Below, one piece after another: positions 1 to 51,770 of a DNA stretch of 51,770 bases (the stretch's first letter is position 1; each line of letters opens with the position of its first letter). The stretch is from Streptosporangiaceae bacterium (lineage in GTDB: Bacteria; Actinomycetota; Actinomycetes; Streptosporangiales; Streptosporangiaceae): assembly GCA_036273575.1 (NCBI GenBank), contig DASUHI010000123.1, positions 1-51,770 on the forward strand. Direction: 5' to 3'. A model generated the notes under the pieces. The model was not told the origin of the DNA. It saw only the letters and a list, made by a program, of their open reading frames with translations, and searched no databases. The position numbers and the translations under genes were made by a program.

Positions 1-120
1 GCGCGCACTGAGCAGGCGCGCACTGAGCAGGCGCGCACTGCGCAGGCGCGCACTGAGCAGGCGCGCACTGAGCAGGCGCGCACTGAGCAGGCGCGCACTG
101 AGCAGGCGCGCACTGAGCAG
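1..120 (+). repeat. Tandem 15-nt coding repeat GCGCGCACTGAGCAG x8, encoding (ARTEQ)n
   Basis: Eight head-to-tail copies run from nt 1 to 120. Seven are identical. Copy 3 (31-45) has one A->C change (GAG->GCG, giving ARTAQ). The unit length is a multiple of 3 and in frame 1 with the downstream ORF. The array may continue upstream of the window. Confidence 0.95.
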
Positions 121-1284
121 GCCGACGCCAGCCAGGCGACGGTCGCGCACAGCGAGGCCCTCGAACTGGCGGCCGTGGAGGCTGACGGTGGTGCTGCGGT
201 TGCCGCGCGGGCCGAGCCCGAGCGGGCGGTCGTCGCGCAGGCCGAGGACGCCGAGGATGGCGAGGTGCCGGACGTCGCGACGGCGAAGGCCGAAACCGCA
301 GGTCAGGAGGCTCCTGCGGAGCAAACCGCAGCAGAGCCCGGGGCGAAGGCACCCGATGCCTCCTGCGAGACCGACGGCGGTCCGGGGAGCACGTCGACCC
401 GCGGCGACGAGGCCGCCAGCGACGATCGCGGAGACGACGACGGGAACGGCCCAGGCGGCGCGGGTCCCGGCGGCGGTGGCGGCAGGCGGTCCGGGCGCGT
501 GGTCGCGACAGCAGGCCGCTCGCGCGGCAGGAAGGGCGGCGAGTCGTCACGCGCGAACGGCGGCGAGTCGTCACGCGCGGACAGCGCGGGCCCCGCGACG
601 CCAGGCGACGGGTCCAGCGCGGCAACCAGTGGCTCCGGCGTTCAATCCGTCGCCGAAGGCAGTGGCTCTGTTGCCAGCTCCCGCCCAGCCGGCGAGCCGG
701 GCACGCCAGCGGGCCGCGCTGCTCACGCGCAGTTGGCCGAGCCCGTCGGGGCACAGGACGAAACGGATGGCCCGGGACCGCTCGCGCTCGCGGCGTCGGC
801 GGCCAGGGTCGCGACCGAGGCAAGGATCAGGGCCGCGATGCAGCGTGGCCGGCCGGCGGTGACTCAGGCCGCCGTCGCCATGCCAGAAGTCGCTGCTGGC
901 GCGCACGCCGTGCTGTTCGAGGACCCGCCGGAGCCGGAGTACGAGATCGAGATCGACCTCGGCGTCGACTCGGCCTGGGGCGGACCCGAGTTCACGGCGC
1001 AGGAGGTGCTCGCGCCCCAGGATGGGTTCGCGGCGCAGGCGTTCGCGGCCGACGACCCGTTCGCCGAGGAGGACTTCGCGGCTGAGGCGGCAGCCGATCC
1101 CGATGTCGTGCCGCTGCGGGCCGGGCGCGAGGACGCCGGCGATGACGCTGACGAGGACCCGGCGGCCGAAGACGTCCCCGGGCACTCGCCGTCCGGCACA
1201 ATGCGGCGCAACCGGATCGCGCGCGGCTACTCGATCCCGCGTCTATCGCGGTCGAAGCGCCCCGGCGCGATTCCCGGTCTGTAG
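1..1284 (+). CDS. Ala/Glu/Asp/Gly-rich low-complexity repeat protein, 5'-partial (cut by window edge)
   Basis: Frame 1 is open from nt 1. The ARTEQ repeats read without a stop into the listed ORF 175..1284, so GTG 175 is either internal or an alternative start. The stop is TAG at 1282-1284. The protein has an acidic C-terminal half and a basic tail (RRNRIARGYSIPRLSRSKRPG). I recognise no catalytic motif. Confidence 0.6.
   Translation, partial: ARTEQARTEQARTAQARTEQARTEQARTEQARTEQARTEQADASQATVAHSEALELAAVEADGGAAVAARAEPERAVVAQAEDAEDGEVPDVATAKAETAGQEAPAEQTAAEPGAKAPDASCETDGGPGSTSTRGDEAASDDRGDDDGNGPGGAGPGGGGGRRSGRVVATAGRSRGRKGGESSRANGGESSRADSAGPATPGDGSSAATSGSGVQSVAEGSGSVASSRPAGEPGTPAGRAAHAQLAEPVGAQDETDGPGPLALAASAARVATEARIRAAMQRGRPAVTQAAVAMPEVAAGAHAVLFEDPPEPEYEIEIDLGVDSAWGGPEFTAQEVLAPQDGFAAQAFAADDPFAEEDFAAEAAADPDVVPLRAGREDAGDDADEDPAAEDVPGHSPSGTMRRNRIARGYSIPRLSRSKRPGAIPGL
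535..582 (+). repeat. 24-nt tandem duplication inside the CDS (GGESSRAN / GGESSRAD)
   Basis: GGCGGCGAGTCGTCACGCGCGAAC (535-558) is followed directly by GGCGGCGAGTCGTCACGCGCGGAC (559-582). The copies differ at one position and are in frame. Confidence 0.9.
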
Positions 1285-1372
1285 CCCGGGCCGGCGCGTC
1301 GAGTCGGCCGGGCCTTCCCGTGCGGCCGAAAAGCGGATGCGAGGGCGAGCACGATCGTGGTCTTGTTAAGCA

Positions 1373-2182
1373 ATGAATCGCAGTGCGGTGCTTGCCGCCT
1401 TCAACCAGCAGGTCAGGCAGAGCACCACCCCTGACGGCACGGGTGCCAGCTTCGAGGCAGGTCCGCACGTGGTCAGGCGCATCGCGCAGCCGGGCCTCGG
1501 CGGCTCAGGCGTCCTCTGGTCCAGCCTGGACGGCTCAGACGCTGACGAGGTCATCGCCGAGCAGGTCGCGTTCTTCCGCGCGCGCGGCGAGGAGTTCGAG
1601 TGGAAGCTATACAGCTACGACGAGCCGGCCGACCTCGCGGACCGGCTGAGAGCGGCAGGCTTCGTCGCCGAGGAACCAGAGTCGCTGATGATCGCGGCTA
1701 TCGCCGAGATCACCGACGCGCTCAGCTCGGCCGAGCTGCCGGCGGGAGTTAGGCTCGAGCGAGCGACCGACGAGGCTGGCGTAGACCTGCTGATCAGGGT
1801 GCACGACCAGGTTTTCGGCGAGGACGGGTCCGAGATGCGGGCCGAGCTGCTCACGCAGCTCGGCGACGCGCCCGAGACCACCGACATGGTGATCGCCATG
1901 GCTGGCGACGAGCCCGTCAGCGCGGCCAGGACCGATTTCCTGCCCGGCAGGCAGTTCGCCGGGCTCTGGGGCGGCGGAACGCTGCCGCAATGGCGCAGGC
2001 GAGGTATCTACCGGGCGCTCGTCAAGATCCGCGCTGACAGGGCGGCCGAGCGCGGCTACTCCTACCTGACTGTGGACGCTTCCGACCAAAGCCGGCCGAT
2101 TCTGGAGCGGATCGGGTTCGAGTGCCTGGCCGTCACGACTCCGTATAACTGGTCGGCTGGCGGCTCCCGTGTCGCGGGTTAA
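1373..2182 (+). CDS. GNAT family N-acetyltransferase
   Basis: 269 aa, ATG at 1373. It has the acetyl-CoA motif A QWRRRGIYRALV (Q/R-x-x-G-x-G/A) and a GNAT-like C-terminal fold pattern. Confidence 0.8.
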   Translation: MNRSAVLAAFNQQVRQSTTPDGTGASFEAGPHVVRRIAQPGLGGSGVLWSSLDGSDADEVIAEQVAFFRARGEEFEWKLYSYDEPADLADRLRAAGFVAEEPESLMIAAIAEITDALSSAELPAGVRLERATDEAGVDLLIRVHDQVFGEDGSEMRAELLTQLGDAPETTDMVIAMAGDEPVSAARTDFLPGRQFAGLWGGGTLPQWRRRGIYRALVKIRADRAAERGYSYLTVDASDQSRPILERIGFECLAVTTPYNWSAGGSRVAG

Positions 2183-2636
2183 CTGATCTCCTGGTCAGCG
2201 ACGGCCGCGGGAGCGTGGCCTTCTGCGTGGCCTGCTGCGGGGCCGGCGCCACTGCCGCCGTGCAGTACTTGCACCGCGTGGCCCTGGATGGAATAACGCT
2301 CAGGCACTCGGGGCAGTCCCGCTCCGTAGCTTCCCTCCTGCGCTCCGCGAACGCCAGCAGCCTGCTCATGGGAGCGACAAGCAGGAAGTACACCACAGCC
2401 GCGATGATGGTGAACGCGATCACCGCGTTGAGGAAAAGGCCATACCTGATCGCGGAGCCGGCGAGGGTGACCGTGAGCCTGCCGAAGTTGGGCGTTCCTC
2501 CTGCGGCCCCGATCAGCGGCGTGATGATGTCCCTCACCATGGCCTGCACGATGTTGTTGAACGCGACACCCATGACGACCGCAACGGCGAGCTCGACGAT
2601 GTTGCCGCGAAGCAGGAATCTCCTGAAGCCCTTCAT
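2133..2636 (-). CDS. mscL: Large-conductance mechanosensitive channel MscL with a C-terminal Cys4 zinc-ribbon tail
   Basis: The start is trimmed to the internal ATG at 2636. The N-terminus MKGFRRFLLRGNIVELAVAVVMGVAFN is the canonical MscL signature. There are two TM helices and the tail carries CPEC-x11-CKYC. The longer listed ORF (to 2723) adds a non-homologous Ser/Arg-rich extension. Confidence 0.9.
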   Translation of the reverse strand: MKGFRRFLLRGNIVELAVAVVMGVAFNNIVQAMVRDIITPLIGAAGGTPNFGRLTVTLAGSAIRYGLFLNAVIAFTIIAAVVYFLLVAPMSRLLAFAERRREATERDCPECLSVIPSRATRCKYCTAAVAPAPQQATQKATLPRPSLTRRSVNPRHGSRQPTSYTES

Positions 2637-2728
2637 GCGTAATCCCTCCGGGATCGGCGGCAAGCCCGAACGTGAGGTTACAGAAGAACTGCGTTGCGGG
2701 CCGGCGGTCTCAGCGGCGAGCATGAGCC

Positions 2729-3598
2729 ATGGCCTGGACGCTGACCGATGACATCGCCAGCTATCGAGCGGCCGCCGGCGGCTTGCTGAGCGCGGATCCT
2801 GTGCGCAACACCGTGCTGCTGTCCGTCCTCGCCAGCCTGGTCGAGTTCGGGCTGGCGGCCTTCGGCCCGGAGCCCCCGCTCTTCGGCTGGTGGTCCGAGC
2901 ACGACCAAGGCACGAGCGCCGCCGCCCTCACCCGCGTCGCCGCAGCCATCCTGCGGACTCCCCCGCACGAGCTGCTCTTCACCACGCTGCCTGGGCCGTC
3001 CGCCGCGCAGCTCGCGGGCGCGCTGGCCGACCGCGGCGCTGCGCTGCCTGGCATTAATGGCGGAGAACAGGACGCGACTGCGCTCGCAGTCGCCTGGCAT
3101 GAGCGCACCGGGCGGCGAGGCCAGGTCAGTCAGCGCCAGCGGCTGTACCGGCTCGGCGATCTCGTCAGGACCGATCGCGTGCCGGACGGCGCGGCGCGGG
3201 TTGCGACCGAAGCCGACGCGGCCATCGTCAGGGCGTTGTACTCGGCATTCGCGGCCGAGGTCGGCCACGAGGACGCTCCCGAGCAGCTGATCGCCGACCG
3301 GCTCATGGCTGGCCAGCTGATGTTGTGGGAGACGGACGGCGAGCCCGTCTCGTTCGCGGGTTCGACCGGCGTGCTCGAAGGAGTTGCCAGGATCGGGCCG
3401 GTCTACACCCCGCCGCGGTGGCGCGGCCGCGGCTACGGCGGCGCGGTGACGACCGCGATCGGCGAGCTAGCCAGGGAACGCGGAGCGGCATCGGTCGTGC
3501 TGTTCACCGACCTCGCGAATCCGGCGAGCAACTCGCTGTACGTCAGGCTCGGCTACCGGCCGGTCGAGGACCGGGTGGTGCTGAGGTTCTGCGACTGA
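2729..3598 (+). CDS. GNAT family N-acetyltransferase (two-domain, C-terminal GNAT core)
   Basis: 289 aa. Motif A is RWRGRGYGGAVTTAI, followed by LFTDLANPASNSLYVRLGYRPV, which is typical of GNAT beta5-alpha4. Confidence 0.75.
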   Translation: MAWTLTDDIASYRAAAGGLLSADPVRNTVLLSVLASLVEFGLAAFGPEPPLFGWWSEHDQGTSAAALTRVAAAILRTPPHELLFTTLPGPSAAQLAGALADRGAALPGINGGEQDATALAVAWHERTGRRGQVSQRQRLYRLGDLVRTDRVPDGAARVATEADAAIVRALYSAFAAEVGHEDAPEQLIADRLMAGQLMLWETDGEPVSFAGSTGVLEGVARIGPVYTPPRWRGRGYGGAVTTAIGELARERGAASVVLFTDLANPASNSLYVRLGYRPVEDRVVLRFCD

Positions 3599-3602
3599 GC
3601 CC

Positions 3603-3631
3603 GGCTCGGGTCGGCTCGGCTCGGCTCGGTC
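3603..3631. repeat. Pentanucleotide microsatellite (GGCTC)n in an intergenic region
   Basis: The sequence ggctc gggtc ggctc ggctc ggctc ggtc lies immediately after the GNAT stop codon. Confidence 0.8.
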
Positions 3632-3720
3632 ATCGCCATGAATATGCCCGTTTGTTGCCGTCTAGGCCACGCCACCCCTGCTCGTTGTCCCTTTCCCGCC
3701 GACGTGGTACAACAGGCCGA

Positions 3721-4791
3721 ATGACCGCCAGTACGGGTCCCGCGCAGTCCGCTACCGCCGAGCGCGACGGTCGCGGGGTCGCGGCTGTCCGGGTTCGCGG
3801 CCTGCGCAAGAACTACGGGTCCGTGACCGCGCTCGCGGGCGTCGACCTCGACATCGCTCAGGGCGAGTTCTTCACGCTGCTGGGACCGTCCGGCTCCGGC
3901 AAGACCACGCTGCTGCGGCTGATCGCGGGGTTCGAGAGCCCGGACGGCGGCGCGATCGAGCTTGGCGGCAAGGAGATCTCGAAGGTGCCGCCGTACGCAC
4001 GCGACATCAACACGGTCTTCCAGGACTACGCCCTGTTCCCGCACATGTCGGTCAGGCAGAACATCGAGTACGGGCTGCGCGTCAAGGGCGTCGCCAAGTC
4101 CACCCGGCGGGCCAGCGCGAAGCGCGCGCTCGACATGGTGCGCCTGGCCGGGCTCGGCGACCGCAAGCCAGCCCAGCTGTCCGGCGGGCAGCGGCAGCGG
4201 GTCGCGCTGGCCCGCGCGATCGTCAACGAGCCGCAGGTGCTGCTGCTCGACGAGCCGCTCGGCGCGCTCGACCTCAAGCTCCGCCAGGAAATGCAGCTAG
4301 AACTGCAGCATGTGCAGCGCGAGGTGCGGATCACGTTCGTGTACGTGACCCATGACCAAGAAGAAGCGCTGTCGATGAGCGACAGGATCGCGGTGCTGAA
4401 CCACGGTCGTATCGAGCAGGTCGGCACCCCGCTCGAGGTCTACGAACGGCCGCGGTCCGACTTCGTCGCCGGGTTCATCGGGATCTCGAACCTCATTGAG
4501 CGCGACGGCCGGCACATGACCGTGCGGCCCGAGAAGATCCAGCTGCTCGGCGACGGCGAGGAGCCGCCGGCCGGCGCGCACGCTGAAACTGGGATCATCA
4601 AGGACGTCGTCTACGCCGGGGTGATCACCAGGTACATCATCGATCTCGACGCCGGCGGCGAACTCGTGGTCGCCCGGCAGAACGAGCAGTCACCTGCGAC
4701 GGCGCAGAGCGCGCGCGGCAGCCGCGCGCGGATCGCCTGGCTGCCCGACCAGACCATCACCATTTCGCAAGGGGAGGGCGCCCGGCCGTAA
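3721..4791 (+). CDS. ABC transporter ATP-binding protein, PotA/PhnT-like
   Basis: The start is trimmed to ATG 3721 (MTASTGP...), because the listed ORF from 3325 overlaps the GNAT gene. Motifs present: Walker A GPSGSGKTT, signature LSGGQRQRVALARA, Walker B LLLDEPLGALD, and a C-terminal TOBE-like domain. Confidence 0.9.
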   Translation: MTASTGPAQSATAERDGRGVAAVRVRGLRKNYGSVTALAGVDLDIAQGEFFTLLGPSGSGKTTLLRLIAGFESPDGGAIELGGKEISKVPPYARDINTVFQDYALFPHMSVRQNIEYGLRVKGVAKSTRRASAKRALDMVRLAGLGDRKPAQLSGGQRQRVALARAIVNEPQVLLLDEPLGALDLKLRQEMQLELQHVQREVRITFVYVTHDQEEALSMSDRIAVLNHGRIEQVGTPLEVYERPRSDFVAGFIGISNLIERDGRHMTVRPEKIQLLGDGEEPPAGAHAETGIIKDVVYAGVITRYIIDLDAGGELVVARQNEQSPATAQSARGSRARIAWLPDQTITISQGEGARP

Positions 4792-4819
4792 CGGTGCAGG
4801 GCGGAAAGGGCAGGCTGAC

Positions 4820-6043
4820 ATGTTCGGTCGATTCAAGACTCATGGGCGCGCGCTGAGCGGCGTCGCGCTGGTCGGTGTCGCGGGGCTGCTCGCGGCGTGC
4901 AGCAGCGGCGGGGGCGGAGGCACGACCGGCGGGGGCGGGGGCGGCGGCGCGCCGACAGGCGGCGTGCCTACCGCGCACCTGCCGGTGCTGAAGAAGGTCG
5001 GCAAGGGCGAGGGGCAGCTGAACCTCATCGCCTGGAGCGGCTACCTGGAACCCCAGTGGGTCAAGCCGTTCGAGCAGCAGACCGGCTGTCAGGTGAACGC
5101 CAAGTACGCGAACACCTCAGACGAGATGGTCGCGCTGATGGCGAACGGCGGCGGCGGCCAGTACGACATGGTCTCGTCCTCGGGCGACGCCGACCTGCGG
5201 ATCATCTACGGCGGTGACGTCCGCCCGGTCAACATGAGCCTGATCCCCGCTACGAAGGACTTCTTCCCGGCGTTCAAGGCGCCGCCGTTCAACACCGTGG
5301 CGGGCGTGCACTACGGGGTCTCGCTGCAGTGGGGCCCGAACGTGCTCATGTACAGCAAGAAGACCTTCAAGGCGGCGCCGACGTCGTGGAACGTCATCTA
5401 CGGCAGCAAGTACAAGGGCCAGATCACGGTGCCGGACAACCCGATCCAGATCGCGGACGCGGCGCTGTACCTCAAGACGCACAACAAGAGCCTGGGCATC
5501 ACCGACCCGTACGAGCTGACCCAGCCGCAGTTCCAGGCCGCGGTCAAGCTGCTGGCCGACCAGCGGCCGCTGCTCAAGTCGTACTGGCCGCTGGCCAGCC
5601 AGGAGATCTCGGCGTTCAAGAACGGCGACGTGGTCGTCGGGGCGGGGTGGCCGTACCAGGTCAGCCAGCTCCAGGACGCCAAGTTCCCGATCGGGTCGAC
5701 GATCCCCAGCGAGGGGGCGACCGGCTGGGCAGACTCCTGGCTGCTCGCGGCCAAGGCGCCGCACCCGAACTGCGCCTACAAATGGATGCAGTACATCAGC
5801 ACCCCGAAGGTGCAGGCGATGCAGGCGGTGAACTACGGCGAGACGCCGGACAACGCCAAGGCGTGCAGCTTCATGAACAACCTGCAGGCCGGCTCCTGCA
5901 CGCTCTATCACGCCGACGCGCCGGCCGCCTACTTCAAGACGATCGCGCTGTGGAAGACCCCGATCGCCACGTGCGACAACGGCAAGCCGGACTGCGTGCC
6001 GTACTCCCAGTGGGTGACCGCGTGGAACACGCAAGTCAAGTGA
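4820..6043 (+). CDS. ABC substrate-binding lipoprotein, PotD/PotF/PhnS-like
   Basis: It has a signal peptide with lipobox LLAAC followed by a Gly-rich linker. The body resembles the family-1 extracellular solute-binding fold of polyamine/2-aminoethylphosphonate binders. Confidence 0.85.
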   Translation: MFGRFKTHGRALSGVALVGVAGLLAACSSGGGGGTTGGGGGGGAPTGGVPTAHLPVLKKVGKGEGQLNLIAWSGYLEPQWVKPFEQQTGCQVNAKYANTSDEMVALMANGGGGQYDMVSSSGDADLRIIYGGDVRPVNMSLIPATKDFFPAFKAPPFNTVAGVHYGVSLQWGPNVLMYSKKTFKAAPTSWNVIYGSKYKGQITVPDNPIQIADAALYLKTHNKSLGITDPYELTQPQFQAAVKLLADQRPLLKSYWPLASQEISAFKNGDVVVGAGWPYQVSQLQDAKFPIGSTIPSEGATGWADSWLLAAKAPHPNCAYKWMQYISTPKVQAMQAVNYGETPDNAKACSFMNNLQAGSCTLYHADAPAAYFKTIALWKTPIATCDNGKPDCVPYSQWVTAWNTQVK

Positions 6044-6053
6044 CGGGGCGGGG

Positions 6054-6971
6054 TTGACCGACCACGCTGCCCGGGCTGGCGGTGCTGGCAGCCCGGGCGG
6101 CGCCTGGTCGAAGGTGAGCGCGGCGCTGTGGCGGCGGCCGTGGGCGCGGGCGACGCTGCTCCTCACGCCGCCGCTCGCCTGGTTCCTGGTGATCTACATC
6201 GCGGCGCTCGTGGTGCTGCTGATCACCGCATTCTGGACGACCAACTCGTTCACCAACGAGCTGGTGCACGCCTGGAACGTGCAGAACTTCGTCCAGATCT
6301 TCACCACCCCTGCTTACCTGCAGGTCATCGGGCGCACGGTCGGGATGGCGGCCGGCGTCACGGTCGTCGACGGGCTCATCGCGATCCCGTTCGCGTACTT
6401 CATGGCCAGGGTCGCGACGCGGCGGACCAGGACGGTCCTGTACGTAGCTGTCCTGCTCCCGCTGTGGGCGAGCTACCTCGCGAAGGTCTACGCCTGGCAG
6501 CTCGTCTTCACCCGCGAGGGGGTGCTGAACTGGGGCCTCGGCAAGGTCGCGCTGGGCCCGCTGAACCTGATCAACACCAACTGGGCGGTGTTCATCGCGT
6601 TCTGCTATATCTGGCTGCCCTACATGGTGATCCCGGTGTACGCCGCGCTCGAGAGGATCCCCGGCTCGATGATCGAGGCCTCGCAGGACCTCGGCGGAAG
6701 GACGTGGCGGACGACCCGCTCGGTCGTGTTGCCGCTGGCGCTGCCCGGCATCGTCGCCGGGTCGATCTTCACGTTCTCGCTGACGCTCGGTGACTACATC
6801 ACCCCGCAGCTGCTCGGCGGCACCAACTCGGTCTTCATCGGCTCGGTGGCCTACACCAGCTTCCTGTCCAACAACGTCCCGCTCGGGGCCGCGATGGCGA
6901 CGGTGCCCATCGCGATCATGATCGTGTACCTGCTGGGCGCCAGGGCGCTGGGCGCCTTCAGGGAGCTGTGA
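6054..6971 (+). CDS. ABC transporter permease (PotB/PhnU-like)
   Basis: It has six predicted TM segments and the EAA loop IEASQDLGGRTWRTTRSVVLP. The start is TTG at 6054, with an alternative GTG at 6114. Confidence 0.85.
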   Translation: MTDHAARAGGAGSPGGAWSKVSAALWRRPWARATLLLTPPLAWFLVIYIAALVVLLITAFWTTNSFTNELVHAWNVQNFVQIFTTPAYLQVIGRTVGMAAGVTVVDGLIAIPFAYFMARVATRRTRTVLYVAVLLPLWASYLAKVYAWQLVFTREGVLNWGLGKVALGPLNLINTNWAVFIAFCYIWLPYMVIPVYAALERIPGSMIEASQDLGGRTWRTTRSVVLPLALPGIVAGSIFTFSLTLGDYITPQLLGGTNSVFIGSVAYTSFLSNNVPLGAAMATVPIAIMIVYLLGARALGAFREL

Positions 6972-7801
6972 TGGAGCCGGCCGGCGTCCGGGTAGCGCTG
7001 CGGATCTGGGTCGCGCTCGTGCTGCTGTTCTTGTTCGTCCCGATCCTGCTGATCGTGATCTACGCCTTCGACCCGGCGACCGTGGAGAGCTGGCCGATCC
7101 GGGGGTTCACCCTGCACTGGTTCTCCGTGGCCTGGCACGACCAGGAGGTCAGGGCCGCGTTCCTGCTGTCGATCAAGGTCGGCTTGCTGGCCACGGGGAT
7201 CGCGATCGTGCTCGGCTCGGCCGTCGCCTACGCGCTGTACCAGTTCAGCTTCTTCGGCCGGGACGCGATCTCGTTCCTGCTCGTGCTCCCTATCGCGCTG
7301 CCAGGCATCGTCACGGGCCTGGCGCTGAACTCCTTCTTCACGTTCGCGAGCGTTCAGCTGTCGCTGTGGACGATCGTCGTCGGGCACGCCACGTTCTGCA
7401 TCGTGATGGTGTTCAACAACCTCATAGCGCGGCTGCGCAGGACGCCAGGCTCCCTCGCCGAGGCGTCGATGGACCTCGGGGCCCGCGGCTGGCAGACGCA
7501 GCTCTACGTCACGCTGCCTTCGGTGATCACGGCACTGATCTCCGGCGCGCTGCTCGCGTTCGCGCTGTCGTTCGACGAGGTCGTCGTGACCGTGTTCACG
7601 TCCGGTGCGCAGAACACGCTCCCCATCTGGATCTTCGGCCAGCTCAGGCTCGGCCAGCAGCTGCCCGAGGTCAACGCCGTCGTCACGGTCGTGATCGTGC
7701 TCACGATCGTCCCGGTGCTGCTGGCCGCCAGGATCGCCGGCGCCGGAGCCGTTACCAGGACGGCCAGGACCGCGGCGGTCACCGAGACAGGCCGGATCTA
7801 A
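6968..7801 (+). CDS. ABC transporter permease (PotC/PhnV-like)
   Basis: The start overlaps the upstream stop (GTGATG at 6968-6973). The EAA loop is AEASMDLGARGWQTQLYVTLP and the protein is polytopic. Confidence 0.85.
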   Translation: MMEPAGVRVALRIWVALVLLFLFVPILLIVIYAFDPATVESWPIRGFTLHWFSVAWHDQEVRAAFLLSIKVGLLATGIAIVLGSAVAYALYQFSFFGRDAISFLLVLPIALPGIVTGLALNSFFTFASVQLSLWTIVVGHATFCIVMVFNNLIARLRRTPGSLAEASMDLGARGWQTQLYVTLPSVITALISGALLAFALSFDEVVVTVFTSGAQNTLPIWIFGQLRLGQQLPEVNAVVTVVIVLTIVPVLLAARIAGAGAVTRTARTAAVTETGRI

Positions 7802-7805
7802 CGCC

Positions 7806-8900
7806 GTGCTTCCGCCCGGCGTGTCCGCGTCCTGGCTCCGGGCGAGCTGCCCGTGCCGGGCGTGCCTGGACCCCGGCAGCGGCCAGCGCCTGGTGAACAT
7901 CACCGACCAGCCCGCCGACGTCAGCTTCCGCAGCGTCACCGAGGGCGCGGGCTCGTACCACGTGACGTTCGGCCCCGACGGGCACCGGGCGGAGATCGGC
8001 AAGTCCTGGCTCGCCGCCGCGCTCGCTCCCGAGCGCGCCGGCAGGACCGAGGACGCCAAGCGGCTCTGGGTAGCCGCCGACTTCCCAGACGGGCCCGCGC
8101 GGATGAGCTGGACGCGCTGTCGCGCGGGCGGCGAGGACCGCGCGTCCTGCCTGGAGTCGCTGCTCACTGACGGCTTCGTGCTGCTAACCGGCGTGCCCGC
8201 GACGCCCGGGATGGTGCTGGACGTGGCGGCGAGCATGGGCTTCGTCAGGGAGACCAACTACGGCAGGCTCTTCGACGTCCGGGCGACGGTCGATCCCGCC
8301 AACCTGGCCTTCACGCCGCTCGCGATCGCGCCGCACACCGACAACCCGTACCGCGACCCCGTGCCGACCGTGCAGCTGCTGCACTGCCTGGCCAGCGCAG
8401 CCGAGGGCGGCGACTCCGGCCTCGTCGACGGGTTCGCCGCGGCCAGCCTGCTGCGCGCCGAGGAGCCGGCGGCGTTCGCGACCCTGACCGGCACCCCTGT
8501 GACGTTCCGCTACGCCGACAAGACCGCTGACCTGCAGGCGACGATGCCGATGATCGGCCTGGACCCGCGCGGCCGGATCAGGGAAGTCCGCTTCAACAAC
8601 CGCTCGCTCCAGCCGCTTCGGGCGCCGGGCGGGCCGCCAGAGCCTGCAGCGGCCGACGCCTTCTACCGTGCCTACCGCGCCTTCGCGGGGCTGCTGGCGA
8701 GGCCCGAGCTCATGCTGACGTTCCGGCTGGAGCCTGGCGACTGCGTGGTCTTCGACAACACCAGGGTGCTGCACGCGAGGACAGCGTTCACCGCGCGTCA
8801 AGGGCCCGGCCACCGCCACCTGCAAGGCTGCTACGCGGACCTCGACGGCGTCGCCTCGGAACTGGCCGTGCTGCGCCGCGAAGAAGAGATTCAGGGATAA
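7806..8900 (+). CDS. Fe(II)/2-oxoglutarate dioxygenase of the gamma-butyrobetaine hydroxylase / TmpA / PhnY* family
   Basis: The N-terminal Zn-knuckle motif WLRASCPCRAC...H resembles DUF971/BBOX. The TauD-fold facial triad is visible as APHTDNPY (HxD) and a distal VLHARTAF. The start lies 5 nt after the permease stop. Confidence 0.75.
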   Translation: MLPPGVSASWLRASCPCRACLDPGSGQRLVNITDQPADVSFRSVTEGAGSYHVTFGPDGHRAEIGKSWLAAALAPERAGRTEDAKRLWVAADFPDGPARMSWTRCRAGGEDRASCLESLLTDGFVLLTGVPATPGMVLDVAASMGFVRETNYGRLFDVRATVDPANLAFTPLAIAPHTDNPYRDPVPTVQLLHCLASAAEGGDSGLVDGFAAASLLRAEEPAAFATLTGTPVTFRYADKTADLQATMPMIGLDPRGRIREVRFNNRSLQPLRAPGGPPEPAAADAFYRAYRAFAGLLARPELMLTFRLEPGDCVVFDNTRVLHARTAFTARQGPGHRHLQGCYADLDGVASELAVLRREEEIQG

Positions 8901-8916
8901 CAGGACGAGGACGATC

Positions 8917-9486
8917 ATGAGGCACGCTGACCCGGTCGGGCAGATCGCTGACCTGTTCGCCACCGAAGGCGCGGAGGAGTACCTCGGTGAGCCGGTCACG
9001 CAGGCGGCGCACATGCTGCAGGCCGCGCACCTGGCCGAGCACGACGGGGCTCCAGATGCGCTGGTGGCCGCCGCGTTGCTGCACGACGTCGGTCACTTCA
9101 CCGGGGCGATCAGCGGCCAGCAGCTCATGGAAGGCACCGACAACAGGCACAGCCACAGCGGCGCGGACTGGCTCGCGCAGTGGTTCGGCCAAGAGGTCAC
9201 CGAGCCGGTGCGGCTGCACGTGGCCGCCAAGCGGTACCTGTGCGCGGTCGAGCCGGCTTACGCCAAGACCCTGTCGGCGGCGTCGGTCTACACGCTGAGC
9301 GTCCAGGGCGGGCCCATGGGAGGCGACGAGGTCGACGAGTTCGCGGCCAGCCCGTACGCGCAGGACGCGTGCCGGCTGCGCCGCTGGGACGACGCGGCCA
9401 AGGACCCCGACGCGGACGCACCGCCGTTTGAGCACTTCAGGCCGCTGCTGTCGCGGTTGGTCAGGTCACGGCGCGGTGGTGCCTGA
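8917..9486 (+). CDS. HD-domain protein, PhnZ/TmpB-like putative diiron oxygenase
   Basis: 189 aa. Ligand pattern is H..H (HMLQAAHLAEH) then LLHDVGH. The size matches PhnZ-type HD oxygenases. It sits immediately downstream of the BBOX-like dioxygenase, with an SD GGACGAGGA. Confidence 0.7.
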   Translation: MRHADPVGQIADLFATEGAEEYLGEPVTQAAHMLQAAHLAEHDGAPDALVAAALLHDVGHFTGAISGQQLMEGTDNRHSHSGADWLAQWFGQEVTEPVRLHVAAKRYLCAVEPAYAKTLSAASVYTLSVQGGPMGGDEVDEFAASPYAQDACRLRRWDDAAKDPDADAPPFEHFRPLLSRLVRSRRGGA

Positions 9487-9882
9487 CCTGCCGTAGGAGT
9501 CTTCTAGCCTGACGACATCCTCGCGCCAGCCAGGCGGCGCGGTCGAGGCCTCAGCGAACACGATGTCGCTGATCGCGGTCACCCTGTGCACCGCCCTGGC
9601 GGGCAAGTGAATCGTGTCCCCTGGGCCGAACCGGCGCACGACGAGGTCGCCGTCGATCGGGCCGTACTGGATGTCGGCCTCCCCGGAGATCAGGGAGATT
9701 GTCTCTTCCTTGTGCTCGTGGTACTGCAGGCTGATCGACTGGCCGGCCGTCACGTGGATGACCTTGCCGATGTACTTGCCTTCTTCGGCCGCGAAGATTT
9801 GCTCGAAACCCCAGGGCTTGCGCTGCTCCTGCGCACGGTAGATCCTCGCCTGCGAGTCAGTTGTCACCTGGCCTCCGTCCAC
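9466..9882 (-). CDS. Monocupin metalloprotein (phosphomannose-isomerase-type cupin_2)
   Basis: 138 aa, GTG start at 9882. Cupin motif 1 is SLQYHEHKEETISLISG (HxH...E) and motif 2 is GDTIHLPARAVHRV. Confidence 0.8.
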   Translation of the reverse strand: MDGGQVTTDSQARIYRAQEQRKPWGFEQIFAAEEGKYIGKVIHVTAGQSISLQYHEHKEETISLISGEADIQYGPIDGDLVVRRFGPGDTIHLPARAVHRVTAISDIVFAEASTAPPGWREDVVRLEDSYGRSGTTAP

Positions 9883-9913
9883 GTCACCAGCGCCTCATGC
9901 CGAGTCAAACAGG

Positions 9914-10606
9914 CTAGCCGAACAGCGGGAACTTACCGGCGGCCGGGCCGAGCTCGGTGCGCTCGTCTTCGGCCAGCCCGATCCGGCCCGTGCCCTTGAG
10001 CGCGTACGTCTCATCGTCCCAGCTCGCGACCCGTTCCCGACCGAGGAGCCCGTCGAGCACCCGGGTGACCAGCCCCAGCGAGATCGGGTCACACGGGGCG
10101 GCGCCTGGCAGTCCTGCGGTCATGTCGAGGTAGTGCACCGCGCCCTCGACCGCGAGCGTCGCCATGAAGTCGGCAGCCCTCAGGACGTGACCCTGGGTGG
10201 CGACCATCTGGAACGGGCAGGCCTTGGCCGCCCGTCGCGCGGCCTCCGCGGTCTCCGTCCACTCCCAGGTGAGCTTCGCGGGACTGAAGGCGGACGCCAC
10301 GATCCTGACGTGGCGCGCGTGGTCAGCGGCTGCCGCGCTGCCCGGCGGGATCTCGCCGTCGGCCGCGAACGGCCGCCAGTAGCTGACGTCGTCGCGGTCG
10401 GCAGGGCCGCGGCCGGGCGTGGCGAACGTCCGCAGCGCGCGGCGGGCGTCGAGCAGCTGGTGGTACAGCACGTCGCCGACCGACCAGCCCGCGCACCTGC
10501 TCGGGCGCATCATGGCCGCGTCGTCGAGACCTGCCGCCAGGTCCGTCAGCTGCACGTACGCACCGTCGAACGCGGCTTCCGCGTGCTCTCTGCTCAGCGG
10601 GTTCAT
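9914..10606 (-). CDS. DinB-fold / mycothiol-dependent maleylpyruvate-isomerase-N-terminal family protein (TIGR03083-like)
   Basis: The N-terminal pattern (..AGWSVGDVLYHQLLD..) is typical of MDMPI_N/DinB_2. The protein is 230 aa. Confidence 0.65.
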   Translation of the reverse strand: MNPLSREHAEAAFDGAYVQLTDLAAGLDDAAMMRPSRCAGWSVGDVLYHQLLDARRALRTFATPGRGPADRDDVSYWRPFAADGEIPPGSAAAADHARHVRIVASAFSPAKLTWEWTETAEAARRAAKACPFQMVATQGHVLRAADFMATLAVEGAVHYLDMTAGLPGAAPCDPISLGLVTRVLDGLLGRERVASWDDETYALKGTGRIGLAEDERTELGPAAGKFPLFG

Positions 10607-10652
10607 CGGTGCTCATCCTGCCATCGCCGGGGCGGGCGGGCAGCGGGACGGG

Positions 10653-11819
10653 TCACTCGCTGGTCTGCGACCGCGCCATTCCCGCGTCCCATTTCGCCTC
10701 GATCTGGCCGAACCGCCAGATCGCGAGCGCGACGACCCAGGTGACCACGAACACGCCGACGATGACGTACCCGGCCTTGTTGAGGTCGAACGCGGCCATG
10801 AAGCGCCAGAAGTAACCGGTGAGATGGGCCTGCTGCCCGATCAGCCCGAGGATCTCGACGCTGCCGATGAAGAAGGCCACGAAGACCGACAATCCCGTGA
10901 TCGTCAGGTTGTAGTAGACCTTGCGCACCGGGCGCGCGAAGGCCCAGTCGTAGGCGAAGTTCATGAAGCAGCCGTCGGCGGTGTCGAACAGGCTCATCCC
11001 GGCCGCGAACAAAAAGGGCAGCGAGAGCAACGCGTAGAACGGCAGCCCGCTGATCACCGCGGTGCCCGCCAGCACGAGGAAGGCGACTTCGGTCGCGGTG
11101 TCGAATCCCAGCCCGAACAGCAGGCCGATCGGGTACATCTTCCACGGCGCGTCCACGCGCTTGTTGAGCGGCCCGAGCAGCCTGTTCATCAGGCCCCGCT
11201 TGGCCAGTTGCTCCTCGAGCTCGGCGTCGCTGAATCTGCCGGAACGCATCTCGCGGAAGACCTTGATGATGCCGATCAGGATGACCACGTTCAGGGCGGC
11301 GATCAGGTACAAGAACGTGCCGGAGACCGACGTCCCGACCACGCCGGTGACCCCGTGCAGCGTCGAGTTCTTGTTGTGCACCTGGCTGTTGAGCGCACGG
11401 ATGCCGAAGTTCAGCAAGATGGCGAGGATGAACACGACCGATGAGTGACCGAGCGAGAAGAAGAAGCCGACCGACAACGGACGCTTGCCGTCGCCGACCA
11501 GCTTGCGGGTCGTGTTGTCGATGGCGGCGATGTGGTCGGCGTCGAACGCGTGCCGCATGCCGAGGGTGTAGGCGAGCACTCCGGTCCCGACGCCGAACGC
11601 CTTCCCGGCGCTCACCTGGTAGTTCCCGTTGACCACGGCGAGCGTGAGCAGGCCCCAGCCGACCACGTGCAGCCCGATCACCGCCGCGACCATGGCGCCA
11701 ACGCGGCGCCACTCCGCGGGCGTCAGCGCGGCCCTGATCCGGGCCAGACGGCTGGAAGCGGTGCCGCCCGCGGGGGACGACCCCCCGGAACCCCCCGCGC
11801 TCTGCGCTATGGACGTCAT
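10653..11819 (-). CDS. HoxN/HupN/NixA (NiCoT) family nickel/cobalt transporter
   Basis: The signature RHAFDADHIAAIDNTTRKL and LGFDTATEV are present, with 8 TM segments. The start is set to ATG 11819 (MTSIAQS). The listed TTG at 11858 would put the Nur-box-like site inside the CDS. Confidence 0.9.
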   Translation of the reverse strand: MTSIAQSAGGSGGSSPAGGTASSRLARIRAALTPAEWRRVGAMVAAVIGLHVVGWGLLTLAVVNGNYQVSAGKAFGVGTGVLAYTLGMRHAFDADHIAAIDNTTRKLVGDGKRPLSVGFFFSLGHSSVVFILAILLNFGIRALNSQVHNKNSTLHGVTGVVGTSVSGTFLYLIAALNVVILIGIIKVFREMRSGRFSDAELEEQLAKRGLMNRLLGPLNKRVDAPWKMYPIGLLFGLGFDTATEVAFLVLAGTAVISGLPFYALLSLPFLFAAGMSLFDTADGCFMNFAYDWAFARPVRKVYYNLTITGLSVFVAFFIGSVEILGLIGQQAHLTGYFWRFMAAFDLNKAGYVIVGVFVVTWVVALAIWRFGQIEAKWDAGMARSQTSE

Positions 11820-11838
11820 GCGCGCCACCCTAAGGTAG

Positions 11839-11855
11839 CTGCAAATTACTTGCAA
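11839..11855. promoter_or_regulatory. Nur-box-like operator CTGCAA-N5-TTGCAA
   Basis: The sequence ctgcaa attac ttgcaa lies 20-36 nt upstream of the NiCoT ATG. It matches the published Streptomyces Nur (Ni-Fur) 6-5-6 consensus tTGCaa-N5-ttGCAA. Confidence 0.55.
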
Positions 11856-11944
11856 CAACGGGATGCAGGCAGGCGCGAGGCGATGGCGGAGCGTGCTGAG
11901 TTACGATCGGCTGGCGAACGCTCCAACGGAGGAGGCAGTCCGAC

Positions 11945-14017
11945 GTGCTCAGCTATCCCCCCACCGCGACAGGTCCCGACGCCGACGATTACCACGGCGA
12001 GACCGTCGCCGACCCCTACCGGTGGCTGGAGAACACCAACTCGCGCCAGACGGCAGAATGGATCGCCGCGCAGAACGCGCTGACCCAGTCCGTGCTCGCC
12101 GGCGTGGCGGACTCCGATCGGGCGGCATTCACCGACCTGCTCACCAAGGTGGCCGACTACCCCAAGTACGGGGTGCCGTTCGAGCGCGGCGGGCGCTGGT
12201 TCCAGTTCCGCAACTCGGGCTTGCAGAACCAGCCCGTGCTGTTCGTCATGGAGGGCCCCGACCAGCTCGGCCGGCCGCTGATCGACCCCAACGAGCTGGC
12301 CTCCGACGGCACGGTGGCGATCAGCGGCGTGAGCGTGACCAGCGACGGGTCGCTGCTCGCGTACGCGACCAGCGCGAAGGGATCCGACTGGCAGACCTGG
12401 CGGGTCCGCGACACCAGCACGGGCGAGGACCTGCAGGACGCCGTCGAGTGGGCGAAGTCGGACAACGCCGCCTGGCGCAAGGACAAGTCAGGCTTCTACT
12501 ACATGGCGCCGCAGGCACCCGTGCCCGGCAGTGAGTACCTGGCAGAAAACAGTGCGAGGCGGATCCTGTTCCACCGCATCGGCACGGCCCAGCAGGACGA
12601 CGCGGTCGTGTTCGAGAGCCCCGAGCACCCCGAGTGGTATCCGCTGGCGCACGTCACCGACGACGGCAGGTTCCTCGTCATCTCGGTGTTCGCGGGGACC
12701 GCTCCGCAGGCCCAGATCCACGTGCTCGACCTGGCAGACCCCGGCGCGCGGCTGCGGCCGCTGGTCGGCGGCTTCGACAACATCGCCGACCTGGTCGGGT
12801 CGACGGGCACCACGTTCTACCTGGTGACCGACCACGAGGCGGAGCGCAAGCGGCTCGTCGCCGTCGAGCTCGAACGGCCCGACCGCGAGCACTGGACGCA
12901 GATCGTGGCGCAAGGACCGGACACGCTGCTCGCCGCGTACCGGTTCGGCGGAAAGTTCGTCTGCCACTACCTGCGGAACGCGTGCTCCGTGCTGCGCGTC
13001 CACGACGCCGACGGCGGGAACGCGCTCGAGGTGGCGCTGCCCTCCTACTGCTCGGTCGCGGACGCGGCGAAGACAGGCGAGGGCATCAAGGGTCACGAGG
13101 ACAGCACCCTCATGTACTTCGGGCTGACGTCCTTCGCCGACTCTGGCTCGCTGTGGTCGCACGACCTGGCCTCAGGCGAGACCGCGCTGGCCCGCACGTC
13201 CGGCGGCGCCCTGGACCCCGAGCGGTTCACGCTCGAGCAGGTCCACGTGACCTCCGCCGACGGCACGGACGTGACCATGTTCGTCACCAGGCGCGATGAC
13301 GTCGAGCCGACTGGCGACGTGCCGGTGCTGCTCTACGGATACGGCGGCTTCGACATCCCGATCACGCCTTCCTTCGACGTGATGCACGCGGCCTGGCTCG
13401 AGAACGGCGGGCTGCTGGCGGTCGCGAACCTGCGCGGCGGCGGCGAGTACGGCCGCGCCTGGCACGACGCCGGGCGCCTGGCCAGCAAGCAGAACGTGTT
13501 CGACGACTTCTGCGCCTGCGCCAAGTGGCTCGCCGACTCGCCGTGGTCGGCCGCGGAACGGATCGCGATCCAGGGCGGCTCCAACGGCGGCCTGCTGGTC
13601 GGGGCGTGCATGACCCAGCACCCCGAGCTCTTCGGCGCGTGCGTCGCGCACGTCGGCGTGATGGACATGCTGCGCTTCGACAAGTTCACCGTGGGCCGCG
13701 CCTGGATCTCGGATTTCGGCAGTCCCGACGATCCCGAGCAGTACCGGTGGCTGCGCGCGTACTCGCCGCTGCACAACCTGAAGAAGGGCCAGGCCTACCC
13801 GCCGACCTTGCTGCTCACCGGCGACCACGACGACCGGGTAGTGCCCGGGCACTCATTCAAGTTCGCCGCCGCGCTGCAGGCAGCGCAGGGCGGTGACGCT
13901 CCGGTGCTCATCAGGATCGAGACCGCGGCGGGCCACGGCGCAGGCAAGCCAACCAGCAAGGTCATCGCCGAGTCCGCCGACATCCTCACCTTCCTCCGCC
14001 TCGCCTTCGCCGCCTGA
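11945..14017 (+). CDS. Prolyl oligopeptidase (S9A family)
   Basis: 690 aa, GTG start with SD GGAGGAGG. The N-terminal DPYRWLE motif, a beta-propeller region, the catalytic GGSNGGLL serine motif, and the Asp/His region (DDRV...GHG) are all present. Confidence 0.92.
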   Translation: MLSYPPTATGPDADDYHGETVADPYRWLENTNSRQTAEWIAAQNALTQSVLAGVADSDRAAFTDLLTKVADYPKYGVPFERGGRWFQFRNSGLQNQPVLFVMEGPDQLGRPLIDPNELASDGTVAISGVSVTSDGSLLAYATSAKGSDWQTWRVRDTSTGEDLQDAVEWAKSDNAAWRKDKSGFYYMAPQAPVPGSEYLAENSARRILFHRIGTAQQDDAVVFESPEHPEWYPLAHVTDDGRFLVISVFAGTAPQAQIHVLDLADPGARLRPLVGGFDNIADLVGSTGTTFYLVTDHEAERKRLVAVELERPDREHWTQIVAQGPDTLLAAYRFGGKFVCHYLRNACSVLRVHDADGGNALEVALPSYCSVADAAKTGEGIKGHEDSTLMYFGLTSFADSGSLWSHDLASGETALARTSGGALDPERFTLEQVHVTSADGTDVTMFVTRRDDVEPTGDVPVLLYGYGGFDIPITPSFDVMHAAWLENGGLLAVANLRGGGEYGRAWHDAGRLASKQNVFDDFCACAKWLADSPWSAAERIAIQGGSNGGLLVGACMTQHPELFGACVAHVGVMDMLRFDKFTVGRAWISDFGSPDDPEQYRWLRAYSPLHNLKKGQAYPPTLLLTGDHDDRVVPGHSFKFAAALQAAQGGDAPVLIRIETAAGHGAGKPTSKVIAESADILTFLRLAFAA

Positions 14018-14045
14018 CCCGCGCGCGCGTCCCTGGCAGCGCGAA

Positions 14046-14792
14046 TCAGCGGAGGTAGGAGGCGCCGTTGAGGTCGAGGACGGCGCCGCTTGCCCACTCG
14101 GCCTTGGGTGAGGCCAGGTACACGACGGCGGCGGCGATTTCCTCGGGCTCCGCGACGCGGCCGAACGGGCTCTGCGCCCTGATCTCGTCGCCGCGCGGCG
14201 GCTTCAGGTGCTCGTTGGTCATGTCGGTGGCCACGAAGCCGGGCGCCACCGACATCACGGCGATGCCGTGCGGCGCGAGCGCCCGGGCCAGGGACTGGCC
14301 GAGCGAGTTCAGGCCGGCTTTGCTCGCCCCGTACGCGGGCGAGTGCGGCTCGCCGCGATACGCCCCCCGCGACGAGACGTTGATGATCCGGCCGCCGCGG
14401 CCCTTCATGTGCTGGACGGCGCACCACGCGGCGTTCGCCGCGCCGATCAGGTTGACCGCGAGCGTTGCCCGCCACTGGTCCTGCCACTGCTCGTAGGACA
14501 CGTCGGTGATCGGGTGCGGCGTGAACACACCTGCGTTGTTGACCAGGACGTCCAGGCCGCCGAGCACGCTGGCCGCGCGGTCCACCATCGCGCGCACGGC
14601 GTCGGGGTCGGCGAGGTCCGCCTGGACGACAGCGTGCCCGCTGCCGGACAGGTCCGCGACGAGACGGTCGGCGAGTCCCGCCGAGTCGCGGTGGTGCACG
14701 GCCACCCGGTCGCCGGCCGCGGCGAACTCGGCCGCGATGGCCCTGCCGATCCCCCGCGAACCCCCGGTGATCAGTACGGCGCGCCCGCTCAT
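14046..14792 (-). CDS. SDR family oxidoreductase (FabG-like)
   Basis: Motifs present: TGGSRGIG (TGxxxGxG), NNAG, and the catalytic YGASK (YxxxK). Confidence 0.9.
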   Translation of the reverse strand: MSGRAVLITGGSRGIGRAIAAEFAAAGDRVAVHHRDSAGLADRLVADLSGSGHAVVQADLADPDAVRAMVDRAASVLGGLDVLVNNAGVFTPHPITDVSYEQWQDQWRATLAVNLIGAANAAWCAVQHMKGRGGRIINVSSRGAYRGEPHSPAYGASKAGLNSLGQSLARALAPHGIAVMSVAPGFVATDMTNEHLKPPRGDEIRAQSPFGRVAEPEEIAAAVVYLASPKAEWASGAVLDLNGASYLR

Positions 14793-14796
14793 CAGG

Positions 14797-16308
14797 TCAG
14801 GTACCGCTGGCCGGCATCGGCGGGCAGCCGGCGGGGATGGAAGGCTTGGGCGGGATCTTCGGGTGCGTGTGGCCGATGATCCTGCCCGTCTTGTTCCTGA
14901 TCGGCTTGGACTTGGGCTTGGTGGCCTCCCAGTGCCTGACCGCCTTGTAGGCGTTCTGGCATCCCTGGTAATCCGTGCGGACGTTGGACACCAGGCTGGT
15001 GGCCTGGCTGAGGCTGCCAGAGGAAAGCCGGCGGATCGCCTGGACGTCCTGGGACGGCAGCCCGGCGACGGGGACGTCGGTGGGGCGGTACACGCTTGAC
15101 AGCGAGACTCCGAAGAGCTGCTGGTCGAGCCCGCGGAAGATCGTGACCTTACCGTTCTTGGTGCCCACGTAGTACTGGCTGTGCACGTACTGGTACCCGA
15201 CGATCAAGCCCGCCCCGATCAAGATGACGAACAGTGCCAGGATCGAGGTCATCAGCGGCCAGCGGCGCCGGCGGCGCCGCCGAGGGCGCTCCTCCTCATC
15301 GAGCGCGGGCTCGGCGGCGTGCCTGCCGGGAACGGCCGCGGCCGGGGAATGCTGGGTGCCAGACCTGGCGGTCGCGCGCGGCGCGGATGACTGCTGCGCC
15401 GTCCCCTGCCCGGCCATCGCGCGGCTCGAGACCCCGGCCGCCGCGGGGACGGCGCCCAGCATCGTGACGCCGGCCGAGCCGCCGTCCATCCCCGGCCTGG
15501 TGAACGGCTTCGTGTCGGTGCCGCCGGTGTTCGTGGCCGCGCCGACGGTCACCGGCGCGCTTGTCGGCGACACGCCGCTCTGGTCCGTGTCGATGACGTC
15601 GGCGACGATGCACGTGACGTTGTCCGGCGCGCCGCCCCTGATCGCGAGGTCGACCAGGGCAACCACGGCGTCTGCGGGCTCTGGCACGGCGACCAGCGCC
15701 TGCAGGATCTGCTCGTCGCTCACCGCGACCGGCAGCCCGTCGGAACAGATCAGGTACCGGTCGCCGACCTGGGCGTCGAGCATGGACAGGTCGGGGTCCG
15801 CGTCGGTGCGGCCATCCAGCGCGCGCAGCAGCAGCGACCGCTGCGGATGGGTGGCTGCCTCCTCAGGCTGGATCCTGCCCTGGTCGATGAGGGCCTGCAC
15901 GAACGTGTGATCCCTGGTGATCTGGTACAGGTCGCCATCACGGACCAGGTAGGCGCGGGAGTCGCCGATGTGGCAGATGGCCGCCGAGCCGCCGGCCCAC
16001 AGCATGGCCGTCAGCGTCGTGCCCATGCTGCCAACCGTGGGATCAGAATCGACGATCCTGCGCAGCGTCTGTTTCGCCGTCGCCACGGCACCGGCGAGCG
16101 CCTCGATGAGCTCGGACTCGGGCATCGCCTTCTGGTCGAGCGGCGCCACCGTGGATATCACCGCGGCGCTGGCGACCTCGCCCGCCTCGTAACCACCCAT
16201 CCCGTCCGCGACGGCCAGCAGGTGCGGGCCCGCATAGGCTGAGTCCTCGTTGCCCTCTCTGAGCAAGCCGACGTCGGAGCGGACCGCGTAGCGGAGTGCA
16301 AGTGTCAT
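14797..16308 (-). CDS. Membrane-anchored PP2C-family Ser/Thr phosphatase (PstP-like)
   Basis: The start is trimmed to ATG 16308 (MTLALRYAVRSDVGLLREGNEDS). PPM motifs DGMGG and DGL are present. It also has a Pro/Ala-rich linker, a single TM segment (WPLMTSILALFVILIGAGLIV) and an extracytoplasmic tail. It stops 4 nt before the SDR start. Confidence 0.9.
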   Translation of the reverse strand: MTLALRYAVRSDVGLLREGNEDSAYAGPHLLAVADGMGGYEAGEVASAAVISTVAPLDQKAMPESELIEALAGAVATAKQTLRRIVDSDPTVGSMGTTLTAMLWAGGSAAICHIGDSRAYLVRDGDLYQITRDHTFVQALIDQGRIQPEEAATHPQRSLLLRALDGRTDADPDLSMLDAQVGDRYLICSDGLPVAVSDEQILQALVAVPEPADAVVALVDLAIRGGAPDNVTCIVADVIDTDQSGVSPTSAPVTVGAATNTGGTDTKPFTRPGMDGGSAGVTMLGAVPAAAGVSSRAMAGQGTAQQSSAPRATARSGTQHSPAAAVPGRHAAEPALDEEERPRRRRRRRWPLMTSILALFVILIGAGLIVGYQYVHSQYYVGTKNGKVTIFRGLDQQLFGVSLSSVYRPTDVPVAGLPSQDVQAIRRLSSGSLSQATSLVSNVRTDYQGCQNAYKAVRHWEATKPKSKPIRNKTGRIIGHTHPKIPPKPSIPAGCPPMPASGT

Positions 16309-16659
16309 CACGCAGCTCCAGGACGATCTGGCCGGTCGGGTCGGCACCCCGACCCTGCACCCTCGGTCGGCGGCCCGGTCAGCAAACGGTAGGACTTCAT
16401 GCTGGGATCGAGCCTAGATCCTGACGGATCTTGCCGCGCGCCAGCAAGAGCTTCGAACACCAATTTCGCGAACCGGAAATACAGTGCTCGCATGGTACAC
16501 GCTAAGTGCCGGCCGCGAACCATACCCATGCTGAGCATGGCAGGAGCGTGCGCAATGGCGCCCATCGCGGGCTAGGGGGGCAACGTCAGGACGCACGGAT
16601 GATGGCCCTTATCCGGGGGTTGCCGTTACCATGCGTGAAACGAAACACCACGGAACGCT

Positions 16660-17745
16660 ATGACAGCAAAGGGCACATCAGCGCGTAACACGCCGCTGAA
16701 GTCCGATCAGCCAGTCACGCTCAAAGACGTGGCCGCACTGGCCGGAGTTCACCCTGCGACGGCGTCGCGGGCGCTCAACGCCGAGACCAGGCTGCTGGTG
16801 CGCCGCGAGACCGCCGACCGGGTCATGGCCGCTGCCGACTCGCTCGGCTACCGGCCGAACACGGTGGCCCGCAGCCTGCGCACGCGCCGTTCGCACACCG
16901 TGGGCGTGCTGATCCCGGATCTGACCAACCCGCTGTTCCCGCCGATTGTCCGCGGCATCGAGGATCGCCTCGCCGCCGAGGGCTACGTCGCGCTCATCGG
17001 CAACACCGACTCCGACCTGGACCGCGAGCGGCTGGTGTTCGAGCGGATGCGCGCGAGGCACGTGGACGGCTTCGTCTGCGCGACCGCGCACCTCCGCAGC
17101 CCGGTGCTGGCCGACGCGGCCGAAGCGGGGATGCCCGTGGTGCTGGTGAACCGGCATGCCGAGGGGTACGGCATGCACTGCGTGTCGGTGGACAACGAGC
17201 GCGGCATCGCGATGGCGGTCGAGCACCTGGCCGGGCTCGGTCACCGCAGGATCGCGCACATCGCCGGCCCGCAGGACGTATCGACGGGCCTCAGCCGGTA
17301 CCAGGGCTTCGTCGCCGCGATGGCCGCGCACGGCCTGACCGTCGATCCCGCCCTGGTCACCTACGCCCGTGCCTACTCCCTGGAGGAGGGCGACCGGTGC
17401 GGTCGAGAACTCACCGCGGCCGGGTCGGGTTGCACGGCGATCGCGGCCGCCAACGACATGCTGGCCGTCGGCTGCTATGCGGCGCTCGAGGCCGCCGGCC
17501 TGTCCTGCCCGCGGGACATCTCCGTGGTCGGGTTCAACGACATGCCGTTCATCGACCGGCTGCGGCCGCCGCTCACGTCGGTGAGCTTCCCGCACTATCA
17601 GGTCGGAGCCGAGGCCGGGCGGCTGATCCTTGAGCAGATCGCGGCGAGCGCAGAGGACCGCCCGTCCCCTGGTGAGCCTGGCAAGGTCCTGTACCTCGCG
17701 CCTGAGCTGAAGGTCAGGGGCTCGACGGCCCCGCCTGCGGAATAG
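16660..17745 (+). CDS. LacI family transcriptional regulator
   Basis: The N-terminal HTH is VTLKDVAALAGVHPATASRALN. The rest is a periplasmic-binding-protein-like effector domain. Confidence 0.9.
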   Translation: MTAKGTSARNTPLKSDQPVTLKDVAALAGVHPATASRALNAETRLLVRRETADRVMAAADSLGYRPNTVARSLRTRRSHTVGVLIPDLTNPLFPPIVRGIEDRLAAEGYVALIGNTDSDLDRERLVFERMRARHVDGFVCATAHLRSPVLADAAEAGMPVVLVNRHAEGYGMHCVSVDNERGIAMAVEHLAGLGHRRIAHIAGPQDVSTGLSRYQGFVAAMAAHGLTVDPALVTYARAYSLEEGDRCGRELTAAGSGCTAIAAANDMLAVGCYAALEAAGLSCPRDISVVGFNDMPFIDRLRPPLTSVSFPHYQVGAEAGRLILEQIAASAEDRPSPGEPGKVLYLAPELKVRGSTAPPAE

Positions 17746-18829
17746 GAATCAGCCGGCTGGCCATCCAGTCAGCCGTGAAGGGGCGGTGCTGGTACACCAC
17801 GTTCGCGCAGCCGTGGTTGCCGTCCTCCAGCAGCAGCAGCTCGGCGTGCGGGCCGACCTCCGCGGCGAGCCGGTCCGCATCCTGCCACGGGAAGATCCGG
17901 TCGCGCTTCCCCGCGACGATCAGGATCGGCGCGCGGATCTGGCCCGCCCGTCCCGCCATGGTCAGCTCGGCGGCCCGCTGCCTGGCCTGCTCAGCGGACC
18001 GCGACTTCGAGCGCACCGTGAAGGCGGCGCGGCTCAGGTCAGGCAGCCGCTCCCAGATGTCACCGAGGCAGTACACAGGGCAGAGCGAGATGGCCGCCCT
18101 GACCCGCTCGTCGCCGCTCGCGACGCGCGCCGAGTAGTAACCGCCGAGGCTCACGCCCCAGATTCCGATCCGCGCCGCGTCGATCCCGGGCAGCCTCGCC
18201 ACGGCGTCCACGATCGCCCGTCCAGGGACCTCCCAGTCCGGCCTGATCGCCAGGTCGTACTCGGCCTCGCCCTGGCCTGGCCCGTCGACCGACACCGTCG
18301 CCATCCCGCGGCTCAGGAACAGATCCTCTGTGGGCCTGAACTCCTCCTTGGCAGAGTCGAGGCCGGGGATCAGGATCACGGCCGGGTGCGGGCCAGCCCC
18401 CGGCGGGCGCCTGACCACCGCGGCGATCGCCGCACCGGCGAACGGTATCTCGACCCGCTCGCCTGGCGGGTCGAGAAAAGCGAGCGCGTCGCCCGCGCTC
18501 CTGACCGCCATCAGATGGGCGGCCCGCATCTGATCGAAGTCGTTCACGAACATGAACTTCGCGAAGTGGTAGTAGACCGCCGCCTGGGACAGGTGCGTGC
18601 CCGCCGAGCGGTGCCGCCCGGCCGCGAGCGCGTCCCTGCCGAGCTTCTCGTGCACCGCTCCGGCCACGCACCACTGCTCGCACCAGGCGCCCCAGCTCTG
18701 GATCGCGGCGGTGACGCGGACGAAGTCGTTGTAGTCGACGCCATTGGCGATAAAGCGCGGCGCCCAGTGGCTCACCGCGGCGGCCACGCGGCTATCGGTC
18801 ATGTACGTCAGCATTGCACACGTTTGCAT
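17714..18829 (-). CDS. Alpha/beta hydrolase (FrsA / 2,6-dihydropseudooxynicotine-hydrolase-like)
   Basis: The nucleophile elbow is GVSLGG, and the N-terminal helical cap resembles DHPON-hydrolase-type enzymes. The start is set to ATG 18829, which has a GGAGGG SD 9 nt upstream. Alternatives are 18814 and 18802. The listed 18928 start lies in the promoter region. Confidence 0.7.
   Translation of the reverse strand: MQTCAMLTYMTDSRVAAAVSHWAPRFIANGVDYNDFVRVTAAIQSWGAWCEQWCVAGAVHEKLGRDALAAGRHRSAGTHLSQAAVYYHFAKFMFVNDFDQMRAAHLMAVRSAGDALAFLDPPGERVEIPFAGAAIAAVVRRPPGAGPHPAVILIPGLDSAKEEFRPTEDLFLSRGMATVSVDGPGQGEAEYDLAIRPDWEVPGRAIVDAVARLPGIDAARIGIWGVSLGGYYSARVASGDERVRAAISLCPVYCLGDIWERLPDLSRAAFTVRSKSRSAEQARQRAAELTMAGRAGQIRAPILIVAGKRDRIFPWQDADRLAAEVGPHAELLLLEDGNHGCANVVYQHRPFTADWMASRLIPIPQAGPSSP
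18815..18828. promoter_or_regulatory. LacI-type operator O3, TGCACACGTTTGCA
   Basis: This 14-bp palindrome has one mismatch. It overlaps the first codons of the hydrolase gene. Confidence 0.5.
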
Positions 18830-18888
18830 CGACGTGACCCTCCGTGCCCTGTCATGAAGGCCGCGGAACTGACGCGGAAAATCAGCCG

Positions 18889-18918
18889 TTGACAAGAAGG
18901 CGACCGATACATCACGCT
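18889..18918 (+). promoter_or_regulatory. Candidate sigma-70-type promoter (TTGACA - 18 nt - CACGCT) for the plus-strand operon
   Basis: A perfect -35 hexamer is at 18889-18894. A weak -10 with conserved A2/T6 is at 18913-18918. Operator O1 begins about 6 nt downstream. Confidence 0.35.
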
Positions 18919-18923
18919 CGTGC

Positions 18924-18937
18924 AGCAAACGGTTGCG
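18924..18937. promoter_or_regulatory. LacI-type operator O1, AGCAAACGGTTGCG
   Basis: The core GCAAAC|GGTTGC is a near-palindrome around a central CG. It lies in the divergent intergenic region next to the LacI gene cluster. Confidence 0.5.
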
Positions 18938-18963
18938 ACTCCCCGTGGGTCAGCAAGCGTGGT

Positions 18964-18977
18964 TGCAAACGATTGCT
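18964..18977. promoter_or_regulatory. LacI-type operator O2, TGCAAACGATTGCT
   Basis: The core GCAAAC|GATTGC is a near-palindrome. Its centre is 40 bp from the centre of O1, and it lies 23 nt upstream of the dehydrogenase ATG. Confidence 0.5.
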
Positions 18978-18999
18978 GTCTTTGACCGAGGGTGGCGAC

Positions 19000-19947
19000 A
19001 TGGGCGGTCCGGATGACGGGCAGAGGCTGGGCTGGCTGGGCACCGGGCGGATGGGCGTCGCGCTCGTGCACCGGTTGCTGCGCGCCGGGCGCGACGTCAC
19101 GGTCTACAACCGGACCAGGGCCAAGGCCGAGCCCCTCGCAGACGCGGGGGCGAGGATCGCGGACCACGCGGCAGAGCTCGGATCCGCGGACATCGTGTTC
19201 GTGATGGTCGGCACGTCCCAAGACCTGATCGACGCGGTGACCGGGCCGGCCGGGCTGATCTCCGGCGGCCGTGCTCCCTCGGTCGTCGTCGACTGCTCGA
19301 CGGTCTCGCCGGAGGCGTCCGAGCAGGTCAGGACCGTACTAGCGGGACACGGCTGCGCGCTGCTCGCCGCTCCGGTGATGGGCAATCCCAAGGTTGCCGA
19401 GGTCGGCAAGCTGACCTTCGCCGTCTCCGGATCGCGCGCGGCCTTCGAGCTGGCACGCCCCTACCTTGACCTGCTCGGCGCTGGCGCCACCTACGTCGGC
19501 GACGGTGAGCTGGCCAGGATCGTCAAGCTCTGCCACAACCTGTTTCTCGGCGTTGTCACGCAGTCGCTCGCCGAGGTCACCGTGCTCGCCGAGAAGAGCG
19601 GCATCACCAGGCAGGCGCTCCTCGCCTGCATCAACGACAGCGTCATGGGCTCGACGTTCAGCAGGTACAAGACGCCGGCCTTCGTGAACCTCGACTTCCA
19701 CCCGACCTTCACCGCGTCGCTGCTGCGCAAGGACTTCGACCTTGGGCTGGCGGCGGCGAGGGAGCGCGAGGTGCCGATGCCGGTCGCGTCGGCAGTGCAT
19801 CAGCTCGTGCAAGCCCTGGTCGGCAACGGATTCGGCGAGGACGACTTCGCCTCCTTGGTGGTGCTCCAGGCCAGGTCCGCCGGCCTGGAGCTGATCAGCG
19901 AGGACGCGGAGGTATCTGACGGGCTCGAACCCGCCAGCAGCGATTGA
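19000..19947 (+). CDS. NAD(P)-dependent oxidoreductase, 3-hydroxyisobutyrate/6-phosphogluconate dehydrogenase-like
   Basis: The start is trimmed to ATG 19000. The Rossmann motif is LGWLGTGRMGVALVHRLL, followed by a C-terminal all-helical domain as in the HIBADH family. Confidence 0.8.
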   Translation: MGGPDDGQRLGWLGTGRMGVALVHRLLRAGRDVTVYNRTRAKAEPLADAGARIADHAAELGSADIVFVMVGTSQDLIDAVTGPAGLISGGRAPSVVVDCSTVSPEASEQVRTVLAGHGCALLAAPVMGNPKVAEVGKLTFAVSGSRAAFELARPYLDLLGAGATYVGDGELARIVKLCHNLFLGVVTQSLAEVTVLAEKSGITRQALLACINDSVMGSTFSRYKTPAFVNLDFHPTFTASLLRKDFDLGLAAAREREVPMPVASAVHQLVQALVGNGFGEDDFASLVVLQARSAGLELISEDAEVSDGLEPASSD

Positions 19948-19985
19948 TCGGGTTACTACCCCTCAACTCGGAAGGAGGACCGGGG

Positions 19986-21248
19986 ATGAGCTCTTACCGC
20001 GCCCGGTTCTTGACCCTCGGTATGTCAGCGGCCATCGTCTCGGCCATGCTCGCGGCCTGCTCAAGCGGCGGCGGAGGCGGGACAAGCCCGCCGCCCTCGT
20101 CCAGCAAGCCCATCCTCATCGGCGCCTCGCTGTCGCTGACCGGCGACTTCTCCGCGGACGGCAAGGCCTTCCTGCGGGGCTACAAGCTCTGGGTTCATGA
20201 CGTCAACGCGTCCGGCGGCCTGCTCGGGCGCAAGGTCAAGCTCATCTACCTGAACGACCGCAGCGACACCGGCCAGGTGGTCACCAACTACACGACGTTG
20301 ATCTCTACCGACCATGTGGACCTGACGTTCGGGCCGTTTTCCTCGCTGCTGACGACACCTGCCTCAGCGGTCGCGGCGCGGAACGGCAAGGCGTTCATCG
20401 AGGGCGCGGGCGGCGCGCCGAGCGTGTTCACGGCGCCGGCCAACCAGCAGGCGCACAACGTGTTCGACGTCAGCCTGCCGATCGCCGACGAGATGGTGCC
20501 GTTCGCGAAATGGATCGCGTCGCTGCCGGCCAGCCAGCGCCCGAAGACGGCCGCCTACCCGATGGCCAACGACCCGTTCGCCGACCCCCCGGTCCAGTTG
20601 ACCCAGTCGATGCTGAGCAAGGCCGGCATCAAGACGGTGTACTCGCACATCTTCCCTGCCGAGGTGCCCGACTACGCGCCGGCCGCTGACAACGTGGCCG
20701 CCACGCACGCCGACGTCGTCGTGCTCGGCTCGACCGACGTGCCGACCGTCAACGCGTTCGTCAAGGCGTTCCAGCAGCAGCACTACACCCCGAAGATCTT
20801 CATCGCCGCGGCGGGCCCTGACCAGGGCGCGTCCTTTACCTCCGCGGTGGGGGTCGGGAATGCCAGCGGGATCATGGTGCCCAATGCCTGGTATGGCGGT
20901 TCGCCGAACCCGGAGAGCCAGAAGATGGTGTCCGAGTACATCAAGATCTACCACGGCACGCCGTCCGACATAAACGCCGACGTCGCCGAGGCCTACTCGG
21001 TCGGCCAGGTGGCCCAGCAGGCCGTCGAGCACCTCAAGAGCCTCGACAACGCCAAGATCATTTCTTACCTGCACAGCGGGGTCACGCTGCAAACCGTGCA
21101 GGGACCCGTGAAGTTCGACTCGCTCGGCCGCAACGGGGCGGCGACGACCTTCATCTTCCAGTGGCAGAACGGCAAGTTCGTCCAGGTCCTCCCGCTCGGG
21201 TCGGCTGGCTCTGTGCCGATCCTGAACCCGAAGCCGGCCTGGAAGTAA
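19986..21248 (+). CDS. ABC substrate-binding lipoprotein, LivJ/HAAT (type-1 PBP) family
   Basis: ATG 19986 follows the SD GGAAGGAGG. The lipobox is MLAAC with a Gly/Ser/Pro linker. The sequence ILIGASLSLTGDFSADGKA is typical of Leu/Ile/Val-binding-protein-family receptors. Confidence 0.8.
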   Translation: MSSYRARFLTLGMSAAIVSAMLAACSSGGGGGTSPPPSSSKPILIGASLSLTGDFSADGKAFLRGYKLWVHDVNASGGLLGRKVKLIYLNDRSDTGQVVTNYTTLISTDHVDLTFGPFSSLLTTPASAVAARNGKAFIEGAGGAPSVFTAPANQQAHNVFDVSLPIADEMVPFAKWIASLPASQRPKTAAYPMANDPFADPPVQLTQSMLSKAGIKTVYSHIFPAEVPDYAPAADNVAATHADVVVLGSTDVPTVNAFVKAFQQQHYTPKIFIAAAGPDQGASFTSAVGVGNASGIMVPNAWYGGSPNPESQKMVSEYIKIYHGTPSDINADVAEAYSVGQVAQQAVEHLKSLDNAKIISYLHSGVTLQTVQGPVKFDSLGRNGAATTFIFQWQNGKFVQVLPLGSAGSVPILNPKPAWK

Positions 21249-21299
21249 GGCCGGGACGAGGCATGCTTGTGCACGGAGCAGCGCACAGCGGAGAAGGCG

Positions 21300-22181
21300 A
21301 TGGGCACTGAACTTGCCCGCGCCGTGATCGACGGCATCCTGGGCGGCGGCATCTACGCGCTGATGGCCGTCGGGCTGACGTTGATCTTCGGCGTGCTGGA
21401 CATCATCAACATCGCCCAGGGCGTGATGGTGGTGCTCGGCGCCTACCTCAGCTATGCGCTCTCCGTGCACCTGCACCTGGATCTGTTCCTCGGGCTGCTG
21501 ATCACCGTTCCCGCGATGTTCGTGATCGGCGTGATCATCCAGGTCGCCTTCATCAGGCCTCTGCACGGCAGCGAGCGGACGTCGATGTCGCTGCTGGCCA
21601 GCTACGCGGTGGCGATCGTCATCGAGGGCGTGTTGTACCTGTTCTTCGGGCCGAACTTCGTGACGCTCACCGCCTCGTACGCGACGAACAGCTTCGCCCT
21701 CCTCGGTTTCCGCTTGCCCCTCATCGACCTGTACGGATTCGCCATGGCGGTGGTGCTGGTCGCGGCGCTGTACCTGCTGCTGTACAGGTCCAGGTTCGGC
21801 CGCAGCGTCCGCGCCACGATGCAGGACAGGACCGCCGCCATGCTGATCGGCGTCGACGTGAACAGGGTCGCGGCGCTGACCTACGGCATCGGCGTCGCGG
21901 TCACCGCGGTCGGCGGGATGATCTTCGGCGCCAGCGGCGGCGGCTTCAACCCGAACAGCGGGTACGACCTGATCTCGCGGCTGCTCGCGATCATCATCCT
22001 GGCCGGGCTGGGCAGCATCGGCGGGGCGCTGGTCGCCTCCGTGTTCATGCTCACGCTCGAGTCGATCGTGGACATCTGGCAGCCGAACTGGTCGGTGGCG
22101 GTGTTCTACGCCGCGCTCGTGATCGTGCTCCTGGTGCGGCCCAGCGGCCTGTTCGGCCGCCAGGCGGCGAGGGCCCAATGA
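21300..22181 (+). CDS. Branched-chain-amino-acid-type ABC permease (LivH-like)
   Basis: ATG 21300 follows GAGAAGG. The protein is polytopic and the GGIYALMAVGLTLIFGVLDIINIAQG signature is present. Confidence 0.85.
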   Translation: MGTELARAVIDGILGGGIYALMAVGLTLIFGVLDIINIAQGVMVVLGAYLSYALSVHLHLDLFLGLLITVPAMFVIGVIIQVAFIRPLHGSERTSMSLLASYAVAIVIEGVLYLFFGPNFVTLTASYATNSFALLGFRLPLIDLYGFAMAVVLVAALYLLLYRSRFGRSVRATMQDRTAAMLIGVDVNRVAALTYGIGVAVTAVGGMIFGASGGGFNPNSGYDLISRLLAIIILAGLGSIGGALVASVFMLTLESIVDIWQPNWSVAVFYAALVIVLLVRPSGLFGRQAARAQ

Positions 22182-22191
22182 AGGCGGCACA

Positions 22192-23229
22192 ATGAAGGCC
22201 GTACCCGCAGGCAAAGCGGGACGCGGTGGCTTCGGCGTCGTCGTCCTGGCCGTGGCCGTGATCTTTCCGCTCGCCTTCACGAACCAGTCAGTGAACTCGG
22301 TCGCGTTCCAGACGCTGATCTTCGTCTGCGCCGCGTCTGCATGGAATCTGTTCTCGGGCTTCTCTGGCTACATCGCGCTCGGTCACGCCGTCTTCTTCGG
22401 CAGCGGCGCCTACGCGGCTGGACTCGCCGCGGAGCACTGGCACATCACCGGCGGGGCGGAGTTCGCGCTGCTGCCGTTCGGCGCGGCCGCCGCCGCCGTG
22501 ATCGCCGTCCCGTTCGGCCTGATCGCGCTCCGGGTCAGGCGGCACACCTTCGTCGTCATCACGATCGCGATCTTCTTCATCTTCCAGCTGTCCGCCGCTG
22601 ACCTGAACAGCATCACGAACGGCACGAGCGGGCTGAACGCGCCGTTCCTGCTCTGGGACCCGGTCACGTTCGACCAGCGCTTCTACTACATCGCGCTGGC
22701 CCTCGCGTTGCTCACGATCGCACTGGCCTGGTTGATCAAGGGGTCGCGGTTCGGCCTGCAACTCCGCGCGATCAGGGACGACGAGGACCGGGCTGCCAGC
22801 CTCGGCGTGCGCGCGATGCCCGTCAAGCTCACCGCCTTCGCGATCTCGGGCGCGCTCACCGGTGCCGCGGGGGTGCTGTGGTTCTTCTTCATCGACCAAG
22901 TGCAGCCCGCGACCGGGTACGACCCGCTGTTCGACCTCACCATCGCCCTGATGGCGTTCCTCGGCGGGCTAGGGACGATCAGTGGCCCCGTGCTCGGCGC
23001 GCTGATCATCGAGCCCGCGCAGCAGTACCTCACGATCACGGTCAGCAACAGCTACCTCAGCCAGATCCTGCTGGGCGCGCTATTCCTCGCGGTCGTGCTC
23101 TTCGTGCCGCGCGGGCTCATCCCAACCGTGGCTGACAAGGGCAAGGACTGGCTGGAGCGGCGCCGGTCGCTGCGGCAGGGAGGTGACGTCGGCGTCGACG
23201 TGCCGGCATCCGCCAGGGAGCCAGCATGA
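22192..23229 (+). CDS. Branched-chain-amino-acid-type ABC permease (LivM-like)
   Basis: The protein is polytopic, with GYIALGHAVFFGSGAY and LRAIRDDEDRAASLG motifs. Confidence 0.85.
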   Translation: MKAVPAGKAGRGGFGVVVLAVAVIFPLAFTNQSVNSVAFQTLIFVCAASAWNLFSGFSGYIALGHAVFFGSGAYAAGLAAEHWHITGGAEFALLPFGAAAAAVIAVPFGLIALRVRRHTFVVITIAIFFIFQLSAADLNSITNGTSGLNAPFLLWDPVTFDQRFYYIALALALLTIALAWLIKGSRFGLQLRAIRDDEDRAASLGVRAMPVKLTAFAISGALTGAAGVLWFFFIDQVQPATGYDPLFDLTIALMAFLGGLGTISGPVLGALIIEPAQQYLTITVSNSYLSQILLGALFLAVVLFVPRGLIPTVADKGKDWLERRRSLRQGGDVGVDVPASAREPA

Positions 23230-24002
23230 CCGCCCTGCTGCAGACCGAGGGCATCTGCAAGGCTTTCGGCGGCGTCCAGGCGCTGGAGGACTGCACCATC
23301 GAGGTGTCCGCCGGATCGATTACCGGGCTGATCGGGCCCAACGGGTCGGGCAAGACAACGCTGTTCAACGTGATCACCGGGTACGACCGGCCCGACGCCG
23401 GCGAGGTCTGGTACGCGGGCGCGAAGATCACGGGCTCATCTCCGCAGCGCGTGTTCGCCTCGGGCATCGGCAGGACGTTCCAGCTGACGAGGATCTTCCC
23501 CCGTCTGACGGTGCTGGAGAACATGATCGTTGCCGCCCAGCACACCGACACCGGTGCGCGGCGGGTACGGAATCCGTTCGCGAGGGCAGGCGGTCCGGCC
23601 GACCGCCAGCGGGCGATGGAGCTCCTCGAGTTCACCGGCATCGCCGGGCACGCGGGCAAGCTCGCCGGAACGCTGTCCTACGGCCAGCGCAAGCTGCTCG
23701 AGCTGTCCTACGTTCTCGTGGCCGACCCGGCGATCGTGCTACTCGACGAGCCGGCCGGCGGGGTGAACCCCACGCTGGTCGGCCAGCTGGCGCAGCGGAT
23801 CAGTGACCTGAACGCAGCCGGCAAGACGTTCCTGATCGTCGAGCACAACATGGAATTCGTGATGGGCCTGTGTCATCACGTCGCCGTGCTCGACTACGGA
23901 ACGGTTGTGGCGGCCGGGCCGCCCGCCGTGATCAGAAACGACCCGCGCGTGCTCGATGCCTACCTCGGCCTGGCGGAGGACGACGATGAGCCAGCCGGAT
24001 AG
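23226..24002 (+). CDS. ABC ATP-binding protein (LivG-like)
   Basis: The start overlaps the LivM stop (ATGA). Motifs present: Walker A GPNGSGKTT, signature LSYGQRKLLEL, Walker B LLDEPAGG. Confidence 0.9.
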   Translation: MTALLQTEGICKAFGGVQALEDCTIEVSAGSITGLIGPNGSGKTTLFNVITGYDRPDAGEVWYAGAKITGSSPQRVFASGIGRTFQLTRIFPRLTVLENMIVAAQHTDTGARRVRNPFARAGGPADRQRAMELLEFTGIAGHAGKLAGTLSYGQRKLLELSYVLVADPAIVLLDEPAGGVNPTLVGQLAQRISDLNAAGKTFLIVEHNMEFVMGLCHHVAVLDYGTVVAAGPPAVIRNDPRVLDAYLGLAEDDDEPAG

Positions 24003-24747
24003 GGCAGCCCTGGTCATCGACGGGCTCACCGCGGGATACGGCGGCGGCGACGTGCTCCACGACGTCAGCCTCACCGTGCCGGAGGGCGGCATCACGTGCG
24101 TCGTCGGGCCGAACGGCTGCGGCAAGTCCACGCTGCTCGCCACCATCAGCGGGCTGCTGCGGCCGCGGCGCGGTGCCATCGCCTTCCGCGGTCGGCAGCT
24201 CGTCGGCCGGACGCCGCGTCAGGTTCTGGGCGCGGGGATCGTGCACGTACCGCAGAACCACAGCCTGTTCCGCGAGATGACGGTCGCGGAGAACATCGAG
24301 CTCGGCGGGTACCTGCTGGCCGACCGGCGGCGAATCGCGAGCAGGCGGGCCGCGGTCGAGGACATGTTCCCCGCGGTGGCGGGCTGGGCGAGCCAGAAGG
24401 CCGGCAGCCTGTCGGGCGGCCAGCAGCGGCTGGTGGAGTTCGCCAGGTGCCTGATGCTTGACCCGGCGCTGGTCATACTCGACGAGCCGTCCGTGGGCCT
24501 GGCGCCGAAGGTGCTCAAGACGGTCTTCGACGCCGTCAGGATGATGAACTCAAACGGCAAGACCATCTTGCTTGTTGAACAGAACGCGCGCGCTGGCCTG
24601 GCACTGTCGAGCCACGGCGTCGTGATGGAGAACGGCCGCATCCGGCTCTCCGGCACCGGCAGGGAGGTGCTCGAGCACCCCGAAATCGGCGCGTTGTACC
24701 TGGGCGGTAGCGTGCGTCCCGACGCCGAGCCTGAAGCGCCGCGATGA
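23986..24747 (+). CDS. ABC ATP-binding protein (LivF-like)
   Basis: ATG 23986 overlaps the LivG end. Motifs present: Walker A GPNGCGKST, signature LSGGQQRLVEF, Walker B ILDEPSVGL. Confidence 0.9.
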   Translation: MSQPDRAALVIDGLTAGYGGGDVLHDVSLTVPEGGITCVVGPNGCGKSTLLATISGLLRPRRGAIAFRGRQLVGRTPRQVLGAGIVHVPQNHSLFREMTVAENIELGGYLLADRRRIASRRAAVEDMFPAVAGWASQKAGSLSGGQQRLVEFARCLMLDPALVILDEPSVGLAPKVLKTVFDAVRMMNSNGKTILLVEQNARAGLALSSHGVVMENGRIRLSGTGREVLEHPEIGALYLGGSVRPDAEPEAPR

Positions 24748-26306
24748 CGAAGGCTTTCGACGTGGTCGTCGCGGGGGCTGGTCACAACAGCCTTGTCGCG
24801 GCCGCCTACCTAGCCAGGGCCGGGCTGTCCTGCCTGGTGCTCGAGGCCCGTCACGACATCGGCGGGGACACGAGCTCGGAGGAGCTGACCCTGCCGGGCT
24901 TCGTGCACGACTCGTGCTCGACCGCGCACAACCTGATCCAGGCGAGCCCGGTTCTCGACGAGCTCGGCCTGGCCGGGCACGGCCTTGAGTACCTGCATCC
25001 CGATCCTGTCGCGCACCTGCCGTTCCCCGACGGATCGTGGCTGACGATGTGGCGGGACGAGGAGCGGACCTGCGCAGAGTTCGCGAAGTTCGCCGCCGCG
25101 GACGGGGCGGCCTACCGCGCGATGATGGCGGACTACCGCGAGATCGCGCCGGACCTCAGGCGCGCCAGGTACACCCCGCTGGGTTTCGGCGAGACGGCCC
25201 GCGGCGCGCTCGCCCGCCAGCCGGCTGGTTCACGCTGGCTCCGCCGCGACGCCATGTCGGCGTGGGAGGTCATCGCCGCCGCCTTCGCCGACGAGCACAC
25301 CAGGGCGTTCATGCTGTGGATGTCCTTCATGACCATGCAGCCGCCGGAGCGGCCAGGAACCGGACTGCTTGCCTACTCGCTGGCCTTCGGCAGGCAGCGG
25401 CACAGCTGGACGCTGCCGCGCGGCGGATCGGCAGCCCTGCCGAGGGCACTGGCCAGCGTGATCGAGGGTCATGGCGGCGCGATCGTGACGGGCGCGCGAG
25501 TCACCAGCCTGGTGATGCAGCGCGGCAGGTGCGCGGGCGTCGAGACCGAGCAGGGTGAGAAGTACCTGGCGGGCAGCGCGGTGCTGTCCACGATCCATGT
25601 CAAGCACCTGGTCGAGATGGCGCCAGCGCCGGCGTGGGGCGAGGACTTCAGGTACGGCGTAGACACCTGGCAGCCCGGCGTTTCGATGTTCGTCACCCAC
25701 TACGCGACGACCGAGCCGCCCCGGTTCGCCGTCGGCGACGGTCACCTCGCCGCCGTCGCGTCGGGCACGCCCCAGTCAGCGGAGCGGATGCTACGGCTCG
25801 GCACAGACTTCCGGGCAGGACGTATCGCGGTCGACGACCCCGTCCTGCTCGTGCTGTGCCCGACGGTCGCCGACCCGTCGCGGGCGCCGGAGGGCAGGCA
25901 CACGCTCAAGGTCGTCGGCTTCCAGCCCTACGAGCTACCGGCCGGGCCGTGGCGCTGGGATGAACTCAAGGACGGCGTCTCCCGAGCGAATCTGGCCGAA
26001 CTGCGCAGGTACGCGCCCAATGTGACCGACGACGTCATCCTCGCGTCCTCCGTGAAGAGCCCGCTCGACCTGGAGCGCATGAACGCGCACAACTGGCATG
26101 GCTCCTGCCACGGCGGCGACGCAGGCCCGGCGCAGTCCGGCGAGCTGCGTCCGGTGCCCGGCTGGGCGAGCCACCGGATGCCGATTCCCGGGCTCTACCA
26201 GACCGGCGCCACCACCCATCCTGGCGGCTCGGTGAGCGGCGCTCCCGGACGGAACGCGGCCACGGTCATACTGGCGGATCTAGGCAGATCGATGACTGGC
26301 GGGTGA
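24744..26306 (+). CDS. FAD/NAD(P)-dependent oxidoreductase, phytoene-desaturase (CrtI/COG1233)-like
   Basis: The start overlaps the LivF stop (ATGA). The dinucleotide-binding motif is DVVVAGAGHNSLVAAAYLARAGLSCLVLEARHDIGG, and the C-terminal GATTHPGGSVSG motif is present. Confidence 0.75.
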   Translation: MTKAFDVVVAGAGHNSLVAAAYLARAGLSCLVLEARHDIGGDTSSEELTLPGFVHDSCSTAHNLIQASPVLDELGLAGHGLEYLHPDPVAHLPFPDGSWLTMWRDEERTCAEFAKFAAADGAAYRAMMADYREIAPDLRRARYTPLGFGETARGALARQPAGSRWLRRDAMSAWEVIAAAFADEHTRAFMLWMSFMTMQPPERPGTGLLAYSLAFGRQRHSWTLPRGGSAALPRALASVIEGHGGAIVTGARVTSLVMQRGRCAGVETEQGEKYLAGSAVLSTIHVKHLVEMAPAPAWGEDFRYGVDTWQPGVSMFVTHYATTEPPRFAVGDGHLAAVASGTPQSAERMLRLGTDFRAGRIAVDDPVLLVLCPTVADPSRAPEGRHTLKVVGFQPYELPAGPWRWDELKDGVSRANLAELRRYAPNVTDDVILASSVKSPLDLERMNAHNWHGSCHGGDAGPAQSGELRPVPGWASHRMPIPGLYQTGATTHPGGSVSGAPGRNAATVILADLGRSMTGG

Positions 26307-27679
26307 GGGACATGGCGATACGCACGTTCGGGACGACCGCGGTCGACTGGGAGCAGCGGGTGGACTTCGACCGGCTCCGCACCGCCCGGCTCGCCAGGCT
26401 GAAGGAGCACCTGGAGCGGTCTGAGCTCGGGGCGCTGCTGAGCTTCGACATGGCCAACACCAGGTACATGACCGCCACGCACATCGGCACCTGGGCCATG
26501 GACAAGCTGATCAGGTTCGCGTTGCTGCCACGCGGCGGCGAGCCGGTCGTGTGGGACTTCGGATCGGCGGCCAGGCACCACCAGCTGTACAACCCGTGGC
26601 TTGACCACACGCCTGGGGAGCCGACCGCGGCCGGCGCGGCCAGGACAGGCGCGCGGGCCGGCATCTCCACGCTGCGCGGCGCGTTCCACCCGGACGCGGG
26701 GATCGCGACGGAGCTGGCCAGAACCGTCGCCGCTGAGCTGCGTGAACTGGGCCTGGCCAGCGAGCCCGTGGGTGTCGACGTCGCGGAGATGCCGGTGCTG
26801 GCCGCCCTCGCTGCCGAGGGCATCAGGGCGGTCGACGGGCAGCAGGTGTTCCTCGAGGCGCGCAGGATCAAGACCGCCGATGAGATCACACTGCTCACCC
26901 ACGCCTGCTCGATGGTCGACGCCGCCTACGACGAGCTATACGCGTTCCTGCGCCCGGGAGTGCGCGAAAACGAGTGCGTCGGGCTCGTCAGCAAGGTGCT
27001 CTACGACCTGGGCAGCGAATACGTGGAGGGCGTCAACGCGATCTCTGGCGAGCGCTGCTCGCCGCACCCGCACGTGTTCAGCGACCGGATCCTGCGGCCC
27101 GGAGACCCCGCGTTCTTCGACATCTTGCACAGCTTCAACGGCTACCGGACCTGCTACTACCGCACGCTCGCGGTCGGCAGCGCGTCAAGGGCGCAGCGCG
27201 ACGCGTACGTCAGGTGCCGTGAATACATGGACGCGGCGATCGCGATGGTCAAGCCTGGGGCGACCACCGGCGAGATCGTGGCGCTGTGGCCGCGCGCGGA
27301 GGAGTTCGGATTTCCCGACGAGACAGCCGCGTTCGCGCTGCAGTACGGGCACGGGGTCGGCCTGTCGATCTGGGAGAAGCCGATCTTCAGCAGGCTCGTG
27401 TCGCTCGACCACCCTGAACCGCTGGAGGAGGGCATGGTGTTCGCGCTCGAGACGTACTGGCCCGCGGCCGACGGCTGGTCGGCGGCCCGGATTGAGGAGG
27501 AGGTCGTGGTGACGGCCGACGGCTGCCAGGTGATCACGAAGTTCCCCGCCGAGGACCTGCTCGTGGCGGGCCGGAAGTACTGGACCGTGGGCGGCGCGCT
27601 CGACACGCTCCGCGAGAGCCAGTCACATTTGAACACTGCTGCAGGTAGAGGCGAGATGATCCCTGGGCAGGCGACATGA
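26303..27679 (+). CDS. M24-family pita-bread-fold hydrolase (creatinase / Xaa-Pro peptidase / ectoine-hydrolase-like)
   Basis: The start overlaps the upstream stop (GTGA), with an alternative ATG at 26312. It has a creatinase-like N-domain and C-domain motifs FFD...GYRTCYYRT, HGVGLSIWE, ALETYW and RIEEEVVVT. Confidence 0.8.
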   Translation: MRDMAIRTFGTTAVDWEQRVDFDRLRTARLARLKEHLERSELGALLSFDMANTRYMTATHIGTWAMDKLIRFALLPRGGEPVVWDFGSAARHHQLYNPWLDHTPGEPTAAGAARTGARAGISTLRGAFHPDAGIATELARTVAAELRELGLASEPVGVDVAEMPVLAALAAEGIRAVDGQQVFLEARRIKTADEITLLTHACSMVDAAYDELYAFLRPGVRENECVGLVSKVLYDLGSEYVEGVNAISGERCSPHPHVFSDRILRPGDPAFFDILHSFNGYRTCYYRTLAVGSASRAQRDAYVRCREYMDAAIAMVKPGATTGEIVALWPRAEEFGFPDETAAFALQYGHGVGLSIWEKPIFSRLVSLDHPEPLEEGMVFALETYWPAADGWSAARIEEEVVVTADGCQVITKFPAEDLLVAGRKYWTVGGALDTLRESQSHLNTAAGRGEMIPGQAT

Positions 27680-28671
27680 CGACGCCGACGAGCATGGACG
27701 CCGACCGGCTGCTCGCGCTGTACGAGCAGATGGCGGTCATCAGGCGGACCGAGAAGGCCGCGCATGACCTGTTCCTCGCTGGCCTGGTCAAGGGCACCAC
27801 GCACCTGGCCGCCGGACACGAGGCGGTCGCTGTCGGCGCGAGCGCGAGCCTGCGTCCCGACGATTATGTGTTCGCGACCTACCGCGGGCACCATCACGCT
27901 ATCGCCCGCGGCGCCAGCCCAGAAGAATGCCTGGCCGAGCTGATGAGCAAGGCCACGGGGGTGTGCAAGGCCAAGGGCGGGTCGATGCACCTGACCAAGG
28001 CGACCGCCGGGATGCTCGGCTCCTATGCCATCGTCGGCGCGCACCTGCCGCTCGCGGCCGGCGCCGCGTGGTCGGCCAAGCTCAGGGGTTCCAGCCAGGT
28101 CGCCGTCGCGTTCTTCGGTGACGGCGCGACCAACATCGGGGCGTTCCACGAGGCGCTCAACATCGCGTCGGTGTGGTCCCTTCCCGTGCTGTTCATCTGC
28201 GAGAACAACCTCTACATGGAGTACACGCCGATCGGCTCGGTCACCGCGGTGCCGAACCCGGCCGCCGACCGGGCGCCCGCCTACGCGATGCCCGCCGAGG
28301 TGATCGACGGCAACGACGTCGTCGTGGTTGCCGACGCCGTCGCCCGCGCCGCCGAGCGGGCCAGGTCGGGCCAGGGCCCCACGGTGATCGAGGCGCGGAC
28401 GTACCGCCACTTCGGCCACAGCCGCACCGACCCCGCGACGTACCGTCCGCCGGAAGAGCTGCAGGAATGGCTGGAACGGGACCCGCTGGACATCGCCAGG
28501 GCCAGGCTGGCCGAACTCGGCGTGCCCGTCGAGCGGGCGATCGAGGCCGACGACCGCGCGGCCGGGCTGGTCGAGGCCGCGGTGGCGGCGGCGCGTGCCG
28601 CGCCACCGCCCGACCCGGCCGACGCATTCACCGATGTCTGGGCGGACGGAGGCTCGCAATGGCGGACGTGA
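27676..28671 (+). CDS. Thiamine-diphosphate-dependent 2-oxoacid/acetoin dehydrogenase E1 alpha subunit
   Basis: The start overlaps the M24 stop (ATGA). The TPP-binding motif is FFGDGATNIGAFHEALNIASVWSLPVLFICENNLY. Confidence 0.9.
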   Translation: MTTPTSMDADRLLALYEQMAVIRRTEKAAHDLFLAGLVKGTTHLAAGHEAVAVGASASLRPDDYVFATYRGHHHAIARGASPEECLAELMSKATGVCKAKGGSMHLTKATAGMLGSYAIVGAHLPLAAGAAWSAKLRGSSQVAVAFFGDGATNIGAFHEALNIASVWSLPVLFICENNLYMEYTPIGSVTAVPNPAADRAPAYAMPAEVIDGNDVVVVADAVARAAERARSGQGPTVIEARTYRHFGHSRTDPATYRPPEELQEWLERDPLDIARARLAELGVPVERAIEADDRAAGLVEAAVAAARAAPPPDPADAFTDVWADGGSQWRT

Positions 28672-29636
28672 CGTACCGGGAGGCCGTCGCCGAGGGGCTG
28701 GCCCGCGAGCTGCGGCGCGACCCAGCCGTGGTCTGCCTCGGCGAGGACATCGGCAAGGCCGGCGGCGTGTTCAAGACCACGCAGGGCCTATTCGAGGAGT
28801 TCGGGCCGGGCAGGATCTGGGACACGCCGATCTCCGAGCAGGCGATCCTCGGTCTCGCGATGGGCGCCGCGATGACCGGCATGCGGCCGGTCGCGGAGAT
28901 CATGTTCTCCGACTTCTTCGCCGTGTGCTGGGACTACCTGGCCAACGAGATACCGAAGATGCGGTACATGACCGGCGGGCAGGTCAGGATCCCGCTCGTG
29001 GTCCGCACCGCCAACGGCGGCGGCCTCGGGTTCGGCGCTCAGCACTCCCAGGCCGTGGAGAACTGGACGCTCACGATCCCGGGGCTGAAGATCGTGGCGC
29101 CGTCGAACCCGGCCGACGTCGTCGGCCTCATGGCCTCCGCGGTGCGCAGCGAGGACCCGGTGGTGTTCTTCGAGCACAAAGGCCTGTTCGCGAGCAAGGG
29201 CGAGGCCGCTCCCGAGGGTCACGTGATCCCCCTCGGCGAGGCGGCGATTGCCAGGCAGGGGACCGACGTCACCGTCGTGGCGCTGGCCGCGACCGTGCCG
29301 ATGGCGCTCACGGCCGCCGAGCGGCTGGCCGCCGACGGCGTCAGCGTGGAGGTCGTCGACCTGCGCTGCCTGGTGCCGCTGGACATGGCGACCGTGCTCG
29401 CGTCGGTCGCGAAGACCTCGCGGCTGCTGATCGTCGAGGAGAACCCGTACCAGGGCGGCTGGGGCGGCACGGTCGCGTCGATCGTTGCGGACGAGGGATT
29501 CGAGACGCTCGACGCGCCGGTGAAGCGCGTGGCCGCGGCCTGCGTCCCGCTCCCCTTCGCCGACGCCCTCGAACAGCAAGTGATCCCGACCGCCGACTCC
29601 CTCACCTCCGCCCTCCGGACCCTCGCCGCCTACTGA
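28659..29636 (+). CDS. 2-oxoacid/acetoin dehydrogenase E1 beta subunit
   Basis: The start is trimmed to ATG 28659 (MADVTYREAVAEGLARELRRDP), a 13-nt overlap with E1 alpha. The pattern CLGEDIGKAGGVFKTTQGL and the transketolase-C-like domain are classical E1 beta features. Confidence 0.9.
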   Translation: MADVTYREAVAEGLARELRRDPAVVCLGEDIGKAGGVFKTTQGLFEEFGPGRIWDTPISEQAILGLAMGAAMTGMRPVAEIMFSDFFAVCWDYLANEIPKMRYMTGGQVRIPLVVRTANGGGLGFGAQHSQAVENWTLTIPGLKIVAPSNPADVVGLMASAVRSEDPVVFFEHKGLFASKGEAAPEGHVIPLGEAAIARQGTDVTVVALAATVPMALTAAERLAADGVSVEVVDLRCLVPLDMATVLASVAKTSRLLIVEENPYQGGWGGTVASIVADEGFETLDAPVKRVAAACVPLPFADALEQQVIPTADSLTSALRTLAAY

Positions 29637-29652
29637 CCCCCAGCCCGTGGCA

Positions 29653-29704
29653 ACAACGGGGGCGCCCTGTTGTCGTTCTAACGACAACAGGGCGCCCCCG
29701 TTGT
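29653..29704. terminator. Perfect 25-bp inverted repeat (2-nt centre), candidate factor-independent terminator/insulator
   Basis: ACAACGGGGGCGCCCTGTTGTCGTT (29653-29677), then ct, then AACGACAACAGGGCGCCCCCGTTGT (29680-29704). It begins 17 nt after the E1 beta stop and has no U-tract. Confidence 0.6.
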
Positions 29705-29739
29705 GAGGGGGACGGGCTTTGCGGCGGCAGAAGCGTGGG

Positions 29740-29965
29740 CGTCCTGTTACGTGTGAATGGCATGTGGCATTTGAGGTTCGAGTGTGATTCATGTCATGGA
29801 TGTTTTTCGGTGATTCTGCCTTCCTTAGCCCGGAAGTTCGGGCATCGTAGGGATGCAAAGCACCCCGCGTGCCTGAGATGTTACTGAGAGTAACCAGGCA
29901 TTCGCCTTGAACCCGCGAAGCCGCCAGCACGCAGAATGCCCGGCGCCAATGCCCGGCCAATGAGG
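29740..29965 (+). promoter_or_regulatory. Candidate ydaO/yuaA-class (c-di-AMP) riboswitch leader
   Basis: This low-GC, hairpin-rich leader sits upstream of a cell-wall lytic transglycosylase. By eye it shares blocks with conserved ydaO cores: CGGUGAUUCUGCC (29808-29820, compare GGGGUGAAUCC/GGUUAAUCUGC), hairpin GCCCG-GAAGUU-CGGGC (29828-29843), GUAGGGAUGC (29847-29856, compare GUAGGGAUACC), and ACCCGCGAAGCCGCCAGC (29911-29928, compare ACCCGA.CCCG.CAGC). It has not been verified with a covariance model. Confidence 0.5.
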
Positions 29966-30011
29966 GGTGGCAGGTGAGCACGCGAATGGCGTGCCCGACC
30001 GAGAGTTCACC

Positions 30012-30584
30012 TTGATTCGCTCGCGATCGCTGAACCGTACGTCCACGACCCGATTCACCATCGCCCGCATCATCATCGCAGGGAGCGCACCGGTACTCGC
30101 CGCCGCGGCCATCGCCGCGGGGAGCGGGTTCATCGGCAGCGGAACACCTGCTCATACGGTCAGGCCGGCCGCGGCGCGCGCCGCGCAGGCATCCACGTCG
30201 GTGACCGGCCAGGCGAGATCAGCCACACTCCTGTCCACCCAGGCGGAGCCCGCCGTGTGGTGGCGGCACCATCGCCTGGGCTGGAAGCGTGAGATCGCTT
30301 GGAAGATGATGTACACCAGGTTCAACTGGCGGCCGAGGCACCAGTTCAGGTTCCTCAACCGGCTGTGGAATCGGGAGAGCAGCTGGAACGTCCACGCCTA
30401 CAACCCCTACTCGGGTGCGTACGGCATTCCGCAGGCCGTTCCCGGCGGCAAGATGTCATCGGCCGGCCCGCACTGGCGGACCAGCGCGCGAACCCAGATC
30501 AGGTGGGGGCTGCGCTACATCAGGTCACGCTATGGCTCGCCGCGGCGGGCGTGGGCGCACTCGTGCGCCACGGGCTGGTACTAG
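30012..30584 (+). CDS. Secreted lytic transglycosylase-domain protein (SLT / aggregation-promoting-factor-C-like)
   Basis: The C-terminal block is WNRESSWNVHAYNPYSGAYGIPQAVPGGKMSSAGPHWRTSARTQIRWGLRYIRSRYGSPRRAWAHSCATGWY. The N-terminus has a signal/anchor (RFTIARIIIAGSAPVLAAAAIAAG). The start is uncertain: TTG 30012 (GAGAG 6 nt upstream), GTG 29991 or GTG 29967. Confidence 0.8.
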   Translation: MIRSRSLNRTSTTRFTIARIIIAGSAPVLAAAAIAAGSGFIGSGTPAHTVRPAAARAAQASTSVTGQARSATLLSTQAEPAVWWRHHRLGWKREIAWKMMYTRFNWRPRHQFRFLNRLWNRESSWNVHAYNPYSGAYGIPQAVPGGKMSSAGPHWRTSARTQIRWGLRYIRSRYGSPRRAWAHSCATGWY

Positions 30585-30607
30585 GCCCAGCGCCACCTGG
30601 CGAGATC

Positions 30608-30641
30608 GCCGGGCGCTCCACTTGCTGGCGGAGCGCCCGGC
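30608..30641. terminator. Bidirectional stem-loop terminator between convergent genes
   Basis: Perfect 12-bp stem GCCGGGCGCTCC (30608-30619) pairing with GGAGCGCCCGGC (30630-30641), with a 10-nt loop. It is followed by TCTTCC. Confidence 0.6.
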
Positions 30642-30650
30642 TCTTCCGGC

Positions 30651-32051
30651 TCAGCCGGTTCTGCCTGCTCCCTGGCTGGCCGGCGCGGCCTGCCATCCGG
30701 CGGGATCGACACCGCCCGGCACAGGCGCCGCGGGATCGTAGGGCGTCCTCGTGTAGATGAACGACCCGATGTCCAGCGCGATCACCGAGCCACCGGGACC
30801 TGTCACCGGCACGAGCGGCTCGCCGGCCTGGTAGCCGTCGAGCCCGCGCCAGCCGCCGTCGCCGTCTGGCGCGAACCGCATGCCGCGGCCGTCCCCGCCC
30901 TCCCTGTTCAGCTCCAGCACGTCGCCGCTCAGCCTGAGCGTGAAAGGGGCCGGTCCCCAGAACCAGGTTCCGAGCATGTCGAGCACCGCCTCATCGACCC
31001 TGACCGGGGTCCACGCGGGCGGGCAGTAAGGCTCGCCCTCGGCCAGGATGCTGAGCAGGTCAGTGCCGAGCGGGGTGCTGAACCCGGCGGTCGAGTTGCA
31101 CAGCACGATCGCCGTGTCCGCGCCCGGGCCGTCGGTGATCTGCAGGAGCGCGGTGAACCCTGGCATCGAGCCGGTGTGACCGTAGTACCGCCCGCCAGCG
31201 ACGTTCCAGAGCTGCAGGCCGAGCCCGTAGCCCATCGCCCAGGACTGCTCGGGCACGTCGCTGATCACGATCGGCTCGCGCATCTCCGCGAGCGTCGCGG
31301 GCGCGAGGATGCCGGGCACGTCGCCTGACAGGAACCTGGCCAAGGCGGCCAGGTCGGCCACGGTGGTCCAGAGCTGGCCGGCCGGAGCCATCGCCCCGGC
31401 GTCGTGCTCGGGCTCCGCGAGCAGCGCGTCGGCGTACGGGTGGACCGCGTAGCCGGTGGCGTGCGGCTGCTGCGGACGGGTCGTGGTCCTGGTCATGCCC
31501 AGCGGTCCCAGCAAGTCGCGCGCGACGACGTCGTACCATGGCAGGCCGTGCTTGGCATCCAGGAGCGCGCCGAGCAGCGCGTAGCCGACGTTCGAGTAGT
31601 GGAACAGGCGGCCGGGCCTGAACCTGGCCGCGTCGTCGCCGAGCGAGGCCGTGGCGAGTTCGGCGAGCGAGGAGCCTGGCGTCCGCTCCCACCACGGGCC
31701 GGCGGTCTCGGCCCGCAGCCCGGCCGAGTGCGAAAGCAGCTGGCCGACCGTCACCGTGCCGGCGGTGCCCGCCGCGCCGTCGTCGAGGTGCGCGCCGATC
31801 GGGTCGGACAGGCTGAGCCGGCCGGCGTCGCGCAGCATGAGCACGGCAGCGGCGATGAACGTCTTGCTGATAGAGCCTGCCCGGTACTGGGTGCCTGCGT
31901 CAGGAGCCTGGCCGTCGACCAGGCCGCGGCCACCCGTCCAGATCAGCTCGCCGTCCCTGACCAGGCCTCCGGCCACCGAAGGAAGCCGCTGAACAGCTTG
32001 ATCACGCGCGAGCCTGACATCGAGGAGGCGCCTGGTCCGCTCATCGATCAT
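30651..32051 (-). CDS. Beta-lactamase-fold serine hydrolase (class C / DD-peptidase-like)
   Basis: Motifs present: SxxK (GSISKTF), YxN (HYSNVGY), and the KTG-analogue GHTGSMPG. There is a C-terminal extra domain. Confidence 0.85.
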   Translation of the reverse strand: MIDERTRRLLDVRLARDQAVQRLPSVAGGLVRDGELIWTGGRGLVDGQAPDAGTQYRAGSISKTFIAAAVLMLRDAGRLSLSDPIGAHLDDGAAGTAGTVTVGQLLSHSAGLRAETAGPWWERTPGSSLAELATASLGDDAARFRPGRLFHYSNVGYALLGALLDAKHGLPWYDVVARDLLGPLGMTRTTTRPQQPHATGYAVHPYADALLAEPEHDAGAMAPAGQLWTTVADLAALARFLSGDVPGILAPATLAEMREPIVISDVPEQSWAMGYGLGLQLWNVAGGRYYGHTGSMPGFTALLQITDGPGADTAIVLCNSTAGFSTPLGTDLLSILAEGEPYCPPAWTPVRVDEAVLDMLGTWFWGPAPFTLRLSGDVLELNREGGDGRGMRFAPDGDGGWRGLDGYQAGEPLVPVTGPGGSVIALDIGSFIYTRTPYDPAAPVPGGVDPAGWQAAPASQGAGRTG

Positions 32052-32175
32052 GGTGACCCAGGTTACCCGCGCCTTACTATCCGGTCAGCCGCCTTCAAGA
32101 TCGCGGACCGATCCGGCGGCGATGCTCCCGCGTCGCCCGATTAGGCTGCCGGTGAACCCGAGCGAAGGACCCGAT

Positions 32176-34569
32176 GTGCCGTTCCTGACTCCCGACGCCG
32201 ACGTGGTCGCCATCATCGACGCCGCGCCGGCACCGCTCGCGTCGCCGTCCCCTGCCGAGCAGTTCGCGATCCTGGTTCACTACCAGGCGCACCCGCCGAT
32301 CGCGATGCTGGCGAGGCTGCGGCTCAGCCTGGCCGGCCTGCGGCTCGATCCGGTCATCGCGGGACGCCAGCGGACCAGGCGGTTCACCGGCCTTTCCGTG
32401 CTGCGGTTCAGCGACGCCGCCGAGCGCTCGCTCCGCCTGCCCGAGGGAGCGCAGGTCAGCGTGCCGGTGTGGGCGCCCGACGGGCGGCGGTTCGCGTTCA
32501 CGGTGGACGAGCCTGACGGAATCGGCGTATGGACCTGCGACGCCGGCGGCGGCGAGGATCCTGTCCAGGTGCCCGGGCTGCGGGTCAGGGACGTGCTCGG
32601 CGCCGAGCCCCCAGGGCTCGGCGGCACCGTGCGGTGGTCAAGGGACGGCATGTCGCTGTACGCGCTCGGCGCGCCTGAGGAGGGGGGCGGCGGGAAGCCG
32701 GCCGATCCGGCGACCGAGCCGCGGATCTCTGAGGTCGTGGGCAAGCGGTCGCAGATGGCGACCTTCCAGGACCTGCTGACGAACACCGCGGACGAGGACA
32801 CGTTCGAGGCGCTGGCGACCACCGCCCCGCTGCGGGTCGATCCGCGGACCGGCGCCGCCACCAGGCTCGGGCCCGACGGCCTGTACCAGTACATCGGGGA
32901 GTCGCCGGACGGCAACTACCTGCTCGTCTACCGGCTGCAGCGGCCGTTCTCCTACCGGGTGCCCTACGGCTACTTCGCCAGGCGCGTCGAGGTGTGGTCG
33001 CGGGCCGGCGACATGGTGCGGGCCGTCGCCGACCTGCCGGTCAGCGACGAGGTGCCGAGGATGGGGGTGCCGACCGGGCCGCGGCAGGTGTCGTGGGACG
33101 AGCGGGCTCCCTCGACGCTGCTGTGGACCGAGGCGCTCGACGGAGGCGACCCCGTCGCGCCGGCCGAGCACCGGGACGCCTTCATGCGGCTGAGGGCGCC
33201 GTTCACCGCGGCGCCCGAGCTCGCGTTCAAGGTGGCGCACCGCTGCCTGGACTGGGTCAACCTGGACGAGCCTGGCGCCCTGCTGCTGACCGAGCACGAC
33301 AGGGACCGCAGGTGGCTGACCACGTGGCTGTGCCATCCGGCCGAGCCTGACCAGAACAAGGTCGTGTTCGACCTGGCGGAGGACGACTCCTACGGCGACC
33401 CAGGCACCCCGATGATGCGGCTGAACCCAGACGGCACGAGGACGATCCGGCAGCACGGCAGCGCGATCTACCTGCGCGGCGACGGCGCGACACCGGAAGG
33501 CGAGCGGCCGTTCCTCGACCGCATGGACCTGCGGACGGGGGCGACGACGAGGCTGCTGCAGAGCCCCGCTGACGCGCACGAGTCGGTGCTGTGCTTCGTG
33601 GCGGGGGCCGACGGCGAACCAGGCAGCGTCGGAGAACCGGGCGGCGACGGCGAGGTCGTGATCTGGCACGAGAGCCCTGCCGAGCCGCCGAACCTCTGGG
33701 TGGTCTCGCTGGCCGGGCGGGCCGCGAGGCGTCAGCTGACGAACTGGCCTGACCCGCACCCGTGGCTCACCGGCATGCGCAAGCAGCTCGTCAGCACCGA
33801 CCGCGGGGACGGCGTGGCCCTGTCCGGCATGCTGCACACGCCGCCCGGCTACGACGCGGACAAGGACGGCCCGCTGCCGCTGGTGATCTGGGCATATCCG
33901 CACGACTTCGGCAGCGCGGGCACCGCAGGTCAGGTGCGCGGCAGCAGCACCAGGTTCACGAGGCTGACCGCGTCGGACCCGGCCTGGTTCGTGCTCCGCG
34001 GTTACGCCGTGCTGGCCAACGCGACGATGCCGGTCATCGGCGACCCGGAGACCAAGAACGACACCTACATCGAGCAGATCGCCGCGGCCGCGGCCGCTCA
34101 CGTCAAGGCCATGGCGGCCGCAGGCGTCGCGGATCCGTCCCGGGTCGCCGTGGGCGGACACAGCTACGGCGCGTTCATGACGGCGAACCTCCTCGCGCAC
34201 ACCGACTTGTTCGCGGCCGGCATCGCCCGCAGCGGCGCCTACAACAGGACGCTGACGCCGTTCGGCTTCCAGACCGAGCGTCGCAGCTTCTGGGAGGTGC
34301 CCGACGTCTATGACCGGGTGTCGCCGTTCAGGTACGCGCACCAGATCAGCGCGCCGATCCTGCTGATCCACGGCGCCGACGATTCGAACTCCGGCACGTT
34401 TCCCGTGCAGTCCGAGCGGCTGTTCCAGGCCATCGGCGGCAACGCGGGGACAGCGAGGCTGGTGATCCTGCCGCTGGAGAGCCACGGCTACCTGGCCAGG
34501 GAGTCCGTACTGCACGTGCTCGCCGAGCAGTTCAGCTGGCTCGAGCGCTGGCTAGGCACGGACGGGTAG
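32176..34569 (+). CDS. S9 family serine peptidase (beta-propeller plus alpha/beta hydrolase domain)
   Basis: The catalytic GGHSYGAFM motif, Asp region IHGADDSN and His region ESHGY are present. The start is set to GTG 32176 (GAAGGA 6 nt upstream), with an alternative ATG at 32122. The listed 32050 start would overlap the divergent gene. Confidence 0.85.
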   Translation: MPFLTPDADVVAIIDAAPAPLASPSPAEQFAILVHYQAHPPIAMLARLRLSLAGLRLDPVIAGRQRTRRFTGLSVLRFSDAAERSLRLPEGAQVSVPVWAPDGRRFAFTVDEPDGIGVWTCDAGGGEDPVQVPGLRVRDVLGAEPPGLGGTVRWSRDGMSLYALGAPEEGGGGKPADPATEPRISEVVGKRSQMATFQDLLTNTADEDTFEALATTAPLRVDPRTGAATRLGPDGLYQYIGESPDGNYLLVYRLQRPFSYRVPYGYFARRVEVWSRAGDMVRAVADLPVSDEVPRMGVPTGPRQVSWDERAPSTLLWTEALDGGDPVAPAEHRDAFMRLRAPFTAAPELAFKVAHRCLDWVNLDEPGALLLTEHDRDRRWLTTWLCHPAEPDQNKVVFDLAEDDSYGDPGTPMMRLNPDGTRTIRQHGSAIYLRGDGATPEGERPFLDRMDLRTGATTRLLQSPADAHESVLCFVAGADGEPGSVGEPGGDGEVVIWHESPAEPPNLWVVSLAGRAARRQLTNWPDPHPWLTGMRKQLVSTDRGDGVALSGMLHTPPGYDADKDGPLPLVIWAYPHDFGSAGTAGQVRGSSTRFTRLTASDPAWFVLRGYAVLANATMPVIGDPETKNDTYIEQIAAAAAAHVKAMAAAGVADPSRVAVGGHSYGAFMTANLLAHTDLFAAGIARSGAYNRTLTPFGFQTERRSFWEVPDVYDRVSPFRYAHQISAPILLIHGADDSNSGTFPVQSERLFQAIGGNAGTARLVILPLESHGYLARESVLHVLAEQFSWLERWLGTDG

Positions 34570-34604
34570 CGCTGGCTAGCACCCCTAGCGCAAGGAGCTC
34601 AGCG

Positions 34605-35426
34605 TCATTGCGGCCAGACCGCCGCGTACGGCGCCCGCTTGCGCAAGTCGTTGCCGAGGATGCGGCCGAGCTTGCGGGTCTCCCTGCGGTTGATCATGCC
34701 GCCGGCAACGGCACCGGTGAGCAGCGGCCCGAGCGAGAAGATGGACCTGCCCGCCTTCGCGGCGAGCCTGCGCTGAAGCTGCCGGGCGAGCGGCGACCCG
34801 GCCGCCAGCACGAGGCCGCCAGGCGCCAGGGCGACGCCGCGGCGCTGGGCCCACGCCCCCACGTATGCGGTCATCCTGTCCACCACGCTGCCGGGCACTG
34901 CCTGACCGTAGACCTCGTGCAGCTCGGCGACGAGCTTGATCTCGATGCCGACGACCGCGAGGGTCTCGGTCGTGATCTCCACGCCCGCGGCCGGCACGAA
35001 CGGCAAGACGGCCCAGGCGCCGACAGCGACGCCGACCGCCGCTGATGCCCTGGACGCGCCCTCGATCAGGACGTCGGCGAGCTCGTCAGGCGACCGGCCG
35101 GGGAACTGGGCGCGCAGCGTCGCGAGATCCCTGACCGGGAGCCTGGGCGCCATCGCGAGCACCTGGGCGCTGAACCACCGGCCGCTGGCCGACAGACCCC
35201 GCCCCGTGACGTGCGCGCCGTGCCTGGCGGCACCGCTGACGGCCGCGCTGAGCCGGCGGACGCGCGTCGCCCGCTCGGCGCGGCGCTGCATCCGGCGTCT
35301 GATCCGGTCCCTGATCCCGCGCGGACGACGCTGACGGCCCTGACGGTCGGCCAGGTCGACGGCCTGCGAGACGGTGTCAAGCGCGGCCTGCGTGACCTCG
35401 TCTGGCTGCTTCCGGGGCGGCTCCAT
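34605..35426 (-). CDS. Hypothetical protein, EcsC-like / DUF697-like (basic N-terminus, hydrophobic core)
   Basis: The start is trimmed to ATG 35426 (MEPPRKQPDE). The upstream part of the listed ORF overlaps the ndk-like gene in another frame. The core PFVPAAGVEITTETLAVVGIEIKLVAELHEVYG resembles EcsC-family proteins. This is a weak assignment. Confidence 0.45.
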   Translation of the reverse strand: MEPPRKQPDEVTQAALDTVSQAVDLADRQGRQRRPRGIRDRIRRRMQRRAERATRVRRLSAAVSGAARHGAHVTGRGLSASGRWFSAQVLAMAPRLPVRDLATLRAQFPGRSPDELADVLIEGASRASAAVGVAVGAWAVLPFVPAAGVEITTETLAVVGIEIKLVAELHEVYGQAVPGSVVDRMTAYVGAWAQRRGVALAPGGLVLAAGSPLARQLQRRLAAKAGRSIFSLGPLLTGAVAGGMINRRETRKLGRILGNDLRKRAPYAAVWPQ

Positions 35427-35499
35427 ACCTTCGAGGTACCACACACGCGCCGGATGATGCGGCTCGCGGCACCCGCGTGCCGGCCGGTCAGGGGTTAGA

Positions 35500-36003
35500 T
35501 CAGGACGCGAACTGCTGAGCGGCGGACGGGTAGTCGTACATCTCGGCCTTGGTGAACCAGACGCCGATCTCGTGCTCTGCCTCCTCGGCGTTGCCTGAGG
35601 CGTGCACCAGGTTGGCGACCGGCAGCCCGCGCGCATTCGCGTACGCCTTGCTGACGTGCGCGAAGTCGCCGCGGATGGTCCCCGGTGCCGCCTGGTCCGG
35701 GTAGGTCGAGCCGACCAGCTTGCGCACGAGCGGCACGGCTCCGACTCCTTCGAGCACCACGGCGACAACCGGTCCCGACTGCATGAACTGCGCCATCGAG
35801 TTGTAGACGTCGGCCCCGAAGCGCTCCTCGAGGTCAAAGTAGTGCTGCCTGGTCAGCTCGGCGTCCATCCACACCATCTTGGCCGCGACGACCTTGAGCA
35901 GGGCGTCTTCGAACCTCGCGAGCACCCGGCCGGTCAGCCCGCGGGCCACCGCGTCCGGCTTGAGCAGGACGAGGGTCCGCTGGATGGTGCTGTCGTCGGT
36001 CAT
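35500..36003 (-). CDS. ndk: Divergent nucleoside-diphosphate-kinase-like protein
   Basis: ATG 36003 follows the SD GGAAGGA. Motifs RTLVLLKPDAV and GTIRGDF are present, and the catalytic His context is NLVHASGN where the canonical form is N..HGSDS. There is an insertion of about 8 aa (HVSKAYANARGLPVA) before it. Confidence 0.75.
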   Translation of the reverse strand: MTDDSTIQRTLVLLKPDAVARGLTGRVLARFEDALLKVVAAKMVWMDAELTRQHYFDLEERFGADVYNSMAQFMQSGPVVAVVLEGVGAVPLVRKLVGSTYPDQAAPGTIRGDFAHVSKAYANARGLPVANLVHASGNAEEAEHEIGVWFTKAEMYDYPSAAQQFAS

Positions 36004-36340
36004 GACCGTCCTTCCGCTGGTGCCGTCGCGGAAAGCATAGCGGCGCGCGACCGCTGCGATGACCAGGGCTAAGCGCCCACAGAACACGAAGAGGAGGCAA
36101 AGACAACGTTAAGGGCCGGCGTGTCGGAAACTCCGGCGCAGAGGCGGTCGTTGAGTCGTAGCGGACGGATGTTCGCCGGAGTGAGCTGGTGGGCATATGG
36201 GGAGAGCGGCATGCGGCCGCCTCACCAAAACTGCCGTGAAGCCCGCATAGAGTGAGCGCTTCTGGTGGGGTTTTGGCCGCCGCATCTGGCTAGCCCGTCT
36301 GCGTAGTCGACAGATTTCCGCATGCGAGAAGGAGGTTGGC

Positions 36341-37489
36341 GTGGCGCGTACGGCAGCGCACCTTCGACCGCGTACTCGGCGGCTCCGCCTGGTACTTAAG
36401 GTGATCGCGAGCGCCCTCGCGGTCCTGCTTCTGGTTACGGGATGGTCGCTGGGGCACGCGCTGACGTCGCCGGGCGGTGGCACGTTCTCTGAGCGGGTCG
36501 CCGAATGGGCGAGAAACCACTACCTGGGACCGCTGGTCACGTTCGGTGAATGGCTCACCTATAGCAAGCCCAAGGGCGGCGGCAAGCCGGACGTCTCGTT
36601 CAAGAAGCTTGGCGGCCAGGCGGTGCACAAGAAGAAGCACTACCACGGGTTCACGCCGATCATCCCGGCGGACATCGGCTCGCCGGCGGGCAAGCCACTG
36701 CCAGGCGAGGGCGTGTGGCGGGTGGCTGTCAGCGTCAAGGGCGTCCCGGCTGTCTTCAAGACGTACGTCAGGCAGAGCCGCAGGTACTCCTCGTACTACG
36801 CCGGCATCGTCTCGATGGACCAGCGCCTGCTGAGGTTCTCGCTCCGGCCAGGCACCGAGGATCCTGGCTACGGGCACTGGGGCGCGCCCATGGACGTCCC
36901 GCAGGGCCACAGGTCCGGCCTCGTCGCGACGTTCAACAGCGGCTTCCGCATCGCCTCGTCGGGCGGCGGTTTCTACCTGCACGGGCACTACCACGGCAGG
37001 CTCGTCAAGGGTGCCGCCTCTGAGGTCTACTTCAAGAACGGCAAGCTGAAGATCGGCAGGTGGGATCGCGGGCCGCTGCACATGGGCCCGGACGTCGCCG
37101 CGGTTCGCCAGAACCTCCGCCCGATCGTCGTCAACGGGCATGTCCCCGCCACCGTGAACCAGAACGTGCTGTCCAGCTGGGGAGCCACGCTCGGCGGCGG
37201 CTACTACGTCTGGCGGTCAGGTATCGGCATCACGAGGGATAACAGGATCATCTTCGTCTATGGTCCTGCACTAGACGTCCGAACGCTCGCCAGCCTGCTC
37301 AAGCGGGCGGGGTGCGTGACGGCCATGGAGCTTGATATCAACCCCGACTGGATGTCCTTCATGTACTATCTGGCGAAAAATCACCCAGGTGATCCGAAGC
37401 CGGTGAACTTGCTCCGTACCCAGATCCAGCCACCCACCCGGTACTTCTACGTCTCCAACCGTGATTTCACGGCGGTCTTCGCACGATGA
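36341..37489 (+). CDS. Phosphodiester glycosidase family protein (DUF2233/NAGPA-like), membrane-anchored
   Basis: GTG 36341 follows GAAGGAGG. There is an N-terminal TM segment. The C-terminal pattern is RSGIGITRDNRIIFVYGPALDVRTLASLLKRAGCVTAMELDINPDW. Confidence 0.7.
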   Translation: MARTAAHLRPRTRRLRLVLKVIASALAVLLLVTGWSLGHALTSPGGGTFSERVAEWARNHYLGPLVTFGEWLTYSKPKGGGKPDVSFKKLGGQAVHKKKHYHGFTPIIPADIGSPAGKPLPGEGVWRVAVSVKGVPAVFKTYVRQSRRYSSYYAGIVSMDQRLLRFSLRPGTEDPGYGHWGAPMDVPQGHRSGLVATFNSGFRIASSGGGFYLHGHYHGRLVKGAASEVYFKNGKLKIGRWDRGPLHMGPDVAAVRQNLRPIVVNGHVPATVNQNVLSSWGATLGGGYYVWRSGIGITRDNRIIFVYGPALDVRTLASLLKRAGCVTAMELDINPDWMSFMYYLAKNHPGDPKPVNLLRTQIQPPTRYFYVSNRDFTAVFAR

Positions 37490-38421
37490 CTGTTCCCACA
37501 CCGGCGGCGAAGGTTACCGAGCCGCAGCGCGAGTCGGCCACGCGCCTGTCCGCGCAGTTGCGGTGGCTCAAGGCCGTCGCGCAGAGCACCCGCCCGCGGC
37601 AGTGGCCCAAGAACCTGCTCGTCTTCGCCGCTCCGCTGGCCGGCGACACGTTCGGCCGCTCACACGGCTTCTTGTACGCCCTGGTGGCCGCCGTCGCGTT
37701 CATCGCCGCGTCCTCGGCCGTCTACCTGGTCAACGACGTTGTGGACGCCGAACGGGACAGGCGCCACCCGTACAAGCGGTCCCGCCCGGTCGCCTCCGGC
37801 CAGCTGCCGGCCGCGCACGCCGTTGTGCTCGCGATCTGCCTGGTCTTCGTCGCGCTCGGGGCGGGCCTCGTCATCGGGGAGCCGCTGCTCGCTGCCGTGA
37901 TCGCGGCGTACCTCGCGATCTCCTTCCTGTACTCTGCCGGCCTCAAGCACGTGCCGCTGGTGGAGCTGGCGTGCGTGGCGTCAGGCTTCGTGCTGCGCGT
38001 GGTGGGCGGCGCGGCGGCGACCCACGTGCCGCCGTCCGGCTACTTCCTGCTTGTCTGCAGCCTCGGCGCGCTGATGGTCGCCATCGCGAAGCGGTACACG
38101 GAGCTCACCGTGCTCGGCGCCGACGCGGAGACGCACCGCCCGGCCATGCGCGGCTATGCGGCGCCGGTGCTGAGGCTCAGCCAGCGCGTGGTGTCCGGCG
38201 TCATGGTCGTCTCGTATGTACTGTGGGCGTGGTCCGAGCCGCACGCCGAGACGCGGTCCTGGCACTTGGTCAGCTCGCTCGCGCTGGCCGCCGCGCTGAT
38301 CAGGTTCGACCGGCTGACCGCACGGGCGACGAGCAAGCCGGTCGAGGACCTGATCGCCAGGGATCCCGTGATGGTCATCTGCGAGATCACCTGGCTCGTC
38401 CTGTTCGCGGTCGGCCTCTAG
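37486..38421 (+). CDS. Decaprenyl-phosphate phosphoribosyltransferase (UbiA superfamily, Rv3806c-like)
   Basis: The start overlaps the upstream stop (ATGA). The N-terminal RPRQWPKNLLVFAAPLAG and the NDVVDAERDRRHPYKRSRPVASG motif are present, and the protein is polytopic. Confidence 0.85.
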   Translation: MTVPTPAAKVTEPQRESATRLSAQLRWLKAVAQSTRPRQWPKNLLVFAAPLAGDTFGRSHGFLYALVAAVAFIAASSAVYLVNDVVDAERDRRHPYKRSRPVASGQLPAAHAVVLAICLVFVALGAGLVIGEPLLAAVIAAYLAISFLYSAGLKHVPLVELACVASGFVLRVVGGAAATHVPPSGYFLLVCSLGALMVAIAKRYTELTVLGADAETHRPAMRGYAAPVLRLSQRVVSGVMVVSYVLWAWSEPHAETRSWHLVSSLALAAALIRFDRLTARATSKPVEDLIARDPVMVICEITWLVLFAVGL

Positions 38422-38461
38422 GGTGCCCTCCCGTGGCTCGCCGCCGGTGAAGGAGCCACCC

Positions 38462-39208
38462 ATGCTCGACAACCTTGGCAGGCCGGGACGGGTCCTGCTG
38501 CTCGGCGGCACCAGCGAGATCGGGCTGGCGATCGTGTCCGCGCTGCGCGGGCCGGCGGGGACCGAGGTGCTGCTCGCGGGCCGCGACGAGCAGCGGATGG
38601 CCGCCGCGGGCAAGGAACTGCCCTACCGGTGCTCGACGATCCCGTTTGACGCGCTCGAGGTCGCCAGCCACGACGCGGTCATCGGCCGTGCCTTCGCCGA
38701 CGGCCCCATCGACCTCGTGATCGCAGCGACGGGGGTGCTCACCCCGCAGGCCGACGTGGACACCGATCCCGTTCTCGCGGCCCGGATGATCGAGGTCAAC
38801 TTCACCAGCCACGTGACCACGCTGCTCGCTGCCGCGAGCAGAATGCGCAGGCAGCGTCACGGGACCATCGTGGTGCTGTCGTCCGTCGCCGCGATCAGGC
38901 CGCGCAAGGCCAACTACGTGTACGGCGCCGCGAAGGCCGGGCTCGACGCGTTCGCCCGCGGCCTGACCGACGCCCTGGCGGGCACCGGCGTGCGGGTCGT
39001 GCTCGTCCGCCCCGGCTTCGTCACAGGGCGGATGACCGCGGGCCTCAGCCCTGCGCCGCTGGCGTCCTCGCCCGACCGGGTGGGCGCCGCTGTCGCGGCG
39101 GCGCTTGACGGACGCGCGGGGCTGGTCTGGGTGCCGCGAAGCCTGGCAGCGGCGGCGGTGGCGCTGCGGATGGTGCCGAGGCCAGTGTGGCGCAAGATGC
39201 GCCGTTAG
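38462..39208 (+). CDS. SDR, DprE2-like (decaprenylphospho-2-keto-ribose reductase-like)
   Basis: ATG 38462 follows GAAGGAG. Motifs LLLGGTSEIGLAI and YGAAK (YxxxK) are present. It is adjacent to the UbiA-type DPPR synthase. Confidence 0.65.
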   Translation: MLDNLGRPGRVLLLGGTSEIGLAIVSALRGPAGTEVLLAGRDEQRMAAAGKELPYRCSTIPFDALEVASHDAVIGRAFADGPIDLVIAATGVLTPQADVDTDPVLAARMIEVNFTSHVTTLLAAASRMRRQRHGTIVVLSSVAAIRPRKANYVYGAAKAGLDAFARGLTDALAGTGVRVVLVRPGFVTGRMTAGLSPAPLASSPDRVGAAVAAALDGRAGLVWVPRSLAAAAVALRMVPRPVWRKMRR

Positions 39209-39369
39209 AACGCCCGTTACCGCCCGCCCCGCAGGAACTCCCCAGGCGGGTGTCTGATTCCGCTGAGTCTGTGTCGTTACCTGCCTATTGACGCGCGAAT
39301 CGTCGTACTGTTGGGGTGCCGGGTTACCAGCAGCGATGGGGCTGTCACACGTTCCTCAATCAGGCGGTC

Positions 39370-41814
39370 ATGAGCAATCAGAGTTCTAGGCGGCGGGCTC
39401 GCCCGGACTCCACGCCCGCCGTCAGCTGGCCGGTCTGGTCTGGTTCACCGCCCGCGATCTCTGACTTCTTCAACCCGCGCCCGGAAACCGGTTTCGGACT
39501 CGACGCCGGGCTCAGCGATCTCGTCCACAGGAACGCCGGTGACCAGCAGGCACTGACCGTGCTGACGGGGCCGAGTGGCTACGGCAAGACGCACCTGGCG
39601 GCCGCCATGCTGCGGGTGGCTGCGCGGACGGGCAGGACCGACCTGCAGGTGTGGATCAACGCCTCGAGCCCGTCGGCCGTCGTGATGGGCTACGCCAGGG
39701 CGGCGGCCGATGTCGGCCTGACCGATGGCGGCCGCGTCCCTGACTCCTCCGCGGCCCGCTTCCTCGACTGGCTCGGCCGTACCGACCGGCGCTGGCTCGT
39801 CGTGCTCGACAACGTCACCGACACGGGAGGGCTGCGGGGGCTCTGGCCCGTGGGGATCAGCGGTCAGACGATCGTGACCTGCCATCCGTCGACGGACATG
39901 TCCGAGGTCACCAGCCTCAAGCCGCGGGTCTGCCAGGTCGGGGAGTTCAGCCCGCGTGAGGCGCTCGCCTACCTGACAGCGCGGCTCTACGACGAGACCG
40001 GCAAGCGGGTCGAGGCCGTCGACCTGGCGGCCGACCTCGGCTACATGCCGCTTGCGCTCGCACTCGCCACCACCACGATGGCCGGCACGGCGCTCGACTG
40101 CCGCCAGTACCGGATCAGGTTCGCGAGCCGGCGTCAGGAACTGCTCGGCCGGGCGGCCGGCGGGCTGGTCTCCCCGGCCGAGGTGGCCTGGTCGCTGGCG
40201 ATCGACCGGGCCGACCAGTATCCGCCCCCTGGCCTTGCCAGGCCGCTGCTGGCGCTCGCCGCTCTGCTCGATCCGGCCGGCGTTCCCGTGCAGGTCGTGG
40301 GCAGCCAGGCGTGCTGCGGCTACCTTTCCCGCCACGGCCGCGGCATGCCCGTCGATGCCAGGGAGGTCATGTCCGCGCTCGGCGGCCTAGCCCAGTGCGG
40401 GCTCGTCTTCATCGACCGGACCACCACCGCGGGCCTGATCGCCATCCATCCGGTCGTCCAGGAAACGGTCCGCAGGCTGGTGCCGCCCGGTGTGCTCGAC
40501 GATGCCGCCAGGTCGGCGGCCGACGCGATCTGCGAGGTATGGCCGCAGCTCGAGGCCGAACCGCTGCTTGACCAGGCGCTGCGCGGCTGTGCAGGCTGGC
40601 TCGGCGGGATCGCTGGCGACCTGCTCTGGCTGCCAGAGCCGCACCCGGTCCTTGTCAAGGCGGGGGAGAGCCTGAACGCGGCGGGCCTGTCCGCCTCGGC
40701 TGTGTCGTACTGGAAGTCAATGCTGGCGGCGAGCGGCCGGGCCCTCGGCTCTGAGCACCCGAGGACGCTGCAGATCCGGGACCACCTGGCGGGCGCGTTC
40801 GAGTCGGCGGGACGGCTCGAGGAAGCCAGGGACCTGACTCAGGTCAGTCTCACCGAGCGGGAGCAGGTCCAGGGCCCGGACCATCCCGACGCGCTGACGA
40901 CCAGGACAAACCTGGCCAGGATCTATCGCTCGGCGGGCATGTTCGACCAGGCGATCGACATGTACGCGCGCGTGCTCGCCGACCGCGAATGGGTGCTCGG
41001 GCCTGAGCACGCAGACACGCTCGGCGTACGCAGCCAGCTAGCCGGCACCTACCTGGCGGCCGGCCAGGCCGATCAGGCCATCGCGCTGTACCAGCGCAAC
41101 CTCGCCGACTGGGAACAGGCGCACGGCCCTGAGCACCCGGACGTGCTCGCCGAGTACATGAACCTGGGCCGCGCCTATCAGATCGCCAGCCGGCCCGACG
41201 ACGCGATCGCTATCTTCAGCAGGGTGCGCAAGATCAGGGAGAGCAGCCTCGGGCAAGACCACCCGGACACGGTGGCGGCGGCCAGCCAGCTCGCCTACGC
41301 CTACCGGTCGTCCGGCCGGCTCAAGGAGGCGATCTCGCTGTACCGCCAGGTCGTGGCCAGCCGCCAGGCGGTGCTCGGCGCCGACCATCCGGACACACTG
41401 ACGGCGATGTCCAACCTGGCGTCCTGCTACCACGCGGCGCACCGGATGAAGGACGCCATCCCGCTGTACGAGAGGCTGCTGGCCGACCGGGAGCGGCTCC
41501 AGGGGCCTGACAACAGGGAAACCCTCACCGCCCGCGCCAACCTGGCGGGGGCGTACCACTCCGCGGGCCGGCTCGCCGACGCGCTGCCGGTCTACGAGCA
41601 GGCCGTCGCGGACTTCGAACGGGTGCTCGGCCCTGATCATGTCGACACGCTCACCTCCCGCGGCAACCTGGCACACGCCTACTACATGGCGCGGCGGCTC
41701 AGCGATTCGATCAAGCTGTTCGAGCGAACCATCGCCGACTGCGAACGGGCGCTGGGTCCCGATCACCCTCTTACCCAGACAATCAGCGACAATCTCCGCA
41801 CGATATCGCGGTAA
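39370..41814 (+). CDS. STAND NTPase: NB-ARC-like ATPase plus about 9 TPR (TPR_10/12) repeats
   Basis: The start is trimmed to ATG 39370. Motifs present: Walker A GPSGYGKTHLA, Walker B WLVVLDNV, and GQTIVTCHPS. From about aa 450 there are roughly nine repeats of about 42 aa of the form LG.DHPDTL...NLA..Y...GR...AI. Confidence 0.85.
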   Translation: MSNQSSRRRARPDSTPAVSWPVWSGSPPAISDFFNPRPETGFGLDAGLSDLVHRNAGDQQALTVLTGPSGYGKTHLAAAMLRVAARTGRTDLQVWINASSPSAVVMGYARAAADVGLTDGGRVPDSSAARFLDWLGRTDRRWLVVLDNVTDTGGLRGLWPVGISGQTIVTCHPSTDMSEVTSLKPRVCQVGEFSPREALAYLTARLYDETGKRVEAVDLAADLGYMPLALALATTTMAGTALDCRQYRIRFASRRQELLGRAAGGLVSPAEVAWSLAIDRADQYPPPGLARPLLALAALLDPAGVPVQVVGSQACCGYLSRHGRGMPVDAREVMSALGGLAQCGLVFIDRTTTAGLIAIHPVVQETVRRLVPPGVLDDAARSAADAICEVWPQLEAEPLLDQALRGCAGWLGGIAGDLLWLPEPHPVLVKAGESLNAAGLSASAVSYWKSMLAASGRALGSEHPRTLQIRDHLAGAFESAGRLEEARDLTQVSLTEREQVQGPDHPDALTTRTNLARIYRSAGMFDQAIDMYARVLADREWVLGPEHADTLGVRSQLAGTYLAAGQADQAIALYQRNLADWEQAHGPEHPDVLAEYMNLGRAYQIASRPDDAIAIFSRVRKIRESSLGQDHPDTVAAASQLAYAYRSSGRLKEAISLYRQVVASRQAVLGADHPDTLTAMSNLASCYHAAHRMKDAIPLYERLLADRERLQGPDNRETLTARANLAGAYHSAGRLADALPVYEQAVADFERVLGPDHVDTLTSRGNLAHAYYMARRLSDSIKLFERTIADCERALGPDHPLTQTISDNLRTISR

Positions 41815-42074
41815 TGTATATCCTAGGTCGCAACTGGCGAGTATAAGGCCAGGTCAGGGCACATGTGGCTGGTCTCGGAAACGTTGGCTGCGTAGCACAT
41901 TCTGATGCGACGTCGCGCCTGTAAAGGTATTCGCTTTACCGACCCATTGGCGTTTTATTAATGCGCTCGCAGCATTGGCGCCACGGCCTACGGGCATGAT
42001 CATTTCCGGCCGGACAGGGCGCCGACCGGCGTTCGGAGCCGCGCCGAGACCCGTCAGCCAAGGAGGCGTTCACT

Positions 42075-43205
42075 GTGAGCACCACAGGCTCGACCCTCAC
42101 GCGAACTCAGCAGGCCCCCGTGGGGGCCGAGCAGATGCACATCGCCATGGTGGCACCGCCCTACTTCAGCGTTCCGCCGTCGGCGTACGGCGGGATAGAG
42201 GTGGTGGTCGCTGACCTGGTCGATGCGCTGGTCGCTCGCGGACACAAGGTGACGCTCATAGGCGCGGGCAATCACGGGACCAGGGCCCAGCGATTCCTCA
42301 CGACGTTCGAGGAGGGCCCGGCGAGCCAGCTGGGCGAGGTGCAGCCGGAGATCGTGCACGCGGCCAAGGTCGCGTCGCTGCTCGAGAGGCTGGACGTCGA
42401 CGTGATCCACGATCACACCCAGGCGGGCCCGCTGATGGGCAGGGGCAGGCTGACGCCGACGGTGGTGACCGCGCACGGGCCAGTGCACGGCGACGCCGGC
42501 GAGTTCTACCAGGCGCTCGGTGACACCATTCAGCTCGTGGCGATCTCGGACGCGCAGCGGGCCAGCGCCCCCGACCTCGCCTGGTCGGCTACCGTGCACA
42601 ACGCGGTTCGCGCCGAGACGTTCCCGTTCCGCGCGGGCAAGGACGACTACGCGATGTTCCTTGGCCGGTTCCACCCGCACAAGGCACCGCACCTGGCCAT
42701 CGACGCGGCCAGGGGCGCCGGGCTGCCCATCGTGCTGGCCGGCAAGTGCTCCGAGCCGATCGAGCGGGCGTACTTCAGCCGCGAGATCGAGCCGCGGATC
42801 GGCAGGGACGTGACGATCTTCGGCATCGCCGACGCGGCAGCGAAGCGCAAGCTGCTGGCCAACGCGGCCTGCCTGATCTTCCCGATCTGCTGGGAGGAGC
42901 CGTTCGGCATGGTCGTGATCGAGGCCATGGTCTGCGGCACGCCGGTGGTCGCACTGAACAGGGGCGCGGTTCCCGAGCTGATCGTGCACGGCCAGACCGG
43001 GATCGTCGTCGATGACCCGGACGCTATGCCCGAGGCTATCGCGCAGGCCCGCATGATCGACCCGGCCATGTGCCGCAAGCACGTCGAGACGAACTTCACC
43101 GTCGAGGTCATGGCCGAGGGCTACGAGGAGGTCTACCGCCGCGCCTTGTCGATGGCGCCCGAGCCGTGGCTCACGGGCGTGGACCAGGCGCCGATTGTCG
43201 GCTAG
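42075..43205 (+). CDS. Glycosyltransferase family 4 (GT-B, group 1)
   Basis: GTG 42075 follows AAGGAGG. The N-terminal VAPPYFSVPPSAYGGIEVVV pattern and the E-x7-E region EEPFGMVVIEAMVCGTPVV are present. Confidence 0.85.
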   Translation: MSTTGSTLTRTQQAPVGAEQMHIAMVAPPYFSVPPSAYGGIEVVVADLVDALVARGHKVTLIGAGNHGTRAQRFLTTFEEGPASQLGEVQPEIVHAAKVASLLERLDVDVIHDHTQAGPLMGRGRLTPTVVTAHGPVHGDAGEFYQALGDTIQLVAISDAQRASAPDLAWSATVHNAVRAETFPFRAGKDDYAMFLGRFHPHKAPHLAIDAARGAGLPIVLAGKCSEPIERAYFSREIEPRIGRDVTIFGIADAAAKRKLLANAACLIFPICWEEPFGMVVIEAMVCGTPVVALNRGAVPELIVHGQTGIVVDDPDAMPEAIAQARMIDPAMCRKHVETNFTVEVMAEGYEEVYRRALSMAPEPWLTGVDQAPIVG

Positions 43206-43224
43206 GCGCCGCTACGCTCAGCGT

Positions 43225-43719
43225 GTGGCGGCGCGAGGAACCCGGGCTACTGCCGAACTCTCCAGGCTGGGCATCGCACATTCTGTGCACCAGTACCAGC
43301 ACAAGGCACGTGAGGCGTTTGGGGTCGAGGCCGCCAGCGAACTCGGCTTGCCCGCCGAGCAGGTGTTCAAGACGCTCGTGGTCAGCGTCGACGGGAACCT
43401 CACGGTCGCCGTCATCCCTGTCGCCGGCCAGCTGAACCTCAAGGCACTCGCGGACGCCGCGGGCGGCAAGCGTGCCGAGCTCGCGGAGCGAGCGGTCGCC
43501 GAGCGGGCGACCGGCTACGTCACCGGCGGGATCTCCCCGATAGGGCAGCGCAGGCGCCTGCCCGTCGTGATCGACTCATCAGCGCTCGGCTGGCCGGCCG
43601 TCTACTGCAGCGCAGGGCAGCGCGGCCTGGAACTCGAGCTAGCTCCTGCCGACCTGATCCGCGTGACCGACGCGAAGGTCGCCGCCATCGCGGCCGTCAG
43701 CCCCGGACGGCCCCGCTGA
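43225..43719 (+). CDS. ybaK: Cys-tRNA(Pro)/Cys-tRNA(Cys) deacylase YbaK
   Basis: The pattern FKTLVVSVDGNLTVAVIPVAGQLNLKALA...GYVTGGISPIGQRRRLPVVID can be aligned by eye along E. coli YbaK. The start is GTG 43225 or TTG 43195. Confidence 0.8.
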   Translation: MAARGTRATAELSRLGIAHSVHQYQHKAREAFGVEAASELGLPAEQVFKTLVVSVDGNLTVAVIPVAGQLNLKALADAAGGKRAELAERAVAERATGYVTGGISPIGQRRRLPVVIDSSALGWPAVYCSAGQRGLELELAPADLIRVTDAKVAAIAAVSPGRPR

Positions 43720-45153
43720 CTCCAGCAGCTGCTCTGGGCGACGCTGGATTCCGACGGGCAGCCTGCGCGTGACAGCGAAGCATGCCGCGCCGGCCGCGGC
43801 CGTGATGGCGAACGCGGCTGCGAGGCCGGCCGACAGCGACCATCCGAACCGGACGGCGGCGCTGATCGCGGCGCCGCCGACGCCGATGCCGAGCGCGCCG
43901 CCGAGGACGTCGGACAGGTTCAGCGACGCCGAGGCCCAGCCCTCGCGGCCGGTCGGCGCCTCCGCGAGCATCAGCAGCGTGGTGGGCGCGTAGCTCATTC
44001 CCATGCCGAGGCCGGCGACGGTCCACGCGGCGATCCCGACCGCGACCGCGACGCCGGAGTCCAGCATGGCGGTCAGCCCGCCGATGCCTGCCAGGATGAT
44101 CACCAGGCCGATCCTGATCAGCCGCCTGGCTTCCCAGCGGGAGTTCATCCTGGCCTGGAACCACGAACCGGCCGTCCAGGACAGCGTCGTGCCCGTCACC
44201 GCGACCCCCGCCAGCACGGGACTGCGGTGCCGCAGGATCGTGATCGCCAGCGTCACGAACGCGTCGGCACCGAAGAAGCAGAACGTCAGCAGCCCGCGGC
44301 TGAGCATCGTCGCGGGCAGCCCGTACCTGGCGGACAACGTCCCTGCTGGCAGCAGCCGGCGGAGCACTGCCAGGCCGACCGCCAGCCCCGCGACGGTCAG
44401 CGCCGCCCCCGCCAGCACGCTCGGCAGGCTGAGCGGCGCTCCCGCGCTCCTGCCTGCGACCTGCCCGGTCGCAGAGCCGACCGCGAGCGTGAGACCGCCG
44501 AGTACGAGGCCGGCGCAGACGGCGACGCCGATCCCGTCGATCAGCCGGTGCGGCTGGCCCTCGCCTGCGGGCGCCGGTTCGCGGCCGAGCCGCACCAGCG
44601 CGGGAATGGCGACAGGCCCGGTCAGCGCGATGAACGGCAGCAGCCCGAGGAACACCCACCGCCAGCCGAAGTACCTGGCGACCTCGGCGCTGAGCGCAGG
44701 ACCGGCGAGCCCCGGCGCGACCCAGGCCGTCGACAGCACGGCCATCATCCGGGCCCTGAGCCGTTCGGGAAGGCTGCGCCCGATCGCGACGTACGCGACG
44801 GCGGGAACGGCGCCCGCGCCGAGGCCCTGCAGCGTGCGCCCGGCGATCAGCACCGGCATCGAGGGAGCGAGCCCCGCGATGGTCAGCCCGGCGGCGAACA
44901 CCACGATTCCGGTTACGTAGGGAGTGGCAGGCCCGCGCTTGTCGGCGGCCCTGCCGGCCGCGACGATGCCGACCATCGTGCCGAGCAGGAACGCGCTGAA
45001 CACGTAGCCGTAAAGGCTCAGCCCGCGCAAATCCCTGGCCACGAGCGGCATCACGGTCACGACCGCGAGCGCCTCGGCCGCCACGAACGTGATGGTCGCC
45101 GCCAGCCCGAGGGTGAGCGCGCGCCGTTCGGCGGCCCAGAGTCCGGACGCCAT
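43639..45153 (-). CDS. MFS transporter (drug:H+ antiporter-like, about 14 TM)
   Basis: 504 aa and highly hydrophobic. It has an MFS motif-A-like GRAADKRG after TM2. Its 3' end overlaps ybaK convergently by 81 nt. Confidence 0.85.
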   Translation of the reverse strand: MASGLWAAERRALTLGLAATITFVAAEALAVVTVMPLVARDLRGLSLYGYVFSAFLLGTMVGIVAAGRAADKRGPATPYVTGIVVFAAGLTIAGLAPSMPVLIAGRTLQGLGAGAVPAVAYVAIGRSLPERLRARMMAVLSTAWVAPGLAGPALSAEVARYFGWRWVFLGLLPFIALTGPVAIPALVRLGREPAPAGEGQPHRLIDGIGVAVCAGLVLGGLTLAVGSATGQVAGRSAGAPLSLPSVLAGAALTVAGLAVGLAVLRRLLPAGTLSARYGLPATMLSRGLLTFCFFGADAFVTLAITILRHRSPVLAGVAVTGTTLSWTAGSWFQARMNSRWEARRLIRIGLVIILAGIGGLTAMLDSGVAVAVGIAAWTVAGLGMGMSYAPTTLLMLAEAPTGREGWASASLNLSDVLGGALGIGVGGAAISAAVRFGWSLSAGLAAAFAITAAAGAACFAVTRRLPVGIQRRPEQLLESAGPSGADGRDGGDLRVGHADQVGRS

Positions 45154-45266
45154 TGTCCCCGCTTCCCGGTTGCCGGTACGAATGCTCCACTAGCAGGGTA
45201 AAAGCTCAGGCGCGCTTGAAGTCAACCGAGATTGGCAGCTCTGGCTGCGGGACTGGCTCTACCAGG

Positions 45267-46766
45267 TCAGGAAAACGTGACGGGCCGGGAGCGGGAGAGC
45301 GGGTGGCCCTTGGCGTCGCGCGGCTCGACCGCGAAGTACGGGCCCTTGGACCTGACCTTGACGGCGGTCTCGAATCCCTTCTTGGGCGCCGTACCCGCGA
45401 CGGCCATCGATGTCTTCGACCGGCCCGCGAGCACGTTCCACGAGGCGACCTCGGTGGCGCCGTTCCAGCTCGCGTACACCACCGCGCCGCCGGCCGCGGG
45501 CTTGGCGGCGGCCGCCGGCAGCACGACGGGGTGGCCCTCCCAGTCGCCGATGAACGAGCGGTACGTCGGGTCGCCCTTGAGCAGCATGCCGTCGAGCACC
45601 AGCTTGCCGTCGGCGTCGAACTCAGAGAAGTAGGGGTTCGTGCCCCAGCCGACGAACATGCCCCCGCCAGGCAGCATCTGCGCGTTGCCCATCGCCTTGG
45701 CGAGTATGAGCTTGCCCGGGTGAATGAACTCCTTGTCCAGCGTGACGAGCATCCGGTCGTAGTCGATGTCCAGGATCAGTGCCCGCGACTGCTTCTCGTT
45801 CTTCGGCAGGACGCCGTCGTAGCCGTCGTCGAAGACCGTCAGCACGTCGGGCCCGTGCAGCCGGGTGTCGTGCTGCCAGTAGAACTGGCTGCCTGGCGCC
45901 ATCGTGAAGTCGGTCTTCTTGCCGTTCAGCCGCCAGAGGATCTCCCCGGTCTTCCTGCTGACCTTGTACATGCACCAGGTGTTCCTGGCGCCGATCAGCA
46001 GGTCGCCGTCGCCCGCGTCCTCGATGGAGTTGATGTGGAAGTAGTCGTAGGGCTTGACCTTGGTGCCGTGGCCGCCCTCGATCGGCAGGTACGTCTCGTC
46101 GAAGCCGACGTGGTCCAGGCTGTCCCAGGAGAACAGCAGCTTGCCGGTCTCGATGTCGATCTCCTGTGCCTGCCCGGACAACAGCCAGCCGCTCTTGGGG
46201 CCGCCCAGCTTGGACAGGTCGTACGGCTGCTTGTGAAACGCGGAGACGAGCGCGGTTCCCTGCGGGCTGATGTTGAACTCGTGCTCGTCCACCTGCAGGC
46301 CGTTGTGCGCGCGGATCGTGTGGGTGATCTGGTAGGAGCTGTCGGCGATCTGCGCGACGCCCTCTCCGTATCCGCCTGCGACGACCCGGCCCTGGAACCA
46401 CGTCAGGACCGGCTTGCCGCCGTAGACCTGACGCTGGAAGTCCAGCTTGCTCTGGTGGGAGCCGGTGTCAGGCGAGAACCAGACCAGTTCGCCGCTGGTG
46501 TCCATGATCATCGCGCCGCCCTGGCCTGGACCGGAGTTCGCGATGCCCAGGAACAGGTACTGCAGCTTGTGACCTGGGTCGACGTCGTGCAGCGTGACCT
46601 TCGGAGGGGTCAGATCCGGCCTGGACACATAGTGCTGCAGGTTCTTCGCCTGCCCGCGCGACTTGGAGTCACTCGACCCGCACGCAACGAGGCCGAGACC
46701 GGCGGCGGCCGCGGCGGCGGTGCCGGTCCGCCACAGCATGTCCCGCCGGGTCAAGCTCTCGTTCAT
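45267..46766 (-). CDS. Arylsulfotransferase (ASST)-family beta-propeller protein, Tat-lipoprotein
   Basis: It has a twin-arginine leader (TRRDMLW) and the lipobox LVAC. The body shows YFHINS and WRLNGK-type motifs as in ASST-family proteins. The family call was made by eye only. Confidence 0.6.
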   Translation of the reverse strand: MNESLTRRDMLWRTGTAAAAAAGLGLVACGSSDSKSRGQAKNLQHYVSRPDLTPPKVTLHDVDPGHKLQYLFLGIANSGPGQGGAMIMDTSGELVWFSPDTGSHQSKLDFQRQVYGGKPVLTWFQGRVVAGGYGEGVAQIADSSYQITHTIRAHNGLQVDEHEFNISPQGTALVSAFHKQPYDLSKLGGPKSGWLLSGQAQEIDIETGKLLFSWDSLDHVGFDETYLPIEGGHGTKVKPYDYFHINSIEDAGDGDLLIGARNTWCMYKVSRKTGEILWRLNGKKTDFTMAPGSQFYWQHDTRLHGPDVLTVFDDGYDGVLPKNEKQSRALILDIDYDRMLVTLDKEFIHPGKLILAKAMGNAQMLPGGGMFVGWGTNPYFSEFDADGKLVLDGMLLKGDPTYRSFIGDWEGHPVVLPAAAAKPAAGGAVVYASWNGATEVASWNVLAGRSKTSMAVAGTAPKKGFETAVKVRSKGPYFAVEPRDAKGHPLSRSRPVTFS

Positions 46767-46934
46767 CAGTACCTCGTTACGTGATCGGCCGCAGCCTGTG
46801 CGAATGGCGGCGCGGCGCGGTCTCCGGTAGGAGCCCTGTGGTCAGGAGCACCGCGCGGCTGGCGAGACGCACAAGCCGGGTCCGGGTGCCGACCCTCCGG
46901 CCCGGCGGTGCGGGGCCTGTTATACCCAGATACC

Positions 46935-48506
46935 TCAGCCGATCTTAACCGGAGCCGATTTCGCCAGTAGCGCGCCCTTCGCATCATATGCCTGAACAGC
47001 GAAGTACGGGCCCTTGCTGCGCACCGCGATCCCGGTCTCGAACCCTGACCGGCGGCCGGAGCCGACCTGGCGCAGCGCCGACTTCGACTTGCCCGCGAAC
47101 ACCTGCCAGGAGGCTACGTTCGTGGCGCCGTTCCAGCTTGCGTACACGACGGCGCCACCGCCCGACCTGTGCCGCGCGGCCGCCCTCGGCGGCTCGGCGG
47201 GGCGACCTGCCCACTCGCGGGTGAAGGCGCGGTAGGACTGGTCGCCGGCGGTGATGCTGCCGTCAAGAAGCAGCCTGCCGTCGTGGGCGAACTCGGAGAA
47301 GTACGGCTTGGTGCCCCAGCCCACGAACATGCCGCCGTCCTCGAGCAACTGGGCGCTGCCCATCGCGCTGGCCAGCAGCTGCTGTCCCGGGTGGATGTAG
47401 GCCTTCTCAAGCGTGACGTGCCTGCGGGTGTAGTCGACGTGCAGGACGATCGCGCGGGAGTGTTTCCCGTGCCTAGCGCCGTTGTCGAAGACGGTGATCC
47501 GGTCCTTGCTGAACGCGCGCACGTGGTGCTGCCAGTAGAAGCGGCTGTTGCGGCTCATGGTGAACTGCGAGCGCTTGCCGCTCAGCCGCCACACGATGGT
47601 GCCGGCCTTGTTTCGCTTGACGCGATAGATCGTCCACGTGTTGCGCCCGGAGATGAGCACGTCGCCTGAGCTGTCACCGGCGGGCGAGAACGAGTTGATG
47701 TGGAAGTAGTTGTACGGCTGCGCCCTGGTGCCGTCGCCGGGGGAAATGGTCTCGTGACTCTCGCGCAACGGGACGTGATTGATGCTGTCCCACTCCCACA
47801 GCAAGTCCCCGGTCGCGATGTCGATTTCCTGGGCCACACCGGAGACCACGTAGCCGTTCCTCGGCCCGTGGTGCGCGGTCAGGTCGATGCCTGAGTGCAT
47901 CCTGTACAACGTGATGAACGCGGTTCCCTGCGCGGTGACGTAGAAGTCGTGGAAGTCGGCGAGCTCACCGTCCGGCGGCCGGATAACGTGCTTGATCTTG
48001 TAGGAGGAGTCGGCGATGATCAGTTCGCCCTTGCCGAATCCCTGGTTGACCTGGCCCTGGAACCAGGTCAGCACCGGGTTGCCCTTGTAGGTCTGGACGT
48101 CGAAGTTCATGTGGTGGTGCGCCGCGGTGTTCGGCCCGAACCAGACGAAGTGGCCGTGGTGGTCCAGGATGTACGCCCCGCCGTGCCCCGGCCCGGAGTA
48201 CGGGGCGTTGAGGAAGAGATAGCGCGGATGGCTTGGCACACCGTGTCGCCTGATGCTGATCTGAGGCGGCGTCAGGTCGGGGCGCGACACGAACGGCGGG
48301 CCCGAGGACACGTCGGCCGCCGACTGGACCACCGTGCCGCCCGACGAGCACGCGGCGAGACTGGCCCCTGCGACACCCGCCGCGGAAACGCCGGCCAGCC
48401 CGAGCAGCCTCCTGCGGCTCAACGTCTCCTGGAGCGCGCCCGTCGGCAGAGCCGCCGCGCGGCCGCTCTGTGAATCCGTGAGCCCGCGGCTGGAGTCGTC
48501 GGTCAT
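46935..48506 (-). CDS. Arylsulfotransferase (ASST)-family beta-propeller protein, Tat-lipoprotein (paralog)
   Basis: It is roughly half-identical to the downstream paralog over the full length (SRPDLTPP, PVLTWFQG, IADSSY, YFHINS, GGMFVGWGT.PYFSEF, AVVYASWNGAT). It has an RRRLLGL Tat motif and the lipobox LAAC. Confidence 0.6.
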   Translation of the reverse strand: MTDDSSRGLTDSQSGRAAALPTGALQETLSRRRLLGLAGVSAAGVAGASLAACSSGGTVVQSAADVSSGPPFVSRPDLTPPQISIRRHGVPSHPRYLFLNAPYSGPGHGGAYILDHHGHFVWFGPNTAAHHHMNFDVQTYKGNPVLTWFQGQVNQGFGKGELIIADSSYKIKHVIRPPDGELADFHDFYVTAQGTAFITLYRMHSGIDLTAHHGPRNGYVVSGVAQEIDIATGDLLWEWDSINHVPLRESHETISPGDGTRAQPYNYFHINSFSPAGDSSGDVLISGRNTWTIYRVKRNKAGTIVWRLSGKRSQFTMSRNSRFYWQHHVRAFSKDRITVFDNGARHGKHSRAIVLHVDYTRRHVTLEKAYIHPGQQLLASAMGSAQLLEDGGMFVGWGTKPYFSEFAHDGRLLLDGSITAGDQSYRAFTREWAGRPAEPPRAAARHRSGGGAVVYASWNGATNVASWQVFAGKSKSALRQVGSGRRSGFETGIAVRSKGPYFAVQAYDAKGALLAKSAPVKIG

Positions 48507-48695
48507 GGGCTGAGCCTCCGGGGTCGGGGAGATAGGCGCGCCGTGCCCTCGGCGCGTTCATTGTGCCGCAAAGGCGGCGCGGCGGACGCACGAACGGTCA
48601 TCCTAGCCGGATCCTGACAATGCGTTGACCGACGTCCGCTCCGCCCTTGACCTGCGCGTTCTGTCAGACAGTGGGGGAAGGAACGCGGTGCTGGC

Positions 48696-50378
48696 CTAGG
48701 CTCCCGGTGGCAGGCAGATGGCTCCGCGGTCGGCGCCCGACACCAGCGCGGCGTACTTGGCGAGCGCCCCGCTGGTGTAGTTCGGCGCCTGGCGCTTCCA
48801 CCCCGCCCGCCGCCGGTCCAGTTCAGCGTCGTCGACCAGCAGGTCGAGGCGCCGCTGCGGCACGTCGAGGAGGATCTGGTCGCCGTCGGCGACCAGCGCG
48901 ATCGGCCCGCCGTCGAACGCCTCGGGCGCCGTGTGCGCGATGCACGCGCCGAACGTCGCGCCTGAGAACCTGCCGTCGGTGACCAGCACCACGTCCTTGC
49001 CGAGCCCGGCACCCTTGATCGCCGCGGTCACGGCCAGCATCTCCCGCATGCCGGGGCCGCCCTTCGGGCCTTCGTTGCGGATCACGACGACGTCGCCCTT
49101 GGCGACCTTGCCGCCGGTGATGGCCGCGAAGCAGTCTTCCTCGCGCTCGAACACGCGCGCGGTGCCTTCGAACCGCAGCGTCTGCAGGCCAGGCACCTTC
49201 ACGACGGCGCCGTTCGGCGCCAGGCTGCCGCGCAGCACCGCGAGCCCGCCCTCGGCCAGCAGCGGGTCACTCACCGGCCTGACGACCTGGCCGTCCGGAG
49301 CGGGCGCGGCCGCGACGTTCTCGGCGAGCGTCTTGCCGTTCACCGCGATCGCGCTGCCGTCGATCAGCCCCGCGCCGAGCAGTTCGCGGAGCACCACGGG
49401 CAGCCCGCCGGCTTGGTCGAGCTCGCTCATCACGAACCGGCCGGCCGGGCGCATGGACGCGATCAACGGCGTCCGCCTGCTGACCATGTCGAAGTCGTCG
49501 AGCGTGAGGTCGACCTGGGCCTCCGCCGCGATGGCGAGGAGGTGCAGGACGGCATTCGTCGAACCCGCCGTCGCCATCACCACCGCTGCCGCGTTCAGGA
49601 ACGCGGTCCTGGTCATGATGTCGCGCGGGCGCAGGCCGGCCGCGAGTGCCTGCACCGCGACCTCGCCGGTCGCGCGGGCGAGCGCGGTCCGCTCGGCGCT
49701 GACCGCGGGCGGCGACGCGGCGCCCGGCAGCGCCATCCCGAGCGCCTCCGAGCAGGCCGACATCGTGTTCGCCGTGTACATGCCCGCGCACGAGCCGGCG
49801 CCCGGGCAGGCGGCCCGCTCGACCGCGAGCAGGTCGGCGTCGGACATCTCGCCCGCCGCCTGGGCGCCCACCGCCTCGAACACGTCCTGGATCGTCAGCG
49901 TCCTGCCAAGGGCGTGACCAGGCAGGATGGTGCCGCCGTAGAGGAACGCGGACGGCACGTTCAGCCTCGCGCACGCCATCAGCATCCCTGGCAGCGACTT
50001 GTCGCAGCCCGCGATCGCGACCAGCGCGTCGAACCGCTCGGCGTGCACCATCAGCTCGACGGAATCGGCGATGACCTCGCGGCTGACCAGCGACGCCTTC
50101 ATGCCCTCGTGGCCCATCGCGATCCCGTCGGAGACCGCGATGGTGCCGAACTCGATCGGGACGGCGCCGCCCTGCCTGACGCCCTCCTTGGCGGCGCCCG
50201 CGAGCCCGTTCAGGTGCAGGTTGCAGGGCGTCACCTCGTTCCACGACGACGCGACGGCGACCTGCGGAAGCTGCAGGTCCTCCTCGCTCAGCCCGACAGC
50301 GCGCAGCATCGCGCGCTGCGGCGCCCTCGCCGGGCCTGTGGTCAGCGGGCCGCTCCGCGGACGCGGAAGATTAGTCAT
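48696..50378 (-). CDS. ilvD: Dihydroxy-acid dehydratase
   Basis: The start is trimmed to ATG 50378. It is IlvD/Edd family throughout ([37 protein letters not shown], ...TDGRFSGAT). Confidence 0.95.
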
Positions 50379-50441
50379 GTTTCTAAGCCCTTCTAGCGAT
50401 AACGGGACGTTCAAAGCTGGTGCTCGCGCCAAGGTCGGTCC

Positions 50442-51770
50442 TTACACCGGGACAAGCGCTTCCGCGCCTGCCCGCAGCAGGCCGTAGCTGATCCCGTCGG
50501 CGAGCGCCTCCCAGGACGCGGTGACGATGTCGTCGGACACCCCGACCGTGGTCCACTCGCCCTCGTGATCGGCCGAGGTGAGCATCACCCTGGTGACCGC
50601 GCTGGTGGCATCTCTGCCGTCCAGGATGCGCACCTTGTAGTCGACCAGGTGAATGCTGGCCAGCTCCGGGTACAACTCGGACAGCGCCTTGCGCAGCGCC
50701 TGGTCGAGCGCGTGCACGGGCCCGACACCCTCGCCGACGGCCACCACCCGCTGCTCGCCGAGCAGCAGCCGCACGATGGCCTCGGAGCGATCTTCTCCAC
50801 CGCTCTTCTCGATCACCACGCGGTAGCCTTCGAGGTCGAACCACGACGGCATCCGCCCCGCGACGCGCCTGACCAGCAGCTCGAACGAGGCGTCTGCGGC
50901 CTCGAACGCGTACCCGCGGTGCTCGGCCTCCTTGATTTCCTCGAGCACCTCGGTGGCGACGTCGCCTTCCAGGTCGAGCCCCATCTCGGCGGCCTTGACC
51001 AGCACGTTGCTGCGCCCGGCCAGCTCGCTGACCAGCACGTGCGCCCTGTTGCCCACTCGCTCGGGGTTGACGTGGGAGTACGCGTCGGGCCGCCGCGCGA
51101 TGGCGGACGCGTGCAGCCCCGCCTTCGTCGCGAACGCCGACGACCCCACGTAGGGCTGCTTGGCGTCGAACGGCAGGTTGGCGAGCTCGGCGATCTCCCG
51201 CGCGGTCGCCGCGAGCGCGCCGAGCCTGCCAGGGGGCAGCAGCTCATGCTCTCGCTTCAGCTCAAGTCCCGCGATGACCGCGAACAGGTCCGCGTTCCCG
51301 CACCGCTCCCCGTACCCGTTCGCCGCCCCCTGGACGTGCGTCGCGCCCTCGCCGACCGCGACTAGCGAGTTAGCGACAGCGCACGCCGAGTCGTTATGAC
51401 AGTGCACCCCGACCCGCAGCTCGGGAGAGCGCCCGAGCACGTCGCGCACGATCCGCACGATGTCATCGGGCAGCGTCCCGCCGTTCGTGTCGCACAGCGC
51501 GAGCGTGTCGGCGCCAGCCTCCGCGGCCGCGGCGAGACACTCGAGCGCGTACGAAGAATCCGCCGCGTACCCGTCGAAGAAGTGCTCGGCGTCGAACACG
51601 ACCCTGCGCCCCTCGCGCACGAAGAACCGCGCCGAGTCAGCGATCATCGCGAGGTTCTCCTCGCGCGTGGTCCGCAATGCCTCGTCCACGTGCAGCGTCC
51701 ACGACTTCCCGACGAGCGTCACGATCGGCGTGCTCGCGACCAGCAGCGTCTCCAGGTCCGAATCCCCGTC
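50442..51770 (-). CDS. cimA: Citramalate synthase / LeuA-family (CimA-type), 5'-partial (runs off window end)
   Basis: The frame is open to nt 51770. The DRE-TIM core motif is HCHNDSACAVANSLVAVGEGATHVQGAANGYGERCGNA. The C-terminal LeuA-dimerisation/regulatory domain and overall length pattern fit the CimA clade. Confidence 0.8.
   Translation of the reverse strand, partial: DGDSDLETLLVASTPIVTLVGKSWTLHVDEALRTTREENLAMIADSARFFVREGRRVVFDAEHFFDGYAADSSYALECLAAAAEAGADTLALCDTNGGTLPDDIVRIVRDVLGRSPELRVGVHCHNDSACAVANSLVAVGEGATHVQGAANGYGERCGNADLFAVIAGLELKREHELLPPGRLGALAATAREIAELANLPFDAKQPYVGSSAFATKAGLHASAIARRPDAYSHVNPERVGNRAHVLVSELAGRSNVLVKAAEMGLDLEGDVATEVLEEIKEAEHRGYAFEAADASFELLVRRVAGRMPSWFDLEGYRVVIEKSGGEDRSEAIVRLLLGEQRVVAVGEGVGPVHALDQALRKALSELYPELASIHLVDYKVRILDGRDATSAVTRVMLTSADHEGEWTTVGVSDDIVTASWEALADGISYGLLRAGAEALVPV

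Follow-up and report, generated by a model that had tools for sequence, protein, structure and literature searches.

The ten plus-strand genes that span positions 19000-29636 of the 51,770-nucleotide stretch of DNA analysed here (the window, 51.8 kb) make up an operon that joins two separable modules, which occur in soil bacteria belonging to several phyla. Module A comprises a divergent C-C hydrolase-like gene, an HIBADH-like dehydrogenase, a Liv importer and a CrtI-like flavoenzyme, plus an Amidohydro_2 gene in relatives, and module B consists of an M24 protein and the E1 alpha and beta subunits. We propose, with a probability of about 0.5, that both are united in a LacI-repressed catabolic operon working along the steps outlined below, the best inference for its substrate being a nitrogen-containing cyclic or amide-type acid. 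A full-text literature search found no paper assigning a function to this enzyme set, and the homologues found in databases bear generic names only, with no characterised one among them, in agreement with the first-pass annotation, which did not recognise in the set any described pathway.

Inspection of the layout of open reading frames and of start codons gave the following gene order, all on the + strand: an HIBADH-like oxidoreductase of the beta-hydroxyacid-dehydrogenase family (19000-19947), the lipoprotein substrate-binding protein (SBP) of a Liv/HAAT-type ABC importer (19986-21248), its LivH/UrtB-like (21300-22181) and LivM/UrtC-like (22192-23229) permeases, its LivG-like (23226-24002) and LivF-like (23986-24747) ATPases, a CrtI/CrtO-like FAD oxidoreductase (24744-26306), a Cys-variant M24 protein of the pita-bread fold (26312, or GTG 26303, to 27679), a TPP-dependent dehydrogenase E1 alpha (27676-28671) and E1 beta (28659-29636). 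The family labels given to these genes earlier agree with the Pfam assignments, which are NAD_binding_2 and NAD_binding_11 for the HIBADH-like enzyme, Peripla_BP_6 for the SBP, BPD_transp_2 for each permease, Amino_oxidase and NAD_binding_8 for the CrtI-like enzyme, Peptidase_M24, E1_dh (245 bits) for E1 alpha, and Transket_pyr with Transketolase_C for E1 beta. The two ATPases were recognised in translation, LivG by its Walker A motif GPNGSGKT.

The first three junctions are gaps of 38, 51 and 10 nt, within the limit of 51 nt previously noted. All junctions from 23226 onwards had been described as overlaps, which is correct for LivM/LivG (-4 nt, ATGA), LivG/LivF (-17 nt), LivF/CrtI-like (-4 nt, ATGA), M24/E1 alpha (-4 nt, ATGA) and E1 alpha/E1 beta (-13 nt), but the CrtI-like/M24 junction, which could be -4 nt (GTGA), is more likely a gap of 5 nt. 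M24 orthologues are called as 455-aa proteins with a start equivalent to ATG 26312, about 10 nt past the preceding stop, and the purine-rich upstream sequence is better at this ATG than at GTG 26303. The overlaps are real and not unusual: start/stop overlaps are ordinary in high-GC actinobacterial operons, and overlaps of 4 nt also occur at other same-strand pairs of the window, such as 6968/6971 and 37486/37489. The same spacing pattern is seen again in related contigs, including the 17-nt LivG/LivF overlap in the related locus L003. Downstream of E1 beta lies a perfect 24-bp hairpin (29653-29704, + strand; -67.8 kcal/mol, z = -8.5, with none of 200 shuffles folding as well), which is likely a transcription terminator. 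The compact same-strand unit of ten genes, previously described as lying under LacI operators, is delimited by the LacI gene and its operators at one end and by a strong hairpin at the other, and its spacing and synteny suggest that it would be transcribed as a single unit.

The putative repressor gene (16660..17745, + strand) encodes a LacI helix-turn-helix (HTH) and Peripla_BP_1/3 sensor domains, and its product scores below every NCBIfam equivalog cut-off, with CytR and RbsR as top matches (ca. 210 bits). The motif GCAAACGNTTGC has exactly two matches in the 51.8 kb, with 0 expected by chance, and both are located within the divergent intergenic region: GCAAACGGTTGC at 18925..18936 and GCAAACGATTGC at 18965..18976, the latter 24 nt 5' of the first start codon. 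These predicted operators are 12-bp near-palindromes with the core GCAAACGnTTGC, and the motif is conserved upstream of the HIBADH-like gene in eight related loci. The HTH, the sugar-binding-protein-like domain and the near-palindromes by the promoter together argue for a repressor of the LacI/GalR type. Moreover, with identities of 61-86%, this gene accompanies the HIBADH-Liv module in L002-L005, L010, L012, L024 and L077, and both are also found together in L093 and L094. Regulators of this family usually sense sugars or nucleosides, which counts against the explanation proposed here, as does the fact that no riboswitch or other ligand clue was found. It is unusual for a Liv-type importer to be paired with a regulator of the LacI type.

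On the opposite strand, the divergent alpha/beta hydrolase gene (17714..18814, start maybe 18829; FrsA-like in Pfam) encodes a protein like 2,6-dihydroxypseudooxynicotine hydrolase, which matches 2JBW over its full length (E 1.9e-45, residues 14-363 of 366), followed by the polyketide C-C hydrolases Ayg1 and AntI. The match supports the earlier placement of this protein in a C-C/ester hydrolase clade, and together with the nucleophile motif GVSLG (GxSxG) seen in its translation makes C-C cleavage its putative activity. The gene is kept beside the module in Streptosporangiaceae, Dormibacteria (58%) and Chloroflexi (46%). The HIBADH-like enzyme has the beta-hydroxyacid dehydrogenase domains and keeps the catalytic Lys/Asn (KLCHN) in an alignment with 3W6U, 3CKY and 3DOJ, but its substrate loop reads PVMGN, with Met in place of the conserved Ser/Thr of PV[ST]GG, and it scores below all equivalog cut-offs (at best 162 bits, the cut-off being 341). 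The SBP, preceded by a ribosome-binding site (GGAAGGAGGA) at ATG 19986 and bearing the lipobox LAAC|S in its translation, is related only distantly to the solved binders of Leu/Ile/Val, amides and urea; with it, two BPD_transp_2 permeases and two ATPases complete a Liv/HAAT importer. The L003 orthologue of LivG carries ABC_tran and BCA_ABC_TP_C domains. For the CrtI-like enzyme, only the generic Amino_oxidase/FAD-binding fold is confirmed, since its scores of 258 bits on CrtO and 115 bits on crtI_fam TIGR02734 fall short of the respective cut-offs of 1000 and 238. Its gene accompanies the HIBADH-Liv-hydrolase module whether or not M24-E1 is present.

A comparison with related loci shows that the two modules also occur apart, the cluster being a composite of them rather than a single indivisible unit. 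Module A (hydrolase, HIBADH, Liv, Amidohydro_2 and CrtI-like genes) is present without M24-E1 in L127-L134, and the same set is seen again at 45-65% identity in L150 and L156. In a Dormibacteria genome, the LacI gene, the hydrolase and HIBADH-Liv are located on the strand opposite to an adjoining E1-M24-E2, while the order in Chloroflexi is HIBADH, E1 alpha/beta, M24, E2, Liv, Amidohydro_2 and hydrolase. Genes that suggest nitrogen chemistry are spread over different related loci; they encode deaminase-type Amidohydro_1, Amidohydro_2, an amidase, RidA, a SadB-type flavin monooxygenase, a molybdenum hydroxylase and a creatininase-family protein, the last being read from its translation only.

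The most conserved gene of the cluster is that of the M24 protein (PF00557, 134 bits for a cut-off of 23), which is 66-96% identical across 80 species genomes and, between phyla, 66% identical as against 36-48% for its operon neighbours; distant relatives, about 33% identical, are present in haloarchaea. Its ligand set is D270-C281-H347-E380-E395, in which the second metal-binding Asp is replaced by Cys281, within the motif GYRTCYYRT and at the canonical D-to-C spacing of 11 residues. All of the 85 orthologues have this Cys, as do 43 of 48 distant representatives. The Asp, Asp, His, Glu, Glu set of canonical M24 metallopeptidases (MetAP, aminopeptidase P, prolidase) is therefore broken, and the protein was rejected as one of them. 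Among solved structures and NCBIfam models alike, DddP is its closest full-length relative, the N-terminal domain included (profile E 2.9e-45), and one could imagine that the M24 protein forms acrylate by cleavage of DMSP or of an analogous 3-substituted propionate, with the HIBADH-like enzyme handling 3-hydroxypropionate/malonate semialdehyde; indeed, the pairing of HIBADH with an aldehyde dehydrogenase resembles downstream acrylate catabolism. We regard such a lyase as hardly credible, however. The invariants of DddP are the metal ligands D295, D297, D307, H371, E406 and E421 together with Tyr366 and Asp377 (PMC4108388), four of which are replaced here (D297 by L, D307 by C, Y366 by A and D377 by I, in an alignment to 4S00 and 4S01). 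The score of the protein is 101.7 bits against an NCBIfam equivalog cut-off of 600, the organisms are soil dwellers, and the pathway would leave E1 with no role. The previous label, M24 hydrolase, is thus right as to the Peptidase_M24 domain but too simple for a protein with an invariant Asp-to-Cys ligand change that is closest to DddP and lacks catalytic residues of the latter.

In E1 alpha, the TPP motif GDG...NN is visible in translation, and the protein reaches 327.8 bits on PDH_E1_alph_y (TIGR03182), below the equivalog cut-off of 393.85, while E1 beta exceeds the cut-off of PRK09212 (343 against 321 bits). Both have the domains of a heterotetrameric TPP-dependent E1. These genes could also be read as serving ordinary peptide and branched-chain amino acid use, with Liv importing Leu/Ile/Val or dipeptides, the M24 protein acting as prolidase or aminopeptidase, a branched-chain E1, and the HIBADH of the valine pathway. 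Annotation pipelines do give the genes these names, HIBADH together with E1/E2 echoes the valine pathway, and an aldehyde dehydrogenase like that of methylmalonate semialdehyde is present in a few loci. Such a function is nevertheless improbable: E1 alpha is much nearer to its PDH counterpart (198 bits) than to the branched-chain one (116 bits); on a LivJ-type model with a cut-off of 477, the SBP reaches only 50 bits, which leaves Leu/Ile/Val specificity unsupported; according to Pfam, the operon has no transaminase, acyl-CoA dehydrogenase or hydratase; and both the Cys-variant M24 protein, with its DddP-like N-terminal domain, and the HIBADH-like enzyme, with its low score and altered loop, depart from what it would require.

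The linkage between M24 and E1 was assessed in 62 species-representative genomes that offer 6 kb or more of flanking sequence on either side. E1 is found in the M24 locus in 49 of them and directly adjacent in 39, where E1 alpha immediately follows M24 (32 genomes) or E1 beta immediately precedes it (7 genomes); about one fifth of the M24 loci have no E1 within 10 kb. The E1 had been considered an orphan, and in fact no E2-like sequence or E3 is present anywhere in the 51.8-kb window, so that oxidative acyl transfer in the source organism is only putative. It is an orphan only in this lineage, however, since in relatives M24-E1 has genes for E2, E3 and an aldehyde dehydrogenase at its side, which points to an oxidative cleavage of the acetoin/pyruvate-dehydrogenase type rather than to a stand-alone decarboxylase. 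Of the 62 related species loci, 14 contain E2, as do Phaeobacter and Paenarthrobacter plasmids, and a lipoyl-domain E2 follows M24 in Chloroflexi, Deltaproteobacteria, Dormibacteria and Spirochaetales. The gene order of the Phaeobacter plasmid operon is SDR, M24, E1 alpha, E1 beta, lipoyl protein, aldehyde dehydrogenase, E2 and LpdA, and for both of its SDRs the acetoin reductase model gives the highest score.

These partners would also suit a pathway of the acetoin/2,3-butanediol type acting on a nitrogen-free polyol, cyclitol or hydroxyketone, in which dehydrogenases make an alpha-hydroxyketone, E1 (with E2 and E3) splits it into acyl-CoA and aldehyde, and the M24 protein is non-hydrolytic, its metal site serving an isomerase, hydratase or lyase role. 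Besides the full E1/E2/E3 set with reductases and aldehyde dehydrogenase, the Phaeobacter operon includes a ribose-type sugar ABC transporter and ThuA. In Microbacteriaceae, many M24 loci have, in place of E1, ABC transporters of the sugar type together with IolM-like Zn-dehydrogenases and an EboE-like TIM-barrel protein, so the common intermediate could be a nitrogen-free polyol or sugar derivative, and the LacI-type regulator of the window and the short PDH/acetoin type of its E1 subunits fit as well. On the other hand, the importer of the window is of the Liv/HAAT type, and its relatives of solved structure are binders of amino acids, amides or urea. Enzymes for amides, amidines or imines occur in many related loci, and to our knowledge the M24 fold has no isomerase or hydratase activity. 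We consider this nitrogen-free route unlikely, though well ahead of the peptide and DMSP alternatives.

For the nitrogen-containing substrate that we favour, module A, in an uncultured Streptosporangiaceae-like actinomycete and under LacI repression, would import a small organic acid that contains nitrogen (amino-acid-like, amide or cyclic) and remodel it through dehydrogenation and C-C or C-N cleavage. Module B would be a widely shared terminal unit, in which the M24 protein, not a peptidase, would act on a small anionic intermediate by C-N hydrolysis or elimination, exposing a 2-oxo or alpha-hydroxyketone group. The TPP-dependent E1 would then cleave this group oxidatively and hand the acyl group to a lipoyl-E2 whose gene would lie elsewhere in the genome. 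The order of the steps may differ, and the M24 protein could act after E1 instead of before it.

Module B is found in Actinomycetota, Chloroflexota, Dormibacteria, Deltaproteobacteria, Spirochaetales and Roseobacteraceae. It is possible, although we would bet against it, that the M24 protein represents a new catalytic type of the pita-bread fold with a Cys-ligated metal site and an obligate acetoin/PDH-type E1(E2E3) partner, carrying out the terminal step of an undescribed, widespread route fed by different upstream modules, among them the window's own and one from which the sulfonamide-degradation genes sadB and sadC appear to derive. Should M24 and E1 form a dedicated catalytic unit, pathway databases would be missing a catabolic route that is common in soil actinomycetes, many Streptomyces species included, and that is also plasmid-borne in marine Roseobacters and in sulfonamide-degrading Paenarthrobacter. 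The invariant Asp-to-Cys ligand would bring new chemistry to the fold of peptidases, creatinase, ectoine hydrolase and DMSP lyase. The modular structure offers practical handles, since culturable hosts are available and both the soluble lipoprotein receptor and the LacI repressor, with its defined putative operators, could be screened for ligands.

In comparison with known systems, the regulator resembles LacI/PurR-type repressor-operator pairs in its HTH and periplasmic-binding-protein-like sensor domain, and the importer shares the five-component architecture of Liv/HAAT systems, but the components found here score far below the equivalog cut-offs of both. The divergent hydrolase is like that of the nicotine pathway of Arthrobacter over its full length and in the GxSxG motif, whereas none of the other genes of that pathway is present. 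With regard to the M24 protein, the DMSP lyase DddP (4S00, 4B28) shares the fold, and its D295, H371, E406 and E421 have equivalents here. Creatinase and the ectoine hydrolase DoeA, also of the pita-bread fold, are far more distant (profile E about 1e-21); they act on small C-N compounds in catabolic operons, with other partners and no link to TPP enzymes. The E1 subunits (331 and 325 aa) are short and bear the TPP motif, as in the AcoABCL and PDH complexes with heterotetrameric E1, and the operons of relatives also hold lipoyl-E2, E3, acetoin-reductase-like SDRs and aldehyde dehydrogenase, whereas the operon described here is devoid of E2 and E3 and its E1 alpha falls below the PDH cut-off. 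We know of no aco or pdh operon that includes an M24-fold gene, while here this gene adjoins E1 and in some relatives it is placed between E1 beta and E2.

The ten + strand genes at 19000-29636 of the window, whose G+C content is about 70%, form an operon with overlapping or tight junctions, as the first-pass annotation had proposed. The ORF layout and the gene starts, which were picked by ribosome-binding sites, N-terminus conservation and orthologue lengths, confirm this arrangement with the exception of one ambiguous junction. With these starts the junctions are, in operon order, +38, +51, +10, -4, -17, -4, +5, -4 and -13 nt, and the seventh, between the CrtI-like and M24 genes, becomes -4 nt if GTG 26303 is taken as the start. 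Related contigs retain the same spacing pattern. This anatomy is real yet not exceptional, because genomes of this kind often show start/stop overlaps. The genes flanking the operon in the window, which encode a PP2C phosphatase, an SDR, a prolyl oligopeptidase, a NicO transporter, a beta-lactamase-like protein and an S9 peptidase, are unrelated to it. A separate operon at 3325-8900 (ABC ATPase with a TOBE domain, SBP_bac_8 binding protein, two permeases and a TauD/TfdA-family dioxygenase) is probably a scavenging system for an organosulfonate or similar compound.

A scan of the neighbourhoods of the M24 protein (26312-27679), carried out with one genome per species, rendered 80 loci with M24 proteins 66-96% identical to that of the window. 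The hosts were Streptosporangiaceae MAGs, many Streptomyces species, Micrococcales, Nocardioides, Acidimicrobiia, Chloroflexi, Dormibacteria, Deltaproteobacteria and one spirochaete; the closest protein (96%) was from an uncultured Actinomycetota MAG, followed by those of Streptosporangiaceae MAGs. Gene content was counted in the 62 loci whose flanks reach 6 kb or more on each side, and M24 and the TPP-dependent E1 are shown to be a tightly linked pair, with E1 in the locus in 49 and immediately beside M24 in 39. Other recurrent genes were those for an HTH-cupin regulator (42), a PRK08204-type Amidohydro_1 protein (39), an HIBADH-like dehydrogenase (34), a bicupin (32) and an E2 with a lipoyl domain (14), while a Liv binding protein of the window type was found in 9 loci and a CrtI-like gene in 3. 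Gene order is typically regulator, M24, E1 alpha, E1 beta, amidohydrolase, bicupin, SDR and, in some cases, HIBADH in Streptomyces, and HIBADH, E1 alpha, E1 beta, M24, E2, Liv, Amidohydro_2 and hydrolase in Chloroflexi. One Dormibacteria genome carries LacI, hydrolase and HIBADH-Liv genes on one strand and, adjoining them on the opposite strand, E1, M24 and E2. Phaeobacter plasmids (M24 55% identical) have the run SDR, M24, E1 alpha, E1 beta, lipoyl protein, aldehyde dehydrogenase, E2 and LpdA, and the complete sets are shown to be an acetoin/pyruvate-dehydrogenase-type complex with an aldehyde dehydrogenase. The genes for E2, Amidohydro_1, bicupin and HTH-cupin proteins are all missing from the window, which was searched in full.

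Some loci showed further features. In a Deltaproteobacteria MAG (L074, 2386-6617) four same-strand genes, whose translations resemble a fumarate-reductase-like flavoprotein, a creatininase-family protein, a Gfo/Idh/MocA oxidoreductase and a small cupin, precede HIBADH, E1 alpha, E1 beta, M24 and E2. In Haloferax volcanii pHV4 (L089, 526709-547932) an M24 homologue 33% identical lies beside hydantoinase/oxoprolinase A and B subunits, together with an ALS-type TPP-binding protein, an NAD(P)-dependent oxidoreductase, a cupin and EthD proteins; here too the family of the Cys-variant M24 protein is paired with a TPP enzyme, and with cyclic-amide hydrolases. In two ENA contigs (L002 and L003, M24 97% identical) LivG/F, E1 alpha, E1 beta and HIBADH are among genes that are split or truncated, though the window and the related locus L005 have them whole; assembly frameshifts are more likely here than true pseudogenes.

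A reverse scan of metagenomes, with the CrtI-like protein as the starting point, found the full cluster of the window type to be common among soil contigs. L127-L134 carry the hydrolase, HIBADH, Liv, Amidohydro_2 and CrtI-like genes without M24-E1 behind them, and in L150 and L156 genes for the HIBADH-like protein, the hydrolase and a Liv transporter still accompany a CrtI-like gene 65% identical. The gene sets are found together and apart across the scans, and therefore the window operon is a fusion of two modules able to live apart, one comprising the divergent hydrolase, HIBADH-like, Liv and CrtI-like genes and the other M24 and E1. That the CrtI-like gene could be a recent lineage-specific insertion, as its presence in 3 of 62 species genomes had suggested, was rejected on the basis of the metagenome scan, since it consistently accompanies the HIBADH-Liv-hydrolase module, also where its identity is down to 61-65%. 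In the metagenome contigs L161 (1-14616) and L170, three tandem CrtI-like paralogues adjoin E1 beta, M24 and E2, and a Na+/dicarboxylate symporter, a tandem SnoaL/DUF4440 protein, a multihaem cytochrome c7 and a molybdenum hydroxylase subunit are also encoded.

Over its whole length the M24 protein has the DMSP lyase DddP as its best solved relative. A DddP-type lyase pathway is nonetheless unlikely, and the protein itself is ruled out as a DddP lyase by its score against the NCBIfam DddP model (102 bits, with a cut-off of 600) and by its residues at D297, D307, Y366 and D377, which are among the positions invariant in DddP (PMC4108388) and are here Leu, Cys, Ala and Ile, respectively. By its sequence, the metal site is shown to be non-canonical, with Cys at the position of the second metal-binding Asp of every canonical M24 enzyme; this Cys is present in all of 85 orthologues and in 43 of the 48 full-length sequences that represent the wider family. 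As judged from identities, the protein also evolves far more slowly than its operon neighbours: M24 proteins of Chloroflexi, Deltaproteobacteria and Dormibacteria are 66-71% identical to that of the window, against 36-48% for E1 alpha, E1 beta, the HIBADH-like protein and the binding protein of the same loci (66% for M24, 48% for E1 alpha, 46% for E1 beta, 36% for HIBADH and 41% for the binding protein in Chloroflexi). So strong a constraint suggests many interaction surfaces or a highly demanding active site. A structure prediction from a shallow alignment (at least 83% identity) was unusable, with a mean pLDDT of 51. The homologues are named in databases just as "Xaa-Pro peptidase/M24 family".

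The family labels given in the first-pass annotation were upheld by Pfam and NCBIfam, with all the operon enzymes scoring under their equivalog cut-offs. The alpha/beta hydrolase had been placed in a C-C/ester hydrolase clade, a placement supported by its full-length match to 2,6-dihydroxypseudooxynicotine hydrolase (2JBW, E 1.9e-45), followed in rank by the polyketide C-C hydrolases Ayg1 and AntI. The HIBADH-like protein retains the catalytic Lys and Asn, and has Met in place of the Ser/Thr of the PV[ST]GG loop found in solved relatives. E1 beta scores above the PRK09212 cut-off. E1 alpha contains the TPP motif and is a nearer relative of the PDH subunit than of the branched-chain one, and ordinary peptide and branched-chain amino acid utilisation is an unlikely function for the operon.

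Upstream of the operon lie a LacI-family gene (16660-17745) and, divergent from the operon, the alpha/beta hydrolase gene (17714-18814); these two genes are convergent and their 3' ends overlap by 32 nt (17714-17745). The 186-nt divergent region contains GCAAACGNTTGC twice; no further copies are present in the 51.8-kb window, where none would be expected by chance, and the same sequence precedes the first gene of the operon in 8 related loci. Beyond the operon, a hairpin at 29653-29704 starts 17 nt past the final stop codon (perfect 24-bp stem, -67.8 kcal/mol, z = -8.5), an inverted repeat that has 4 nt in its loop and no T tract. Since its stem exceeds the length typical of intrinsic terminators, this likely terminator could also be a protein-binding or repeat element. 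Terminator-like matches within genes were weak stems of 5-7 bp. A sigma-70 promoter scan gave no match, as expected of a consensus ill-suited to actinomycetes, and the window and seven related loci yielded no riboswitch or other RNA hint at the ligand.

The first-pass annotation had read the operon as one undescribed pathway, plausibly with M24-type C-N hydrolysis followed by flavin- and TPP-dependent steps. This is supported in part, as regards the family labels and the undescribed gene set, but not as a single cluster, as the two modules also occur apart. The HIBADH-Liv-hydrolase module would import and remodel a small nitrogen-containing acid; the M24 protein would then expose a 2-oxo or alpha-hydroxyketone group by C-N hydrolysis or elimination, and E1 would cleave this group and pass the acyl group to an E2 encoded outside the window. 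A nitrogen-containing substrate is proposed because of the Liv-type importer and of the recurrent, varying amide/amidine/imine-type enzymes in related loci (deaminase-type amidohydrolase, Amidohydro_2, amidase, RidA, molybdenum hydroxylase, SadB-type monooxygenase with flavin reductase and, as read from a translation, a creatininase-family protein). The foremost alternative is a route for a polyol or hydroxyketone that lacks nitrogen, to which the LacI regulator and the gene contexts in Microbacteriaceae and Phaeobacter point; in the Phaeobacter plasmids a ribose-type ABC transporter, a second SDR, an HIBADH-like gene and ThuA lie 5' of the SDR-M24-E1 run, and both SDRs score highest on the acetoin reductase model.

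M24 genes were also found close to sulfonamide-degradation genes. On a Paenarthrobacter sp. R1 plasmid (L090, NZ_CP127116.1, 8229-18464) sadB (WP_036299419.1) and sadC/sulR adjoin a run encoding enoyl-CoA hydratase, an HTH regulator, RidA, M24, an HIBADH-like protein, an SDR and LpdA. The 42-kb plasmid of P. ureafaciens SD-1 (L085/L087) carries an "oxidoreductase" of about 400 aa, a putative second SadB-like gene, with amidase, Liv ABC transporter, RidA, M24, HIBADH, flavin reductase, VOC, fused E1 alpha/beta and E2 genes. Maps of the sad cluster as published end at yjgF/RidA, the gene immediately preceding M24, and an M24-type catabolic cluster may be the source from which sadB and sadC were recruited.

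The claim that this enzyme set is absent from described pathways held: in the open-access literature, the DddP structure and sad-cluster papers included, no paper assigning a function to it was found, with subscription journals as a possible exception, and homologues bear no specific names. The operon is a repressor-controlled catabolic operon with an uncharacterised core enzyme pair, and its interest lies chiefly in the Cys-variant M24-E1 unit, through the unit itself, its breadth and its testability. The combination of the operon is found in none of the nearest known systems, which are the aco/pdh operons for the E1 part, DddP, creatinase and DoeA for the M24 fold, the nicotine-pathway hydrolase for the divergent hydrolase, and Liv importers and LacI/PurR-type operators.
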